Under the pieces are notes generated by a model. The model was given only the letters and a program-made list of their open reading frames with translations. It had not been told where the DNA came from and did no database searches. Of a stretch of 64,000 nucleotides of DNA, positions 1-64,000 are shown piece after piece. A program made the position numbers and the translations under genes. The stretch is from the NCBI GenBank assembly GCA_964187785.1, contig CAXLNC010000509.1, positions 434,001 through 498,000 on the forward strand. The letters are read 5' to 3'. The stretch comes from Amphiscolops sp. MND2022. Lineage: Eukaryota. Position 1 is the stretch's first letter; the number at the start of each line of letters is the position of its first letter.

Positions 1-671
1 TAAGGTAAATTTCGTTGAGGAAAGTTGGGGAATTTGGAGGTGTCAGTATTTCGCGACTGCATTTCGTATCTACTAACTGGGGGTACATTTGTTGTAGTCG
101 GTTGATATCCCCAAACCCTTTTTTCGCAAAGTTTCTTTTTTTTGATTTCGCAAAGTTTTTTTTTGATTTTGTTTTGAAAACTCCTTGAGGAAAGTTTGGA
201 AATTCAAATATGTCAGAAGATCCCCCACCTTTTCCGTTCACAAACTTTCCATTTGATTTTAAGTCAAATTTTATGAGGAAAGTTTGGAAATTCAGAAGTG
301 TCAGATTTTCTCGCCTGCATTTTCAAGCAACTAACTTACTGGTTGTAATCGAGTGAAATCTCAAAAAGCGTTCTCTGGAAAAAAATCATTTTGATTTCAA
401 TTCAAACTTCAGGGAGGAACGTTTGGAAATTCAAATATGTCAGAAGATCTTGCCTCCTTTTCTTTTACCAAAGTTTCAGTTTGATCGTAAGTCAAATTTG
501 GTTGAGCAAAGTTAACTGGGGGAGACTGATTGTAATTGGGTGAGTTCCTAAAAAAAATGTTTCTGGAAAATTCAATTTGATTCTATTTCGAAAATGTTGT
601 TGAGGAAAAATTCGATATTAAATTTTGTTAGAAGATCTCTCTCGTTTTCTTTAGGAACTTTAACTTCGAGT
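1..671. repeat. ~233-bp satellite array, left remnant (continuous with 35198-64000 once element A is removed)
   Basis: Same monomer motifs as the right array (TTCGTTGAGGAAAGTTTGG, TGTCAGAAGATC, ACTAACTGGGG, TGTAATCGGGTGAATTC). Joining 671 to 35202 restores a monomer (AACTTCGAGTGTAAATCAAA vs ATTTGAATGTAAGTCAAA). Confidence 0.95.
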
Positions 672-995
672 TAAAGTACTTGTTTCTTGTTGGTAGATAC
701 GGAATCTTACTTAAAGAGACGATGGACTTAGTACTTTAAGAGACACAGAGACACTAACAGAGCTGCGAATATTAGGTCTTGAAAAGGGAAGACAACTAAA
801 TGATGAAGAATCTTTTGAGAGTTGTGTTCGAGATGTAAATCAAAATTGGTTTACAGTATTGAGTATAAATTTGGTACATGATGCATTGTGAATATAGATT
901 GGGTATATTGGCAAATGATGCATTGTTCAGTAATCTAAATAGGTCTAGACATTCATCAAGGGGTGGGGGTTATTATTCACATTGTAGGTATACCA
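672..995 (-). repeat. 3' LTR of element A
   Basis: Direct repeat of 34873-35197 with ~29 differences counted by eye (~9%). Sense strand reads TGGTATACC...GTACTTTA. Confidence 0.95.
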
Positions 996-2187
996 TCCGA
1001 CCGGGTTTTGAAAAAGAGTTTTTATAAATAAAATTTAATGTTGAAATGGGTTTAATTTTAAAATTTGGGGGTTGTGTTGAAAACTTGGGTTTGGAGTTCG
1101 GTTTTGTATGTCGGAGGGTGGTTTTATATGTTAACTGTATAAGGGTTGCTTTCAATTTCAATAGAATATTGGAATTTTGTAAGAAATTCCAAAAATGTTC
1201 AGAAAATTTTGAGGTAATTTTTACTTGTGTTTGGTTTTGTGGTTGTCTTAATTCTTTCCTTTCGTGAAGTTCGGGCAATATAGACTGTGGAACTTTGGGG
1301 AAAAATATTTTCCGTTTTAAAATGTTGTGTTTTTCATGTTCATGTTCATTTGATGTTCATGTTCATTTGTAATTCTTTGTGTTGGAATATCTTAGTGTTC
1401 CGAGCCGGTGAAAAAAATGTTTGAAAGTGAGTGAAAAGCGAAGAAAAGAGCAATGATAAAAGTGAGAAGAAGCGGCAGCCTGATTGACAAGAAGGACGGG
1501 GGAAAAGACAAAGATTCTTAGTTATCAGGTCAACTAAGCATTAATCTTGTATGTCTTTATTTACAACTAAAATGAGAATTAGGACAACCTTCAAGGCAAA
1601 AAGGCGGCATGAGCAAAGTCAGAATTCAAGTCAAAAACAAAACGATATTATTCAACATTTGTTCAATTTGTTATCACGTGGCGGGTAGAAAGCGAGTGAA
1701 AAAAAAATTCATTATGACGACGAAGGCAAAAAACATTAGTCAAGAAAATTTTCCTATGCTGAGGTGAGTAAGCATTCATATATGAATTCGTAGGAGTAAG
1801 AGTTAAAATTGGACGGTCTTTTTGAAAAATTTGAGGAGTGATGAGGAAAAAAGGAGTGTGGGTGAAATTGTGAGTTTAAAAATTAACATAGGAGGAAAAG
1901 CTCCACAAAAACAAAGCAGGGGAATTCGAAAAAATATGCTACGTAGAAAAATTCAACAATGGGGGGCGTAGAATTGAAGTTATAGGATGCAAAAATGAAT
2001 GAAAACTTTTTTACAAAAGGGGAAAAATTATACAATGTAAGAAAAACGAATACGATGATTTAAAAATAGGTTGGAAAATGCGTGAAATAAATATACGTTG
2101 TGGGGGAGAATGTTTGAGAATGTACAGGAAGAAAATTGGGTGAAAATGGGACAAAACATGGTAAAATTTTAAAATGTACATTGGAAA

Positions 2188-3054
2188 TTAATCTACATCA
2201 TTTATTGAAGAAACTAAGTTTTCAAGATCAATCATAGGGCTGGGGGATGGGGGGAAGTTTGGCTGGGTGGTGTAAGTGGTTCAACCTTGAAAGGGATTAA
2301 TGCGGGGGAAGAGGGAACATGGGTGAATTCAGAAAAGACAGAATAATTATACGGCAAATGGGAACAAAAATGGGAATAAGATGGGGGATAATTCGGGCAA
2401 TTATAGCAATTATGAGGGAATTTGAATACTTAAGGGGGGAAGCGGATGAATATTATACACTGGGGACTTAAAGTGACGTAATTTAGAAACATGGGGTGAT
2501 TGCAATACAATAACTATAGAATCTACATTAGTAATAATTTTATCAAGCCGGCAGCAGTTTGTTCTAAAAGTTCATCGATGTAATTTTCATAGAATTTTAA
2601 ATTATTGTTATATTGGAGGAGTTTCTGTTTATATACAGCTGTGTGAACAATTCTGCGGAAGGGTGTATCAGCTTCACCATGGGGCAATTGAGGTCTCTTT
2701 GGATGGCGGGGCTTTTTTTGTTGCAAATCATGGGTGAGCTGACGGACGGCAGAATATTGCTGGAAATGTGGAGACGTGGCGACAGCGTCTTGTGGCAGAA
2801 GAGGAAGTGTTGTTGAAGAAAGTGAAGAGAGGGCAAAACGACTTCTGACTGGGTGGAGAAGTTTGCACATCAGTCGTCATGATGGAAGAGATGGGTGGCA
2901 ACGTGGAAGTGGATGTAGTGGTAGTTGCAGAGGAGACGGACGACGACGGAAAAGTGAAAGTGGATGAAGTAGAAGTCACTGTGAGAGGCATTGAATCCAA
3001 CATATGTGTCAGCAGAGGACAGTCAACTGTGGAAGGAGGATAAGAAGAAGTCAT
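2188..3054 (-). pseudogene. Accessory ORF Y of element A (frameshifted, ~290 aa, unknown function)
   Basis: Pieced from track ORFs 2728-3225 and 2523-2870 plus downstream frames: MTSSYPPST...DAVATSPHFQQYSAVRQLTHDLQQKKPRHPKRPQLP...RRIVHTAVYKQK...MIDLENLVSSINDVD*. Collinear with the element B copy. Confidence 0.75.
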
Positions 3055-3335
3055 TGTGAAAATGTTGAAGACTAAAACAAAATTCAGTTTAATATTTGTT
3101 GAAAATGTATGTTTATAGTTGTCGTGTGTTAGTTTAAAATGTAGATGTAGAGTGTTGTGATTAAACAGAGCAGCGAACAGAGAAGGAGCATACAGAGGAG
3201 AGCCAAGAGTGTATGTTGTTGGCAATTAGCGACACAATCCCAGTAATGTGGAATTCGCAATGATTTTATGGAGTGGCTCAGAGAATTAAACTGTGATTAA
3301 AAGAAGCAGCGAGAGAAATGAACGCATCAGAAATC

Positions 3336-3567
3336 TGAATTGTATTTCTTTGATCAGAAATCAGGAATGTGTTTCTGGAATGGCTCCGAAAATTTGAAAT
3401 AGGCAATCAAGAGAAATTGCAAAGTTTATGTGATCAAGTGTGAATTTCTTGGTGAATTGTATTTCTTTGATCAGAAATCAGGAATGTGTTTCTGGAATGG
3501 CTCCGAAAATTTGAAATAGGCAATCAAGAGAAATTGCAAAGTTTATGTGATCAAGTGTGAATTTCTT
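3336..3567. repeat. Perfect tandem duplication of 115 bp separated by GG
   Basis: 3336-3450 is identical by eye to 3453-3567. Confidence 0.9.
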
Positions 3568-3905
3568 TTCAAGTGTGAAATATCAACAAAGAACACACTG
3601 TTGAGATGATGATTATGTTTTTTGGATTTAAGCGAGATTTTAAGGACAAGTGACCTGGAGTGAGTGCCAATTACAAATGAAAAATGCGAAAAAGAAACTG
3701 GAGGATGATTTTTGTGAATAAAAGGCACAATTATTATGTTAGCAAAAGTTAACTCATTTAAAGCTTTTTGTCACTTTTGTGAAAGGAGGATAGCTTAACG
3801 TTTTGATAAAATGTGATTAGAGGAGAAGTTAAAATGAGGAAAAAAGTAATAAATGTCAAAATCAGAAAGTGAGCGATATTACTATCATAGTAATTTCGAT
3901 ATCTG

Positions 3906-4283
3906 TCAATTATGGCGTGTCGAATGAACAATAGGAGAAGTGATGAAATTTGCATGTGAAATGAAAAAAAAAGACAGAGTCGAGTACAAAGGAGAAAGAG
4001 AACAAAAATTTGTGTGGGTGAATAAAGGTTGGAGGGGTTTAGTTTTTAAAAAATGATCGGGTTTTATGAAATCTGAAGTTAGAAAAATGACTAAAGAGTG
4101 GTTCCAGTATGTTAAAGTTCTTGGATCGGAAAGATGCGAGAATATTTTTGCTAAAAATTGAGGAAGTAAAAGAAGTGGATCAGATATATGGGGTAAATCA
4201 AGTGTTCCGGATTTTAGGGAAAGAGGAGGAGAAAGGGAAGCAATACTCGAGAGAAGGTCTTCGTCAGTGTTGGAGGTTGCCAT
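3906..4283 (-). pseudogene. Accessory ORF X homologue in element A (short form)
   Basis: EDLLSSIASLSPPLSLKSGTLD matches EELLSSIASLSPPLSLKSGTLD in element B (~17545-17610). The remainder does not align confidently. Confidence 0.55.
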
Positions 4284-4602
4284 TTGAATTATAGGAAGAC
4301 GAAATATAGAAAGACGAAGAAAATTGTTGATGTAAAAGTGAGGATCATATGATGATGCGTGAAATATAGAAAAATTTTCAGAAGAGATTACAGAAAATCA
4401 GGCAAATAGAAATAGGAAAAGGTTTATTCAAGATTACAGAAGAGCAGGTAGATGGAATTATTTTAGAGGGATGAATATCGTTTGAGTGTTAAGAATCAAA
4501 AAGTGAAGAGAGTGAAAGACAGGAACAATGAAAAGTGAAACAAGGAAGTGTAAGAGGAGTGAAAATAATATTATTCAGGAGAGGAAAAGAACGAGATGAT
4601 TA

Positions 4603-7310
4603 TTATTCAGGAGGGAAAAGACAAGAGGAGTAGGCTTTGACAGGACTTTCAGATTGATCAAAGACACAAATGACAGATGTTAATTTGTTGTCATTTGTTC
4701 TAATAGGTGGTGGATTAGGATGGTGAAGTTTAGTTGATTGCCATACATTGTGTATGGGGGAATCATTAGAGAAATTGTCGAAATTAGTGTCATCAGGAAG
4801 AGGAGAAGTATGGAAATATGGAGGAGAAGATAATGGAGGTAATTGGGAGTGGTGAGAAGAAAGGTTATTATGCGGAATAATTTGTAAATTATAATTAGGA
4901 GGTAGAGGAGAAGATTTTTTCATTACTGGAGGAGTAATAATTATAGTAAAAGATAGAGAAACACTGGAAGTAGAAAAAAGTTTTGTAGGAGAGGAGCTGT
5001 GCATGATATTTTTATTTTTTAAACTAAGGAGTTTCGATTTAATATTCGGTTGGTAGGTAAATGATTTGGATTTTGGAGATAGAGATTTGGTATGAGAAAT
5101 TGAAGGTGGAGGTTGAAGAGAATCAGAGTCTTCGGAATCTGAATGGGGTTCAGGAGTGTTAATCATATCAGTCATCATAGTATGAGTGAGGGTGCCAAAA
5201 AAACCATATCCAAGTGCGGATATTAAAGAGATTTATTTTTAACGAGAATTTTACAGTAAATGAACGGTAAATACTAAGGAGCGTAATAAAAGCAAATTGT
5301 AAAAAGAGAGCGGTAGATAAATATATTCCACATTGGGATAAAATCTAACATGGATAACCGAAAATTTTTATTAAAGGCATCAGTAAACCATTCAGGTGAG
5401 AAAAACGGAGTGAGGTTTAACATATAATTGTGGAGGTCAATTCTAAGGGATCTATATGGGTTATCTGGGAGAAGTTCATAGGATTGTTTACTCATAAATT
5501 CATAACTGATAGCTTTACCAAGGAGTTGTAAGGTATTATCAGAGTGTTTAGTAAAAAGGACAGGATTCCATGCTTGAGTTGTTTTTCAGAATAAATGCCA
5601 GCATTTTGAGCAATGAAAGTGTTTGGGCTAATAGCGGTTTGTACTTGAGTAGGTTGAAAGGGTAAAGGAGGGTCTTTTTGAACAGGTTGTGGAGTGAGGA
5701 CATAATTTTGATCAGTGTCTGTGTCAAGAGAACTAACATTTTGGGAATTATTTTCCGGGGATTTGATTAGCATATTCGAAGGTTTGGCGTGTGATGGGAT
5801 CAACATACATTACAGTATCAAGATGATTAACGGGGATTTTGTCATAACATTGTTTTGCTATATATAAAGGAGAGAGGTGGTGAGGACAATCTTAAAGTCA
5901 GGCGGTAGAGCCTTCAACATGAAGAAAATTACTTCGATTTTGGGTTGAGAGAAAACCAGCGAGTTGTGGATTTTTAACAGACATTGCAAGTATGGTGAGA
6001 AGTTGAGTACGTTCTACTTCACAAATGGTATGGAGAGTATTAAGTTCAGCAACAGACATACTTTCAAATATATGGTTTATAGAGTAGTCAATTTTAGTGT
6101 TAATGTGAGCTTCATAGTTAATAGTGGCAAAATTATTAGAAGAACTGAGAGCAGGAAAAAGGAGTTTATCTTGAGTATGTATTAGTTTTCCAGAAATTAA
6201 GGGGGTGGTGAGTTGGTTGTATTGTTCAATTTGAAGGAGGTGAAGAGGATTACGTTTACCAGTATGCATGTTAAAACCTTCTTTATATGTAATAAAGAGA
6301 TCAGGGTATTGAGTAGTATATAAAGGTGTGAGTTTATTACAAAACATTTTGTTTTCGGGGAAGACGAGTTTGAGATTTAGTGTCATGATGAGAATTATCA
6401 GATGGAGTGGTTGAGGTGTGATTGCTAATTAATGTTCGGTTTCAAGCCAGTAACGGTTATTAAGTTTAGACATACGTCCAATGAAAGAATGGATTGAGGA
6501 GATTAAACATAATTCTTCGGGGAACCAAACAATGGTGAAAGGTGTTAAAATAGTGGGTTTGCAAAAACCATCATCATAAAGTCAAGGTAGGATGTGGCCA
6601 TACTAAATAAGTTTAATGTCTTTATCATCATACGTAATTTCGATTTCTTTGACAGTGAGACACCAACTATCTTTTTCAATAATATATCCATAGCGGTTCC
6701 AAGGGACAGCTTTTTCTTCAAGAGTAGAGTTTAATACCAGTTCAGAAATTGAGATCCAAGCAAAAGCACCATAATGAAAAGTGTTAAGTTTACTTATACG
6801 AAATGGAGGTTGTTTAATTTCAAGAAGGCGTTGTTTTTGAATATCATTAAACAAGGTAAAGTAGTTGCTATAATTAAAGGCATCAAGTTGAGGATCATTA
6901 GTTCCATTGAGGTGACGGATAGCATGTCTGCATTCCGTAGGGTCAAGAGTACGAGGACGTTCCATTGTGTTTTGATGGTAGTCAGTACGATCATGACGGC
7001 GATATTTATAATCTGATTGAGCACATAATTTGTCGCGTTTAACATAAGCTTCGCAAGTCCATGCTTCAAGGCGTTTAGCTTTTGCACGAACAAAGACATT
7101 GACTATAGCGCGAGTGCTTTCAAATGAGGAAGGGACATGAGAGCAAGAATGGACTCGAGTGAGACTGAATTGTCTTAAATTGTGTTGTTTCGAACAATCA
7201 TAGTGGGAAACTAAAAGATCGGAAATATGAGGATCATTAGGATCAGTCGAAAAGATGAGTGGGAGGAGACAATAAAAGTTGAAGAGAAAGGAGAAAAATG
7301 AAAAAAAATT
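4603..7310 (-). pseudogene. env: env (class III fusion glycoprotein-like) of element A, frameshifted
   Basis: Hydrophobic leader, then HISDLLVSHYDCSKQHNLRQFSLTRVHSC...WTCEAYVKR. Track ORFs 6603-6965, 5898-6386, 5492-5806 and 4603-5178 are collinear with element B env. Confidence 0.85.
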
Positions 7311-7329
7311 AATTTTTTTATTTATGGGT

Positions 7330-10078
7330 TTCTTATATTTATTTAAACATGATGAGACAGATTGAAAAGAAAAAGAGTCTAGGGTATATGTGACAGTATA
7401 CCCTTTATCTTGGATGCGGAGTGTAAATTGATCATCACCACTTCAGCTAGGATAAGGTGTGAATCATTCTTTGCGTAGGGAGTAAATCTTCATGTTTGAC
7501 TAAATAATGAATTGGTTAAAAAATATTATCATGTTTAAGTTGGATAAATTCAAATTGTGGAGGAAGGGTTTTATGTTGTAGTTGACATGTTTTATTATTA
7601 ACGGTTAAAAAAACTCAACTGAGCATGTCAGCAACAGTGAGGTTTGTACCAGCTGTTTTAATAAATTGTAAAGTAGAGAAGTTAATTAATAACATTTGGG
7701 CTTTGTATTGTCTGGGGGTAAGATTTCCTTTACGGGTGAAAAGAAAACGAATTGGATTGTGGTCGGTGAAAATAGTTATTGGGGATTTAGAACCAATTAT
7801 CATTGCTTCATTTTGAGAAAGGTCACAGGTTATAGCACAAAGTTCTCTGTCGTATGTAGAAAGTTTTTGTTTTTGCGTTGTTAAAATACGAGAGTTGTAA
7901 GAGATTACTTGCTTTTTATTGTTCGTGTTAGGTTGAAATAAAACTGCGCCTAAATCAATCAGGGAGGCATCAACGGTTATAAAATGGATGAGTAGTGTTA
8001 TGAATAGCAAATTCTGCATCTATGGAGAGGGAGAGTTTAATTTCATAAAAAGTTTGTCAAGATCAGATGTCCATTCAAAGGAAACATCATCATGGAGAAT
8101 GGTGTGAAGGGGTTCAGAGAATTTGGAGTTTATTAGTAAATTTGGAGTAAAAGTTCATTGATCCGATAAAATGCATCAGTTCAGTTTTTAAAATTAAATT
8201 GGTGTTTTCAATTTATGTATGCCATCAACTTTAGAAGAGATGGGTTTATTAGTGTTGTTGCCAATTTCTTGTCCGAGAAAATTGACAGTGAGAAGAATAT
8301 AAAATGATTTTTCAGTCGCAATTTTAAATTTATTAGAGTAACAAATTTGGTGTAATTGTTCAATAAAGTCTAACATATGAGTTTTTGTATGGGCAAGAAG
8401 GAGGATATCACCAATATAATCAAATGCAAAGCCTTGATCAATGAGTTTTGAAAAAAAATGAGTACATTTGTTTGGTGAAAAGGTTGGGTAGACCTTTAAG
8501 TCAAAAAACCTCGGGTAAAGGCATAGAGTTCATCTCCAGACGAGAAACTTGTTAATGTTATGGTTTCTTCATCTAAAGGGGCATGTGCATCAGCATACAT
8601 GAGGTCGATAGCTAATATTTATTTTTTGTTTGCGCGAGCAAGTTGAGGAGCTAAAGATTCGATAGGCCAATATTCAATGATTGATCAGTGTTTGAGTTTA
8701 GATGTCTTGCATCTAAGACAAGTTTGATAGTATCTCCTTTGGGGATAATAATGAGAGGATTTAAAAAAGTGGTACCATAGGCAGATTTATCAGAAGGAGT
8801 AGAGCCATTTTGGCGAATAATATTATGTTTTTCTAATTTAACAAGGAGTTTTTTGAGTTTTTCTCTTTATTGAAAAGGGTCTTTTGTAGGTCTTTGGGTT
8901 TGGAGTTTAGCAATAGGTTTGAGGCGAATTCGAAAAAAAGTGGCTATTTCACTAACATCATTTCGATGGGTTGCATAGCAGTTTTGATATTCAACAAGAA
9001 TGGAGCATTATTTTAAATATTCATCGTCAGTTACATCAGAATATTGGAATTTAAATTTATTGAGGAATTGTTGAATATCAGGTGAATATGGCATTGGGGG
9101 AAGAGTACGGTTTAAAATTTGAGAAGGTTGTAGATTATGAAGTTCAAAATTAGGTTTACGAAGAGAAGAACGGTGAAGAGGAGGTTTGGGTTTAGATAAA
9201 TCTGGGTAGTATGAATGTAATACAGTGTGAAGAGGTTTAATATTAGTTGTGGGGACTTCGATCTATCCAATGTATCCTGGATTAAGGATGGCGGAAAGTT
9301 GAGTAATATTTTGAATAATGACAGAACAACTAATAGGTTCGGTTTTAATATTTTGGTATATTTGGAGAAAGGTAAAAGTAGATTTGAAACGTGTATTAAA
9401 GAGAGGATGAGGCGTGGAAGGAAAAAGTTCTTCGTTATCAGAGGTTTGAAAGGTTAAAGGAAGGGTAGGTTGAATTGGAAAATGGAAAACTTGACAGGCT
9501 TTTTGTTTGAAATAGACTTTATTTTTAACTCTAATAGTGTAGATATAGTAAAAATATGGGTAATCTTTTTCCTTATGAGCAGTGAAAGGAAGGTTGTTAC
9601 CACGAGATTCATGAGGAGTGTTAAAGGTGAGAGACATGTGTTCAATATTAAGAGTTTCAACATTCTTTTCGAGAAAGGGAGTTCCAAGATTATTATATTT
9701 AATCTTTGCTACTGCAAAAGGAATGACAAGTGTACGGGTACTTCCATGGATAGAAAGGTCAAGCGTAAGAATCACATTATATAATATATGGACTTCAGTG
9801 TTTTTGGCGACAGTTAAAGTTTTAAATTTATGTTGATGAGGAGAAATTTTTGAACATTTTAGGAAGTGATCGGCTAAGATTGTGAAAGTGGGTACATTCA
9901 AAACAAAGATAGATGCACCGCTATCAAGTAAAAAGAGTAGTTCTATTTTGTAGGGTAGAGAGGTATCTTCAACGGGTTTGAAAATGTATAGATTGACAAA
10001 CCAAGTTGACGGGGTAATAGCGTTAGCATGATCATTTGGAAGTGAAGAATAGTGGGACGAAGGAGTTGGATGATACAT
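7330..10078 (-). pseudogene. pol: pol of element A: protease, RT, RNase H (integrase missing)
   Basis: LFLLDSGAS protease motif (ORF 9263-10078). RT with AIDLMYA and a YIDD box mutated to DYIGD. RNase H TVDASL...DRELCA...FTDHNP (ORF 7615-8019). Multiple stops and frameshifts. Confidence 0.92.
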
Positions 10079-10079
10079 A

Positions 10080-10527
10080 TTTGATTCAAAATTGCTGTAG
10101 AAGGAGTATTATGGAATATTGGGGTAGACGGATGAGTATTGTTAACAGAGGGTTTATATTGAAAATTAGAGTATTGTTTTGTGTTGGAGTGTGATCTACT
10201 ACAATAGGGATAGTTACGTGGTTTAGAAGGAGGACGGTAGAGAGAATTATATCGCCTAAAAGAGTTATTATTATACCTAGAGGAGCGTTCGCGAGAACGA
10301 GGATAGTATTTGGATGGACTACGAGAAGAGGTAGAATTATAGTAGGGACGTGAGAAAGAATATTATGGTTTAGAAGAAGATTGGTTATAATGTTTGTCAT
10401 ACCGAGATCTATTACGATCGTAGTATGGAGAATGGTTATGGGAGTAAGAGATATCATTGAATCGAGAACGAGAATTTGAACGCGAGAGAGACCGAGATTT
10501 ATATCTGGAGTCACGAGAAGATCTACG
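10080..10527 (-). pseudogene. gag: gag of element A, 3' part (Arg/Ser/Tyr-rich tail), split from the 5' part by element B
   Basis: Aligns without a gap to B 27500-27960 and joins 31475 across the insertion (GAGAAGATCTACGATAGGGGTTACTG vs B GAGAATATCTGCGGGAAGGGTTACTG). Confidence 0.85.
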
Positions 10528-10531
10528 ATAG

Positions 10532-10859
10532 TAAAGTACTTGGTTGTTATCGTTATTAAATGTTAAGAGAGAATTAGGTCTTTTGTCTGAAGTACGATTA
10601 GTACTTTAAGCGACGCTAACAGAGCTGCAGTTATTAGGTCTTTGGTTGAAGACAACTAATCGATTCAATTAAAGTTGTGTTCTACAAATCAGAATTCATG
10701 GTATTGAATTTGAGTAGTTACATCAATCAATTCATTTTACATATAGAATATTAATCGAGTACATTCATAAATGAGGTGCACTGTTCTAAAGTCTAGACAT
10801 ATAGGGGGCGGAGGATAATTATAAATCATGAAATATTTGGTATATCATCTGGTATATCA
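10532..10859 (-). repeat. 3' LTR of element B
   Basis: Direct repeat of 31136-31470 with ~19 differences by eye (~5-6%), including a 6-bp indel. Confidence 0.95.
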
Positions 10860-12150
10860 TCCGACCGGGTTTTGAAAAGAAAAAAATTTTAAATTTGGGG
10901 TTGACTTTAAAATTTATTGGTGGAAATTTTGGAATTGGAGGTTTGATTCAAACTGTCGGAAGTTGGTTCAATACGTAGGAAGAGAAAGAATAATAAAAGT
11001 TTGGCAGTTTCTGATATAAAACTTTATGCAAGAGAAAGAGAGGAAAAAATTTATAGGAATTTTTTGTTTTGCTTATGTTAATAGAAAGTTGTCTTCGTTT
11101 CTTTCCTTTCGTGAGTTACGGGCAGTATCGGATCTTAGAATGAATGAGAAAAAGTTTTATAAAGTAGTTAAATAGATTCGTTTAATTAGTAGGCCAGAGG
11201 ATGTGTTTTGAAATTACAAAGGAGAAATTTTGGAATTTTTGAGGTTGATTGGCATTTTCATAATGGTGATGAGTTTAGTATTTTAATGTTTTCGAGGTCA
11301 ATGAAATTTTCATATAGTATCTATTTTGAGTTTCTTTCGAGGCGGTAAAAGATTTGAGTGCCAGGGAGAAACTTGTAAAAATTGAAAGATAGGCAAGAAA
11401 GGGCAGTCTGATTGACAAAGAAGTTCAGAGTGAAAGACCAAGATTCTTAGTTGTGTGGTAACTAAGCATTTATCTTGTTAGTCTTTTGAACAACTAAAAT
11501 GGAATGGCGGAACTTCAAAGCAAGATGACGACGTGATCAAATCAAATTTGGAAGCCAAAACAAATCCATATGAGTCAACATGTGTTCAAAATTATATCAT
11601 GTGGCAGGTTAATTTTCAATTGAGAAAAGGCAAAGCAAATTTTGGGCACGCAGATTTATTTGCGAAATTAGCAAGAGACGAAGAGTTAGATGTTAAGGTG
11701 AGTGAGTTTTAATATGTGATTCGGTAAGAGTAAGAAGAAAAAGGAAAGGGTGTTAGAACTGAAGTTATAGAGAAGCAAAGTGAAAATTTTTGGGGGAAAG
11801 GTTTAAAAAAATGGAATTTTGTTTGAAAAAATGTCTATTAAAGTGGAAGAAAGGTGAAAAAAAATGTAGCTCCACAATTTAGGAGAAATTGGGGCGAGAG
11901 CAACATGTTAAATTGGACGTTGTAAAGTTTTGTCAGTTAGAACCGAAGTTAAAAGCGAATTGTTTGGCGTTAGGGGGGAAAATTTAAAACAAAATGTAAA
12001 AAGGAAGGGTTCAGCATAAAAGTTGATGGTTGGGGGGTTAAAAGCAATATAGGGAGGGGGTGAGATTGTGGTACTGAAAACATAAAAGCATAGACAGTTT
12101 TGAATAAAATGTACAAAAATATGTAGGGGAAAACGATCATACGAAATATT

Positions 12151-15100
12151 TTATTCGACATCATTCAATGAAGTTACTAAGTTATCTAAATCATTTAAGG
12201 TGATAGGTGATTGAGAGGATGGTGTTATGGGTTCAATACGAATGTGAATTACTGCAGGGGAAAGAGAGAGGGGAGGTAAAGGAGAAGGAGTGTGTATTTG
12301 ACTGGGACATGTGAACAATGGGGGGTACTGCATTGAAAGTAATTATGATAATTATTATATTTATACTACTCTCTATGGCAAAAAATCAAAAAATATACTA
12401 CCCTCAATAGCAGCACAAAGACTCTCTATGGTTCTAGTGAATTTTCGATGATGTCAAATACTGCAACGGAGCAATAACAATTTACTACAAATACTCGAAA
12501 ACGCTTTCGCCAATAGCAAGAACAAATTTTCATATTTTTCTGTTCGAGTCATTACGTTTTAAAACGGTTTTCAGACGCTCAAACATTTTCGATGTACCTT
12601 CTGTGAACTATCAGACTCGCTATGTATCGCAAGCGGAACTGTCGGACGCGAATTGTAAACAAAATGGGAATACAAAATCGAACTAAACTCTCATTGGCTA
12701 ATCGATATATCGTTGAAAGCAACTTCTCTCAACACTATTCCGATCGTGTGGTGGCCGTACAAGCTTGATATGCATCTACAAATATTATTAGACTCTCTGT
12801 GTAGAAAATTGATTTTAGGTTTATTATAAGACTTCCGTTGGGTAAAATGAAGTTACTATTGGAATTTTGTTGGCAAAGGTGATGAACTTCCAACTACTCA
12901 AATCACCTTTTACTCTCAAATTGATAGCTGAAACTTCAGCGATAGCTACAAATTATTATAGCCAAATATAATTCTGCCCAAATTATAACTAAACTGTTTC
13001 AAACTTCGTAACTGACAAAACCAACAATAGCTTCAAAGAAATTGTTTATAAAAAGTTGAACTTCGATATTTTCAATTGAGCCAAAAATTGACATTTTATC
13101 TCTATTGTCTGCTTTTGTGAGTTCAAATTTCAATAAGGCAATAATTCCCCAACCTGATTATTTGAGTTTTCGAGAACGAGTATAGAGTTGTTTGATGAAT
13201 TTCATTCTTTTTTGCGCAAAGTGATCAAATTTATCTTCTAGTTGATTTTGCGATTTCAGTCTCGTTTCGACGATATTGGGTAATTTCGTTGCATGGGGAG
13301 GGTGATACACGGTGTCTAAGTCAGTTGCCACAGCTCTAGAAGTTCGTTTTTGTTTTAAGTCTATGTTTTCAGCTTTTTTTGTCTTTTTTCAGTTCTATTG
13401 AAAATGTCTTGGTTCTCCTGAGAATTCTTTGACAACAAAACAATAGGCTGCAGATCTATTGAGGCGCTTCGAGATGAATGTTTGTTGTCTCAGATACATA
13501 TCTGACGCGTTTCTGCAAAAAAACACACTTTCCCGAGTTGATAAAAGTAATATAACGAGGTTTTTTGTGAAATTTTGGACTATAAACTTTCGGCATAATT
13601 ACCAAACTGTTGATGTATTCCAGCTAGTTCGAGCAAATAAAAGCGTCAATGATGTAGTATAATAAAGCTTCCTAATTGAGGAAATTATCACAGCGTTCTA
13701 ATCAGTAGTTTGCTTGCGACAGTTTCTAGAAATCAACCGCAGCTACTGCCACGCTGTGTCTAATAAAAATTGATCAGCACAAAAACCGAAATGTGATTAT
13801 TTTCCATTATTTCGAGAAAATAAACGCGCCATTGATGTAGTATAATGAAGCTCCTCATTTGAGAAATTAGTTACAGCGTTCGTTCAATAGTTTGTTTGCG
13901 ACAGTTTCTAAAAATCGGGGGTCAAAGTTTGCTCAGATTTGTTGCCTATGCCACTGGAAGTCTAATAAAAAATTGATCATAATCAAAGTCATAAAGTGAC
14001 AATACTTCATTTTGAGCCAGTCGATCGGTCTGGTTTTTTGAACAGGGTCTCACTGAGTTGTGGGGAATCCTTTTCAATGATTGTTTTTTAGGATTTGTTC
14101 CGGATTCTGAGAACAAAAACAACTATTACTTTTTAGGTCTTTCCTCACAATTTCGATATTAAGTTTTTGAGGTTGAAATTTATTCGTTTACTTGCTTTGT
14201 GGAAATCATTGGTGGTATCGAATGGAAAGTCATTTCAACGTTCAACTCAATGGGATGAAAGGTGTCATCTGAACCCTCTTCGTTAACGATTTTAGTCCCA
14301 GTTTTGTCATCAGCACACCAATCTAAGCGCTTTTGCCATGGGAAGTCCTATTGAAATTGATGTTGGTGTTGTGAGTAATTATGGTCGAATCACTATTTTG
14401 ATCAAATTTGTTTCAAAACGCTTGAAGAAGTTTAAATACACAACTGTTATGTGATCAGAACAATAAAAACAATTCTACAAAGTATTGAAATGACATCAGA
14501 ACCCCATTGAACGAATAATGCTGGCCTGAATACTTATGACGTCCCATGCCATAGAGTGTATAATTACGTAATGATTATTCCTTTGTTACGCTGATAGCAG
14601 CGAACTGCGCATATGCATGCACTCTTAATTTTGCTAGGTAGTTAAATTGGTAATACTACCGCTATCGTGGAAAATTCCTATAAAAGCAAATGTCCAAAAC
14701 CACCTATGGCCAAGGGTAAATCGGCTCGCGGACTCTCTATGGTTCCAAAATTCTCGGTCGTTAATGCCATAGAAGAAATAATTGTTATTAGAGCAATTAT
14801 GGGAGGGGATTCGGATTTTTAAAGGGGATAAATGTCTAGGATTCGACTGTGTCGATTTGAATTTACGTAATTTTGAAGGGGGGAGTTTTTTAATAATATT
14901 ATCCAATTCAAGAGTTTGTTGAATAAGTTCATCAAGATGTGTTTCATAAAGTTTTAATGCATCAATATATTGTGCGATTTTCTGTTTATAGACAGCTGTG
15001 TGGACCAGTCGACGGACAGGTGGACCAATTCCATCTAGAGGTAGCTGTGGACGCCTGGGGTGCCGTGGTTTCTTCCGTTGAAGATCATTGGTCAATTGAC

Positions 15101-15434
15101 GGACAGCGGAATATTGTTGAAGATTGGGAGAAGTGGCGACTGCATCTTTGGGGTGAAGAGAAGGAGTGGGGTTGGTCATCGAAACTGGAGATTGAAGAGA
15201 AGAAGAAAGCACTGGAAGAGTAGTTGAAGCAGTTGTTGTCAAGAGAGAAGAAATGGGTGGCAATTGAACAGTAGAGGTTGAAGAAACAAGTGATGCCACA
15301 GACAGAGGGGAAGAAGTATCAGTGGATGAAAGAGCGAACGTCGAAGAAGTAGAAGTGACGGAGAATGGCAGAAAGGAGTCGAGGGGTTGATTATGAAGAG
15401 GATATGCCAGAGTGGAAGGAGGATAAGATGACAT
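12151..15434 (-). pseudogene. Accessory ORF Y of element B, interrupted by the 2.4-kb insert
   Basis: MSSYPPST...DAVATSPNLQQYSAVRQLTNDLQRKKPRHPRRPQLP...RRLVHTAVYKQK...HNCSNNNY | insert | ...IEPITPSSQ...DLDNLVTSLNDVE*. Confidence 0.78.
12354..14777. mobile_element. Unclassified 2.4-kb insertion, probably a non-autonomous DNA-transposon-like sequence
   Basis: Absent from the element A alignment and lacks the purine skew of the flanks. ATAATT duplicated at 12348-12353 and 14778-14783. Imperfect inverted termini TA|CTCTCTATGGCA (12369) and TGCCATAGAGTG|TA (14547-14560). Confidence 0.6.
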
Positions 15435-16145
15435 TACTGAAACAAAATTATGGTTGAGTTATTTTGTATTAATTTTATATATTAATTTTATATAATTCGG
15501 AGCAATTTAATATAGATACAGAGAATGTTGTGATGGAATTTATTGATGTCGGAGAAGAAAAAATATGAGTTGAAAATTGGAAAATTGAAATTCGTTAAAG
15601 TAGTGTGTTCTAGAGATGTTGAAGGAACAAGTGAAAATAGAGAAATTAAAGAAGAGAAAATACTTTTAGAGATAATAGAGTTATGAAAAATTAGGATTAG
15701 GTTGTCAAAACTCATGAAAGAAGAACAAGTGAAAATGTCAAGTGAATAGATCTAAGAACAAAAGGAACTTATAGGAAGAAGTGTCAAGAGAAAAGGGAAA
15801 ATGAATGATATATGTTAATTAGGAGTGAAAAAAATAATTGTGTAAGAAGTCAATGAAAGATAAGATTTAGGAAATGGAAAGAGTTGTTATCAAAGGAATT
15901 GAAATGAGTTCAGGTATGATTGATGAGAGATTTGAAAAGAGATAGACAAGAAGTCTGTGAGAGAGGAAAAGATTCTTAAAAAAGGAGAAAAAATTTCAAA
16001 GTATTGGTATTTATATTTGAAGGTGTGATCGGGAGTAATTACCGAAGTAACTGAAGGCAGGTGAAATTGGTCAGAAATTGGATTGAAAAGAAATAGTGGT
16101 TAGAAATTTGATTTAAAGAAAATTTACCAATAGGAGAGAAGAAAT

Positions 16146-17640
16146 TTAAGATGAAGTGAATTGAGGAGGAGTTTCAAGTAAAACAAGTTTTTTAAGCAAG
16201 TCGTTAACACGTATTGTAGAGAGTGTTAAATTTTGAATATCTGTTGAATGAAGTTGAAGTAAGGATTGGAGATTACGGAATGTGTCAAAAATATGGTTTA
16301 TTAAAACAAAAGGATCGGTATTAGGAGCAATTTCAACATGAGGACGGAGTAGAGTAAGAATTTCTGACACGAATTTGTCAGTAGGGCAGGAGAAAGAATT
16401 GATACAAACGTTAGGATTTGCAGTTTGGAGAACATAAGAAGTAGATGGAGGAGGAATTGTTGAAGGAGGAGCCTGAGAAGGTTCAGGTACATTATTAGGA
16501 GGAGTATGTTTAGGAAGAGACTGGAAAATTTCATCTGAGACATTTAAAGAGAAGTAATTGATTTGTTTTTTTCAAAATGAATGAGGAGAATTTTGCAATA
16601 ATGAAATTGAGTTGGGCGAGAGAATAATGTTTGTGAATTAGAGCTGTATATAGAGAGCGGTAATGATCATCAAGAGCTGCTTCCACTAATTTGTTCATTT
16701 TCGGAAGGAAATTGGGAACGGCATTAGGGATGTGGGTTGGAAGAAGAAAATCATCATTAACATTAAGAGCTTCTTGAGGAACGAATAATGGACGAGAAGG
16801 GTCATGGTATGACGATAGAATGAAATATTGTTTAACAGGGTCATAATTACGAAATGTTCCGATTGTGAAGAGATGGTTTAAGGAAGAGTGAGAGTGGTAT
16901 GAAACTGGAGAAGTAAATTTGTGATTTTGAAAAATGAAATTTTGAGGGTGTTTTTGTTCGAGAAAGAGTTGATAAGTCTCATGGTGAAGTTTTTTAACAG
17001 AAGGAGTTGTGGTTATATCGTTAGGACTAGTATTTAGATCGTGGTGAGTCGGTTTAAGAAAATTAAATTTAAATTGAAAGAAACGAATACGATTATTCTG
17101 CCAAAAAGCGAGTTGTGGTAAGTTTTTGGAAGCATACGCAACATAGTGGTCAAAATTACGATCTTGAGGGAAGCGAAGTAGGGGTCATATATAATGAAGG
17201 GAGATTAGCTTTAAAGTTCGGATGGGTACGGAGGAAGTCATTTGTCATGGTATTGGATTGAGAAGGAGTTTTTATTGGATGAAGAGTAGGCGGTAAGATA
17301 CCAGAATCAATGAAGACAGGATCTTCAAGAATATTATATTTCTTTTTAGGAGGAATTGGATGATTATCGATAGTAATATGAAGATTATTTGGAGGCGGAG
17401 TAGTAGAGTGACGAGTTTTAAGATTAGTAGAGGGTGGTTTAGTGAGAGACTGAGAAGTAGTAGAATTTCCATTTACAGTAGGTTCTGGAGTATTGTTAGT
17501 ATCAAGAGGAAGTGAATCATTGATTGACGAATGACATATCAAGAGTACCAGATTTAAGAGAAAGCGGGGGCGACAAGGAAGCGATGCTTGACAGAAGTTC
17601 TTCCTCTGGATTTATAGTTACCGTTTTGGATTTAGAAAGA
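16146..17640 (-). pseudogene. Accessory ORF X of element B (~490 aa if frameshifts are repaired, unknown function)
   Basis: Long, mostly open frames: EELLSSIASLSPP..., ORF 17156-17542, ...TFRNYDPVKQYFILSSYHDPSRPLFVPQEAL...LVEAALDDHYRSLY..., ...SEILTLLRPHVEIAP...LETPPQFTSS*. Confidence 0.55.
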
Positions 17641-17954
17641 AGAGGAAGGAAAGGTGGGAAGATGTTTAGTATAAATAAACAACTAAGAAAATGATGGTGG
17701 TACAAGTGTGCGTGGTGTGGGTAATAGAAAAGATTATAAATGTAAGTAAGATTTTCGTGAAAAGTTCAAGACAAATGATTTTGAGAAAGTAAGGAGAAGT
17801 GACCAAAAGAGAAGCGAGAATGATGACAAATGAAATGGGAAGTAATTTAAGATAACAGTAATTAGTATGTAAAGGAGGTAAAATAATAATATTCAAAATC
17901 AATTCGTTGGGGATTAAGTTAGGGTATTAATATGCAGGATAGAAAATGATGGAA

Positions 17955-20725
17955 TTAAAAGTTGATAGATTGTTCAGGAGGAAAAGGGCAAGAAGAATAA
18001 ACTTTGACAGGACTGTCAGATGGGTCAAAAATATTATTGACAGAAGTTAACGGGATGTCATTAGTTTTAATTGGCGGCGGAGTAGGGGGTTAAAATTTAG
18101 TAGATTGTCAGAGGTTATGTATGGGGGAATCATTGGACGAATTATCACAATTGGTGTCATCAGGAGGAGGAGAATTATGCAAATATATGGGAGAAGATAA
18201 TGAAGATTTTTGGGGAGGTCGAGGAGAAAGATTATTATGAGGGAGAAGGTGAGAATTAAATTTTTGGAGGTGGGGGTGAAAAATCTTCGGTGTTAGAGGA
18301 TTGTGATGATCAATGGGAAGAGAATGAAGAACAGAAGAAGAAAGAGGTTTGATTGGGGAAGAATTAGGCGAAGATCTTTGCATTGGGGTTTTATTTTTTA
18401 AATTAAGGAGTTTTGTTTTGGTGTTAGTATGATACTTAGGAGGACGAGGTTTGGGACTAGAAGAAATAGTGTGAGTTTTCGCTAATGGGGAATGGGGTGA
18501 ATCTGAATCGTCAGATTTTGATTGTGAATTAGATGATTTAATCTTAGCGGTCATCATGGTTTGGGTAAGAGTTCCAAAGAGACCAAATCCTAAGGCAGTT
18601 ATAACAGAAAATTGTTTTTTAAGCAAATTTCGAACAGTGAATGAACGATAAATACTAAAGAGTGTGTTGAAAGCGAATTGTAAGAAAAGAGCGGTAGAGA
18701 AAAAGATTCCACATTGGGTTAAAATATACCATGGATAGCCAAAAGTTTTATGAAAGCATCGGTAAACCAGTCAGGAGAGAAGAATGGGGTTAGTTTAACA
18801 TGTAGTCGTGAAGACCATTTCGGAGTGATCGGTAAAGATTATCTGGAAAAGAACTGGCAGATTGTTGAATCATAAATTCATAGCTAATACCTTTTCCAAG
18901 GAGTTGAAGAGTAATGTCAGAATGTTTAGTGAATAAACTCGGCTCCAAAAATGTTTTAGTTCCTTTTGAGAATAAATGCCAGCATCTTGAGCAGTGAAGG
19001 TATTAGGACTAATAGCAGTTTGGATTTGGGTTGGTTCAAAAAGGAGAGGGGGATCTTTTTTTATAGGTTGAGGAGTTAAAACATAGTATTGATCGGTATC
19101 TTGGTCAAGAGAAATAACATTTTGAGAATTATTTACACAAGGAATTTGATTGGCATATTCGAAAGTTTGACGTGTAATAGGGTCGACATACATAACAGTG
19201 TCAAGATAATTGACAGAAATTTTGTCATAGCATTGATCAGCAATGTATAAAGGTGAAAGATGATGAGGACAATCATATAACCAGGCAGTAGAGCCTTCAA
19301 CATATAAAAAGTTACTACGGTTTTGGGTTAAGAGGAAACCAACAAGTTGTGGATTTTTAACAGACATGGCGAGGATTGTTAAAAATTGGGTTCGTTCGAC
19401 TTCACATATAGTATGAAGAGTATTAAGTTCAGCAACGGACATGCTTTTAATGACATGATTTATAGAATAGTCAATTTTAGTGTTAATATGAGCTTCGTAA
19501 TCAATGGTGGCAAAATTATTTGAAGAGTTTAGAGCAGGGAAAAGAATTTTGTTTTGGGTATGAATTAATTCTCCAGATATTAACGGGGTAGTAAGTTGAT
19601 TGTATTGTTCATTTTGTGGAAGTTGAAGAGGATTAGGTTTACTAGTATGCATATTAAAACCTTCTTTATATGTTATGAAAAGATCAGGATATTGAGTAAG
19701 ATGTGAAGGAGTGGGTTTATTACAAAACATTTTATTTTCAGGGTAAATTTCAAAACGAGAGAGGCGGGTTTGAGACTTGGTATCGTGATAAGGAGTATCT
19801 GTTGGAATAGTAGAGGAGTGATTATTGAAAAAGTGTTCAGTTTCAAGCCAATAACGGTTTTTGAGCTTAGACTTTCTACCAATAAAGGAAGTAATGGAAA
19901 AGATCAAACAAAGTTCTTCAGGGAACCAAACAATGGTGAATGGTGTTAATATAGTTGGCTTACAAAAACCATCATCGTGGAGACAAGGTAAAGTATGTCC
20001 ATGGTAAATTAGTTTTTTGTCTTTATCATCGTAAGTAATTTCAATTTCTTTTACGATAAGAGACCAGCTATCTTTTCCGATAATGTATTCATAGCGATCC
20101 CAACAAACAGCTTTTTCTCTTAGAGTTGAGTTTAATACTAATTGTGAATTGGCGATCCAAGCAAAAGCACCATAATGAAAGGTATTTAGTTTAGTAATAC
20201 GAAAGGGGGGTTGTTTTGTTTCTAAAAGGCGTTGTTTTTCAATATCATCGAAGAATGTAAAGGAATTGGAGTAATTAAAAGCGTCTAGTTGAGGGTTGTT
20301 AGTTCCGTTCAAATGGCGGATAGCATGTTTGCATTCTGTAGGATCGAGAGTACTGGAAGATTGGGACGTTCCATAGTATTTTGGCGATAATCAGTACGAT
20401 CATGACGACGATATTTGTAATCCGATTGGGCACAGACAAATTTTCCACGTTTTACATAAGCTTCACAGGTCCAAGCTTTAAGACGTTTAGCTTTAGCGCG
20501 AACGAAAACATTGACAATAGCACGGGTACTTTCGAAAGCAGATGGAGCTTGAGCGCATGGTTGGACTCGAGTAAGACTGAACTGTCTTAAATTATGTTGT
20601 TTAAAACAATCGTAGTGAGAGACTAAAAGGTCCGAAATATGATCAGAGGAGGAAGCAATTTGAGAAAAGACTAAGAAAAGGGTAGAAAGAAAATAGAAGA
20701 GCGAGTGAAAAAAGAGGAAATGCAT
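17955..20725 (-). pseudogene. env: env (class III fusion glycoprotein-like) of element B: signal peptide, Cys-rich ectodomain, TM, long tail
   Basis: ORFs 20309-20725, 18870-20312 and 18108-18626 joined by frameshifts. N-terminal signal-like MHFLFFHSLFYFLSTLFLVFSQIAS. Repaired TM region FGYPWYILTQCGIFFSTALFLQFAFNTLFSIY...VITALGFGLFGTLTQ. Confidence 0.88.
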
Positions 20726-20763
20726 TTTAAAAGTGGGCAGTATTTTTCAAAAAGGTGAGGGTA

Positions 20764-22049
20764 TTAAGAAATGTAATGGAGCCGTGTAAAAGACCGAAAA
20801 GGGGGATGGTCGCTGACGAAGAGACTAAGATTTGTAGCAATAAAAGGGTGAGGAAGAGATTTAAAATTAACTGTTGTATGTGAAGGAATGGGGTGAGGAC
20901 TTAAGTTATGAAATTTTACGGTAATTTCAAATTTAAGTTCTAAATTCGTGTCTTCAAGGCGAAGAAATTCTTTACGGCGACGTACATTTGAAAGATGGGG
21001 ATTAGAATTAAGTTTATGGGTGGCAAAGTAAAGAAAGCGAGGATCTTGGTGGGGGCTACTGACAAGAGTGTTGTTTACGATTAAAGGGTAATCAACACGA
21101 TTAGGTGTAGGAGGAGTAGAGTATTGATCAGTAGTAAGATCAATGTTAAGTAAATGACTATCAGATAAAAGAATAGTGGATTTTTGAGAGGTGGGACGAG
21201 AGAAAAGGTGACCAGATTGATTATAAGAAGAAATAGAAGAACGTTGAGAAAAATTAGTGTCAATTCCCGAAGTTGGAGAGTTTTCCGCTTTAGAGAGAGA
21301 GTCCGAAGAAAGAGATTGAGCGTGGTGGCGTAGAAGAGAAGAGTTAGTTCTTGCGAGAGAAGGAGAATGACGACGATTATTGCGAAGATTATATCTATGA
21401 CGAAGCCAAGGGTGAAGAGTAGATTCGGAAATAGTGTCAAGAAGGTTATCCAAAGAAGAAGTTGTATATTTAGAGGCGGAATTTGAATGAGGAAGACGAG
21501 GATAAAGAAGAGAGCAAGTAGTTGAATCGATTTCGCTTAAATCGGACTTCATCTGACGAGAATCAAGAGATTCAAGTGCATGGATTTTGAGAGGTTTAGG
21601 TGGGGGAAGTGAAGGTTGAGAGGCGATATGAGAACAAGTTGGAGGTATTGAAAGAGAATTATCTGAGAGCGTCTGCGAAAAAATTTTATGGAGGTATGTA
21701 TAAGTTTTGGTTTAGGAAGAGTTGGATTATTAATATTTCGAAGGAGAATAGGGTTAATATCACTAGGATCAGGGATATGAAAAGAAGAAGGAGGTGGAGA
21801 ATGGGTAGGGGTTATATTGAAAGGGGAGTCAGTATTGGAAAGTGGGAGAGTTAAAGATGTTTGAGTTTGTTGAGGAATAGTAGTTTTAAGAGGAGTGTGA
21901 GTTGGAGTTTTAACAGGGGTGGTATCTAAAGAGGGGGTGATTGGTATGGGGTCCAGGGGAGGTTGTTGAGGAGTTGGTAAAAAACTTTGTGATGAAGGTA
22001 GAGTATCACTTGAAATAGAAGAAGAGGGTTGAGAAGAAGAATCAGACAA
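20764..22049 (-). pseudogene. Accessory ORF W between pol and env (Ser/Pro/Thr-rich, ~430 aa with one frameshift)
   Basis: ORFs 21549-22049 and 20764-21552. The frame of the second stays open upstream to a T-run near 21680, consistent with one gene broken by a homopolymer indel. Confidence 0.6.
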
Positions 22050-22354
22050 GAATACAGTAAGATCCAGGATGGAAACAAAATGGAGATATATTAAAGACTT
22101 CTATTAAGTATGAAAAGATGAACAAAGATTGATATTGGAAAGGAGCAAAAATGTAAATGGAAAATCGTGAAGAGAGATTTGAGAAAAATACTAATTCTGT
22201 TTTGATGAAATCAAGTTTTGATGAGAGCAACAGTTCAGCTAGATTTCACTACAGTAAAGTGAAGAAAGGTATATAAGATACAGGTACTGATTAGATTGTC
22301 ATGTGTCAGACTTTAATAGAAGTCAAGGACAATACGTAAAAGTAGGAAAGCCAT

Positions 22355-24254
22355 TTAAAAAAATGAATATTTAATCAAGGGGGAGGTCGATGTTTGGTTT
22401 GGATGAATTATAATGTCGAGGAGGGAGTGAACGTAGATTATATGGGGAAAGAGGAGCTCGTTTATAAGTGGATTCATTTTGAGAGTTAGGTGATGGAGAG
22501 GAGGAAATATCAGGAGAATCAGCAACACGAGGGAAGAACTGAGGAAAGGAATCATTTGAGGAGTTTGAATAATAAATGGGGTTTGGAAGCATTTCAAAGT
22601 CAGAGTCGTGAGAATCAATTGTATTATCAAGGTTATCTTGAGAAGAAGAATGCGAAGGGTTGTGGTAGATAGGAGTAGAGGTGGGAAAATTATCTAATTT
22701 CTCTTGTAAGGAAAAATAATGTGAAAAACTTTGATATCTAGGAATAGGAGTGGTAGAATTATTGAATTGTTTAATTTTTGAGGATGTAGAGGTTTGAGAA
22801 TGATTTGAATTGTGTTGTAAATCTAATGAGGAAAATTGAGAAAAGGTATCTTGGTAAGATTCAGTATCGGGGTTTTTAATAAGAGAAAGTGTAGAATGGT
22901 AGTGTTTAATATATGGAAAAATTATAGGTTCTTTGGGATAATATAGTAGAATATGATTTCGATGGGTTTGAACTGTAGAACCATCTTGAGACAGGGGTTC
23001 ATGCGTTACTTCAGAGAGATGGTTAAGTATTTTATGGGCCAATTCGGAGAGGTTTGAGCTTTTTTGAAAAATTAACAGGTTTAAAATTCGTACGGATGAC
23101 AAAAGTATTAAGAGGTAATTGTTTTAAATGAGTTGTTTCGAATGTAGAACTTTGAGAATTGAGTTTATGATTTAAATGGCGGTGGACAGTTGAATATATT
23201 TCCAACATTGCAACTTCAGCCGCTAAAAAACCATGGGGAGATAGGTTTATCAAGGAGTGAGTGGAGGAAGGGATTAAGGTCTTGAGTGCTATAATGTGAA
23301 TGAGGGGGAAGAGACTCACAATAAGTTGCGATACAATTTTTTGAAGCATCACGAGATAGGTTAAGAGAAAAGGTAAGAGGTATACGAGGATGGGTTTGGA
23401 AAACAATCTGATAAGGGGAAAGTTTAAGTTGAGGAAGAGGTGTTGTATTATGGGCATATGCGAACATTTGAGTTTGAACTGACCAGTTAGTAGAAGGATT
23501 TTGTAAAAATTTTTGGAGATGAGTTCTAAGATTTCGGTTTTGAACTTCCACTAAACCGTTTGTCCATGGCGAGTAAGGAGTTCGAGGTGAGTGATTAGTC
23601 TGGAAAAGAGAACATAGATGAGCCATATCTTGATTGATATTCAGTACCTCGGTCTGTAACTAGGTATTGAGGGGGACCAAACTTTGTGATCCAGTGATGG
23701 AGGAGGGTTTGAATTGCTTATTTGGAAGTAATATGAGGAACAGGGTTAGTAACAACAGAGTGACTAAATGCGTCAATAATTAAAAAAATATAGGAGTTGT
23801 TTTGAGATGATGGAGCAATAGGGCCTTTAGTGTCCATGGAGATCCGGTAGTTGAAGTGAGTAGCACTCTCGTAAAAAGGAAGGGGAGGAGAAATGTTTTG
23901 GGGTTTAATAGGGAAATGTTTATTAGTTTGACATTCAATGCAGTCATGGATGAAAATAGAGAACCATGAAGGTAAATGAGGGACAAAATAAAATTGGTTA
24001 AATGTCTTAATAGAGAGTTTTTCACCTGAATGACCATGATAATGTGTTTTACTAAATGCAGCATAAAAGAGTTTAAATGGTAAACATATACGTGTATGGT
24101 TAAAAGAGGGTTGAGTTTTAATAAAGATTTCTTCAAAAAATCGAGAGTTAGGTGTATTATACTGAATAAGATGAGAGTTTGGATCAATATATAAATGTTG
24201 GAATTGTCTATAATATGTATATAAAAAGGAGTTTGCTTTAATACCTGGAGTCAA
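22355..24254 (-). pseudogene. Integrase of element B with GPY/F-like module and long low-complexity tail
   Basis: HYHGH...CIEC zinc finger, RISMDTKGP, IIDAFS, SPWTNGLVEVQN (catalytic E), KKLKPLRIGP. Frameshifted. Confidence 0.92.
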
Positions 24255-24694
24255 GGAAGAAGGTCTTTGTTTTTGTTTTAACCATTAATATACTGAAGAA
24301 AGGACAGGATCATCCTTTTGAGCTTGAAGTAGAATGGGTAATGTCAAAAAGGTGTCGGAAGAGAGGAAGAAATTATCAAATGCTTTACAGTGAGCAAAGA
24401 AGGAAGGGTCAAAAAATGGTAAAGATTGAGTATGTATAGGCTTTGGAGAAGTTGGGGTTATAGCATTACTGTCAATAGTATTATTAACAAGAGAGGGGAA
24501 GTTGGTAAAGTTGGTTAAGATATCTTGAGACAAGTTAATATCGTTGAAATAATGGTGTTGTATTTCAGTAAAAAGGGTGTGAAGTTCATGAGGTGGTTGC
24601 GAATAATGATGAGGAATTCGTTTAAGAACGGAATCGCCTGTGTCATATAAATCAATTCATTAAAAGAGGATTTTCTTGGAGTAAAGTTTTAACT

Positions 24695-25370
24695 TTATTT
24701 TTGACAGGTTTTTTTGTATTTATTTAGGAATGAGGAAACAGATTGAAAAGAAAAGGAATCAAGAGGAGTATATTTAACGATATTGCCTTTATCTTGGATA
24801 CGGAGTGTGAATTGATCATCAGCATAGTCAGCTAAGATTAAGTGTGAATCATTTTTTTGTGTAGGGAGTACATCTTCAAGTTTTATTAGATAGTGATTGG
24901 GTTTTAAACTATTATTGTTTTTGAGTTGAAGGAAATCGATATGTGGAGGGAGAGTTTTGTGTTGGAGTTGGCATGTTTTAGTATTAATAGTTGAAAAATC
25001 TCTACTAAGCATATCAGCAACAGTAAGGTTTGTACCAGCTGTGTGAATTATTTGTAGGTTTGGAAATTTGGTTAATAGCATTTGAGCTTTATATTGTCTA
25101 GGAGTTAGGTTTCCTTTACGAGTGAAAAGGAAAAGAATAGGATTGTGATCTGTAAAAATAGTTATCGGGAATTTGGAGCCAATTATAATAAATTCGTATT
25201 GGGAAAGGGCAAAGGTAATAGCACAAAATTCTCTATCATAGGTAGAAAGTTTTTGTTCTTGGGTTGTTAAAATACGAGAATTATGAAAAATCATTTGCAT
25301 TTTGTTTTTGGAGTTAGGTTGAAATAAAACTGCACCTAGGCCTATTAAAGAGGCATCTACAGTTATTTAA
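24695..25370 (-). pseudogene. RNase H of element B
   Basis: TVDASLIGLGAVLFQ...YDREFCAITFAL...IFTDHNPILFL. Confidence 0.92.
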
Positions 25371-26400
25371 AATGGATGAGTAGTATTTGGGATAGCGAGT
25401 CCTGCATCTTTAGAAAGAGAAAGTTTGATTTGATTGAAAAGTTTATCTAAATCAGGAGTCCATTCAAATAGAATATCATCGCGGAGAAGAGTGTAAAAGG
25501 GTTTCAAGGAAATGTGTAGTTTGTTGATGAATTTGGAGTAAAAGTTCATTGATCCAATAAAGCGCAATATTTCTGTTTTAGAAGTGGGTGTCTTTAATTG
25601 GTGGATATCATCAACTTTAGAAGAGATGGGTTTGATTGTATTATTACCAATTTCATGTCCAAGAAATTTGACGGTGAGGAGGATATAGAAAGTTTTTTCA
25701 GGAGCAATTTTAAGATTATTTGTTTGACAAACTTGGTAAAGTTGTTCAATTAACTTTAACAAGTGAGGTTTTGTATGTGCAAGAAGGAGAATGTCATCTA
25801 TATAAACTAATGCAAAACCTTGGTCAAGTTTTTGAAAAAACGAATACATTTGTTTAGTAAAAAAATTGGGTAGGCCTTTAAGACCATAAAATCCACGAAT
25901 GAAAGCGTAAAGTTTGTCACCAGAAGAGAAACTAGTTAAGGCTATAGTTTCTTCATCTAAGGGAGCGTGAGCGTAAGCATACATGAGGCCAATGGCGGAT
26001 ATGAATTTTTTGTTGGCACGTGCAAGTTGGGGAGCTAAATGTTCAATAGGCCAGGATTCGAAAGATTGATCGGTATTTGAGTTAAGGTGTCGTGCGTCTA
26101 AAACGACTTTAATAGTATCTCCTTTGGGTATAATAATAAGGGGGTTTAAAATTGTGGTGACATAAAGGGATTTGTCAGAATGAGTGGAACCAATTTGGCG
26201 AATAATATTGTGTTTTTCTAATTCATCGAGGAGTGTTTTTAATTTTTCTCTATAATGGATAGGAACTTTTGTAGGTCGTTGGGTTCGAAGTTTGGCATTG
26301 GGTTTAAGACGGATTCTAAAAGGAGTAGCTATTTGACCAACATCGTTTTTATGTGTTGAATAGCAGGTTCGATATTTAACAAGAATGGAGCAGAGTTGTA
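25367..26400 (-). pseudogene. Reverse transcriptase of element B
   Basis: VVLDARHLNS...AIGLMYAY (the first catalytic Asp reads Gly here, Asp in A)...GFYGLKGLPNFF...LVYIDDILLL...VKFLGHEI. Confidence 0.95.
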
Positions 26401-27043
26401 AGTATTCTTCGTCAGTGACATCAGAGTACTGGAATTTAAATTTATTGAGGAATTGTTGAGTGTCTGGTTAATATTGTAATGGTGGAAGAGGTCAGGTTAA
26501 AATTTGAGATGGTTGCAAATTGTTTATTTCATTTTGAGGGTTGCGAAGAGAAGAACGTCGACGGGGAGGTTTTGGTTCCGAAAGGTCAGGATAATAAGAA
26601 TTGAAATACGGTGTGTATTAAGGAGTTTACATCATTAACTTTATAGTGAGTTGGTTGAACAGTAGGGGCTGGAACCTCAATGTATCCAATATATCCAGGG
26701 GCAATGACAGAATGGTGGGTAATGTTTTGAATAATAACAGAACAACTTGAAGGTTCGGTATTAATGTTCTGGTAGATTTGGAGAAAATCAAAGGTTGAGT
26801 TGAAGCGTGTATTAAAAAATGGATGAGGTGTGGAAGGGAAAAAGACTTCATTATCAGAAGTTTTAAACGTTAAAGGAAGTGTTGGTTGAAATGGGAAATG
26901 GATAATTTGAGAAGCGTTGGGTTTAAATTAGAGCTTATTTTTAACATCGATAGTGTAGATGTAAGAAAAATATGGATAATCTTTTTCTTTATGAGCTGTA
27001 AAAGGGAGGGTGTTAATGCGAGATTCATGTGGAGTATTAAATG

Positions 27044-27499
27044 TCAGTGACATACTTTCAATATTAAGAGTTTTTTTACATATTTTTCAAAAAAGGGAGT
27101 TCCAAGATTATTGTATTTAATATTTGCTACTGCAAAAGGAATAACAAGGGTACGAGTATTTCCATGAAGGGAGGTATGAAGTGTAAGTATTAGATTTTGG
27201 AGAATAGGTACTTCGGATTTATTGGCAACGGTTAAAGTTTTGTTTTCGTTTTGATGTGGGGAATGTTTTGAGCATTTTAAAAAGTGATCGGCTAAAATGG
27301 TGAAAATGGGTAAGTTTAAAACACAAATGGAGGCTCCACTATCAAGTAAGAACAAAAGTTCTAATTTAGAAGGGATAGAGATATCCTCACTCGGTTTGAA
27401 AATGTATAAATTAACAAACCAAGTGGAAGGGGTAATAGCATTGGCATGTTCAGTAGAAGTTGACGAAGGCTGGGATAATGAAGGGTTAGGGTGATACAT
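27044..27499 (-). pseudogene. Aspartic protease of element B
   Basis: LFLLDSGASICVL and a downstream NNLG motif. Homologous to A ORF 9263-10078. Confidence 0.92.
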
Positions 27500-30080
27500 G
27501 TTTATTTCAAAATTAGCTTCTGTATTGGAGTTGCTTTGAAGAGGTGGTGTAGATGGATGTGTAAGAATTATGGATGGTTTGTATTGGGATTGAGAATGAT
27601 TGTTTGAATTTGAATGAGATCTACTACGTTAACGATCATTGCGTGGTTTGGAAGGATGACGATGAGGAGAATTGTATCTATTAAAAGAAGAAAAATTTGA
27701 GGAACGTTCACGAGAACGAGGGTAATATTTAGATGGACTACGAAAGGAATTAGAGTTATAATATGTTCGTGAAGAAGTGTATGATTTGTAGGGATTTTGA
27801 TTTTAATGTTTATCATATCGAGATCTATCACGATGGTGGTAAGACGGGGGTGATAAGAAAATGTACGGGGTGGGTTATTATTATATCTAGGACGTGAATG
27901 CGAACTTGAATAAGAACGAGATTGATACCGAGTTTCGCGAGAATATCTGCGGGAAGGGTTACTGTGGCTTCGACTACGGTAGCGAGGATAATGAGATTTA
28001 TTTGGAAGGGCTTTTAAAATGTTGATAAAAGGTAAGAGTCGGAGATCTAGATTGTGGTTTTGATTCTTTGAGCATATTAAGTCGGCGAAAGCAAGTTGAA
28101 ACAGAGTGGTTATTTTTATGGCAAAAGGAACAATATTTCTTGAATTGGGGTTTCGATTTATTGTTAGGATCCATTACTTGAACTTGTGGAGATTCGGAAG
28201 GAGGATCTTGAATGGTTGTACTTTGTTGAAAAGTATTAGACAGAGTGTTAATTTCAAGGGAAAGTTCTTGAGTTTTAATTTTTTTAAACATTAGACATTT
28301 AGACATTTAGACATTTTCATTATCCTTTTTAACAGGGGCAAGAGCTTCAATTTGAGCATGATATGCGTGTTTTTGAGAAACGAATTGCTTCTTAAAAATT
28401 TGGTGAAAAGATGACCAATCATCTTTATAAACTTGTGGGAGACGATCATACCAATTGGAAGCAGTTCCAGTGAGGGAACAATAAAGGAGAGACATTCGAC
28501 GAGAATGCCAAGTTAGATATGATTGAATATCTACAGGTTGAGGTCCAAGTTGAAATGTCACTCGAGTACTAAGATGTGCTAAGAATTTTTCAGGAGGATA
28601 AGTTTGGTCAAGGCCATCAAAGAGTTTAATAGGATCTGATAGAGCAGCAAAAGGGACAGAAGGAGTGGTTGGAAAATGAAGAGATGAATAGAGAGAAGAA
28701 GAATTGAAAGGTAATGTTGAAGTAGGAGGAATAGGATGAGGGGGGTTTGGAGGGGGTTGGAGAGAATAAGTGGGGAAGTTTTGAAAAGTAGGATAGAGAG
28801 AAACATAAGGGTTGTACGAGATGGATTGGGTAGTAGAAGAAGCAGTTTGAGAAATAGAAGGAATTGGTCGTAGGGAATAAGAAGAAAAGGGATTTTGATT
28901 AAATAAAGAAGGATCATGGGTGGAAGAAGGTGGGGGGGCTTTGAGGGAGGGAGTGAGTGGAAAGAGTATTATTTAAAGAAAGAGGAATGGGGGGTACTGT
29001 GGGGATTTGGAAAACCGAAGGTTGAACAGTATTATAAGGAACGGCAGGTGGAGTATTAGAAGGTGTAGTATACTGGCTCGGAGAGTGAGAAGTAGGAAGG
29101 TTTTCATTAATTGTGGTGACTTGAGAAGTAGAAGTGGAAATGTGTTGATTTATCGATGGGGTAGGGTTTACTACAGCATTTGAAGATGAGTGTGAATAGA
29201 AACATTGGAAATTGTATCAGTTGAAGGTGGTAAATAGTGTTGTTGGTTGTAAGGACGAACAGGAGGAGGAAGGTTCAGACTTTTATCAAGACTGTTGGAG
29301 TCATAGGCAAGGTATTTACAATGAGAAGAAGGAAAATCAAGAAGATTATAATACTGAGGGTGTTGATTATCAGGAGTATCGAGAAAAGGTGAAAGTTCAT
29401 TTTGAGTAAACTGTTGAGGAAAATTTATACAGGCATCTTGGAATTTCGAGTGCCAAACGAGTTGGTAATTATGTCGAAAGAATTTTCGAAGGAAAAGAGA
29501 GTATAGTTAAATTTGTTCTTTTGTTTTTGTATTGAGGGTAAGATTCTGAAAGAATTGGTATTGAAAATGATGAATTTGAAGAATATCGGTGGTAAGCCAC
29601 TGGTGGGGACTGTCTTCAATAGTGCGAAATTGTTCAAAATTGGGAAGGTCAAAAAGAGAGGTTCTTTTTGGAGAAGGTCTTGTATGGAAGAAGGGTTAAA
29701 AACATGTTTAGGTAAAAGATTATTTTTTTCTTGAGAAAGGTTGTAAAGACATTAGCATTAGGGATATAGATATCGTTAGGATAAATATTTTTTCGAAAGG
29801 TATCAGAGCGAGTTGTGAGAGAAGTAAAGGGAATAGAAAATGGGGGTTCTTCAAAATTTGCAACAAGAAAATGGGTGTCAATATAGTATAAATAAGAGTC
29901 ATGATGTTCACGAATAAGAGAGGTTGTATAAAAATCTTCCGGGTAGGTTTCAAAAGAAAGAGGGGTAGTGGAGTTGTAAATAAGATTGTTAGGAAATTGA
30001 GTGAGAGTTTGTGAAATATCACGGGTAACACGGTGAGAGGTATTGAAAAGAAAGGGAAGGGGTTGTATGGGATCAGTCAT
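27500..30080 (-). pseudogene. gag: gag of element B (unusually long; internal ~225-bp deletion at ~28300)
   Basis: N-terminal domain MTDPIQPL...ETYPEDFY..IREHHDSYLYYIDTH, a P/S/T-rich spacer, capsid-like SLTGTASNWYDRLP...WSSF..IFKKQF, CCHC knuckle CSFCHKNNHSVSTC, RS-rich tail. Confidence 0.9.
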
Positions 30081-30311
30081 TAGGAGTGTCTATGGGGATT
30101 GTAATATAGACAAATCCAATCCATAATAACTTCAGGATGGACCGATGGTTCAGTAGGGAGGGGAAAAACGATGAATTTTTTGACGAAAGTAGGTATAAAA
30201 TGAGAAGAGAGACGGATGAAAATATATAGGTGTACTGATAAGAAGAAGTGAAAAGAAAAATAGTTGCTGAAGGGCAAGGCAAGGATTGGGGTGAAGGAAG
30301 AGGAGGTTCAT
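30080..30311 (-). CDS. Small upstream ORF 3 of element B (frameshifted N-half; stop overlaps the gag ATG)
   Basis: C-terminus PTEPSVHPEVIMDWICLYYNPHRHS* vs A PTEPSIHPDIILDRIWLYFYPHRHS*, with many synonymous third-position changes. The N-terminal assignment (MNLLFLHP vs MYLIFFHS) is less sure. Confidence 0.65.
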
Positions 30312-30431
30312 ACAAAAAGGAAGGGGAAAAAGAAAAGAGAGTGGTAAAAGTATAGATAAAGATAATAAATTAGGTATGAAGATAAAAGGAATAAGGGAGA
30401 AGGAAATGGGGAAATTTAAGAAGAAAGGGAG

Positions 30432-30545
30432 TTAGTGGAAGAGAGATTCGACAATTTTTTCAATGAGGAGCATTAAGAAAACTAGCATTGCAAAAATGTA
30501 TGAAACGAAAAGAATAATGGTGGCAAGGTTTTCGGTAAGAAACAT
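30432..30545 (-). CDS. Small upstream ORF 2 of element B, 37-aa single-TM peptide
   Basis: MFLTENLATIILFVSYIFAMLVFLMLLIEKIVESLFH*. Same length and near-identical in A (34190-34303). Confidence 0.75.
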   Translation of the reverse strand: MFLTENLATIILFVSYIFAMLVFLMLLIEKIVESLFH

Positions 30546-30563
30546 AAATGAAAAAAGCAGGGA

Positions 30564-30701
30564 TTATGCTCTATATTGTTCAATAACATGATGAAGGAAA
30601 GGGAGAATAAATTTATCAACAAGAAGAAGGACAATGGCACAAAGACCAAAAAGGTAGAGGAGGATTAGACAAATACGAACGGAGTCATTAAGGGAAGGCA
30701 T
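30564..30701 (-). CDS. Small upstream ORF 1 of element B, 45-aa single-TM peptide
   Basis: MPSLNDSVRICLILLYLFGLCAIVLLLVDKFILPFLHHVIEQYRA*. Homologue in A at 34314-34442. Confidence 0.75.
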   Translation of the reverse strand: MPSLNDSVRICLILLYLFGLCAIVLLLVDKFILPFLHHVIEQYRA

Positions 30702-30799
30702 GAAAAATTTGGTAGGAAGTAGAAATGGGAAGGAATTTCAAATAGGAAATTTTATGATAGAAATGTGGGAGGTAAAAAAGAACATGAAAAAAAGGTGTA

Positions 30800-31060
30800 G
30801 CAGGGAAAAGTGAAATCACGCCAAAGGGGATTAGGACAGAAGAAGAAAGTGTACCAGCGCGTAGCTGAATCACGAAAGGTGATTAGGACAAAAGAGGATG
30901 TTGTACCAGCAAAAAGCTGAATCACTTGGAAATGATTAGTACAGAAAAGATATGGTGTGCCGACTACTAGGTCGAACCACGTGATGTGATTAGTACAGAA
31001 GAAGATCTGAGTTGTGTACCGACAATGAGTCGAATCACTGTGTGTGATTAGTTCAGAAAG
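30800..31060 (-). repeat. Leader array of ~5 structured ~50-56-nt repeats (element B)
   Basis: Recurring GTAC-CAGC/CGAC-loop-GCTG/GTCG-AATCAC-loop-GTGATTAGTACAG on the + strand. Confidence 0.85.
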
Positions 31061-31120
31061 TTTGTTTGGTATGGAAAGGGAAAATGAGTACAAAAGTGTT
31101 TAGAAAAAGGAAAGAAAAGA

Positions 31121-31133
31121 GGTGGTCGCACCA
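31121..31133 (-). promoter_or_regulatory. Primer binding site of element B (TGGTGCGACCACC)
   Basis: TGG start 2 nt downstream of the 5' LTR. The primer tRNA is not identified; the first 7 nt would fit a tRNA ending CGCACCA, such as Gly. Confidence 0.8.
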
Positions 31134-31135
31134 GT

Positions 31136-31470
31136 TAAAGTACATGGTTGTTATCGTTATTAAATGTTAAGAGAGAATTAGATCTTTTGTCTGAATTACG
31201 ATTAGTACTTTAAAAGATGCTAACAGAGCTGCAGTTATTAGGTCTTTGGGTGAAGACAACTAATCGATGAAGATTCAATTCAAGTTATGTTCTACAAATC
31301 AGAATTCATGGTATTGAATATAAAGTAGTTACATCAATCAATTCCTTTTACATCTAGAATATTAATCGAGTACATTCATAAATGAGGTGCACTGTTCTAA
31401 AGTCTAGACATATAGGGGGCGGGGGATAATTATAAATCATAAAATATTTGGTATATCATCTGGTATATCG
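31136..31470 (-). repeat. 5' LTR of element B
   Basis: Direct repeat of 10532-10859. The outer terminal base differs (G instead of A on the + strand). Confidence 0.95.
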
Positions 31471-31474
31471 ATAG

Positions 31475-33825
31475 GGGTTACTGTTACTTTGACTACGGTA
31501 ACGAGGATATTGAGGGCAATGTTTAGCGGAGTGTGTTTTAAAATGTTGATAAAAAGAAGGAGTTGGTGATTTAGATTGTGGTTTAGACTCTTTGAGCATA
31601 TTAAGTCTACGAAAGCAAATGGAAACAGAGTGATTGTTTTTGTGGCAAAAGGAACAATCTTTTTTAAATTGGGGTTTGGATTTATTGATAGGATCGATTG
31701 CTTGAACCGGAGGAGTATCTTGAATAGTTGCATTTTGTTGAAAGGTGTTTGAAAGAGTGTTAATTTCAAGAGAAAGTTCTTGAGTTTTGATTTTTTCAAG
31801 TGTAATATCTTCAGAATTAACCATATTAACAAGAGAGTGAAAAGGAATAGAATGTTCCATGGAACTGGAAATGTGTTTAACTTGGCGTTTATTAGCAAAA
31901 GCTTTTAATTTTTTTGGGAGACCACGGGTGAAAATTTCATTACATTTGAGATTAATAGTGGATGGATATTCGTTATACCGGCCTTGTTTAACTAGAGTTT
32001 AAACTTTCAAAGCGTAGTGGCGAACATTTTCATTATCCTTTTCAACAAGGGAAAGATCTTCAATTTGAGCATGGTAAGCGTGTTTTTGAGAATAGAATTT
32101 TCCTTAAAATTTGGAGAAAAACAGATGACCAATCATTTTTTATACTTGTGGGAGACGGTCATACCCAATAGAGGCAGTTCCTGTTAAAGAACAATGAAGG
32201 AGTGACATACGTCGAGAATGCCAGGTTAGGTATGATTGAATATCAAGAGGTTGAGGACCGAGTTGAAATGTTACACGGGCACTGAGGTGGGCTAGAAGTT
32301 TTTCGGGGGGATAAGTATGATCTAAGGCATCAAAAAGTTTAATAGGGTCAGAGAGAGCAGTAAAAGGAACATCTGGAAAACTGGAGGAAGCCGAAAAGGA
32401 GGAGGGTTAATGGGGAATGCAGAAGTTGATGGTGGGAGAGGGTTAGGAGGAAGATTAGGTGGTTGAAAAGAGATAGAGGGATAGCTTTGAAAACCAGGAT
32501 GAAGTGAAGCATTTGGGTTATATGAGGTAGGTGGAGGGTTAGAGACAGAAGATTGGGAAGTAAAGAGATGGTGCGGCATAGGTAAAGATGAAGGAGTGTT
32601 AGGATTTATTAGTGAGGGATTTGGAGGAAAATAGGTTTGAGTAGTGTGGGATTGAGGTTATGGTAAAGTGGTAAAGTGGTTATGGTAGTGTTGGAAGAAA
32701 GAGGAATTGGAGGTAGTGTTGGGATTTGAAAAACGGGGGGTTGTGTAAGATTAGCGGTTCTCATAGAGGGGGTACTAGAAGGAGTAGTGCATTGGTTTGG
32801 TGTTGGAGAAGTGGATGGTTGAGTAGTTATTATGTTGGTTTGGGATGTAGGCGGATCTAAATTTGGATCAACAAGAGAGTGTGCATTAACTACTGCATTA
32901 GAGGTGGATGGATATACACGAGTTTGTATAGGGACATTGGAAGTAGTATCAGTGAAGGAGGGTTTTGTTTTGCATAAGAACGAATGGGTGGTGGAAGAAT
33001 ACGACTTTTGTTAATACTATTATTGTCATAAGTGAGGTAGGGAAAATGAGTCGGAGGAACTTCAAAAAGATTATGAAATTGAGGGTGTTGATTTTCAGTG
33101 GTATCGAGAAAGGGTAGAAGTTCATCTTGAGTGAACAGTGAGGGGAAGTTGACTGATTTGAACTTTGGAGTGCCAGACAAGTTGGTATTTATGTCTAAAT
33201 AATTTTCGAAGGAAAAAAAGAGAGTATACTTGACTTTGTTCTTTTGCACTTGTACTAAGAGTAAGGTTTTGAAAGAATTGATATTGAAAGTGGTGATTTT
33301 GAAGAATATCTGTGGTCAGCCAGTGATGAGGGTTATTTTCAATAGTGCGAAATTGTTCAACATTAGGAAGGTCAAAAAGAGATGCTTTTTGAAGGAAGGT
33401 TTGTATTGAGGATGGGTTAAAATATGTTTAAGTAGGAGGTTATTCTTTTCTAAAAGATTATTGAGAAAAGTGGTGAATACATGAGCAGTTGGAATGTAGA
33501 TGTTATTGGGATGAATGTTTTTTCTGAAAGTATTAGAAGAGTTTATGTGTGAAGTGAAAAGAATAGAAAATAGGGGTTAACCAGGAGTTTCAACAACAGA
33601 GTGTGTGTCAATGTAGTATAAGTAAGAGTCGTGATGTTCACGAATGAGGGGTATAGTATAAATATCTTCCGGGTAGGTTTCAAAAGAAAGAGGAACAAAA
33701 GAGTTGTAGATAAGATTGCGAAGAAATTTGGGGATTGTATTTGAGAGTTCACGTGTAATACGATAGTGGGTGGTGTCAAATGCAAAGGGGAGAGGGAAGA
33801 GAGGAGAAGGAAGAGGGTCAGACAT
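31475..33825 (-). pseudogene. gag: gag of element A, 5' part
   Basis: MSDPLPSP...ETYPEDIY..IREHHDSYLYYIDTH, a capsid-like region (32000-32330), and CSFCHKNNHSVSIC in ORF 31456-31860. Confidence 0.9.
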
Positions 33826-34060
33826 TATGAGTGGCGGTGAGGATAAAAGTATAACCAAATACGGTCTAAGATGATATCGGGATGAATGGAAGGTTCAGTG
33901 GGCAATGGTTTAAGATAGTGGTGGATATTGAATAGGAGATCGTGAAAACAAAAATAGAGAGAAGAATAAAAAACGAGGAGAAAAAAGAATAGAAGGAATG
34001 AAGGATAAAAATGTTAAACAGAGGTAGGAAAGGAGTAGAGTGGAAGAAAATTAAATACAT
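33825..34060 (-). pseudogene. Small upstream ORF 3 of element A (frameshifted; TAATG overlap with gag)
   Basis: ...PTEPSIHPDIILDRIWLYFYPHRHS TAA-TG. Confidence 0.62.
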
Positions 34061-34189
34061 GCAGAAGAGAATGAAAGAAGATGGGAATGAAAATTTTAGA
34101 GTGGTGGTGAAAAAGGTGATACTGTTAAAACAAGGGAAAACAAGAGGTGTTGAAGAAGAGAAATGGGGGAGAAAAGAGGGAACAGGAAG

Positions 34190-34303
34190 TTATGAAAAAA
34201 GGAATGCTACTATTTTCTCAACTAGTAACATTAGGAAAACGAGCATTGCAAAAATTTATGAAACAAAAAGGATGGTAGTTGCAAGATTTTCGGTAAGAAA
34301 CAT
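34190..34303 (-). pseudogene. Small upstream ORF 2 of element A (TAC to TAA at codon 16)
   Basis: MFLTENLATTILFVS*IFAMLVFLMLLVEKIVAFLFS*. Confidence 0.72.
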
Positions 34304-34313
34304 GATGAAAGTG

Positions 34314-34442
34314 TTAGTTACTAGTATCTCGAGGGAGGAAATCAATGATGAAGTTGTCGACAAGAAGAAAAATGATTGAAAAGAGGCCAAAAAGATACAA
34401 TAAGATAAGACAAATACAAACAGAATCATTGAGAGAAGGCAT
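34314..34442 (-). CDS. Small upstream ORF 1 of element A, 42-aa single-TM peptide
   Basis: MPSLNDSVCICLILLYLFGLFSIIFLLVDNFIIDFLPRDTSN*. Confidence 0.75.
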   Translation of the reverse strand: MPSLNDSVCICLILLYLFGLFSIIFLLVDNFIIDFLPRDTSN

Positions 34443-34495
34443 GGAAAGATAGAAAAGAAAGGAAAGAACAAAATTGGTTGAGCAACAGAAATGAT

Positions 34496-34498
<3 letters not shown>

Positions 34499-34526
<28 letters not shown>
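34499..34526. repeat. (TA)14 microsatellite
   Basis: Directly visible; absent from the equivalent B leader. Confidence 0.95.
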
Positions 34527-34532
<6 letters not shown>

Positions 34533-34560
34533 TTGTTAGCAGTTTGGAAAAGAAGAAAAG

Positions 34561-34830
34561 GTGTATCAGCACTTGGCTGCATCACTTTGGAGGGTAATTA
34601 GTACAGAAAGTTGAACTGTTACAGCACTGGGCTGAATCACTTTGAAGTGTGATTAGTACAGAAAAGAGAAGTACCAACACGTAGCTGAATTAGAGATGTG
34701 ATTAGCACAGAAGGTGAGGATTAAGTTGTACCGACAACTAGGTCGAATCACATGAAATTGTGATTAGTACAGAAGAAATGTTGTACCGACAAATAATGGA
34801 ATCCTTTGGGTGTGATTAGTACAGAAGGAT
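34561..34830 (-). repeat. Leader array of ~5 structured repeats (element A)
   Basis: Same unit as B 30800-31060 (GTGATTAGTACAGAA core). Confidence 0.85.
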
Positions 34831-34860
34831 TTGTGAAAGGGAGGAAAGAGTTGATGAAAT

Positions 34861-34870
34861 GATCGCACCA
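34861..34870 (-). promoter_or_regulatory. Primer binding site of element A (TGGTGCGATC)
   Basis: 2 nt from the 5' LTR; shares TGGTGCGA with B. Confidence 0.8.
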
Positions 34871-34872
34871 GT

Positions 34873-35197
34873 TAAAGTACTTGTTTTTTGTTGGTAGATA
34901 CGGAATCTTACTTAAAGAGACGAGGGACTTAGTACTTTAAGAGACACAGAGACACTAACAGAGCTGCAGATATTAGGTCTTGAAAAGGGAAGACAACTGA
35001 GCGATGAAGAATCTATTGAGAGTTGTATTCGAGATATAAATCAAAATTGGTTTACAGTATTAAATATAAAATGGGTACATGATGCATTGTGAACATAGAT
35101 TAGGTACATTGGTTAATTATGTATTGTTCAGTAATCAAAATGGGTCTAGATATTCATCAAGGAGGTGTGGGTAATTATTCATTTTGTAGGTATACCA
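34873..35197 (-). repeat. 5' LTR of element A
   Basis: Direct repeat of 672-995. Confidence 0.95.
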
Positions 35198-38100
35198 GAG
35201 TGTAAATCAAACTTCGTTGAAGAAAGTTTGGAATTTCAGAGTTGTCAGATTTTCTCGCCTGTATGTTTTATCTACTAACTGGGGATACTGGTTGTAATCG
35301 GGTGACTTCCCAAAAATCATTCTCAAAGAAAATTTCATTTTGATTTTTTTTCTAAACTCCTTATGGAAAGTTTGGAATTTCAACAATGTCAAAAGATCTC
35401 GAGTTTTTTCCCATTCACAAAAAGTTCAATTTGACTTCAAGTAAATTTTCGTTGGAGAAATTTTGGAACTTCAGAGGTGTCAGATTTTCTCGCCTGCTTT
35501 TTCAAGCAGCTAACTTACTAGTTGTGATCGGGTGAATTCCCAAAAAAAATTCTCTCGGACAAATTCAATTTTATTTCAATTCAAAATTCGATGAGAGAAT
35601 GGATCTCACTTTTCACAAAAGTTTCAATTTGATTGTAAATCAAACTTCGTTGAGGAAAGTTTGGGAACTCAGAGGTGTCAGAGTTTCTCGCCTGCATTTT
35701 TTATCTACTAACTGGGGGTATTGGTTGTAATCGTGTGAATTCCAACAAAGTTTTCTTTGGAAAATTTCAATTTGATTTCATTTCGAAACTCCGTGTGGAA
35801 AATTTAGAAATTCAAGTATGTCAGAAGATCTCTTCCGCTTTCTCATTCATAAAAGTTTCAGTTTGATCATGAGTTAAATTTCGTTGAGGTTACAAGTGTC
35901 AGTATTTCGCGGCGGCATTTCCTATCTACTAACTGGGAGTCCATTAGTTGTGACCGGATGAATTTCCAAAAGCTTTCTTTTGCAAAATTTTAATTGCAAA
36001 ACTCCTTCTGGAAAGTTTGAAAATTCAACGATGTCAGAAGTTCTCACCTCGTTTTATATTCACAAAAAGTTCAATTCGATTTCAAATAAAATTTCGTTGA
36101 AGAAAGGTCGGAAATTCATAGTTGTCAGATTTTCTCACCTGCATGTTGCATCTACTAACTGGGGGGTAATGGTTGTAATCGGATGAATTTCCACAAAGCA
36201 TTCTTTTGGAAAATATCAATTTGATTCTAATTCGAAAGTCTTTGAGGAAGTTTGGAAATTCAATTAGGTCAGAAGATCTTCCACCTTTTCTATTCACAAA
36301 GCTTTCGATTCGAATTTAGGTCAAATTATGTTGAGGAAAGCTTAAAACTTCAGAAGTGCCCGGTTTTCTCGCCTGCATTTTCAAGCAACTAACTAAGTGG
36401 TTGTAATCGGGCGAATCTCAAAAAGCATTCTCTCGGAATAAATCATTTTGATTTTAATTCAAAATTCGATGAGGAAAGTTTGGAAATTCAAATATGTCGG
36501 GAGATCTTGCCCCCTTTTCCATTCACAAAGTTTTTGATTTGATTTCAAGTCAAATTTCGTTGAGGAAATTATAGAAATTCAGATGTGTCAGATTTTTTCG
36601 CCTGTATTTTTATCTACTAACTGGGGTGGTGGGTGCATTGGTTGTGATCGGGTGAATTCCCAAAAAACATTATCTCGGAAAAATTAAATTTGAATTCAAT
36701 TTAAAATTAGCTAAGAAAAATTTGATATTCAATTATGTCAGAAGATCTCTTCCTCTTTTCCAATCACAAAATTTTTAGTTTAATTTCAAGTCAAATTTCG
36801 TTGAGGAAAATATGGAAATTCAGAGGTGTCAGATTTTCTCGCCTGTAGTTTCATCTACTAACTGGGGGGTTGATAGGGAATGTAACCGGGTGAATTGCCA
36901 AAAAGCAATCTTTCGGAAATTTTCAATTTGATATTAATTAGAACTTCGTTGATTAAAGTTTGGAAATTCAAGTATGTCAGAAAATCTCGCCCTTTTTTCC
37001 AATCACCAAAAACTCCAATTTGATTTTAAATCAAGTTTCGCTGAGAAAAGTTTGGAATTTCAGAAGTGTCAGATTTTCTCGCATGTTTTTACAATGAACG
37101 AACTTACTGATTGTAATTGGGTGATTTCCCAAAAAGCATGCTTTCAAAAAACATCAATTCAATATTAGTTCGAAATTCGTTGCGGAAAGTTTGGAAATTC
37201 AGAGTTGTCAGAAGATCTCACCCCATTTTCCTTTCACAAAACTTGCAATTTGATTTTAAATCAAGTTGCGTTGAGGAAAGTTTGGAATTTCAGAAGTGTC
37301 AGATACTCTCGCCTGCATTTTCAATCAACTAACTTACTGGTTGTAATCGGGTGAATTCCCAAAAAACATTCTTTCGAAAACTTTCATATTGATATTAATT
37401 CGAAATTCGTTGATGAACGTTTGGAACTTCAGAGTTGTCAGATTTTCTCGCCTGCATTGTTTATCTAATAACTGGGGGGAATACTGGTTGTATTTGAGTG
37501 AATTCCAAAAAGGCATTATTTCGGAAATCTTTCAAGTTGATATTAAGTCTACTTTCGTTGAGGAAAGTTTGGAAATTCAGAGTTGTCAGAATTTCTCGCC
37601 TGTATTTCTCATCTACTGACTGGTGGGGTGGGGTTGGGGGTAGTGATTGTAAGCGGGTGAATTGCCAAAAAGCGTTCTTTCATAAATCTTCATTTTGATA
37701 TTAATTAGAACTTCGTTAACTAAAGTTTGAAAATTCAAAGATGTCTGAAGATCTCGCCCTCTTTTCCATTCACAAAAATTTCGATTTGACTTTAAATCAA
37801 GTGTCGTTGAGAAAAAATAGGAATTTCAGAAGTTTCAGATTTTCTCGCATGCTTTTACAATAAATTAACTCACTGGTTGTAATCGGTTGATTTCCCAAAA
37901 AGCATTCTTCCGGAAACTTTCAATTCGATATTAGTTCGAAATTCGTTGATGAAAGTTTGGAAATTCAGAGTTGTCGGATTTTGTCGCCTGCATTGTTTAT
38001 CTACTAACTGGGGGAATACTGGTTGTATTTGAATGAATTCCAAAAAGGCATTCTTTCGGAAATCTTTCAAGTTGATATTATTTCTACTTTCGTTGAGGAA

Positions 38101-41100
38101 ATTATAGAAATTCAGAGGTGTCAGATTTTCTCGCCTGTATTTTTATCTACTAACTGGGGAGGTGGGTACATTGGTTGTGATCGGGTGAATTCCCAAAAAA
38201 CATTCTCTCGGAAAAATTAAATTTGAATTCATTTTAAAATTCGCTGAGGAAAGTTTGGAAATTCAGAGGTGTCAGATTTTCTCGCCTGTAATTTTATCTA
38301 CTAACTGGGGGGGGGGGTTTGAAAGTGAATGTAACTGGGTGAATTGCCAAAAAGCATTCTTTCGGAAATTTTCAATTTGATTTTAATTAGAACTTCGTTA
38401 ACTAAAGTTTGGAAAATCAAATATGTCAGATCTCGTTCTTTATTCCATTCACAAAAATTCCAATTGGTTTTAAATCAAGTTTCGCTGAGAAAAGTTTGGA
38501 ATTTCAGAAGTGTCAGATTTTCTCGCATGCTTTTTCAATCAACTAACTTACTGATTGTAATTGGGTGATTTCCCAAAAAGCATGCTTTCGGAAAATATCA
38601 ATTCAATATTAGTTCGAAATTCATTGAGGAAAGTTTGGAAATTCAGAGTTATCAGAAGATCTCATCCCATTTTCCTTTCACAAAACTGGCAATTTGATTT
38701 TAAATCAAGTTGCGTTGAGGAAAGTTTGGAATTTCAGAAGCGTCAGATACTCTCGCCTGCATTTTCAATCAACTAACTTATTGTTGTAATCGGGTGAATT
38801 CCCAAAATCATTCTTTTGTAAAAATTCGACATGATTTTATTTCGAAACTCCTCATGGAAAGTTTGGAAAATTAAATAAGTTAGAAGATCTCGCCGTCTTT
38901 TCCATTCACAAAAATTCCAAATTGACTTTAAATCAAGTTTCCTAGATAAAAGTTTGGAATATCAGAAGTGTCAGATATTCTCGTCTGCTTTTTCAATCAA
39001 CTAACTTACTGATTGTAATTGGAGGATTTCCCAAAAAAGCATGCTTTCGGAAATTATCAAGTCAATATTAGTTCGAAATTCATTGAAGAAAGTTCGGAAA
39101 TTCAGAGTTGTCAGAAGATCTCACCCCATTTTCCTTTCACAAAACTTGCAATTTGATTTTAAATCAAGTTGCGTTGAGGAAAGTTTGGAATTTCAGAAGT
39201 GTCAGATACTCTCGCCTGCATTTTCAATCAACTAACTTACTGGTTGTAATCGGGTGAATCCCCAAAAAGCATTCTTTCATATTGATATTAATTCGAAGTT
39301 CGTTGATGAAAGTTTGGAAATTCAGAGTTGTCAGATTTTCTCGCCTGCATTGATTATCTACTAACTGAGGGAATACTGGTTGTATTTGAATGAATTCCAA
39401 AAAGGCATTCTTTCGGAAATCTTTCAAGTTGATATTAATTCTACTTTCGTTGAGGAAAGTTTGGAAATTCAGAGTTGTCAGATTTTCTCGCCTGTATTTT
39501 TCATCTACTGACTGGTGGGGTGGGGGTGGGTGTAGTGATTGTAAGCGGGTGAATTGCCAAAAAGCGTTCTTTCAGAAAATTTCAATTTCATATTAATTAG
39601 AACTTCGTTAACTAAAGTTTAAAAATTCAAAGATGTCAGAAGATCTCGCCCTCTTTTCCATTCACAAAAATTTCAATTTGATTTTAAATCAAGTGTCGTT
39701 GAGAAAAAAATAAGAATTTCAGAAGTTTCTGATTTTCTCGCATGCTTTTACAATTAATTAACTTACTGGTTGCAATCGGTTGATTTCCCAAAAAGCATTC
39801 TTTTGGAAACTTTCATATCAAAATTAGTTCAAAATTCGTTGAGGAAAGATTTGAATTACAGAAGTGTCAGATATTCTTGCCTGCTTTTTCAATCAACTAA
39901 CTTACTGGTTGTAATCGGTTGAATTCTCAAAAAGCATTCTTTCGGAAGCTTTCATATTGATATTAATTCAGAATTCGTTGATGAAAGTTTGGAAATTCAG
40001 AGTTGTCGGGTTTTCTCACCTGCATTGTTTTTCTACTAACTGTGGGGATACTGATTGTAATCGGATGAATTCCCGAAAAACTCTCTCTCGCAAAATTTCA
40101 ATTTGATATCAATTCGAAAATTGCTGAGGAAAGTTTGGAAATTCAAACATGTCAGAAAGTCTCACCCCTTTTTCCATTCACAGAAAATTTAAGTTTGATT
40201 TTGAATCAGTCTCGTTGGAGAAAATTTGGAATTTGAGAAGTGTCAGATTTTCTTGCCTGCTTTTTCAATCAACTAACTTACTGGTTGTAATCGGGTGAAC
40301 CAAAAAGCACTCTTTCGGAAAATTTCAATTAACAATTAATTCGAAGTTTGTTGAGGAAAGTTTGGATATTCAACTATGTCTGAAGACCTTCCCCCTTTTC
40401 CTTTCACAAAACTTTTGATTTGAATTTAAGTCAATATTTTTTGATGAAAGTTTGGAAACTCGGAGGTGTCAGATATTTTCGCCTGCATTTTTTATCTGGG
40501 GAATGGGCAGTGGTTGTAGTCGGGTGAATTCCCAAAAAAGCATTTTTTCGGAGAATTTCATTTCGATATTAATTCGAAATTCGTCGAGGAAAGTTTGAAA
40601 ATTCAAATCTGTCAGAAGATCTTGCCCCCCTTTCTTTTCACAAAAAAATCAATTTAATTTCACATGAACTTTCGTTGAGGAAAATTTGGAAATTCAGAAG
40701 TGTCAGATTTTTTCGCCTGCATTTTTCTATCTACTAACTGGGCGATACTGATTGTAATCGGGTGAATTCCTAAAATGCGTTCTGAAAACTTCAATCTGGT
40801 ATTATTTCGAATTTCGTTGAGGAAAGTTTGGAAATTAGATTATGTCAGAAAATTTTACCCCTTTTCCATTCACAAATCTTTCGATTTGAATTTAAGTCAA
40901 ATGTTGTTCAGGATAGTTTGGAAACTCAGAGGTGTCAGTTATTTTCGTCTGCATTTTTATCTACTGACTGGGGGCAGTGGTTGTAATCGGGTGAATTCTC
41001 AAAAAGCGTTCTCTCGGAAAATTTCAATTTCATATTAATTCGAAATTAGTTGAGGAAAGTTTGGAAATTCAATTATGTTAGAGGGTCTTCGCCCTTTTCC

Positions 41101-43689
41101 ATTCGCAAAACTTTCGATTTGAATTTAGGTCAAATTTTGTTGAGGAAAATTTGGAAACTCAGAGGTGTCAATTATTTTCGCCTGCATTTGTTATCTACAG
41201 ATTGGGGTTAAGTGGTTGTAATCGGATGAACTCTCAAAAAACATTCTTTCGTAAAATTTCACTTTGAAATTAATTCGAAATTCGTTGGGGAAAGTTTGAA
41301 AAATGAAAAATCAAATCTGTCAGAAGATCTAGACCCTTTTCTTTTCACAAAACTTTCACTTTGATTTCAAGTGAAATTTGGTTCAGGAAAGTTTGGAATT
41401 TCAGAAGTGTCAGATTTTTTTGCATGCAGTTTTTTGTCTACTAACTGGGTGATACTGATTGTAATCGGGTGAATTCCTAAAAAGCGTTCGGAAAATTTCA
41501 CTTTGATATTATTTCAAAATTCCTTGAGGAAAAATTCGAAAAATCAAATCTGTCAGAAGATCTAGCCCCCTTTTCTATTCACAAAAGTTTCAATTTGATT
41601 TCAATTGAACTTTTTTTGAGGAAAGTTTGGAATTTCAGAAGTGTCACATTTTTTCGCCTGTGTTTTTTTATCTACTAACTGGGCAATACTGATTGCAATC
41701 GGGTGAATTTCTAAAAAGCGTTTGGAAAATTTTAATTCAAAATTTGTTGAGGAAAGTTTGAAATTTCAAATCTGTCTGAAGATCTAGCCCCTTTTCTATT
41801 CAGAAAAGTTTTAATTTGATTTCTTCAAGTGAAATTTTATTCAGGAAAGTTTGGAATTTCAGAAGTGTCAGTTATTTTCGCCTGCATGTTTTATCTACTG
41901 ACTGGGGGGCAGTGGTTGTAATCGGGTGAAGTCTCAAAACGCATTTTTTCGGAAAATTCAACTTGATATTAATACTTAATTCGTTGAAGAAAATTTGGAA
42001 TTTCAAATATGTCAGAAGATCTCGCCCCCTTGCCCGTTCACAAAACTTTGAATTTGAAATTAAGTAAAACTTTGTTGAGGAAAGTTTGGAAACTCATAGG
42101 TGTCAGGTATTCTCGCCTGCATTTTTTTATACTGACTGGGGGCATTGGTTGTAATCGGGTGATTTCCCAAAAAGCTTTCTTTTTTGAAAAATTCTTTTGG
42201 TTTTATTTCGAAATTCATTGAGGAAAGTTTGGAAATTCAAATATGTCAGAAGGTCTCACCCCTTTTCCCATTCAATTTTAAATCAATTTTCGTTGGAGAA
42301 AATTTGGAGTTTCAGAAGCGTGAGATTTTCTCGCCTGCTTTTTCAATCAACTAACTTACTGGTTGTAATCGGGTGAACCAAAAAGCACTCTCTCGGAAAA
42401 TTTCAATTAAATTTTAATTTGAAATTCGTTGAGGCAAGTTTGGATATTCAATTATGTCTGAAGACCTTCCCCTTTTCCATTCACAAAACGTTCGGTTTGA
42501 AATTAAGTCAAATTTTATTGATAAAAGTTTGGAAACTCGGAGGTGTCAGATATTTTTGCCTGCATTTTTTATCTACTGACTGGGGGATGGGCAGTGGTTG
42601 TAATTGGGTGAATTCCCAAACAAAGCATTTTTTCGGGAACTTTCACTTCGATATTAAATCGAAATTCGTTGAGGAAAGATTGAAAATTCAAATCTATCAG
42701 AAGATCTTGACCCCTTTTCTTTTCACAAAAAATTCAATTTCATTTCACATGAAATTTCGTTGAGGAAAATTTGGAATTTCAGAAGTGTCAGATTTTTCCG
42801 CATGCATTTTTCTATCTACTAACTGGGCGATACTGATTGTAATCGGGTGATTTCTCAAAAAGCATTCTTTCGGAAAATTCAATTTGATATTAATTCGTAA
42901 TTCGTTGAGGAAAGTTTGGAATTTCAAATATGTCAGAAGATCTCGCCCCCTTGCCCGTTCACAAAACTTTCAATTTGAAATTAAGTCAAACTTTGTTGAG
43001 GAAAGTTTGGAAACTCATAGGTGTCAGAAATTCTCGCCTGCATTTTTTATATACTTACTGGGGGCAGTGGTTGTAATTGGGTGAATTCACAAAAAGCATT
43101 CTTTTTTGAAACATTCAATTTGACTCTAGTTCGAAATTCATTGAGGAAGTTGGAAAATTCAATTATGTCAGAAGATCTTCCCCCTTCTCCATTCCCAAAA
43201 CTTTAGATTTGCATTTAAGTCAAACTTTGTTGAGGAATTTCAGAAGTGCCCGATTTTCTCGCCCGCTTCTTCAAACAACTAACTTACTGGTTGTAACGGG
43301 TGAACCAAAAAGCACTCTTTCGGAAAACTTCAATTTGATATTAATTCGAAATTCGTTGAGGAAAGTTTGGATATTCAACTATGTCTGAAGACCTTTCCCC
43401 TTTTCCCATCACAAAACTTTCGATTTGAATTTAAGTCAAATTTTGTTGATGAAAGTTTGGAAACTCGGAGGTGCCAGTTTTTTTCGCCTGCATTTTTCTA
43501 TCTTCTTACTGGGCGATACTGATTGTAATCGGGTGAATTCCCAAAAAACCACTATTTCGGAAAATTTCACTTTGATGATAGTTCGAAATTCATTGAGGAA
43601 AATTTGGAATTTCAAATATGTCAGAAGATCTTCCCCCTTTTCCAATCACAAAACTTTCGATTTGAATTTAGGTCAAATTTCGTTGAGGA

Positions 43690-46600
43690 AAGTTTGAAAA
43701 CTCAATTCTGTCAGAAGATCTAGCCCCCTTTTCTATTCACAAAAATTTCAATTTGATTTCAAGTGAAATTTAGTTCAGGAAAGTTTGGAATTTCAGAAGT
43801 GTGCAATTTTTTGCCTGTATTTTTTATCTACTAACTGGGCGATACTGATTGTAATCGGGTGAATTACTAAAAAGCGTTCAGAAAATTTCAATTTGGTATT
43901 AATTCGAAATTCGTTGAGGAAAGATTGAAAATTCTAATCTGTCAGAAGATCTAGCCCCCTTTTCTATTCACAAAAATTTCAATTTGATTTCAATTGAAAA
44001 TTCGTTCAGGAAATTTTGGAATTTCAGAAGTGTCCATTTTTTTCGCCTGCATTTTTTTATCTACTAACTGGGCAATACTGATTGTAATTGGGTGAATTCC
44101 TAAAAAGCGTTCGGGAAGTTTCAATCTGGTAATAATTCGAAATTTGTTGAGGAAAGTTTGGAAATTCACTTATGTCAGAAGATCCTCCCCCTTTTCCATT
44201 CACAAAACTTTCGATTTGAATTCAAGTCAAATTTTGTTGAGGAAAGTTTGGAAACTCAGAAGTGTCAGTTATTTTCGCCTGCATTTTTTATCTACTGATT
44301 GGGGTGCAGTAGTTGTAATCGGGTGAATTCTAAAAAAACATTCTTCCGGAAAATTTCACTTTGATATTAATTCGAAATTCGTTGGGGAAAGTTTGAAAAA
44401 TCAAATCTGTCAGAAGATCTAGCCCCCATTGCTTTTCACAAAAATTTCAATTTGATTTCAAGTGAAATTTAGTTCAGGAAAGTTTGGAATTTCAGAAGTG
44501 TCCAATTTTCTTGCCTGTACTTTTTTATCTACTAACTGGGCGATACTGATTGTAATTGGGTGAATTCCTAAAAAGCGTTCGGGAAGTTTCAATCTGGTAA
44601 TAATTCGAAATTTGTTGAGGAAAGTTTGGAAATTCACTTATGTCAGAAGATCCTCCCCCTTTTCCATTCACAAAACTTTCGATTTGAATGTAAGTCAAAT
44701 TTTGTTGAGGAAAGTTTGGAAACTCAGAGGTGACAAGTATTTTCTGCATTTTTTATCTAGCGACTGGGTGCAGTTGTTGTAATCGGGTGAATTCTCAAGA
44801 AGCGTTTTCTCGGAAAACTTCACTTTGATTTTAACTCGAAACTCGTTGATGAAAGTTTGAAAAATCAAATCTGTCAGAAGATCTAGCCCCCTTTTCTATT
44901 CACAAAAATTTCATTTTGATTTCAAGTGAAATTTAGTTCAGGAAAGTTTAGACTTTCAGAAGTGTGCATTTTTTTGCCTGCATTTTTTATCTACTAACTG
45001 GGCGATACTGATTGTAATCGGGTGAATTTCTAAAAAGCGTTCAGAAAATTTCAATTTGGTATTAATTCGAAATTCGTTGAGGAAAGATTGAAAATTCTAA
45101 TCTGTCAGAAGATCTAGCCCCCTTTTCTATTCACAAAAATTTCAATTTGATTTCAATTGAAAATTCGTTCAGGAAATTTTGGAATTTCAGAAGTGTCCAT
45201 TTTTTTCGCCTGCATTTTTTTATCTACTAACTGGGCAATACTGATTGTAATCGGGTGAATTCCTTAAAAGCGTTCAGGAAATTTCAATATGGTATTATTT
45301 CGAAATTCGTTGAGGAAAGTTTGGAAATTCAATTAAGTCAGAAAATCCTCCCCCTTTTCCATTCACAAAACTTTCGATTTGAATTCAAGTCAAATTTTGT
45401 TGAGGAAAGTTTGGAAACTCAGAAGCGTCAGTTATTTTCGCCTGCATTTTTTATCTACTGATTGGGGTGCAGTAGTTGTAATCGGGTGAATTCTAAAAAA
45501 AACATTCTTCCGGAAAATTTCACTTTGATATTAATTCGAAATTCGTTGGGGAAAGTTTGAAAAATCAAATCTGTCAGAAGATCTAGCCCCCATTGCTTTT
45601 CACAAAAATTTCAATTTGATTTCAAGTGAAATTTAGTTCAGGAAAGTTTGGAATTTCAGAAGTGTCCAATTTTCTTGCCTGTACTTTTTTATCTACTAAC
45701 TGGGCGATACTGATTGTAATTGGGTGAATTCCTAAAAAGCGTTCGGGAAATTTCAATCTGGTAATAATTCGAAATTTGTTGAGGAAAGTTTGGAAATTCA
45801 CTTATGTCAGAAGATCCTCCCCCTTTTCCATTCACAAAACTTTCGATTTGAATGTAAGTCAAATTTTGTTGAGGAAAGTTTGGAAACTCAGAGGTGACAA
45901 GTATTTTCTGCATTTTTTATCTAGCGACTGGGTGCAGTTGTTGTAATCGGGTGAATTCTCAAGAAGCGTTTTCTCGGAAAACTTCACTTTGATTTTAACT
46001 CGAAACTCGTTGAGGAAAGTTTGAAAAATCAAATCTGTCAGAAGATCTAGCCCCCTTTTCTATTCACAAAAATTTCAATTTGATTTCAAGTGAAATTTAG
46101 TTCAGGAAAGTTTAGACTTTCAGAAGTGTGCATTTTTTTGCCTGCATTTTTTATCTACTAACTGGGCGATACTGATTGTAATCGGGTGAATTCCTAAAAA
46201 GCGTTCAGAAAATTTCAATTTGGTATTAAATCGAAATTCGTTGAGGAAAGATTGAAAATTCAAATCTGTCAGAAGATCTAGCCCCCTTTTCTATTCACAA
46301 AAATTTCAATTTGATTTCAATTGAAAATTCGTTCAGGAAAGTTTGGAATTTCAGAAGTGTCCGTTTTTTTCGCCTGCATTCTATTATCTACTAATTGGGC
46401 AATACCGATTGTAATCGGGTGAATTCCTAAAAAGCGTTCGGGAAACTTCAATCCGGTATTATTTCGAAATTCGTTGAGGAAAGTTTGGAAATTCAATTGT
46501 GTCAGAAGATCTTCCCCCTTTTTCATTCACAAAACTTTCGATTTGAATTTAAGTCAAGTTTTGTTGAGGAAAGTTTGGAAACTCAGAAGTGTCAGTTATT

Positions 46601-49500
46601 TTCGCCTGCATTTTTAATCTACTGATAGGGGTGCAGTGGTTGTAATCGGGTGAATTCTCAAAAAACATTCTTTTGGAAAATTTCACTTTGATATTAATTC
46701 AAAATTCGTTGGGGAAAGTTTGAAAAATCAAATCTGTCAGAAGATCTAGCCCCCTTTTCTATTCACAAAAATTTCAATTTGATTTCAAGTGAAATTTAGT
46801 TCAGGAAAGTTTGGAATTTCAGAAGCGTCCAATTTTCTTGCCTGTACTTTTTTATCTACTAACTGGGCGATACTGATTGTAATTGGGTGAATTCCTAAAA
46901 AGCGTTCGGGAAGTTTCAATCTGGTAATAATTCGAAATTTGTTGAGGAAAGTTTGGAAATTCACTTATGTCAGAAGATCCTCCCCCTTTTCCATTCACAA
47001 AACTTTCGATTTGAATGTAAGTCAAATTTTGTTGAGGAAAGTTTGGAAACTCAGAGGTGACAAGTATTTTCTGCATTTTTTATCTAGCGACTGGGTGCAG
47101 TTGTTGTAATCGGGTGAATTCTCAAGAAGTGTTTTCTCGGAAAACTTCACTTTGATTTTAACTCGAAACTCGTTGAGGAAAGTTTGAAAAATCAAATCTG
47201 TCAGAAGATCTAGCCCCCTTTTCTATTCACAAAAATTTCAATTTGATTTCAAGTGAAATTTAGTTCAGGAAAGTTTAGACTTTCAGAAGTGTGCATTTTT
47301 TTGCCTGCATTTTTTATCTATTAACTGGGCGATACTGATTGTAATCGGGTGAATTCCTAAAAAGCGTTCAGAAAATTTCAATTTGGTATTAATTCGAAAT
47401 TCGTTGAGGAAAGATTGAAAATTCAAATCTGTCAGAAGATCTAGCCCCCTTTTCTATTCACAAAAATTTCAATTTGATTTCAATTGAAAATTCGTTCAGG
47501 AAATTTTGGAATTTCAGAAGTGTCCATTTTTTTCGCCTGCATTTTTTTATCTACTAACTGGGCAATACTGATTGTAATCGGGTGAATTCCTAAAAAGCGT
47601 TGAGGAAATTTCAATATGGTATTATTTCGAAATTCGTTGAGGAAAATTTGGAAATTCAATTAAGTCAGAAAATCCTCCCCCTTTTCCATTCACAAAACTT
47701 TCGATTTGAATTCAAGTCAAATTTTGTTGAGGAAAGTTTGGAAACTCAGAAGTGTCAGTTCTTTTCGCCTGCATTTTTTATCTACTGATTGGGGTGCAGT
47801 AGTTGTAATCGGGTGAATTCTAAAAAAACATTCTTCCGGAAAATTTCACTTTGATATTAATTCAAAATTCGTTGGGGAAAGTTTGAAAAATCAAATCTGT
47901 CAGAAGATCTAGCCCCCATTGCTTTTCACAAAAATTTCAATTTGATTTCAAGTGAAATTTAGTTCAGGAAAGTTTGGAATTTCAGAAGCGTCCAATTTTC
48001 TTGCCTGTACTTTTTTATCTACTAACTGGGCGATACTGATTGTAATTGGGTGAATTCCTAAAAAGCGTTCGGGAAGTTTCAATCTGGTAATAATTCGAAA
48101 TTTGTTGAGGAAAGTTTGGAAATTCACTTATGTCAGAAGATCCTCCCCCTTTTCCATTCACAAAACTTTCGATTTGAATGTAAGTCAAATTTTGTTGAGG
48201 AAAGTTTGGAAACTCAGAGGTGACAAGTATTTTCTGCATTTTTTATCTAGCGACTGGGTGCAGTTGTTGTAATCGGGTGAATTCTCAAGAAGCGTTTTCT
48301 CGGAAAACTTCACTTTGATTTTAACTCGAAACTCGTTGAGGAAAGTTTGAAAAATCAAATCTGTCAGAAGATCTAGCCCCCTTTTCTATTCACAAAAATT
48401 TCAATTTGATTTCAAGTGAAATTTAGTTCAGGAAAGTTTAGACTTTCAGAAGTGTGCATTTTTTTGCCTGCATTTTTTATCTATTAACTGGGCGATACTG
48501 ATTGTAATCGGGTGAATTCCTAAAAAGCGTTCAGAAAATTTCAATTTGGTATTAATTCGAAATTCGTTGAGGAAAGATTGAAACTTCAAATCTGTCAGAA
48601 GATCTAGCCCCCTTTTCTATTCACAAAAATTTCAATTTGATTTCAATTGAAAATTCGTTCAGGAAAGTTTGGAATTTCAGAAGTGTCCATTTTTTTCGCC
48701 TGCATTTTATTATCTACTAATTGGGCAATACTGATTGTAATCGGGTGAATTCCTAAAAAGCGTTCGGGAAACTTCAATCCGGTATTATTTCGAAATTCGT
48801 TGAGGAAAGTTTGGAAATTCAATTATGTCAGAAGATCTTCCCCCTTTTTCATTCACAAAACTTTCGATTTGAATTTAAGTCAAATTTTGTTGAGGAAAGT
48901 TTGGAAACTCAGAAGTGTCAGTTATTTTCGCCTGCATTTTTAATCTACTGATAGGGGTGCAGTGGTTGTAATCGGGTGAATTCTCAAAAAACATTCTTTT
49001 GGAAAATTTCACTTTGATATTAATTCAAAATTCGTTGGGGAAAGTTTGAAAAATCAAATCTGTCAGAAGATCTAGCCCCCTTTTCTTTTCACAAAAATTT
49101 CAATTTGATTTCAAGTGAAATTTAGTTCAGGAAAGTTTAGAATTTCAGAAGTGTGCATTTTTTTGCCTGCATTTTTTATCTACTAACTGGGCGATACTGA
49201 TTGTAATCGGGTGAAGTCCTAAAAGGCGTTCAGAAAATTTCAATTTGGTATTAATTCGAAATTCGTTGAGGAAAGATTGAAAATTCAAATCTGTCAGAAG
49301 ATCTAGCCCCCTTTTCTATTCACAGAAGTTTCAATTTGATTTCAATTGAAAATTCGTTCAGGAAAGTTTGGAATTTCAGAAGTGTCCATTTTTTTCGCCT
49401 GCATTTAATTATCTACAAATTGGGCAATACTGATTGTAATCGGGTGAATTCCTAAAAAGCGTTCGGGAAACTTCAATCCGGTATTATTTCGAAATTCGTT
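43690..49500. repeat. 5-monomer HOR (1163 bp) with a 10-monomer (2326 bp) super-period
   Basis: GTGACAAGTATTTTCTGC at 44730, 45894, 47057 and 48220. Boundaries approximate. Confidence 0.9.
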
Positions 49501-52500
49501 GAGGAAAGTTTGGTAATTCAATTATGTCAGAAGATCCTCCCCCTTTTCCATTCACAAAACTTTCGATTTGAATTTAAGTCAAGGTTTGTTGAGGAAAGTT
49601 TGGAAACTCAGAAGTGTCAGATATTTTCGCCTGCATTTTTAATCTACTGATAGGGGTGCAGTGGTTGTAATCAGGTGAATTCTCAAAAAACATTCTTTTG
49701 GAAAATTTCACTTTGATATTAACTCGAAATTCGTTGGTAAAGTTTGAAAAATCAAATCTGTCAGAAGATCTAGCCCCCATTTCTTTCCACAAAATTTTCA
49801 ATTTGATTTCAAGTGAAGTTTAGTTCAGGAAAGTTTGGAATTTCAGAAGTGTCCAATTTTTTCGCCTGCATTTTTTATCAACTAACTGGGCGATACTGAT
49901 TGTAATCGGTTGAATTCCTAAAAAGCGTTCGGGAAACTTCAATCTGGTATTATTTCGAAATTCGTTGAGGAAAGTTTGGAAATTCAATTATGTCAGAAAA
50001 TCCTCCCCCTTTTCCATTCACAAAACTTTCGATTTGAATTGAAGTCAAATTTTGTTGAGGAAATTTTGGAAACTCAGAAAAGTCAGTTATTTTCGCCTGC
50101 ATTTTCAATCTACTGATTGGGGTGCAGTGGTTGTAAACGGGTGAATTCTCAAAAAACATTCTTTTGGAAAATTTCACTTTGATATTAATTCGAAATTCGT
50201 TGGGGAAAGTTTGAAAAATCAAATCTGTCAGAAGATCTAGCCCCCATTTCTTTTCACAAAAATTTCAATTTGATTTCAAGTGAAGTTTAGTTCAGGAAAG
50301 TTTGGAATTTCAGAAGTGTCCAATTTTTTCGCCTGCATTTTTTTATCAACTAACTGGGCGATACTGATTGTAATCGGTTGAATTCCTAAAAAGCGTTCGG
50401 GAAACTTCAATCTGGTATTATTTCGAAATTCGTTGAGGAAAGTTTGGAAATTCAATTATGCCAGAAGATCCTCCCCCTTTTCCATTCACAAAACTTTCGA
50501 TTTGAATTTAAGTCAAATTTTGTTGAGGAAATTTTGGAAACTCAGAAAAGTCAGTTATTTTCGCCTGCATTTTTAATCTACTGATTGGGGTGCAGTGGTT
50601 ATAAACGGGTGAATTCTCAAAAAACATTCTTTTGGAAAATTTCACTTTGATATTAATTCGAAATTCGTTGGGGAAAGTTTGAAAAATCAAATCTGTCAGA
50701 AGATCTAGCCCCCATTTCTTTTCACAAAAATTTCAATTTGATTTCAAGTGAAATTTAGTTCAGGAAAGTTTGGAATTTCAGAAGTGTCCATTTTTTTCGC
50801 CTGCATTTTATTATCTACTAACTGGGCAATACTGATTGTAATCGGGTGAATTCCTAAAAAGCGTTCGGGAAATTTCAATCTGGTATTATTTCGAAATTCG
50901 TTGAGGAAAGTTTGGAAATTCAATTATGTCAGAAGATCCTCCCCCTTTTCCATTCACAAAACTTTCGATTTGAATTTAAGTCAAATTTTGTTGAGGAAAT
51001 TTTGGAAACTCAGAAAAGTCAGTTATTTTCGCCTGCATTTTTAATCTACTGATTGGGGTGCAGTGGTTGTAAACGGGTGAATTCTCAAAAAACATTCTTT
51101 TGGAAAATTTCACTTTGATATTAATTCGAAATTCGTTGGGGAAAGTTTGAAAAATCCAATCTGTCAGAAGATCTAGCCCCCATTTCTTTTCACAAAAATT
51201 TCAATATGATTTCAAGTGAAAGTTAGTTCAGGAAAGTTTGGAATTTCAGAAGGGTCCATTTTTTTCGCCTGCATTTTATTATCTACTAACTGGGCAATAC
51301 TGATTGTAATCGGGTGAATTCCTAAAAAGCGTTCGGGAAATTTCAATCTGGTATTATTTCGAAATTCGTTGAGGAAAGTTTGGAAATTCAATTATGTCAG
51401 AAGATCCTCCCCCTTTTCCATTCACAAAACTTTCGATTTGAATTTAACTCAAATTTTGTTGAGGAAAGTTTGGAAACTCAGAAGTGTCAGTTATTTTCGC
51501 CTGCATTTTTAATCTACTGATTGGGGTGCAGTGGTTGTAATCGGGTGAATTCTCAAAAATCATTCTTTTGGAAAATTTCACTTTGATATTAATTCGAAAT
51601 TCGTTGGGGAAAGTTTGAAAAATCAAATCTGTCAGAAGATCTAGCCCCCATTTCTTTTCAGAAAAATTTCAATTTGATTTCACAAGAAATTTAGTTCAGG
51701 AAAGTTTGGAATTTCAGAAGTGTCCAATTTTTTCGCCTGCATTTTTTTATCTACTAACTGGGCGATACTGATTGTAATCGGGTGAATTCCTAAAAAGCGT
51801 TCAGAAAATGTCAATTTGGTATAATTCGAAATTCGTTGGGGAAAGTTTGAAAACTCAAATCTGACAGAAAAACTAGCTCCCTTTTCTATTCACAAAAATT
51901 TCACTTTGATTTCAATTGGAAACTCGTTCATGAAAAATTGGACTTTCAGAAGTGTCCAATTTTTTTGCCTGCATTTTTTAATGTACTAACTGGGCAATAC
52001 TGATTGTAATCGGGTGAATTCGTAAAAAGCGTTCGGGAAATTTCAATCTGGTATTATTTCGAAATTCGTTGAGGAAAGTTTGGAAATTCAATTATGTCAG
52101 AAGATCCTCCCCCTTTTCCTTTCACAAAACTTTCGATTTGAATTTAAGTCAAATTTTGTTGAGGAAAGTTTGGAAACTCAGAAGTGTCAGTTATTTTCGC
52201 CTGCATTTATAATCTACTGATTGGGGTGCAGTGGTTGTAATCGGGTGAATTCTCAAAAAACATTCTCTTGGAAAATTTCACTTTGATATTAATTCGAAAT
52301 TCGTTGGGGAAAGTTTGAAAAATCAAATCTGTCAGAAGATCTAGCCCCCATTTCTTTTCACAAAAATTTCAATTTGATTTCAAGTAAAATTTAGTTCAGG
52401 AAAGTTTGGAATTTCAGAAGCGTCAATTTTTTTCGCCTGCATTTTATTATCTACTAACTGGGCAATACTGATTGTAATCGGGTGAATTCCTAAAAAGCGT

Positions 52501-52750
52501 TCGGGAAATTTCAATCTGGTATTATTTCGAAATTCGTTGAGAAAAGTTTGGAAATTCAATTATGTCAGAAGATCCTCCCCCTTTTCCATTCTTTCGATTT
52601 GAATTTAAGTCAAATTTTGTTGAGGAAAGTTTGGAAACTCAGAAGTGTCAGTTATTTTCGCCTGCATTTTTAATCTACTGATTGGGGTGCAGTGGTTGTA
52701 ATCGGGTGAATTCTCAAAAAACATTCTTTTGGAAAATTTCACTTTGATAT
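49500..52750. repeat. 2-monomer HOR (~468 bp)
   Basis: AACTCAGAAAAGTCAG at ~50071, 50539 and 51007. Boundaries approximate. Confidence 0.8.
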
Positions 52751-55500
52751 TAATTCGAAATTCGTTGGGGAAAATTTGCAAAATCAAATCTGTCAGAAGA
52801 TCTAGCCCCCATTTCTTTTCAGAAAAATTTCAATTTGATTTCAAAAGAAATTTAGTACAGGAAAGTTTGGAATTTCAGAAGTGTCCAATTTTTTCGCCTG
52901 CATTTTTTTATCTACTAACTGGACGATACTGATTGTAATCGGGTGAATTCCTAAAAAGCGTTCAGACAATTTCAATTTGGTATAATTCGAAATTCGTTGG
53001 GGAAAGTTTGAAAACTCAAATCTGACAGAAGATCTAGCTCCCTTTTCTATTCACAAAATTTTCAATGTGATTTCAAGTGAAATTTAGTTCTAGAAAGTTT
53101 GGAATTTCAGAAGTGTCCAATTTTTTCGCCTGCATTATTTATCTACTAACTGGACGATACTGATTGTAATCGGGTGAATTCCTAAAAAGCGTTCAGACAA
53201 TTTCAATTTGGTATAATTCGAAATTCGTTGGGGAAAGTTTGAAAACTCAAATCTGACAGAAAAACTAGCTCCCTTTTCTATTCACAAAAATTTCACTTTG
53301 ATTTCAATTGGAAATTCGTTCAGGAAAGTTTGGACTTTCAGAAGTGCCCAATTTTTTTGCCTGCATTTTTTAATCTACTAACTGGGCGATACTGATTGTA
53401 ATCGGGTGAATTCCTAAACAGCTTTCGGGAAATTTCAATCTGGTATTATTTCGAAAATCATTGAGGAAAGTTTGAAAATTCAAATATGTCAGAAGATCCT
53501 CCCCTTTTCTATTCACAAAACTTTCGATTTGACTTTAAGTCAAATTTTGTTGAGGAAAGTTCGGAAACTCAGAGGTGTCAGTTAATTTCGCCTGCATTTT
53601 TTATCTACTGACTGGGGGCAGTGGTTGTATTCGGGTGAATTCTCAAAAAGCATTCTTTTGGAAAATTTCACTTTGATATTAATTCGAAATTCGTTGGGGA
53701 AAGTTTGAAAAATCAAATCTGTCAGAAGATCTAGCCCCCATTTCTTTTCAGAAAAATTTCAATTTGATTTCAAAAGAAATTTAGTACAGGAAAGTTTGGA
53801 ATTTCAGAAGTGTCCAATTTTTTCGCCTGCATTTTTTTATCTACTAACTGGACGATACTGATTGTAATCGGGTAAATTCCTAAAAAGCGTTCAGACAATT
53901 TCAATTTGGTATAATTCGAAATTCGTTGGGGAAAGTTTGAAAACTCAAATCTGACAGAACATCTAGCTCCCTTTTCTATTCACAAAATTTTCAATGTGAT
54001 TTCAAGTGAAATTTAGTTCTGGAAAGTTTGGAATTTCAGAAGTGTCCAATTTTTTCGCCTGCATTATTTATCTACTAACTGGACGATACTAATTGTAATC
54101 GGGTGAATTCCTAAAAAGCGTTCAGACAATTTCAATTTGGTATAATTCGAAATTCGTTGGGGAAAGTTTGAAAACTCAAATCTGACAGAAAAACTAGCTC
54201 CCTTTTCTATTCACAAAATTTTCACTTTGATTTCAATTGGAAATTCGTTCAGGAAAGTTTGGACTTTCAGAAGTGCCCATTTTTTTTGCCTGCATTTTTT
54301 AATCTACTAACTGGGCGATACTGATTGTAATCGGGTGAATTCCTAAACAGCTTTCGGGAAATTTCAATCTGGTATTATTTCGAAAATCGTTGAGGAAAGT
54401 TTGAAAATTCAAATATGTCAGAAGATCCTCCCCTTTTCTATTCACAAAACTTTCGATTTGACTTTAAGTCAAATTTTGTTGAGGAAAGTTCGGAAACTCA
54501 GAGGTGTCAGTTAATTTCGCCTGCATTTTTTATCTACTGACTGGGGGCAGTGGTTGTATTCGGGTGAATTCTCAAAAAGCATTCTTTTGGAAAATTTCAC
54601 TTTGATATTAATTCGAAATTCGTTGGGGAAAGTTTGAAAAATCAAATCTGTCAGAAGATCTAGCCCCCATTTCTTTTCAGAAAAATTTCAATTTGATTTC
54701 AAAAGAAATTTAGTACAGGAAAGTTTGGAATTTCAGAAGTGTCCAATTTTTTCGCCTGCATTTTTTTATCTACTAACTGGACGATACTGATTGTAATCGG
54801 GTGAATTCCTAAAAAGCGTTCAGACAATTTCAATTTGGTATAATTCGAAATTCGTTGGGGAAAGTTTGAAAACTCAATTCTGACAGAAGATCTAGCTCCC
54901 TTTTCTATTCACAAAATTTTCAATGTGATTTCAAGTGAAATTTAGTTCTGGAAAGTTTGGAATTTCAGAAGTGTCCAATTTTTTCGCCTGCATTATTTAT
55001 CTACTAACTGGACGATACTGATTGTAATCGGGTGAATTCCTAAAAAAGCGTTCAGACAATTTCAATTTGGTATAATTCGAAATTCGTTGGGGAAAGTTTG
55101 AAAACTCAAATCTGACAGAAAAACTAGCTCCCTTTTCTTTTCACAAAAATTTCACTTTGATTTCAATTGGAAATTCGTCCAGGAAAGTTTGGACTTTCAG
55201 AAGTGCCCAATTTTTTTGCCTGCATTTTTTAATCTACTAACTGGGCGATACTGATTGTAATCGGGTGAATTCCTAAACAGCTTTCGGGAAATTTCAATCT
55301 GGTATTATTTCTAAATTCGTTGAGGAAAGTTTGAAAATTCAAATTTGTCAGAAGATCCTCCCCTTTTCTATTCACAAAACTTTCGATTTGACTTTAAGTC
55401 AAATTTTGTTGAGGAAAGTTCGGAAACTCAGAGGTGTCAGTTAATTTCGCCTGCATTTTTTATCTACTGACTGGGGGCAGTGGTTGTATTCGGGTGAATT
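52750..55500. repeat. 4-monomer HOR (~930 bp), about 3 copies
   Basis: GAAATTTAGTACAGG at 52847, 53776 and 54705. Confidence 0.85.
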
Positions 55501-58500
55501 CTCAAAAAGCATTCTTTTTTGAAAAATTCAAATTGATTCTATTTCGAAATTCATTGAGGAAGTTGGAAAATTCAATTATGTCAGAAGATCTTCCCCCTTC
55601 TCCATTCCCAAAACTTTAGATTTGAATTTAAGTCAAACTTTGTTGAGGAATTTCAGAAGTGCCCGATTTTCTCGCCCGCTTCTTCAATCAACTAACTTAC
55701 TGGTTGTAACGGGTGAACCAAAAAGCACTCTTTCGGAAAACTTCAAATTGATATTAATTCGAAACTCGTTGAGGAAAGTTTGGAAATTCAAATATGTCAG
55801 AAGGTCTCACCCCTTTTTCCTATCACAAAAATTTAGGTTTGATTTTGAATCAAGTTTCGTTGGAGAAAATTTGGAATTTCAGAAGTGTCAGATTTTCTCG
55901 CCTGCTTTTTCAATCAACTAACTTACTGGTTGTAATCGGGTGAACCAAAAAGCACTCATTCGGAAAATTTCAATTGAATATTAATTCGAAATTCGTTGAG
56001 GAAAGTTTGGATATTCAATTATGTCTGAAGACCTTTCCCCTTTTCCATTCACAAAACTTTCGATCTGAATTTAAGTCAAACTTTGTTGATGAAAGTTTGG
56101 AAACTCGGAGGTGCTAGATATTTTCGCCTGCATTTTGTATCTACTGACTGGGGGATGGGCAGTGGTTGTAGTCGGGTGAATTCCCAAAAAAGCATTTTTT
56201 CGGAGAATTTCACTTCGATATTAATTCGAAATTCGTCGAGGAAAGTTTGAAAATTCAAATCTGTCAGAAGATCTTGCCCCATTTTCTTTTCACAAAAAAA
56301 TCAATTTAATTCCACATGAAATTTCGTTGAGGAAAATTTGGAATTTCAGAAGTGTCACATTTTTTCGCCTTCATTTTTCTATCTACTAACTGGGCGATAC
56401 TGATTGTAATCGGGTGAATTCCCAAAAAAGCACTATTTCAATTAGTTCGAAACTCATTGAGGAAAATTTGGAATTTCAAATATGTCAGAAGATCTTCCCC
56501 CTTTTCCATTCACAAAACTTTCGATTTGAAATCAAGTCAAATTTTGTTGAGGAAAGTTTGGAAACTCAGAGGTGTCAAGTAGTTTCGCTTGCATTTTTTG
56601 TCTAGTGACTGGGGGCAGTGGTTTTAATTGGGTGAATTCTCAAGAAGCGTTCTCTCGGAAAATTTTACTTTGATATTAATTCGAAATTCGTTGAGGGAAG
56701 TTTGAAAAATCAAATCTGTCAGAAGATCTAGCCCCCTTTTCTATTCACAAAAATTTCAATGTGATTTCAAGTGAAATTTAGTTCCGGAAAGTTTGGAATT
56801 TCAGAAGTGTCCAATTTTTTTGCCTGCATTTTTTTATATACTAACTGGGCAATACTGATTGTAATCGGGTGAATTCCTAAAATGCGTTCAGAAAATTTCA
56901 ATTTGGTGTTAATTCGAAATTCGTTGAGGAAAGTTTGAAAAATCAAATCTGTCCGAAGATCTAGCCACCTTTTCTCTTCACAAAAATTTCAATTTGATTT
57001 CAATTGAAAATTCGTTCAGGAAAGTTTGGAATTTCAGAAGTGTCCAATTTTTTCGCCTGCATTTTTTTATCTACTAACTGGGCAATACTGATTGTAATCG
57101 GGTGATATCCTAAAAAGCGTTCGGGAAATTTCAATCTGATATTATTTCGAAATTCGTTGAGAAGAGGTTTGGAAATTCAATCATGTCAGAAAATCCTTCC
57201 CCTTTTCCATTCACAAAACTTTCGATTTGAATTTAAGTCAAATTTTGTTGAGGAAAGTTTGGAAACTCAGAAGTGTCAGTTATTTTCGCCTGCATTTTTT
57301 ATCTACTGATTGGGGCGCAGTGGTTGTAATGGGGTCAATTCTCAAAAAGCATTCTTTCGGAAAATTTCACTTTGATAATAATTCGAATTTCGTTGGGGAA
57401 AGTTTGAAAACTCAAATCTGACAGAAGATCTAGCTCCCTTTTCTATTCACAAAACTTTCAATGTGATTTCAAGTGAAATTTAGTTCAGGAAAGTTTGGAA
57501 GTTCAGAAGTGTCCAATTTTTTCGCCTGCATTTTTCATCTTCAAACTGGGCGATACTGATTGTAATTGGGTGAATTCCTAAAAAAGCGTTCAGAAAATTT
57601 CAATTTGGTATTAATTCGAAATTCGTTGAGGAAAGTTTGAAAACTCAAATCTGTCAGAAGATCTAGCCCCCTTTTCTATTCACCAACATTTCTTTTTGAT
57701 TTCAATTGGAAATTCGTTCAGGAATGTTTGGATTTTCAGAAGTGTCCAATTTTTTCGCCTGCATTTTTTTATCTACAAACTGGGCAATACTGATTGTAAT
57801 CGGATGAATTCCTGAAAAGCGTTCGGAAAATATTAATTTGGTATTAATTCGAAATTTGTTGAGGAAAGTTTGAAAATTCAAATCTGTCAGAAGATCTAGC
57901 CCCTTTTTCTTTTCAGAAAAATTTCAATTCGATTTCAAGTGAACTTTAGTTCAGGAAAGTTTGGAATTTCAGAAGTGTCCAATTTTTTCGCCTGCATTTT
58001 TTTATCTACAAACTGGGCAATACTGATTGTAATCGGGTGAATTCCTGAAAAGCGTTCGGAAAATATTAATTTGGTATTATTTCGAAATTCGTTGAGGAAA
58101 GTTTAGAAATTCAATAATGTCAGAAGATCTTCCCCCTTTTCTATTCACAAAACTTTCGATTTGATTTTAAGTCAACTTTTGTTGAGGAAACTTTGGAAAC
58201 TCAGAGGTGTCAGTTATTTTCGCCTGCATTTTTATCTACTGATTGGAGTGCAGTAGTTGAAAACGGGATAATTCTCGAAAAACATTCTTTCGGAAAATTT
58301 CACTTTGATATTAATTCGAATTTCGTTGGGAAAAGTTTGAAAAATCTAATCTGTCAGAAGATCTAGCCTCTTTTCTTCTCACAAAATTTTCAATTTGATT
58401 TCAAGAGAAATTTGGTTCAGGAATGTTTGGAATTTCGGAAGTGTCAGACAGTTTCGCCTGCATTTTCAATATACTAACTGGGCGATACTGATTGTAATCG

Positions 58501-61500
58501 GGTGAACTCCTAAGAAGCGTTCGGAAAATATTAATTTGGTATTAATTCGAAATTTGTTGAGGAAAGTTTGAAAATTCAAATCTGTCAGACGATCTAGCCC
58601 CCTTTTCTATTCAGAAAAATTTCAATTTGATTCCAAGTGAAGATTCGTTCACGAAAGTTTAGAATTTCAGAAGTGTCCAATTTTTCAATCAAATTTCGTT
58701 GAGAAAAGTTTGGAATTTCAGAAGTGTCAGAGTTTATCGCCTGCATTTTCAATATACTAACTGGGGGTACTGGTTGTAATCGGGTGAATTCCCAAAGAGC
58801 ATCCTTTCGGAAAGTTTCATTTGATTTTAAATCGAAACTCGTTGGGCAAAGTTTGGGAATTCAAATATGTCAGAAAATCCTGCCTCCTTTTCCATTCACA
58901 AAGTTTTCAATTTAATTTTAGGTGACATTTCGTTGAGGAAAGTGTAGATTTTCAGAAGTGTCAGATTTTCTTGCCTGCATTTTCAATATACTAACTGGGG
59001 GTACTGGTTGTAACCGGGTGAAATCCCAAAGAGCATTCTTTCGGAAAGTTTCAATTGATTTCATTTCGAAATTTGTTGAGTAGAGTTTGGAAATTCAAAT
59101 AAGTCAAAAGATCTCACCCCCTGTTCCATTCACAGAAACTTCAATTTAATTTTAAGTCAAGTTTCGTTGAGGAAAGTTTGGAAGTTCAGAGATGTCAGAT
59201 TTTCTCGCCTGCGTTTTCAATCAAATACCTTACTGGTTGTAATCGAGTGATTTCCCAAAAAGCATTCTTTCAGAAAAATTCATTTTGATTTCATTTCGAA
59301 ATTCGATGAGGAAACTTTGAAAATTCAAATATGTCCGAAGATCTTGCCCCCTTTTCCATTCAAAGACGTTTCAGTTTGATTTTAACTCTAATTTCGCTGA
59401 GGAGAGTTTGGAAATACAGAGGTGTCAAATTTTCTTGCCTGCATTTTTTATCTACAAACGTGGGGGGGGGGGGGGGCGTCGTTGTTATCGGGTGAAATCC
59501 CAAAAATCATCCTTTTGGAAAGTTTCAATTGATTTTGATTCGAAATTTGTTGAGGAAAATTTGGTAATTCAAAATGTCAAAAAACCCTGCCTCCTTTTCA
59601 ATTCACAAAATTTTGTATTTGATTTTAAGCGATATTTCGTTCAGGAAAGTTTAAAATTTCACAGCTGTCAGATTTTCTCGCCTCTTTTTTCAATCAACTA
59701 ACTTTCTGGTTGTAATTGTGTCAGTTCTCAAAAAACATTCTTTCGGAAAACTACAGTTAGGACTACAGCTCGAAATTCATTGAGAAAAATTTGGAATTTC
59801 AAATATGTCAGAAGATCTCGCCCCCTCTCCCCTTCACAAAACTTTCAATTTAAAATTAAGTCAATTTTCGTTGAGGAAAGTTTGGAATTTCAGAAGTGTC
59901 ATATTTTCTCGCCTGCATTTTCAATATACTAACTGGAGGTACTGGTTGTAATGGGGTGAATTCCCAAAGAGCATTCTCTCGGAAAACTTCAATTGATTTC
60001 ATTCCGAAAGTCGTTGAGGAAAGTTTCGAAATACCAATATGTCAAAAGATCTCACCCCCTGTTCCATTTACAAATTTTTCGATTTGATTTTAGGTGATAT
60101 TTCATTGAGGAAAGTTTGGAAGTTCAGATATGTCAGATTTTCTCGCCTGCGTATTCAATCGACTAACTTACTGGTTGTAATTTAGTGATTTCTCAAAAAA
60201 GCAATTTTTCGGACAATTTCAATTTGATTCAATATCGAATTTCGTTGAAGAAAGTTTAAAAGATCAAATGTGTAGAAAAATCTTGCCCCTTTTTCCATTC
60301 ACAAAAACTTTAATTCAATTTTATTCAGCTTTCGTTGAGGAAAATTTGGAAATTCAGAGATGTCAGATAATCTTCCCTGCATTTTTTGTCTTCTAACTGG
60401 CGTGTACTGGTTGTAATCGGGTGAGTTCCCAAAATGCAAATTTTTGAACAATTTCAAATTGCTTTTAAAATGAAATTCGTTGAGAAAAGTTTGAAAAATC
60501 AAGTATGTCAGTATATCTTGCCTTTTTTCCATTCATAAAAGTTTCAATTTGATTTTGTTCAAAACTCGTTGTTGAAAATTTGGATATTCAGAGGTGTCAG
60601 TTTTTCTCGACTGCATTTTTTATTCACTAACTGGGGGTTGTAATCGGGTGAAATCCCAGAAAGCATTCTTTCAGAAAATTTTAATTTTCTTTTAATTCGA
60701 AATTCAATGAGGAAAGTTTGGAAATTGAATTATGTCAGAAAATCTTGCCTCTTTTTCCATTCACAAAAACTCTGATTTTAAGTCAAAATTTGGTGGGCAA
60801 TATTTAGAATTTCAGATGTGTCAGATTTTCTCGCCTGCATTTTTGATATACTAACTGGGGGATACAGGTTTGAATCGGGTGAGTTCCCAAAAAGCAATCG
60901 TTCGGAAAATTTCAGTTTGAATTTAAATCGAAATTCGTTGAGGAAAGTTTGGAAAATCAAATATGTCTGAAAAACTGGCCCCTTTTCCAATCATAAAAGT
61001 TTCACTTTGATTATATTCAAGTGTCTTTGAGGAATATTTGGAATTTCAGAGTTGTCAGTTTTTCTCAACTGCATTTTTTAATTATTAATTGGGTGGTAAT
61101 GGTTGTAATCGGGTGAGTCCCCAAAAAGCAATCTCTCAGAAAATTTTAGTTTCATTTTAAATCGAAAGCTTGGAAAATCAAATATGTTAAAAGATCTCGC
61201 CCCCTTTTCTAACCAGGTAATCTTCGATTCGATTTTAGTTCAAATTCCGCTGAGGAACTTTGGGATTTCAGAGATGTCAGATTTTCTCGCCTGTATTTTT
61301 CATCTACTAACTGGGGGATACAGGTTGTAATCGGGTGAGTTCCCAAAAAGCAATCGTTCGGAAAATTTCAGTTTGATTTTAAATCGAAATTCGTTGAGGA
61401 AAATTTGGAAAATCAAATATGTCCGAAAATCTTGCCGCCTTTTCCATTCATAAAAATTTCAATTTGATTTTATTCAAATGTCTTTGAGGAAAGTTTGGAC

Positions 61501-62599
61501 ATTCAGAGGTGTCAGATTTTCTCGACTGCATTTTTTTACCAACTGGGGGTTGTCATCAGGTGAAATCCCAAAAAGCAATCGTTCGGAAAATTTCAATTTG
61601 AGTTTAAATCGAAATTCTTTGAGGAAAGTTTGAAAAATCTAATAAGTCAGTATATCTTGCCCCTTTTCCATTCATAAAAGTTTCAATTTGTTTTTATTCA
61701 AATTTCGTTGGGGAAAATTTGGACATTCAGAGGTGTCAGATTTTCTCGACTGCAATTTTTGTCTACTAACTGGCGTGTACTGGTTTTGATCGGGTGAGTT
61801 CCCAAAAAGCAAAAATTTGGACAATTTCAATTTGATTTTAAATTGAAATTCGTTGAGGAAAGTTCGAGAAATCAAATATGTCAGTATATCTTGTCCCTTT
61901 TCCATTCATAAAACTTTCAATTCGATTTTATTCAGTTTTCCTGAGGAAAATTTGGACTTTCAGAGGTTTAAGATTTTCTCGACTGCATTATTTTTGCTAA
62001 CTGGGGGTTGTAATTGGGTGAAATCCCAAAAACCATTCTTTCAGAAAAGTTCAATTTTATTTTATTTCGAAATTCGTTGACAAAGTTTAAAAATCAAACA
62101 TGTCAGACAATCTTGACGCCTTTTCCAATCACTAAAATTTCGATTCGATTCTAAGTCAAATTTCGTTGGGGAAAGTTTGGAAATTCAGAGGTGTCACGTT
62201 TTCTTGCCTGCAGTTTTCATCTACTAACTGGTGTGTACTGGTTGTTGGTTGTAATCGAGTTAGTTCGCAAAAAGCAATCTTTCGAAAAAGTTCAATGTTA
62301 TTATTTTTTGGAATTCGTTGAGGAAAGTTTAGAAATGGAAATATGTGAGAATCTCTTGCCTCCTTTTCCATTCACAAAACTTTCAATCTGATTTTAAGTC
62401 AAATTTCGTTGAGCAAAAATTGGAAAATCAGGGACGTCAGTTTTTCTCGACTGCAATTTTTGTCTACTAACTGGAGTGTACTGGTTTTAATCGGGTGAGT
62501 TCTCAAAAAGCAAAGTTTTGGACAATTTCAATTTGATTTTAAATCGAATTTTGTTGAGGAAAGTTTGAAAAATCAAATATGTCAGTATATCTTTCCCCT

Positions 62600-64000
62600 T
62601 TTTCATTCATAAAAGTTTCAATTTGATTTTGTTCAAAAATCGTTGAGGAAAATTTGGATATTCAGAGGTGTAAGATTTTCTCGACTGCATTTTTTGTCTA
62701 CTAACTGGCGTGTACTAGTTTTAATCGGGCGAGTTCCCAAAAAGCAAAGTTTTGGACAATTTCAGTTTCATTTTAAATCGAAGTTTGTTGAGGAAAGTTT
62801 GAAAAATCAAATATGTCAGTATATCTTTCCCCTTTTCCATTCATAAAAATTTCAATTTGATTTTGTTCAGAATTCGTTGAGGAAAATTTGGATATTCAGA
62901 GGTGTCAGATTTTCTCGACTGCATTTTTTTACTAACTGGGGGTTGTCATCGGGTGAAATCCCAAAAAGCAATCGTTCGGAAAATTTCAATTTCAGTATAA
63001 ATCGAAATTCATTGAGGAAAGTTTGAAAAATCAAATATGTCAGTAAATCTTGCCTTTTTTCATTCATAAAAGTTTCAATTTGATTTTATTCAAATTTCGT
63101 TGAGGAAAATTTGGACATTCAGAGGTGTCAGATTTTCTCGACTGCATTTTTTTACCAACTGGGGGTTGTCATCAGGTGAAATCCCAAAAAGCAATCGTTC
63201 GGAAAATTTCAATTTGAGTTTAAATCGAAATTCTTTGAGGAAAGTTTGAAAAATCTAATAAGTCAGTATATCTTGCCCCTTTTCCATTCATAAAAGTTTC
63301 AATTTGTTTTTATTCAAATTTCGTTGGGGAAAATTTGGACATTCAGAGGTGTAAGATTTTCTCGACTGCATTTTTTGTCTACTAACTGGCGTGTACTAGT
63401 TTTAATCGGGCGATTTCCCAAAAAGCAAAGTTTTGGACAATTTCAGTTTCATTTTAAATCGAAGTTTGTTGAGGAAAGTTTGAAAAATCAAATATGTCAG
63501 TATATCTTTCCCCTTTTCCATTCATAAAAATTTCAATTTGATTTTGTTCAGAATTCGTTGAGGAAAATTTGGATATTCAGAGGTGTCAGATTTTCTCGAC
63601 TGCATTTTTTTTACTAAATGGGGGTTGTCATCGGGTGAAATCCCAAAAAGCAATCGTTCGGAAAATTTCAATTTCAGTATAAATCGAAATTCATTGAGGA
63701 AAGTTTGAAAAATCAAATATGTCAGTAAATCTTGCCTTTTTTCATTCATAAAAGTTTCAATTTGATTTTATTCAAATTTCGTTGAGGAAAATTTGGACAT
63801 TCAGAGATGTCAGATTTTCTCGACTGCATTTTTCGTCTGCTAACTGGCGTGTACTAGTTTTAATCGGGTGAGTTCCCAAAAAGCAAAATTTTGGACAATT
63901 TCAGTTTCATTTCACATCGAAATTCGTTGAGGAAAGTTTGAAAAATCTAATAAGTCAGTATATCTTGCCCCTTTTCCATTCATAAAAATTTCAATTTGAT
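62600..64000. repeat. 3-monomer HOR (~682 bp) in a distinct monomer variant
   Basis: Duplicated spurious ORFs offset by 681-682 (62643/63324; 63067/63749). Variant motifs CTCGACTGCA and CATAAAA. Confidence 0.75.

Follow-up and report, generated by a model that had tools for sequence, protein, structure and literature searches.

The window, a stretch of 64,000 nt from Amphiscolops sp. MND2022 (GCA_964187785.1, contig CAXLNC010000509.1, positions 434,001-498,000 of the forward strand), contains two retroelements, A and B, both on the minus strand, with element B nested in element A and inserted into the gag gene of the latter (Table 1). Element B, which is 20.9 kb long, Ty3/gypsy-like and carries an env gene, combines a pair of LTRs, a 5-bp target-site duplication and a primer-binding site and thus qualifies as an LTR retroelement. 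The outer edge of its 5' LTR coincides with the point where homology begins in another copy that adjoins a satellite, and in other copies the primer-binding site motif recurs, with no more than 2-3 mismatches, at a distance of ~1030-1090 nt before gag. The order of the encoded domains, namely Retrotrans_gag, RVT_1, RT_RNaseH, Integrase_H2C2/rve and Monjiviricetes_fusion (the last corresponding to an env-like, class III fusion gene), is that of an env-bearing Ty3/gypsy element (gag, RT, RNase H, integrase, env-like). Pol is followed by at least four ORFs, among them env and one of 453 codons without a Met. A search with the Pol sequence identified no named close relative: the nearest proteins are 91-95% identical, followed by proteins at ~68% and then by those at 46% or less. 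The 91-95% matches come from ENA assemblies that probably represent the same or a sister genome.

Table 1. Features of elements A and B, in coordinates of the window
Feature	Position	Strand	Remarks
Element B, 5' LTR	31136..31469	(-)	334 nt; 93% identity to 10532-10858
Element B, 3' LTR	10532..10858	(-)	
Target-site duplication CTATC, 5' side of element B	31470..31474	(-)	partner 10527-10531; direct reading
Element B, primer-binding site	31121..31133	(-)	TGGTGCGACCACC; 2 nt past LTR
Element B, tandem repeats in 5' part of leader	30795..31059	(-)	~five units of 52-58 nt with small hairpins
Element B, first small ORF	30564..30701	(-)	45 codons, MPSLNDSV...; one hydrophobic segment
Element B, second small ORF	30432..30545	(-)	37 codons, MFLTENLATIILFVSYIFAMLVFLMLLIEKIVESLFH
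Element B, third small ORF, 5' part	30150..30311	(-)	53 codons, ATG 30311, TGA 30152-30150; frameshifted at T-run
Element B, third small ORF, last 14 codons	30080..30124	(-)	from in-frame ATG; TAA 30082-30080
Element B, TAATG overlap	30078..30082	(-)	gag ATG 30080-30078
Element B, gag start	29649..30080	(-)	143 codons open; frameshifts break the copy further on
Element A, TAATG overlap	33823..33827	(-)	gag ATG 33825-33823
Element A, third small ORF, frameshifted remnant	33866..34060	(-)	64 codons from ATG 34060
Element A, first small ORF homologue	34314..34442	(-)	42 codons
Element A, second small ORF homologue	34190..34303	(-)	stop-interrupted: 15 codons, then 18-codon tail
Element A, gag start	33577..33825	(-)	82 codons open

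The leader of element B (1.05 kb) is organized in the order LTR, primer-binding site, ~430 nt that are nearly AUG-free, three small ORFs and gag. The repeat region in its 5' part is ATG-free in the B-type copies L003, L011 and L028 and has one ATG, at 30785, in the window copy. The first-pass annotation of this DNA, made from the sequence alone, described Gag as the fourth ORF on the genomic RNA, and this is correct, with conserved ORFs of ~45, 37 and 78 codons preceding gag. In both window copies the third small ORF is broken by a frameshift, and its intact 78-codon form is seen in other copies; what still ends on TAATG in the window copy of element B is an in-frame ORF of just 14 codons (30124-30080), and in that of element A the frame ending in TAATG has no ATG.

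Four sub-families (A, B, D and a young sister family) each encode three small hydrophobic ORFs of 38-48, 37 and 78-79 codons ahead of gag, the homologue of the first ORF comprising 48 codons in the young copies. The length of the third ORF is maintained at 78-79 codons even between families that have only 54% of the bases and 31% of the residues in common, as is the case for the D-type family. All three ORFs are subject to purifying selection, with pN/pS values of 0.06, 0.03 and 0.27 for the first, second and third ORF, respectively, next to 0.16 (the codon-aligned value) for gag. For three classes of sites, the differences in the third ORF at first/second/third codon positions number 21/12/31, 12/3/14 and 24/12/35, and the spacers are flat; in intact young copies, the pN/pS of this ORF is 0.27 in its own frame versus 0.9-2.9 in the other two frames, and both of its halves are constrained, in the own frame only. 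The second ORF is intact in 18 of the 24 B copies and has near-identical counterparts in the A, D and young families, and all 12 polymorphisms shared among B copies are at codon position 3. Among the young copies, the three ORFs are intact in all six that were checked and the 78-codon ORF in 14 of 14. The alternative, that the frames before gag are open merely by chance, G and stop codons being scarce in this sequence, or act at most as non-coding regulatory uORFs, could draw on the composition of the sense strand (only 10% G), the hydrophobicity of leader translations in three frames (mean Kyte-Doolittle 0.58-0.95), the lack of relatives detected in Pfam or the Atlas, and the broken state of most old copies. 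Nevertheless, the frame specificity of the selection in three ORFs, with the flat spacers serving as controls, the conservation of lengths and peptides in four families and the integrity of the young copies render this explanation extremely improbable. Judging from the substitution pattern, the upstream frame is a real, conserved protein-coding ORF and not a chance open frame, and the leader of these elements is not an untranslated region.

In 9 of the 24 old B copies, a shortened T-run shifts the stop of the 78-codon ORF to -69. We considered the possibility that the shortened T-run forms (54 and 80 codons) are master variants and rejected it, the forms being scattered on the tree beside 78-codon copies. 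An assembly error at homopolymers as the source of all frameshifts was rejected as well: only 43 of the 237 short indels are located at runs of 5 or more, and hence the old copies are truly decayed. The shortened forms, from their distribution on the tree, look like recurrent decay in the course of which the full ORF was often lost.

Searches of Pfam and the ESM Atlas detected no family for the small ORFs. Each of them has one strongly hydrophobic 19-residue window (Kyte-Doolittle 2.35-3.17), in a leader that is hydrophobic in every frame, and the three small proteins are predicted to be membrane-inserted accessory factors. The proposal that a small ORF is a signal-peptide exon spliced to env is not needed, given that env has its own Met and hydrophobic start; in addition, selection acts on the C-terminal half of the 78-codon ORF as well. 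The Met-less 453-codon ORF is exempt from this rejection.

The TAATG stop-start overlap that the first-pass annotation reported at the gag start of both elements is confirmed at the positions listed in Table 1, the sense-strand junctions being AGA CAC TCC TAA-TG ACT GAT in B and CGC CAC TCA TAA-TG TCT GAC in A. Stop and start share one base, that is, the A of the gag AUG is the final base of UAA. The 12 synonymous differences counted previously in the 25 codons before the stop are exact (between A and B, 5 codons are identical, 12 differ synonymously and 8 carry amino-acid changes). Loss of the overlap in other copies had been named beforehand as an outcome that would speak against its significance; the overlap is kept in every sub-family examined. 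Of the 30 loci of the first genome search, one of them being the window's own copy, 29 have it; after removal of duplicates, it is present in 23 of 24 copies of the B type and 19 of 25 of the A type, and it is found in 14 of 14 copies of the young sister family and in 4 of 6 mapped copies of the D type, a fifth D-type copy having CAATG. The library proteins P0115 and P0118 do not stop at the usual ...HS but continue with L or Q and then WLI, as expected from a mutated TAA before TGGCTGATC. Because the ATG is fixed as the gag start and only two more bases are free to vary, the conservation of TAATG alone adds little. The overlapped ATG is the sole one able to open the first ~392 gag codons: in B, the gag frame is closed 4 codons upstream of it, and the next in-frame Met is at codon ~393. 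The gag frame runs uninterrupted into the Retrotrans_gag domain in copy L027, and the young copies have a single gag-pol ORF. A separate 223-codon ORF distinct from gag, suggested by the presence of exactly 223 open codons in many B copies, was rejected after a tblastn search with the 562-residue L027 frame revealed scattered frameshifts in nearly every copy; the single gag-pol ORF of the young copies is also at odds with it.

The first-pass annotation compared the junction with the termination-reinitiation sites of influenza B virus and caliciviruses, which depend on TURBS. Motif 1 of TURBS is UGGGA. The corresponding TGGGA is present, in a search with this generic motif, in none of the 24 B copies and none of the 25 A copies between -100 and -1. 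TURBS systems require a conserved upstream sequence with complementarity to 18S rRNA (PMC10275272). Their typical distance between stop and restart codon, within ~20 nt, is observed here, with one base shared. Comparison of 16 copies with RNAalifold from -110 to +130 yielded 0 conserved base pairs, and the fold of the single sequence is weak (-33 kcal/mol for 361 nt); in particular, a downstream RNA structure of the SART1 type finds no counterpart in this prediction, with no conserved pairs up to +130. Thus, the original interpretation stands in part: the upstream frame as a conserved protein-coding ORF, the stop overlap and Gag as the fourth cistron are supported, and the influenza B/calicivirus-type mechanism is not.

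ATGs other than those of the three ORFs (that is, neither starts nor in-frame codons) number 1-2 in the leader versus 6.9-7.9 expected (P 0.004-0.016, for four related young copies). This depletion is visible only in intact young copies and when ATGs are sorted by membership in the three ORFs; in old copies, neither the whole-leader counts (7-9 versus 8.0-9.4 expected) nor the interior of the 78-codon ORF (1 versus ~2 expected) show a significant depletion, and the A-type counts for the 5' segment in this test are not meaningful, the fixed offsets cutting into the first small ORF. The start codons of all three small ORFs are in a weak context, with T at -3. An ATG at -44, in the frame of the third ORF, has a good context, with A at -3 and G at +4, and occurs in 23 of the 24 B copies and in the 5 young copies that were mapped out of 14 fetched; it is absent from the A family (0 of 25 copies) and the D family. 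Young copies have another in-frame ATG in a good context at -405, and in the A type there is no conserved ATG between the AUG of the third ORF, at -236, and the gag ATG.

These data bear on the possibility of leaky scanning alone, whereby the small genes are real, Gag is made by 40S subunits that pass the weak AUGs, and TAATG reflects tight packing and has no role in initiation. The T at -3 of all three small-ORF starts and the free path from -236 to the gag ATG in the A type fit such a scheme, as does the purging of other ATGs from the leader that it needs, and HIV-1 vpu/env provides a precedent (PMC2657110). However, scanning subunits would meet ATGs in a good context (at -44 in the B and young lineages, with a further one at -405 in the young), and most of them should stop there; three cistrons would have to be skipped in series; and the stop falls exactly on the start even in families with only 54% shared bases. 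On balance, leaky scanning alone appears unlikely.

Bypass of the small ORFs by splicing, raised in the first-pass annotation, was assessed from the dinucleotides upstream of gag. Between -495 and -1 there is no AG common to the A and B types, which leaves no conserved acceptor by which the second and third ORFs could be skipped; lineage-specific AGs, possible acceptors, number two in B (-51 and -11) and one in A (-42). These AGs, together with conserved GT dinucleotides at the primer-binding site and in the 5' repeats, would be compatible with production of Gag from another RNA, spliced or internally started and devoid of the small ORFs, or from an IRES in the pyrimidine-rich leader, with the small ORFs being read only from full-length RNA. 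Moreover, the multiple ORFs after pol, among them env and the Met-less ORF, imply that the element must splice somewhere. Against this route to Gag, the AGs are not shared between A and B, the purging of ATGs would be pointless with an IRES or a spliced-out leader, the RNA around gag is weakly structured with 0 conserved pairs, and the analogous MDG1 elements showed only unspliced LTR-to-LTR RNA (bioRxiv 10.1101/2025.03.14.642691). We consider it rather improbable.

The reading that we favor, and to which we give about an even chance, is that the genomic RNA carries three conserved coding small ORFs before gag and that Gag is made through scanning and restarts, the last of them at UAAUG. We infer that Gag could be translated by termination-reinitiation at this overlap, the indirect argument being the good-context AUG at -44 of the B and young lineages and the purging of other AUGs from the leader. 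Under this model, 40S subunits would load at the cap and initiate on the small ORFs, whose AUGs are weak and whose spacing is 8 nt, ~115 nt and then the overlap, through leaky scanning or through reinitiation after short ORFs. Ribosomes reaching the end of the third ORF, whether they have read all of it or, in B and young copies, just the 14 codons that follow from the -44 AUG, would stop on UAA with the gag AUG in place, and a fraction of them would restart there without a TURBS-like tether; the -44 AUG would catch scanning ribosomes and pass them on to this junction. Viruses and the SART1 retrotransposon provide precedents for reinitiation at stop-start overlaps of the UAAUG kind, and eIF3 can remain on ribosomes for tens of codons (PMC10275272). 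Several points weigh against the model: 78 codons exceed the 10-30 codons typical of uORFs that permit reinitiation (PMC10275272); the A and D lineages lack the -44 ATG, and there, with no conserved ATG in between, plain leaky scanning past the weak AUG of the 78-codon ORF would reach gag; and neither the TURBS motif nor the conserved structure required by the known long-ORF cases is found. The frequent loss of the full 78-codon ORF in old B copies, the lineage-specific AGs and the undiminished ATG totals of older leaders also count against it. The more specific proposition, a four-cistron genomic mRNA that encodes three micro-membrane proteins first and then a Gag dependent on TURBS-independent UAAUG termination-reinitiation, is one that we put forward as a doubtful, if real, possibility.

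In retroviruses and LTR retrotransposons, Gag is thought to be the first real cistron of the genomic RNA, and upstream AUGs are regarded as obstacles. The lineage described here, a recently active Ty3/gypsy group with env, has retained three protein-coding micro-genes ahead of gag in a leader nearly without other AUGs, and even between deeply diverged families the final stop has stayed on the gag AUG. With pN/pS values of 0.03-0.27, the small hydrophobic proteins represent three unexplained accessory genes of a retrovirus-like element. If functional, the coupling would offer a simple answer to the question of how Gag is made downstream of translated small ORFs, in MDG1 elements too, and would add a structure-free case to the short list of eukaryotic stop-start coupling systems. 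Should the four-cistron reading be true, an LTR retroelement would for the first time have been shown to rely on translational coupling for Gag synthesis, and the spacing of the small ORFs would set, and perhaps tune under stress, the ratio of accessory proteins to Gag.

Among the known systems, a similar layout is found in the MDG1 group of Drosophila (412, mdg1, Stalker, Blood, Tabor): in these Ty3/gypsy elements too, small accessory ORFs, read in the sense direction, separate the 5' LTR from gag. MDG1 elements have two small ORFs upstream of gag that are translated from unspliced LTR-to-LTR RNA (bioRxiv 10.1101/2025.03.14.642691); sORF1/sORF2, on the same unspliced RNA as gag, include one membrane protein of ~70 residues and show low non-synonymous rates (bioRxiv 10.1101/2025.03.14.642691; bioRxiv 10.1101/2020.09.24.311225). 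The elements described here differ in having three ORFs (~45-48, 37 and 78 codons) instead of two and an env-like class III fusion gene that MDG1 elements lack. The accessible text of the MDG1 preprint (bioRxiv 10.1101/2025.03.14.642691) contains no statement on gag translation or on a stop overlap at the gag start. By the fusogen-type criteria given in the same source, the third ORF, with 78 residues, falls in the size range of sORF2/FAST-like proteins (60-210 residues, sense, usually upstream of gag), and the first and second (45-48 and 37 residues) are too short. The MGxxxS/T myristoylation motif is absent from all three peptides (which start with MN/MH/MT.., MF.. and MP..), and the 15 residues after the membrane segment, where the polybasic rule expects at least 3 K/R, contain 0-1; a basic patch, R-x-K-x-H-R, is located a few residues beyond this 15-residue window. 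The criteria also call for one transmembrane domain of N-out/C-in topology, to be set beside the one hydrophobic window of each ORF in a leader that is hydrophobic throughout.

In Rous sarcoma virus, short ORFs of the leader are likewise translated before gag, with an effect that varies with the distance to the gag AUG (PMC2657110); the ORFs described here, in contrast, encode conserved proteins under strong purifying selection, and the last one overlaps the gag AUG instead of ending upstream of it. Reinitiation-permissive uORFs typically have ~10-30 codons, and in this respect the 14 codons from the -44 AUG (B and young copies) conform, the 78 codons from the first AUG do not, and A and D have the long form only. 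Restart after such uORFs occurs downstream of the stop, usually after a spacer, and here the start overlaps the stop. The polycistronic pregenomic RNA of plant pararetroviruses (CaMV) and the hypovirus CHV1 similarly combine packed or overlapping cistrons on one RNA with reinitiation, ORFs A and B of CHV1 being separated by UAAUG (PMC5902531, PMC2699510); CaMV, however, needs a viral transactivator and shunting over a stable hairpin, and no such hairpin is seen in these leaders, nor are the elements known to use a transactivator.

The TURBS systems of caliciviruses and influenza B M1/BM2 resemble the gag junction in that stop and start share bases (UAAUG or AUGA), and they yield the downstream protein at a fixed fraction of the upstream one (PMC10275272). 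Unlike these systems, the elements analyzed here lack both a TGGGA-type motif and a structured element upstream; their upstream ORF, of 78 or 14 codons, is short, and the junction is in the 5' part of the RNA. A literature search, in sources available in part, found no report of an LTR element whose gag starts in a UAAUG overlap. Small ORFs before gag (Drosophila MDG1) and UAAUG coupling (SART1) are each already known. SART1 (Kojima et al. 2005, cited in PMC10275272) is likewise a retroelement in which the stop of one cistron and the start of the next overlap as UAAUG; it belongs to the non-LTR elements, has a long upstream ORF and requires an RNA structure downstream of the stop (PMC10275272), whereas the elements described here have no predicted conserved structure and have gag itself in the downstream position.

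The gag genes of both minus-strand retroelements, element A and the Ty3/gypsy-like, env-bearing element B nested in it, start at a TAATG in which the stop of an upstream ORF shares one base with the gag ATG. On the sense strand, this junction reads AGA CAC TCC TAA-TG ACT GAT in B (ATG at 30080-30078) and CGC CAC TCA TAA-TG TCT GAC in A (ATG at 33825-33823), matching the first-pass annotation to the base; a recount of the 25 codons upstream of the stop also returned its 12 synonymous differences, together with 5 identical codons and 8 replacements. The ATG of the TAATG is the gag start. In element B, an in-frame stop four codons upstream closes the gag frame, and the second in-frame Met of gag comes only at codon ~393. 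The frame from this ATG extends for 562 codons into a capsid-like domain in the copy L027. In the young sub-family the ATG begins one ORF of 2640 codons that spans gag and pol and, in the copy L076+L090 (C5:390500-404730), contains no internal frameshift or stop. A 223-codon ORF present in many copies was rejected as a unit of its own, being an accident of scattered frameshifts. In the window copies themselves the upstream ORF has decayed: in B, a shortened T-run shifts it to a stop at 30150, and only its last 14 codons (ATG at 30124) still terminate on TAATG; in A, this ORF and the one preceding it are both interrupted.

Minus-strand retroelements occupy positions 1-35,200 of the window and adjoin a tandem satellite with frequent 468-bp dimers. 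The 334-nt LTRs of element B are 93% identical and flanked on both sides by CTATC (a 5-bp duplication); the primer-binding site, TGGTGCGACCACC, begins 2 nt past the 5' LTR, and the distance from it to the gag ATG is 1053 nt. The element, with its duplication at 10527-31474, is inserted in the gag of A, and an apparent third element at 4602-10522 was rejected, as it is the remainder of A. The fusion domain of the env-like gene (E-values 2e-18 to 2e-27 for the window gene and for a young copy, L090:7007-9820) belongs to the Monjiviricetes type, the sort acquired from chu-like or rhabdo-like viruses; here it is joined to a Ty3/gypsy element. In the copy with identical LTRs, a 453-codon open frame with no Met and no Pfam match lies between pol and env (L090:5638-6996) and may gain a start codon by splicing. 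Past the env-like gene and before the 3' LTR come two more ORFs, of 504 codons (L091:173-1684) and 308 codons (L091:2308-3231), neither of which has a Pfam match; together with the three small ORFs that precede gag, they bring the element to at least 8 ORFs, a layout resembling that of complex retroviruses.

Features of the window, with Pfam domains of element B
Feature	Position	Strand	Source
Element A	start ~35197, interrupted at 31475, resumes 10522, 3' LTR 995-669	minus	
Element B (20.9 kb)	31469 to 10532	minus	
Leader repeats of B	30795-31059	minus	
37- and 78-codon ORFs	30150-30545	minus	
Retrotrans_gag	28307-28972	minus	Pfam
RVT_1	25367-26467	minus	Pfam
RNase H	24695-25366	minus	Pfam
Integrase zinc domain	23718-24284	minus	Pfam
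Region homologous to 453-codon Met-less frame	about 20400-22100	minus	
Monjiviricetes_fusion (class III viral fusion glycoprotein domain)	18870-20390	minus	Pfam
Region of 504- and 308-codon ORFs	about 14600-18800	minus	
Satellite (unit ~233 bp)	36000-64000		

The sense strand of the elements contains ~10% G (over B: A 0.30, C 0.26, G 0.10, T 0.35), and the GC skew of the plus strand is +0.3 to +0.6 across 1-35200; because low G is common to all sub-families, it is a property of the lineage and not of the decay of a single copy. The copy L027 (L032/L031 on C12) carries an 880-nt tandem duplication in pol (element positions 7185-8939, 99% identical) that doubles part of RT. The three fully examined loci (L032 on C12, L076/L091 on C5, and the window) are all located in or beside satellite arrays (unit lengths 124 nt, about 105-127 nt, 233 nt), which may reflect either a preference for inserting into satellite DNA or better survival there.

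A search of the 1.07 Gb genome (G000) yielded candidate copies in the hundreds (368 first-look candidates with the B query and 434 with the A query, 40 scored for each), and TAATG was present in 29 of the 30 loci of the first search, the window's own copy among them. Without the 2 window copies, 7 duplicates of tandem or segmental origin, the outlier L050 and a locus that had been mis-mapped, it was found in 23 of 24 copies of the B type and 19 of 25 of the A type; the others read TATTG, AAATG (three copies), GAATG, TGATG and TAATA. This count is to be read with the consideration that two bases alone are free once the ATG is fixed. Counting from the gag ATG as 0, the two types have ATG columns in common at -625, -612, -470, -413, -398, -236 and 0, and the B type has extra ones at -513 and -44.

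The third small ORF, from the ATG at -236 to TAATG, is intact in 13 copies, with 78 codons in 4 B and 7 A copies, 77 in one B and 75 in one A. A tree of 49 copies places the 78-codon state in at least 4 A and at least 3 B lineages, with the T-run variants scattered, so that we take the 78-codon form to be ancestral and the variants to be products of decay. Between A and B, NG86 gives pS 0.75 and pN 0.25 in the frame of this ORF (0.37/0.36 and 0.21/0.43 in the two alternative frames). Near-fixed A/B differences fall at codon positions 1/2/3 as 21/12/31, polymorphisms shared among B copies as 12/3/14 and those shared among A copies as 24/12/35; the matching classes in the flanking spacers are 11/10/10, 9/16/12 and 19/19/19, with no coding signature in the 39-codon spacer. 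Ungapped intact copies give 19/10/26, and each of the terminal four codons, His-Arg-His-Ser, varies synonymously between lineages. The NG86 values, the codon-position counts and this synonymous variation show that the third small ORF is a protein-coding gene. It shares a frame with the second small ORF and the spacer between them is stop-free in B, so that loss or read-through of one stop fuses the two; the library protein P0117 (152 residues) has this fused form.

The second small ORF (-470) encodes a near-invariant 37-residue peptide, MFLTENLATIILFVSYIFAMLVFLMLLIEKIVESLFH, and is unbroken in 18 of the 24 B copies and in 6 of the 25 A copies; the B copies share 12 polymorphisms in it, every one of them at codon position 3. 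The first (-625; ~45 residues, MPSLNDSVCICL...GLCAIVLLLVDKF...) is 45 codons long in 16 of the 24 B copies. Each small-ORF peptide contains one strongly hydrophobic segment and none has a relative in Pfam or Atlas. Comparison of the copies shows that the small ORFs encode proteins.

A profile of the 78-residue protein matched 10 proteins in a library of 1.84 billion. Three of these (76, 77 and 79 residues) cover the full profile and end ...HS like the query, two continue ...HS-L/Q-W-L-I past the usual end, as expected from a point change of the TAA in TAATGGCTGATC, and one is encoded 100% identically in this genome, which contains 149 matches to it. The D family shares with B 54% of bases and 31% of residues in the third ORF. 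Among 12 D loci for which the DNA was read, six are broken or truncated before the junction; four of the six mapped at the junction have a 79-80-codon ORF followed by TAATG and a gag starting MAD..., one has CAATG and one is altered. Upstream, the family carries the same ORF of 37 residues, and the first ORF in a 38-residue version.

The young family, which is close to B, has an intact 78-codon ORF and TAATGA in all fourteen copies fetched, and gag stays open as far as the retrieved sequence reaches (866 codons) in 10 of them. Within one sub-group, copies are separated by 17-30 differences over 4031 positions, and the 320-nt LTRs of one copy are 100% identical to each other. A comparison of six young copies that represent different sub-lineages gave a pN/pS of 0.06 for the 48-codon ORF, 0.03 for the 37-codon ORF, 0.27 for the 78-codon ORF (halves, 0.25 and 0.34; other frames, 0.9-2.9) and 0.16 for gag. 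The original observation holds, and it widens to a 5' region of four cistrons that is conserved in a family with recent activity.

The leaders of four intact young copies (1033-1085 nt, 8-9 ATGs) contain 1-2 ATGs outside the small-ORF starts and in-frame Mets, whereas a first-order Markov model based on that leader predicts 6.9-7.9 (P 0.004-0.016; the tests are not independent, since the four copies are relatives). Purging of this kind would have no point unless ribosomes scanned the leader from its 5' end. In the ATG-poor 5' part of the B leader there are about five tandem repeats of 52-58 nt, all with a small AAUCAC...GUGAUU hairpin and with GT dinucleotides conserved across A and B types; they may serve in packaging or dimerisation or as a splice donor. 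All three small ORFs have T at -3 of the start codon, which fits partial bypass of these starts. Leaky scanning alone would be enough in the A and D families, where no ATG is conserved from -236 to gag. In-frame ATGs with a purine at -3 are present at -408/-405 (young) and -44 (B and young), so that scanning subunits are unlikely to arrive at gag without translating something, and acquisition of the good-context ATG at -44 by the lineage with the most recent activity is hard to square with pure leaky scanning and easy to accommodate by restart at the overlap. Translation begun at -236 or at -44 would end on the UAA whose last A is the A of the gag AUG, and Gag would then be made by reinitiation, as the first-pass annotation suggested, with restart at UAAUG after the third ORF or its last 14 codons. 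Permissive uORFs are typically 10-30 codons long, and eIF3 is cited as staying on elongating ribosomes with a half-length of 12 codons according to one study, and through 60 codons according to a second (PMC10275272); by these figures, the 14-codon route is comfortable and the 78-codon route marginal. The junction RNA is weakly structured (-33 kcal/mol over 361 nt), with no conserved base pairs predicted from -110 to +130, and the TURBS-type motif TGGGA is absent from the 100 nt upstream of gag in all 49 copies; reinitiation, if it occurs, is neither of the TURBS type nor of the structure-dependent SART1 type. Lineage-specific AGs at -11 and -51 (B) and -42 (A) could serve as splice acceptors; no AG is common to A and B types between -495 and -1. 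Splicing must be used for env and at least three further ORFs 3' of pol. Reasoning from all these observations, we consider reinitiation as the route to Gag to be an evenly balanced proposition.

Small ORFs 5' of gag define the Drosophila 412/mdg1 lineage (bioRxiv 10.1101/2020.09.24.311225). A 2025 preprint shows translation of sORF1 and of sORF2, a ~70-residue membrane protein, from unspliced LTR-to-LTR RNA and proposes a FAST-like role in cell-to-cell transfer; its searched passages contain no statement on how gag is translated (bioRxiv 10.1101/2025.03.14.642691). By the criteria of that preprint, the third small ORF agrees in size and position but falls short on myristoylation and on the polybasic stretch, and for this reason we do not class it as sORF2 or FAST-like. 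UAAUG coupling is documented for the non-LTR element SART1, caliciviruses, influenza B and the hypovirus CHV1 (PMC10275272; PMC2699510), and leader uORFs with reinitiation for Rous sarcoma virus (PMC2657110). None of the papers listed by our literature searches describes an LTR element in which the gag AUG overlaps a stop codon; UAAUG coupling, like accessory small ORFs 5' of gag, is of a kind already known.

Follow-up and report, generated by a model that had tools for sequence, protein, structure and literature searches.

The window, by which we mean the whole stretch of 64,000 nucleotides that was analysed, contains two nested LTR elements on the minus strand within bases 669-35197, element B being inserted in the gag of element A (Table 1). 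Pfam models of Gag, RT, RNase H and integrase matched in the window, as did that of a Monjiviricetes fusion glycoprotein, and the LTRs, the PBS, gag and then RT, RNase H and integrase follow one another in the order of an env-carrying Ty3/gypsy element. The match of Env to PF24664 had an E value of 2e-18 in the window and 3.5e-25 in a related family (family 3, below), and a PDB sequence search with Env gave 0 matches. Two young relatives were found elsewhere in the 1.07-Gb host genome, which its Wnt genes mark as that of an animal, with LTR identities of 99.7% and 100%. Their 18.8-kb layout consists of the LTR, PBS, repeats, three small ORFs of 45, 37 and 78 aa (sORF1 to sORF3, all intact), gag-pol, env, two longer ORFs (495 and 305 aa) and the second LTR. 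Judged by its sequence, element B is of this 18.8-kb Ty3/gypsy type with a class III-type Env.

Table 1. Positions of the features of elements A and B in the window
Feature	Positions	Strand	Remarks
Outer element A	669..35197	-	LTRs 34870-35197 and 669-995, 91% identical to each other; B splits its gag
5' LTR of B	31136..31469	-	93% identical to the 3' LTR
PBS-like TGG motif of B	31125..31133	-	abuts the LTR
Five ~55-nt repeats of B, predicted double hairpins	30790..31060	-	between PBS and sORF1; z -3.1
sORF1 of B	30564..30701	-	45 aa; predicted helix ~aa 8-28, then Asp-Lys
sORF2 of B	30432..30545	-	37 aa, 114 nt; predicted helix ~aa 7-28, then Glu-Lys
sORF3 of B	30078..30311	-	78 aa in intact copies; window copy frameshifted, stops after 53 aa
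TAATG	30078..30082	-	gag ATG (30080) overlapped by the stop codon of intact sORF3
gag-pol of B (Gag, protease-like motif, RT, RNase H, integrase)	22371..30080	-	many frameshifts
env-like gene of B	17969..20746	-	Pfam PF24664 Monjiviricetes_fusion; disrupted in the window copy
Two more 3' ORFs of B	14634..17611	-	lengths in young copies 495 and 305 aa; nothing in Pfam
3' LTR of B	10532..10858	-	
sORF1 of A	34314..34442	-	42 aa
sORF2 of A	34190..34303	-	114 nt; stop at codon 16
Disrupted sORF3 of A	33823..34060	-	reaches the gag ATG of A (33825)

The repeats between the PBS and sORF1, each with two small predicted hairpins, are a candidate packaging or dimerisation signal. The two ORFs after env are open in both young copies (L065:5733-7217 and 7865-8779), and family 3 has a single ORF of 435 aa at this place.

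An earlier note on this DNA had described two tiny membrane peptides in the leader, and both were found at the positions it gave, on the minus strand, in the leader of an LTR element that also carries env. The existence of sORF1 was confirmed, but its quoted length of 31 aa was not, as it reads 45 aa. The gap between sORF1 and sORF2 (18 nt in B, 10 nt in A) and the equal length of sORF2 in both elements, with the premature stop of the A copy, agreed with the description. The same was true of the synonymous excess between B and A. The codons of sORF2 differ by 14 synonymous and 5 non-synonymous changes and 1 stop, and the nucleotide identity by codon position is 0.89/0.89/0.54, whereas the flanks have diverged to 57-65% identity. 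For sORF1, 16 of the differing codons are synonymous and 14 non-synonymous, with positional identities of 0.76/0.83/0.45. Start codons are kept as claimed, the ATG being present in 50/52 copies of sORF1 and 51/52 copies of sORF2, and the stop of sORF2 in 49/52. The cores are also more hydrophobic than the T-rich strand would give, since equally hydrophobic open frames appeared after base shuffling only once in 1249 (sORF1) and once in 958 (sORF2); the helices themselves are called by hydropathy alone (KD19 3.0-3.2).

Copies of the region were collected by two genome DNA searches. Each scored 40 candidates, out of 333 in one and 370 in the other, and from each the 30 best were retrieved. Removal of 8 near-identical duplicates from these 60 loci left 52 copies for analysis. 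Since similarity to the ORF region guided their choice, the copies are a biased sample; the gag-only search of other families removed this bias. The dN/dS values were estimated by our own two-class codon model on a fixed nucleotide tree, with gaps and stops treated as missing data. On internal branches, dN/dS was 0.245 for sORF1 (p=8e-12), 0.054 for sORF2 (p=2e-27), 0.269 for sORF3 and 0.229 for Gag-N (p between 8e-12 and 1.5e-28 for all four ORFs), and the flanking spacers showed 0.81 and 1.16, both not significant. Terminal branches within the ORFs gave 0.45-0.97 and the remaining forward frames 1.2-4.0, and the low values of one reverse frame (0.16-0.48) are the expected shadow of the real frame. 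When the leader was scanned in 25-codon windows, strong constraint was confined to the three ORFs. Both halves of the tree carried the selection signal, with the exception of the N-terminal half of sORF3 in the clade of the window copy.

The variants common to at least 4 copies were distributed over codon positions 1/2/3 as 20/10/43 in sORF1, 7/6/33 in sORF2, 69/33/94 in sORF3 and 60/59/120 in Gag-N, and as 43/35/45 and 51/59/54 in the spacers. In this multi-copy codon alignment, substitutions were thus biased to synonymous sites. The most constrained ORF in the region is sORF2, in which 31/37 sites had no amino-acid change common to at least 4 copies, against 29 shared synonymous variants. 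It had no shared indel; there were 2 shared frameshifts in sORF1 (3 copies each), 3 shared indels in sORF3, and 14 and 24 in the spacers. The ORFs were open at full length in 27 (sORF1), 36 (sORF2) and 15 (sORF3) of the 52 copies. It could be argued that only the nucleotides of a T-rich leader are conserved and that the hydrophobic frames are accidental, because pyrimidines abound on this strand, in which long hydrophobic off-frames occur often. We find this barely credible in view of the third-position bias in the shared variants of sORF2 relative to the first spacer, the frame-specific dN/dS, the shuffle test and the cross-family homology reported below; the internal-branch and frame-specific dN/dS largely refute it. 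As far as sequence can tell, sORF1 and sORF2 are genes of predicted single-pass membrane peptides that are selected at the protein level.

The idea of membrane-peptide genes under protein selection therefore stood, but not their number of two, as the cassette comprises three ORFs, the third starting at 30311. This sORF3 has a hydrophobic N-terminal half, a Lys-Ile-His-Arg motif, a Pro-rich stretch and a Trp-rich tail, and its helix, with a dN/dS of 0.60, is far looser than that of sORF2. At its junction with gag, TAA was kept in 45/52 copies and the gag ATG in 47/52. A frameshift at one slippage-prone tract was found in 19/52 copies, 18 of them in the clade of the window copy. Its copies are scattered over the tree, as would be expected of recurrent slippage or assembly error. 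Alternatively, the need for sORF3 may have been lost in this clade, in which the constraint on the N-terminal half was not significant (dN/dS 0.68, p=0.25). Atlas gave nothing usable for sORF3 and the Gag N-domain.

Homologs of gag-pol (~47-49% identity) led to three further families in the same genome, with thousands of candidate matches. Their Gag-N is 34-39% identical to that of family 1, to which B belongs, and the RT of family 3 is 67% identical. A related peptide of 37-40 aa was found upstream of gag in the three further families, thus in four families in all. The loci of family 3 were retrieved with the gag query alone, and a 37-aa peptide stood directly before gag in 30/30 young loci and was full-length in 14/20 mostly older ones, with a dN/dS of 0.007 (p=2e-6). 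This family also has a conserved soluble leader ORF of 57 aa (L099:1161-1331, plus strand; dN/dS 0.38, p=0.04), which is unrelated to the membrane peptides. The make-up of the cassette thus varies between families, and with one membrane peptide and this soluble ORF in family 3, a fixed sORF1-sORF2 pair cannot be universal. In family 2, the dN/dS of a 77-aa ORF was 0.12 (p=8e-8), and a 40-aa ORF taken alone gave 0.46, which was not significant (p=0.13). Family 2b had ORFs of 39 and 78 aa in 14/14 loci. No alignment was obtained between sORF3 and the 77-aa ORF of family 2, and the two are analogous by position only. Families 2b and 3 have a single gag-pol ORF of ~2650-2700 aa in elements of 18-20 kb. 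Env was present in families 1, 2 and 3, the three examined, and Gag starts without Gly2 and hence without a myristoylation site.

On the other hand, in six unrelated gypsy families, represented by one copy each, whose RT is 24-28% identical, the peptide profile matched nothing; three of these six have 3' ORFs of unknown kind. As other env-like gypsy families of the genome lack the peptides, enveloped elements do not need them in general. The family of P0075 had no match at useful identity in the genome. Two other gypsy families share a non-membrane ORF of 131-132 aa upstream of gag with CxxC and a His pattern (L204:2498-2893 and L205:2409-2801, plus strand). After pol, L203 and L205 have mutually related 3' ORFs with signal-peptide-like starts, possibly a second type of env in this genome.

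The short peptides align nearly without gaps. They begin with a cap that is polar or acidic, run on through ~22 hydrophobic residues to Asp/Glu-Lys/Arg and finish in a short tail of amphipathic character; the acidic residue closing the helix is invariant. By sequence comparison, the peptide of family 3 is a homolog of sORF2, with 29-31% identity, a score reached by 0/2000 shuffles under three nulls (p<0.0005) and an hhalign value of 74%. The sORF1 and sORF2 peptides are probable paralogs (shuffle p 0.002-0.012, profile comparison 86%). The comparison of sORF1 with the family-2 peptide gave 94% by profile, with the signal in the flanks (core-shuffle p=0.66), and that with family 3 was marginal in shuffle tests; no shuffle null was beaten for sORF2 against family 2 or for family 2 against family 3. 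Across families, the peptides are 29-49% identical, whereas nucleotide identity at positions 1 and 3 is only 0.3-0.6. Pfam had nothing above cut-off for 9 small peptides, and a PDB sequence search with the peptide profile gave 0 matches. Against 5.8 billion proteins, the profile obtained 7 matches among 242 candidates, all from ENA and all resembling the families of this genome. The Gag N-domain profile obtained 525 matches, of which the best 120 were all from ENA and at least 60% identical to these families. No related loci were found in metagenome and viral contigs.

The earlier note knew of no such cassette upstream of gag, which cannot be maintained. The MDG1/412 elements of Drosophila, described as env-less, carry a pair of sORFs upstream of gag, and the second of the pair, sORF2, is a FAST-like membrane protein (10.1101/2025.03.14.642691; 10.1101/2020.09.24.311225). 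As in these Ty3/gypsy elements, the small ORFs here lie between LTR and gag, have low dN/dS, encode at least one transmembrane helix and belong to the full-length RNA. In MDG1/412, sORF1 is described as nuclear and ~110 aa long, and sORF2 has 63-107 aa, an ectodomain of ~30 aa, often myristoylation, and a polybasic stretch (10.1101/2025.03.14.642691). The elements here differ in their peptides of 37-45 aa with N-termini of 5-7 residues, in having up to three membrane ORFs and in the presence of Env.

The shared place upstream of gag raises the question of whether the peptides could be FAST-like cell-cell fusogens, and the ORFs of 77-78 aa would be the best candidates. The length of sORF3 (78 aa) falls within the FAST range of 60-210 aa, and its hydrophobic stretch is followed by 2-3 basic residues and a Pro/aromatic tail. 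The lengths of sORF1 (45 aa) and sORF2 (37 aa) are below this range, and their N-termini of 5-7 aa, with the helix placed by hydropathy only, are shorter than a FAST ectodomain of 10-50 aa, by the limits of the same source (10.1101/2025.03.14.642691). Within 15 aa after the helix, where FAST proteins have at least 3 K/R, sORF1 and sORF2 have 1 and sORF3 has 2-3, depending on where the helix ends; the family-3 homolog has 3 after the helix, with 2 acidic residues to offset them. In the four families, none of the peptides starts with Met-Gly, so the MGxxxS/T motif is absent from every one of them, as it is from 2/6 fly sORF2. Moreover, the element already carries a fusion-type Env. We consider a fusogen very improbable.

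The gB-type env-carrying gypsy elements are reported to be widespread in animals (PMC13524379). Our elements resemble these 'ancient' errantiviruses in the LTR-gag-pol-env order in an animal, the class III-type Env (PF24664) and the recent multi-copy expansion, and differ in their size of 18-20 kb, the single gag-pol ORF of families 2b and 3, the leader miniproteins and the extra 3' ORFs. The main text of that report gave no match to 'small ORF' or 'upstream of gag', and the available text on the Oikopleura Tor elements notes no small upstream ORFs (PMC4402516). Nackednaviruses, which are reverse-transcribing, also have two small ORFs, smORF1 and smORF2, upstream of the capsid gene; they are described as non-enveloped, with a FAST-like smORF2 of 75-114 aa (10.1101/2025.03.14.642691). 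A description of the present cassette was not found in the literature searched, with most subscription papers and Repbase outside that search. Small ORFs upstream of gag as such are known, and the selected membrane-miniprotein cassette beside Env is a variation on that arrangement.

In family 1, position -3 of each of the three ATGs is occupied by a pyrimidine. ATGs were depleted in the leader in 4/5 stretches (p 0.002-0.12), the exception being the stretch with the family-1 LTR. Together with the TAATG, these features suggest that the cassette is likely translated off the genomic RNA, keeping pace with Gag. Leaky scanning on the full-length RNA, followed by stop-start reinitiation at TAATG into gag, would yield the peptides along with Gag. 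Reinitiation at UAAUG is known from caliciviruses, influenza B and SART1 (PMC10275272), and the overlap is a feature of the TURBS type. A TURBS also has an upstream motif complementary to the h26 loop of the 18S rRNA; its UGGGA core was not seen by eye in the 100 nt before the overlap in a single intact copy, and the loop of the host 18S differs. With this precedent and the weak ATG contexts, the ORFs might be cis-acting uORFs that set the output of Gag by leaky scanning and reinitiation, the peptide sequence having a minor or nascent-only role. The core not seen may speak against this, and the idea leaves the dN/dS of 0.05, the transmembrane pattern and the cross-family identity of the peptides unexplained; as the function of the ORFs it is quite improbable. 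As a route of expression, it is compatible with an adaptor role of the peptides.

A helix that ends 9-17 residues before the stop cannot exit the ribosome before termination. The helices here end at this distance, which argues against RNA tethering through the nascent chain and for post-translational insertion. The peptides of 37-45 residues would thus be inserted after translation, with the N-terminus out. The unchanged sites of sORF2, tighter than the helix of sORF3, suggest sequence-specific helix packing and not a plain anchor. With Env present and Gag lacking Gly2, an assembly or release adaptor is the best reading. We tentatively propose that the peptides are sequence-specific transmembrane adaptors in the assembly or release of enveloped particles. 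The near-invariant helix of sORF2 would have a specific helix to pack on, its paralog sORF1 and the Env anchor being the likeliest partners, and the packed helix would connect the budding membrane with Gag, in which a myristoylation site is lacking.

To our knowledge, the Gag of Ty3/gypsy elements that carry env has no recognised matrix anchor, and the joining of capsid and envelope is an open point. A conserved tiny membrane peptide in recently active families is a concrete candidate for this link. It is conceivable, and we put it forward with caution, that the peptides form a new family of viral membrane miniproteins of 37-45 aa, duplicated and kept lineage-wide, which acts together with a class III Env as an adaptor, either matrix-like or for budding. 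If true, an LTR retrotransposon would be equipped with accessory membrane proteins like those of a complex enveloped virus, polycistronic ahead of gag. Searches filtered on at least 60 aa, on myristoylation or on gag-pol-env alone would miss such a class of accessory genes in the endogenous viruses of invertebrates.

The HIV-1 Vpu is a tiny single-helix viral protein acting via helix-helix contact, and the likeness of our peptides to it is an analogy only, without a Pfam or PDB match. Bovine papillomavirus E5, a tiny single-helix protein of 44 aa that is described as acting by helix-helix contact, is similar in size and layout, again by analogy only (PMC4547410). In a host-directed role of this type, the helix would bind a conserved membrane protein of the host, such as a restriction factor, receptor or pump, and disarm it, or would block superinfection. 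The invariant acidic residue at the end of the helix favours such a role, and the very low dN/dS would suit a slowly evolving partner. However, a host-virus arms race is expected to produce positive selection, and no signal of it was found; co-translation with Gag equally suits a structural role. We regard direction against the host as unlikely.

Another possibility is that the peptides homo-oligomerise to ion channels aiding release, as viroporins do. They are short and single-helix, and Thr, Ser and Tyr lie within the helix of sORF2. Small transmembrane, viroporin-like ORFs are described as common beside the G-type fusogen in rhabdoviruses, the virus kind that names this Env family, and they share the UAAUG stop-start (PMC4334499). 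These follow G and have a highly basic C-terminus, whereas our peptides precede gag and lack such a C-terminus. The tails of sORF1 and sORF2 are near neutral, with one Lys by the acidic residue, unlike the highly basic C-terminal domain by which class IA viroporins are defined (PMC4334499), and Pfam and PDB gave no viroporin match. A four-copy complex prediction of sORF2 scored 0.04 and gave no answer. Taken together, we judge viroporins rather improbable and keep the adaptor as the preferred reading.

Some minor observations were made in the course of the analysis. The 37-aa membrane ORF of family 3 is in frame with gag, with one stop and one codon between them (L098:1384-1503, plus strand), and its readthrough would yield a membrane-anchored Gag. 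The N-terminal domain of Gag, of 280 aa (L057:2117-2956, plus strand), is kept in all four families and has no known relative; its residues 108-217 are predicted to form a helical bundle. The models of this domain were of low confidence (pLDDT 48 and 57), and no clear relative emerged from fold searches with them (best Z 6.2, Foldseek E 0.065).

The nested elements A and B lie at the edge of a satellite array with units of 231-233 bp and higher-order repeats of 468 bp, which occupies 35200-64000, ~12350-14780 and 1-650 of the window, and a non-element stretch splits B near its 3' end. Elsewhere in the genome (G000), matches recur at spacings of 20.1 kb and 18.4 kb as tandem whole elements, and a 1.3-kb unit with sORF1 and sORF2 is tandemly amplified, the places listed being C7:8.98-9.04 Mb, C11:5.59-5.62 Mb and C5:18.878-18.885 Mb.

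Follow-up and report, generated by a model that had tools for sequence, protein, structure and literature searches.

The window analysed here is a stretch of 64,000 nucleotides belonging to a 1.07-Gb eukaryotic assembly (contig C522, 434001-498000). By repeat analysis and pairwise alignments we found that it holds two nested copies, element A and element B, of one env-carrying Ty3/gypsy-type LTR family. Every ORF of at least 150 aa in the window lies on the minus strand, which is the sense strand of both elements. The main features are listed below.

34871..35197, minus strand: 5' LTR of A, aligned with its 3' LTR
34860..34870, minus strand: primer-binding site (PBS) of A, TGGTGCGATCA, with one mismatch, from the sequence
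31134..31469, minus strand: 5' LTR of B, about 335 nt, edges within a few nt, aligned with its 3' LTR
31123..31133, minus strand: PBS of B, TGGTGCGACCA, able to pair with the 3' terminus, CCA included, of an elongator tRNA-Met(CAT)
30564..30701, minus strand: small hydrophobic ORF of 45 codons, start MPSLNDSVCICLILLYLFGLCAIV, from the ORF list; its AUG at 30701 is the first after the array of B
28307-28972, minus strand: gag (Pfam)
25367-26467, minus strand: reverse transcriptase (Pfam)
24695-25366, minus strand: RNase H (Pfam)
23718-24284, minus strand: integrase zinc domain (Pfam)
18870-20390, minus strand: env-like class III fusion glycoprotein (Pfam PF24664, E 2e-18)
About 10532-10858, minus strand: 3' LTR of B, about 95% identical to the 5' LTR of B
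About 669-1000, minus strand: 3' LTR of A, about 91% identical to the 5' LTR of A

Element B spans about 21 kb (window 10532-31469) and sits within the gag region of A. The sequence TATCG flanks it on both sides and is likely its target-site duplication. Where their coding parts are homologous, A and B share only 76-82% identity. A CX2CX4HX4C zinc knuckle was found in a gag-region ORF at 27998-28306. PF24664, the family matched by the env-like ORF (18870-20390, minus strand), is the class III fusion glycoprotein family of Monjiviricetes, and a protein search with this ORF returned 332 relatives at E<=1e-5. Of 30 B-type copies, 24 have the small hydrophobic ORF at exactly 45 codons, and in several A-type copies its length is 42-45 codons; its conserved AUG lies about 100-170 nt downstream of the array end (L001-L058). 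The encoded sequence looks like a signal peptide or a membrane helix, and the ORF may specify a small protein, act as a uORF or serve as a 5' exon that is joined to env by splicing. A 231-bp satellite with a higher-order period of 459-468 bp occupies the last 28 kb of the window (36010-64000) and adjoins the 5' LTR of A, and a 117-bp perfect tandem duplication lies in the 3' part of A (3336-3567). Elsewhere in the assembly, at C7:8980660-9044345, four near-identical leader copies (L002-L005) stand on the same strand about 20.1 kb apart, a spacing that suggests whole elements in a head-to-tail tandem array.

In the window copies the PBS and the elongator tRNA-Met(CAT) match over 11 nt, CCA counted, and in divergent family members over 12-14 nt. 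A genome search for a tRNA T-loop pattern followed by the complement of the PBS found 16 places; one of them is an elongator tRNA-Met(CAT) gene (L155:1501-1573, minus strand) called by ARAGORN, with a perfect acceptor stem and the end TGGTCGCA. A 20-nt word joining the LTR end and the PBS gave 250 exact genomic matches, compared with 0 for the reversed control; the PBS word is absent from the supplement tables of PMC13524379. The 3' part of the tRNA-Met (T arm and acceptor strand) recurs in L153, L154 and L156 (around 1501-1521), where ARAGORN called no tRNA, and the copy in L153 has an inverted repeat on its flanks. This recurring part may be a tRNA-derived repeat.

The region of interest consists of a tandemly iterated module and is found in the part of the 5' leader that separates the PBS from the first ORF or gag. 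The plan of the module is UUCUGUAC, a U, a first hairpin (AAYCAC-loop-GUGRUU), a second hairpin (CRRC-loop-GYYG) and GUACA, followed by a pyrimidine-rich spacer. Modules are 50-62 nt long; the first predicted hairpin has 6 bp, the second has 4-6 bp, and the two abut directly. Tandem Repeats Finder (TRF) reported periods of 52 and 58 across 30795-31059. The earlier note had placed such arrays just downstream of the PBS in both A and B, with about five units each, and this held: the PBS runs 31133-31123 in B and 34870-34860 in A, the first module follows 37-66 nt downstream in both copies, and each array has five units.

30796-31055, minus strand: array of B, five modules (sequence and covariance model)
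31015..31055, minus strand: B module 1, AAUCAC/GUGAUU and CGAC/GUCG, 49.4 bits
30956..30997, minus strand: B module 2, AAUCAC/GUGGUU (a sense-strand U.G) and CGAC/GUCG, 48.5 bits
30902..30943, minus strand: B module 3, AAUCAU/GUGAUU (a U.G) and CAGC/GCUG, 54.5 bits
30850..30890, minus strand: B module 4, AAUCAC/GUGAUU and CAGC/GCUG, 48.7 bits
30796..30838, minus strand: B module 5, terminal and degenerate, with mismatches in both stems, 29.9 bits
34562..34823, minus strand: array of A, five modules, 31.3-54.7 bits (covariance model)
34782-34823, 34727-34771, 34670-34709, 34617-34660 and 34562-34605, minus strand: the modules of A (covariance model)

The scores come from a covariance model that was built from genomic units and run on the 64-kb window at E<=10. 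Such an Infernal-type model had been suggested earlier as a check. It gave exactly 10 matches, all on the minus strand, five in B and five in A, and none elsewhere, so that with 10 of 10 window matches inside the two arrays it serves as a specific annotation marker for the element family. The stem and loop letters given in the earlier note were right but had been read on the antisense strand. Several units are not intact: besides the U.G of B module 2 and the degenerate B module 5, units 1, 3 and 5 of A have broken pairs. Because the elements are transcribed from the minus strand, the order in the RNA is the AAUCAC hairpin and then the CRRC hairpin. In both A and B the type of the second stem depends on place, with CGAC/GUCG in the 5' units and CAGC/GCUG in the 3' units.

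Next, we examined how widely this architecture recurs in the genome. DNA searches returned 435 candidates with the array of B and 481 with that of A; the best 40 from each search were scored, and from these 60 loci were retained. A second sample, anchored on the PBS and thus independent of the array, took 100 of the 250 places of the 20-nt word (contigs C1-C6), of which 10 were already in the set and 90 were added. With a unit parser anchored only on GUACUAA, UUC and GGUAC, we obtained 688 candidate units in 145 of 148 leaders, and filtering on features outside the stems left 618 units in 143 of 148. Both stems were fully paired in 508 of the 618 (82%). In the PBS-anchored set, at least one unit was parsed in 86 of 90 loci and at least three fully paired units were present in 70 of 90. 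Loci carry 1-8 units, mostly with a period of 52-53 nt. Among the four PBS-anchored loci with no parsed unit, inspection by eye revealed two with divergent module-like repeats and one with a partial last unit. The fourth (L078) has no array and places its PBS almost directly before gag.

Two further loci were considered as possible mini-elements made of LTR, PBS and array only. Their LTR, PBS and array lie within perfect (100% identical) tandem duplications, 603, 715 and 1939 bp in size (L157:1758-2660 and 2964-4501; L158:1387-3625), and the idea was dropped. These duplications are either very recent rearrangements or assembly artefacts, and they are uninformative on trans-mobilisation.

We then compared the variability of the module parts as mean column diversity, using the leaders of B-type (30) and A-type (28) copies aligned globally with MAFFT. 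Stem 1 had a diversity of 0.053 in B-type and 0.099 in A-type leaders, stem 2 of 0.075 and 0.083, and the GUAC motifs of 0.057 and 0.090. The corresponding values were 0.18-0.31 for loops, 0.16-0.25 for spacers and 0.14-0.32 for the remaining leader. Thus loops and spacers are 2.5-4 times as diverse as the stems and GUAC motifs, and this shows that the stems and GUAC motifs are under selective constraint.

To score covariation, 291 distinct filtered units were reduced to one per stem type (113 types) and filled at random to 150, which were aligned by MAFFT without regard to structure; the stems were then scored against 500 shuffles. We found that 89.0% of stem cells were paired, compared with 83.5+/-0.4% in shuffles (0/500), and slid controls gave 12-47%. 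Double-changed cells numbered 141 against an expected 49.9+/-17.3 (0/500), and the covariation score was 0.267 against 0.170 (0/500). Double changes occurred in 7 of the 10 stem pairs (19/500 shuffles), and further pair types numbered 20 against 16.9 (16/500 shuffles). These data show for both stems, at the level of sequence comparison, that pairing is kept by compensatory changes. Loops vary freely meanwhile, with 146 distinct loop-1 and 101 distinct loop-2 sequences, in agreement with the earlier note that pairing persists while loops vary.

The substitutions are distributed over both stems. In stem 1, pair 3 is U-A in 94 units, U.G in 18 and C-G in 17, and pair 6 is C-G in 93, U.G in 15 and A-U in 8. 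Pairs 2-4 of stem 2 divide into GC 63 and AU 57, AU 72 and GC 46, and CG 116 and UA 8. The switch between CAGC/GCTG and CGAC/GTCG that had been noticed in the window is real, and turned out to be one of several compensatory series. CGAC/GUCG was found in 241 units and CAGC/GCUG in 299; rarer types are CAGU/ACUG (7 loci), CGAU/AUCG (6 loci, often lengthened to CGAUAU/AUAUCG) and CAAC/GUUG (3). In what appears to be one and the same unit, marked by the second loop CUAGUA/CUCGUA, stem 1 is AAUCAC/GUGAUU in A-type copies, AAUCAC/GUGGUU in B-type and many young copies, and AACCAU/GUGGUU in a divergent group, which points to a path from U-A through U.G to C-G. The independent events are far fewer than the double-changed cells, because most of the latter stem from the old CGAC/CAGC split and were spread by unit duplication.

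These results bear on whether the array could be a minisatellite devoid of function, in which recent duplication and template-directed mutation maintain the hairpins. Unit number does change fast (1-8), adjacent units are often near-identical and the terminal unit is decaying in the B subfamily, all of which would be expected of such a repeat. However, the order of the five units, CGAC first and CAGC later, is common to subfamilies that are only 72-85% identical, stem diversity is well below that of loops and spacers, and compensatory series occur at several different units. The minisatellite reading is already disfavoured by these data and we consider it most improbable.

The strand on which pairing is preserved was addressed through wobble pairs. 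A transition in a base pair yields G.U or A.C, and duplex DNA should favour neither. In pairs 3-6 of stem 1 we counted 154 G.U and 29 A.C cells on the sense strand; pairs 1-2 were left out of this count because the parser anchors touch them. Variant classes shared by at least two sites with over 100 kb between them comprised 13 G.U and 1 A.C, and single-site classes 38 and 24, respectively (Fisher p=0.028). The independent G.U events are fewer than 13, since five of the 13 classes are the U.G of unit 2 with different loops. Transitions in unpaired columns, expressed per site, were A>G 0.32, T>C 0.59, C>T 0.76 and G>A 0.48, and changes that make G.U were not favoured. The excess was not seen in stem 2 (23 G.U and 27 A.C), and the GUAC motifs lean the opposite way (20 G.U and 39 A.C).

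The same counts are informative about a role of the repeats as duplex DNA, in which they would be sites for a dimeric DNA-binding protein, an enhancer or an insulator, as in the 5' UTRs of Drosophila errantiviruses. The gypsy element carries an array of Su(Hw) sites at the corresponding place, and the inverted repeats AATCAC/GTGATT and CAGC/GCTG resemble palindromic protein sites. In ZAM and Tirant, according to the excerpted text of PMC5408687, tandem repeats of the 5' UTR are linked to chromatin targeting. A DNA site is difficult to reconcile with the spacing of the half-sites, which is not fixed and ranges over 3-11 nt, with the sense-strand G.U pairs, which break the DNA palindrome when fixed and whose A.C mirror images are rare (in total cells and in shared classes alike), and with the subsequent compensatory changes of the half-sites. 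Together, the G.U excess of stem 1 and the variable spacing favour pairing of the sense RNA over a duplex-DNA site, and we regard the DNA reading as very improbable.

Thermodynamic folding was used to examine the array as RNA. The sense array of B folded to -53.1 kcal/mol (z -2.70), with 2 of 200 shuffles as good; for the antisense strand z was -1.54 and 16 of 200 shuffles were as good. This result, together with the recurrence of the architecture in 143 of 148 leaders, indicates that the array is beyond chance. Over 58 leaders the mean pair probability was 0.58 for stem 1 (antisense 0.42) and 0.60 for stem 2. An RNAalifold consensus of 150 units kept stem 2 alone, with stem 1 missing. Folded singly, whole units reached minimum free energies (MFE) of -6 to -11.5 kcal/mol with or without a closing helix, and z values of -0.4 to -2.6. 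Judged from these energies, the hairpins are marginal singly and may need stacking or a ligand.

It had also been proposed that flanking GTAC...GTAC motifs could close a three-way junction around the two hairpins, a proposal that our analysis did not bear out. The three-way junction was the MFE fold in 3 of 7 units folded alone (-9.7 to -10.3 kcal/mol), and in array context the mean pair probability of the GUAC/GUAC closing helix was 0.03 over the 58 leaders. No covariation measure for this helix stood above shuffles (74/500, 367/500, 367/500, 488/500 and 251/500), and among 618 units a single cell was compensated. Closure by GUAC/GUAC is therefore unsupported. An alternative hairpin between neighbouring units, formed by GUACA/UGUAC, had a mean pair probability of 0.56 over the same 58 leaders; it too is unproven, because despite this probability 0 compensated cells were found in 436 junctions.

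The folding data are also relevant to the possibility that the array controls translation of the downstream ORFs, as an IRES, a shunt or a scanning brake in a long 5' leader. Structured retrovirus leaders do affect scanning. In the present family the array takes up most of the 5' UTR and ends close upstream of the conserved AUG of the small ORF. However, the predicted hairpins are too weak for blocking scanning, there is no likeness to a known IRES, with 0 Rfam matches at E<=1 over window 28500-35500 on both strands, and the range of 1-8 units among abundant subfamilies would be odd for a tuned translation element. A translational role is thus improbable.

Besides pairing, the stem sequences themselves are conserved. 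The most conserved block is UUCUGUACUAAYCAC, at 88-100% per position in 280 distinct contexts, and in the same contexts conservation reaches 5' to UUCUGUACUAAUCAC at 82-100% per position. UUCUG thus forms a conserved 5' flank of every unit, and the U at the junction is invariant in 150 of 150 aligned units. Within the block, the hexamer UACUAA stands at T96 A94 C96 T100 A95 A95 (per cent per position, 280 distinct contexts). These features suggested a second way of reading the modules, as sites where some RNA-binding protein besides Gag would dock, either a host factor or an accessory protein of the element, acting in nuclear export, localisation or splicing control. A STAR/SF1-type protein is a candidate ligand, because every unit begins with UACUAA(Y). 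In the excerpts of PMC2905418 and PMC13004596, UACUAA is given as the optimal hexamer for Qk-1 and STAR-2, and UACUAAC, almost the same as the unit start, as the branch-point site of SF1. With the stem sequences themselves so conserved, sequence-specific recognition by a protein other than Gag would fit the data equally well, and export of unspliced RNA is required of an env-carrying element. Nevertheless, the STAR/SF1 match is post hoc, being one hexamer within a conserved 15-mer, and five of its six bases are paired in either predicted fold, so that STAR/SF1 binding would compete with the structure supported by covariation. We consider docking of an RNA-binding protein other than Gag the main rival explanation, though on the whole an unlikely one.

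A relation of the array to the primer tRNA was also considered, after the likeness of GGUUCGA in the array to a T-loop, with the array as a mimic of the tRNA T arm or a set of tRNA-complementary boxes. Local alignment of five arrays with the tRNA-Met in both orientations was not significant, as 15 to 293 of 300 shuffles scored at least as high as the real sequence. The candidate was rejected, and because neither similarity nor complementarity was significant the GGUUCGA likeness is taken as a coincidence.

The reading that we put forward, tentatively and as something that could well be so, is that the array is a multivalent cis-acting recognition signal through which a zinc-knuckle Gag packages, and perhaps dimerises, the genomic RNA. 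Each module would form two abutting short hairpins in the sense RNA, the zinc-knuckle nucleocapsid (NC) part of Gag would recognise the genomic RNA through the modules, and their multiplicity would matter. The array would perhaps also dimerise genomic RNA, and the self-complementary GUAC motifs would pair inside one unit, from unit to unit or from one RNA molecule to another. This proposal is made because of the place in the leader, the UUCUG (a Py-Py-Py-G) beside hairpins, the self-complementary GUAC, and the analogy with the Psi signal of MoMLV and with repeated structural motifs in packaging signals of RNA viruses. One feature of the modules is unlike many NC sites: loop 1 is nearly free of G, with 71 G in 3319 loop letters.

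One close parallel is MoMLV, whose NC, according to the excerpted text of PMC3247676, recognises Py-Py-Py-G (UCUG) beside packaging hairpins. Psi as described there (DIS palindromes, SL-C/SL-D and UCUG sites for NC) and the array both lie between the PBS and gag, both have short hairpins that adjoin Py-Py-Py-G (UUCUG in the array) and self-complementary motifs (GUAC in the array), and the Gag of the array-bearing element has a CCHC knuckle. In contrast to Psi, the array iterates one 50-62-nt module 1-8 times, and it has no sequence or Rfam similarity to it. Like the array, the errantivirus 5'-UTR repeats belong to an env-carrying Ty3/gypsy element, stand in tandem next to the inner end of the LTR and vary in copy number. 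They differ in being longer and in being treated as DNA or chromatin signals, with no hairpin covariation described in the excerpted source, whereas here there is evidence for pairing of the sense RNA. Among positive-strand RNA viruses, some packaging signals are known to consist of short structured repeats, as stated in the excerpted text of PMC8206606. The coronavirus RSMs and the alphavirus stem-loop series are likewise serial short structured units for which multivalent binding of capsid protein has been proposed; they belong to unrelated virus classes, have other motifs and lie inside coding regions, unlike the retroelement leader described here (PMC8206606, same excerpt).

Within the packaging and dimerisation reading, a more specific version would make the modules a novel class of cis-element in retroelements, a copy-number-tunable RNA zipper, in which two coaxial hairpins clamped by GUAC couple dimerisation to multivalent Gag capture. 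The GUAC of one unit would then find its partner inside the unit, forming a three-way junction, in the following unit, or in the GUAC of a second RNA. We hold this version to be doubtful, and rather unlikely as it stands.

Errantivirus 5'-UTR tandem repeats and structured retrovirus leaders are known already. In the open-access literature searched, none of the papers found describes a short module of two hairpins that is repeated 1-8 times and shows covariation together with wobble pairs biased to the sense strand. To our knowledge, apart from yeast Ty3 and a few Drosophila cases, hardly anything is known of the cis-acting RNA signals of Ty3/gypsy elements and of env-carrying retroelements in invertebrates. 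Should analogous arrays exist in unrelated genomes, the zipper, if real, would be a general and overlooked solution for packaging in LTR retroelements. This single genome provides natural copies by the hundred, whose arrays range over 1-8 units and include wobble intermediates as well as compensated stems, and these copies are a ready-made allelic series for asking whether multivalency drives genome recognition.
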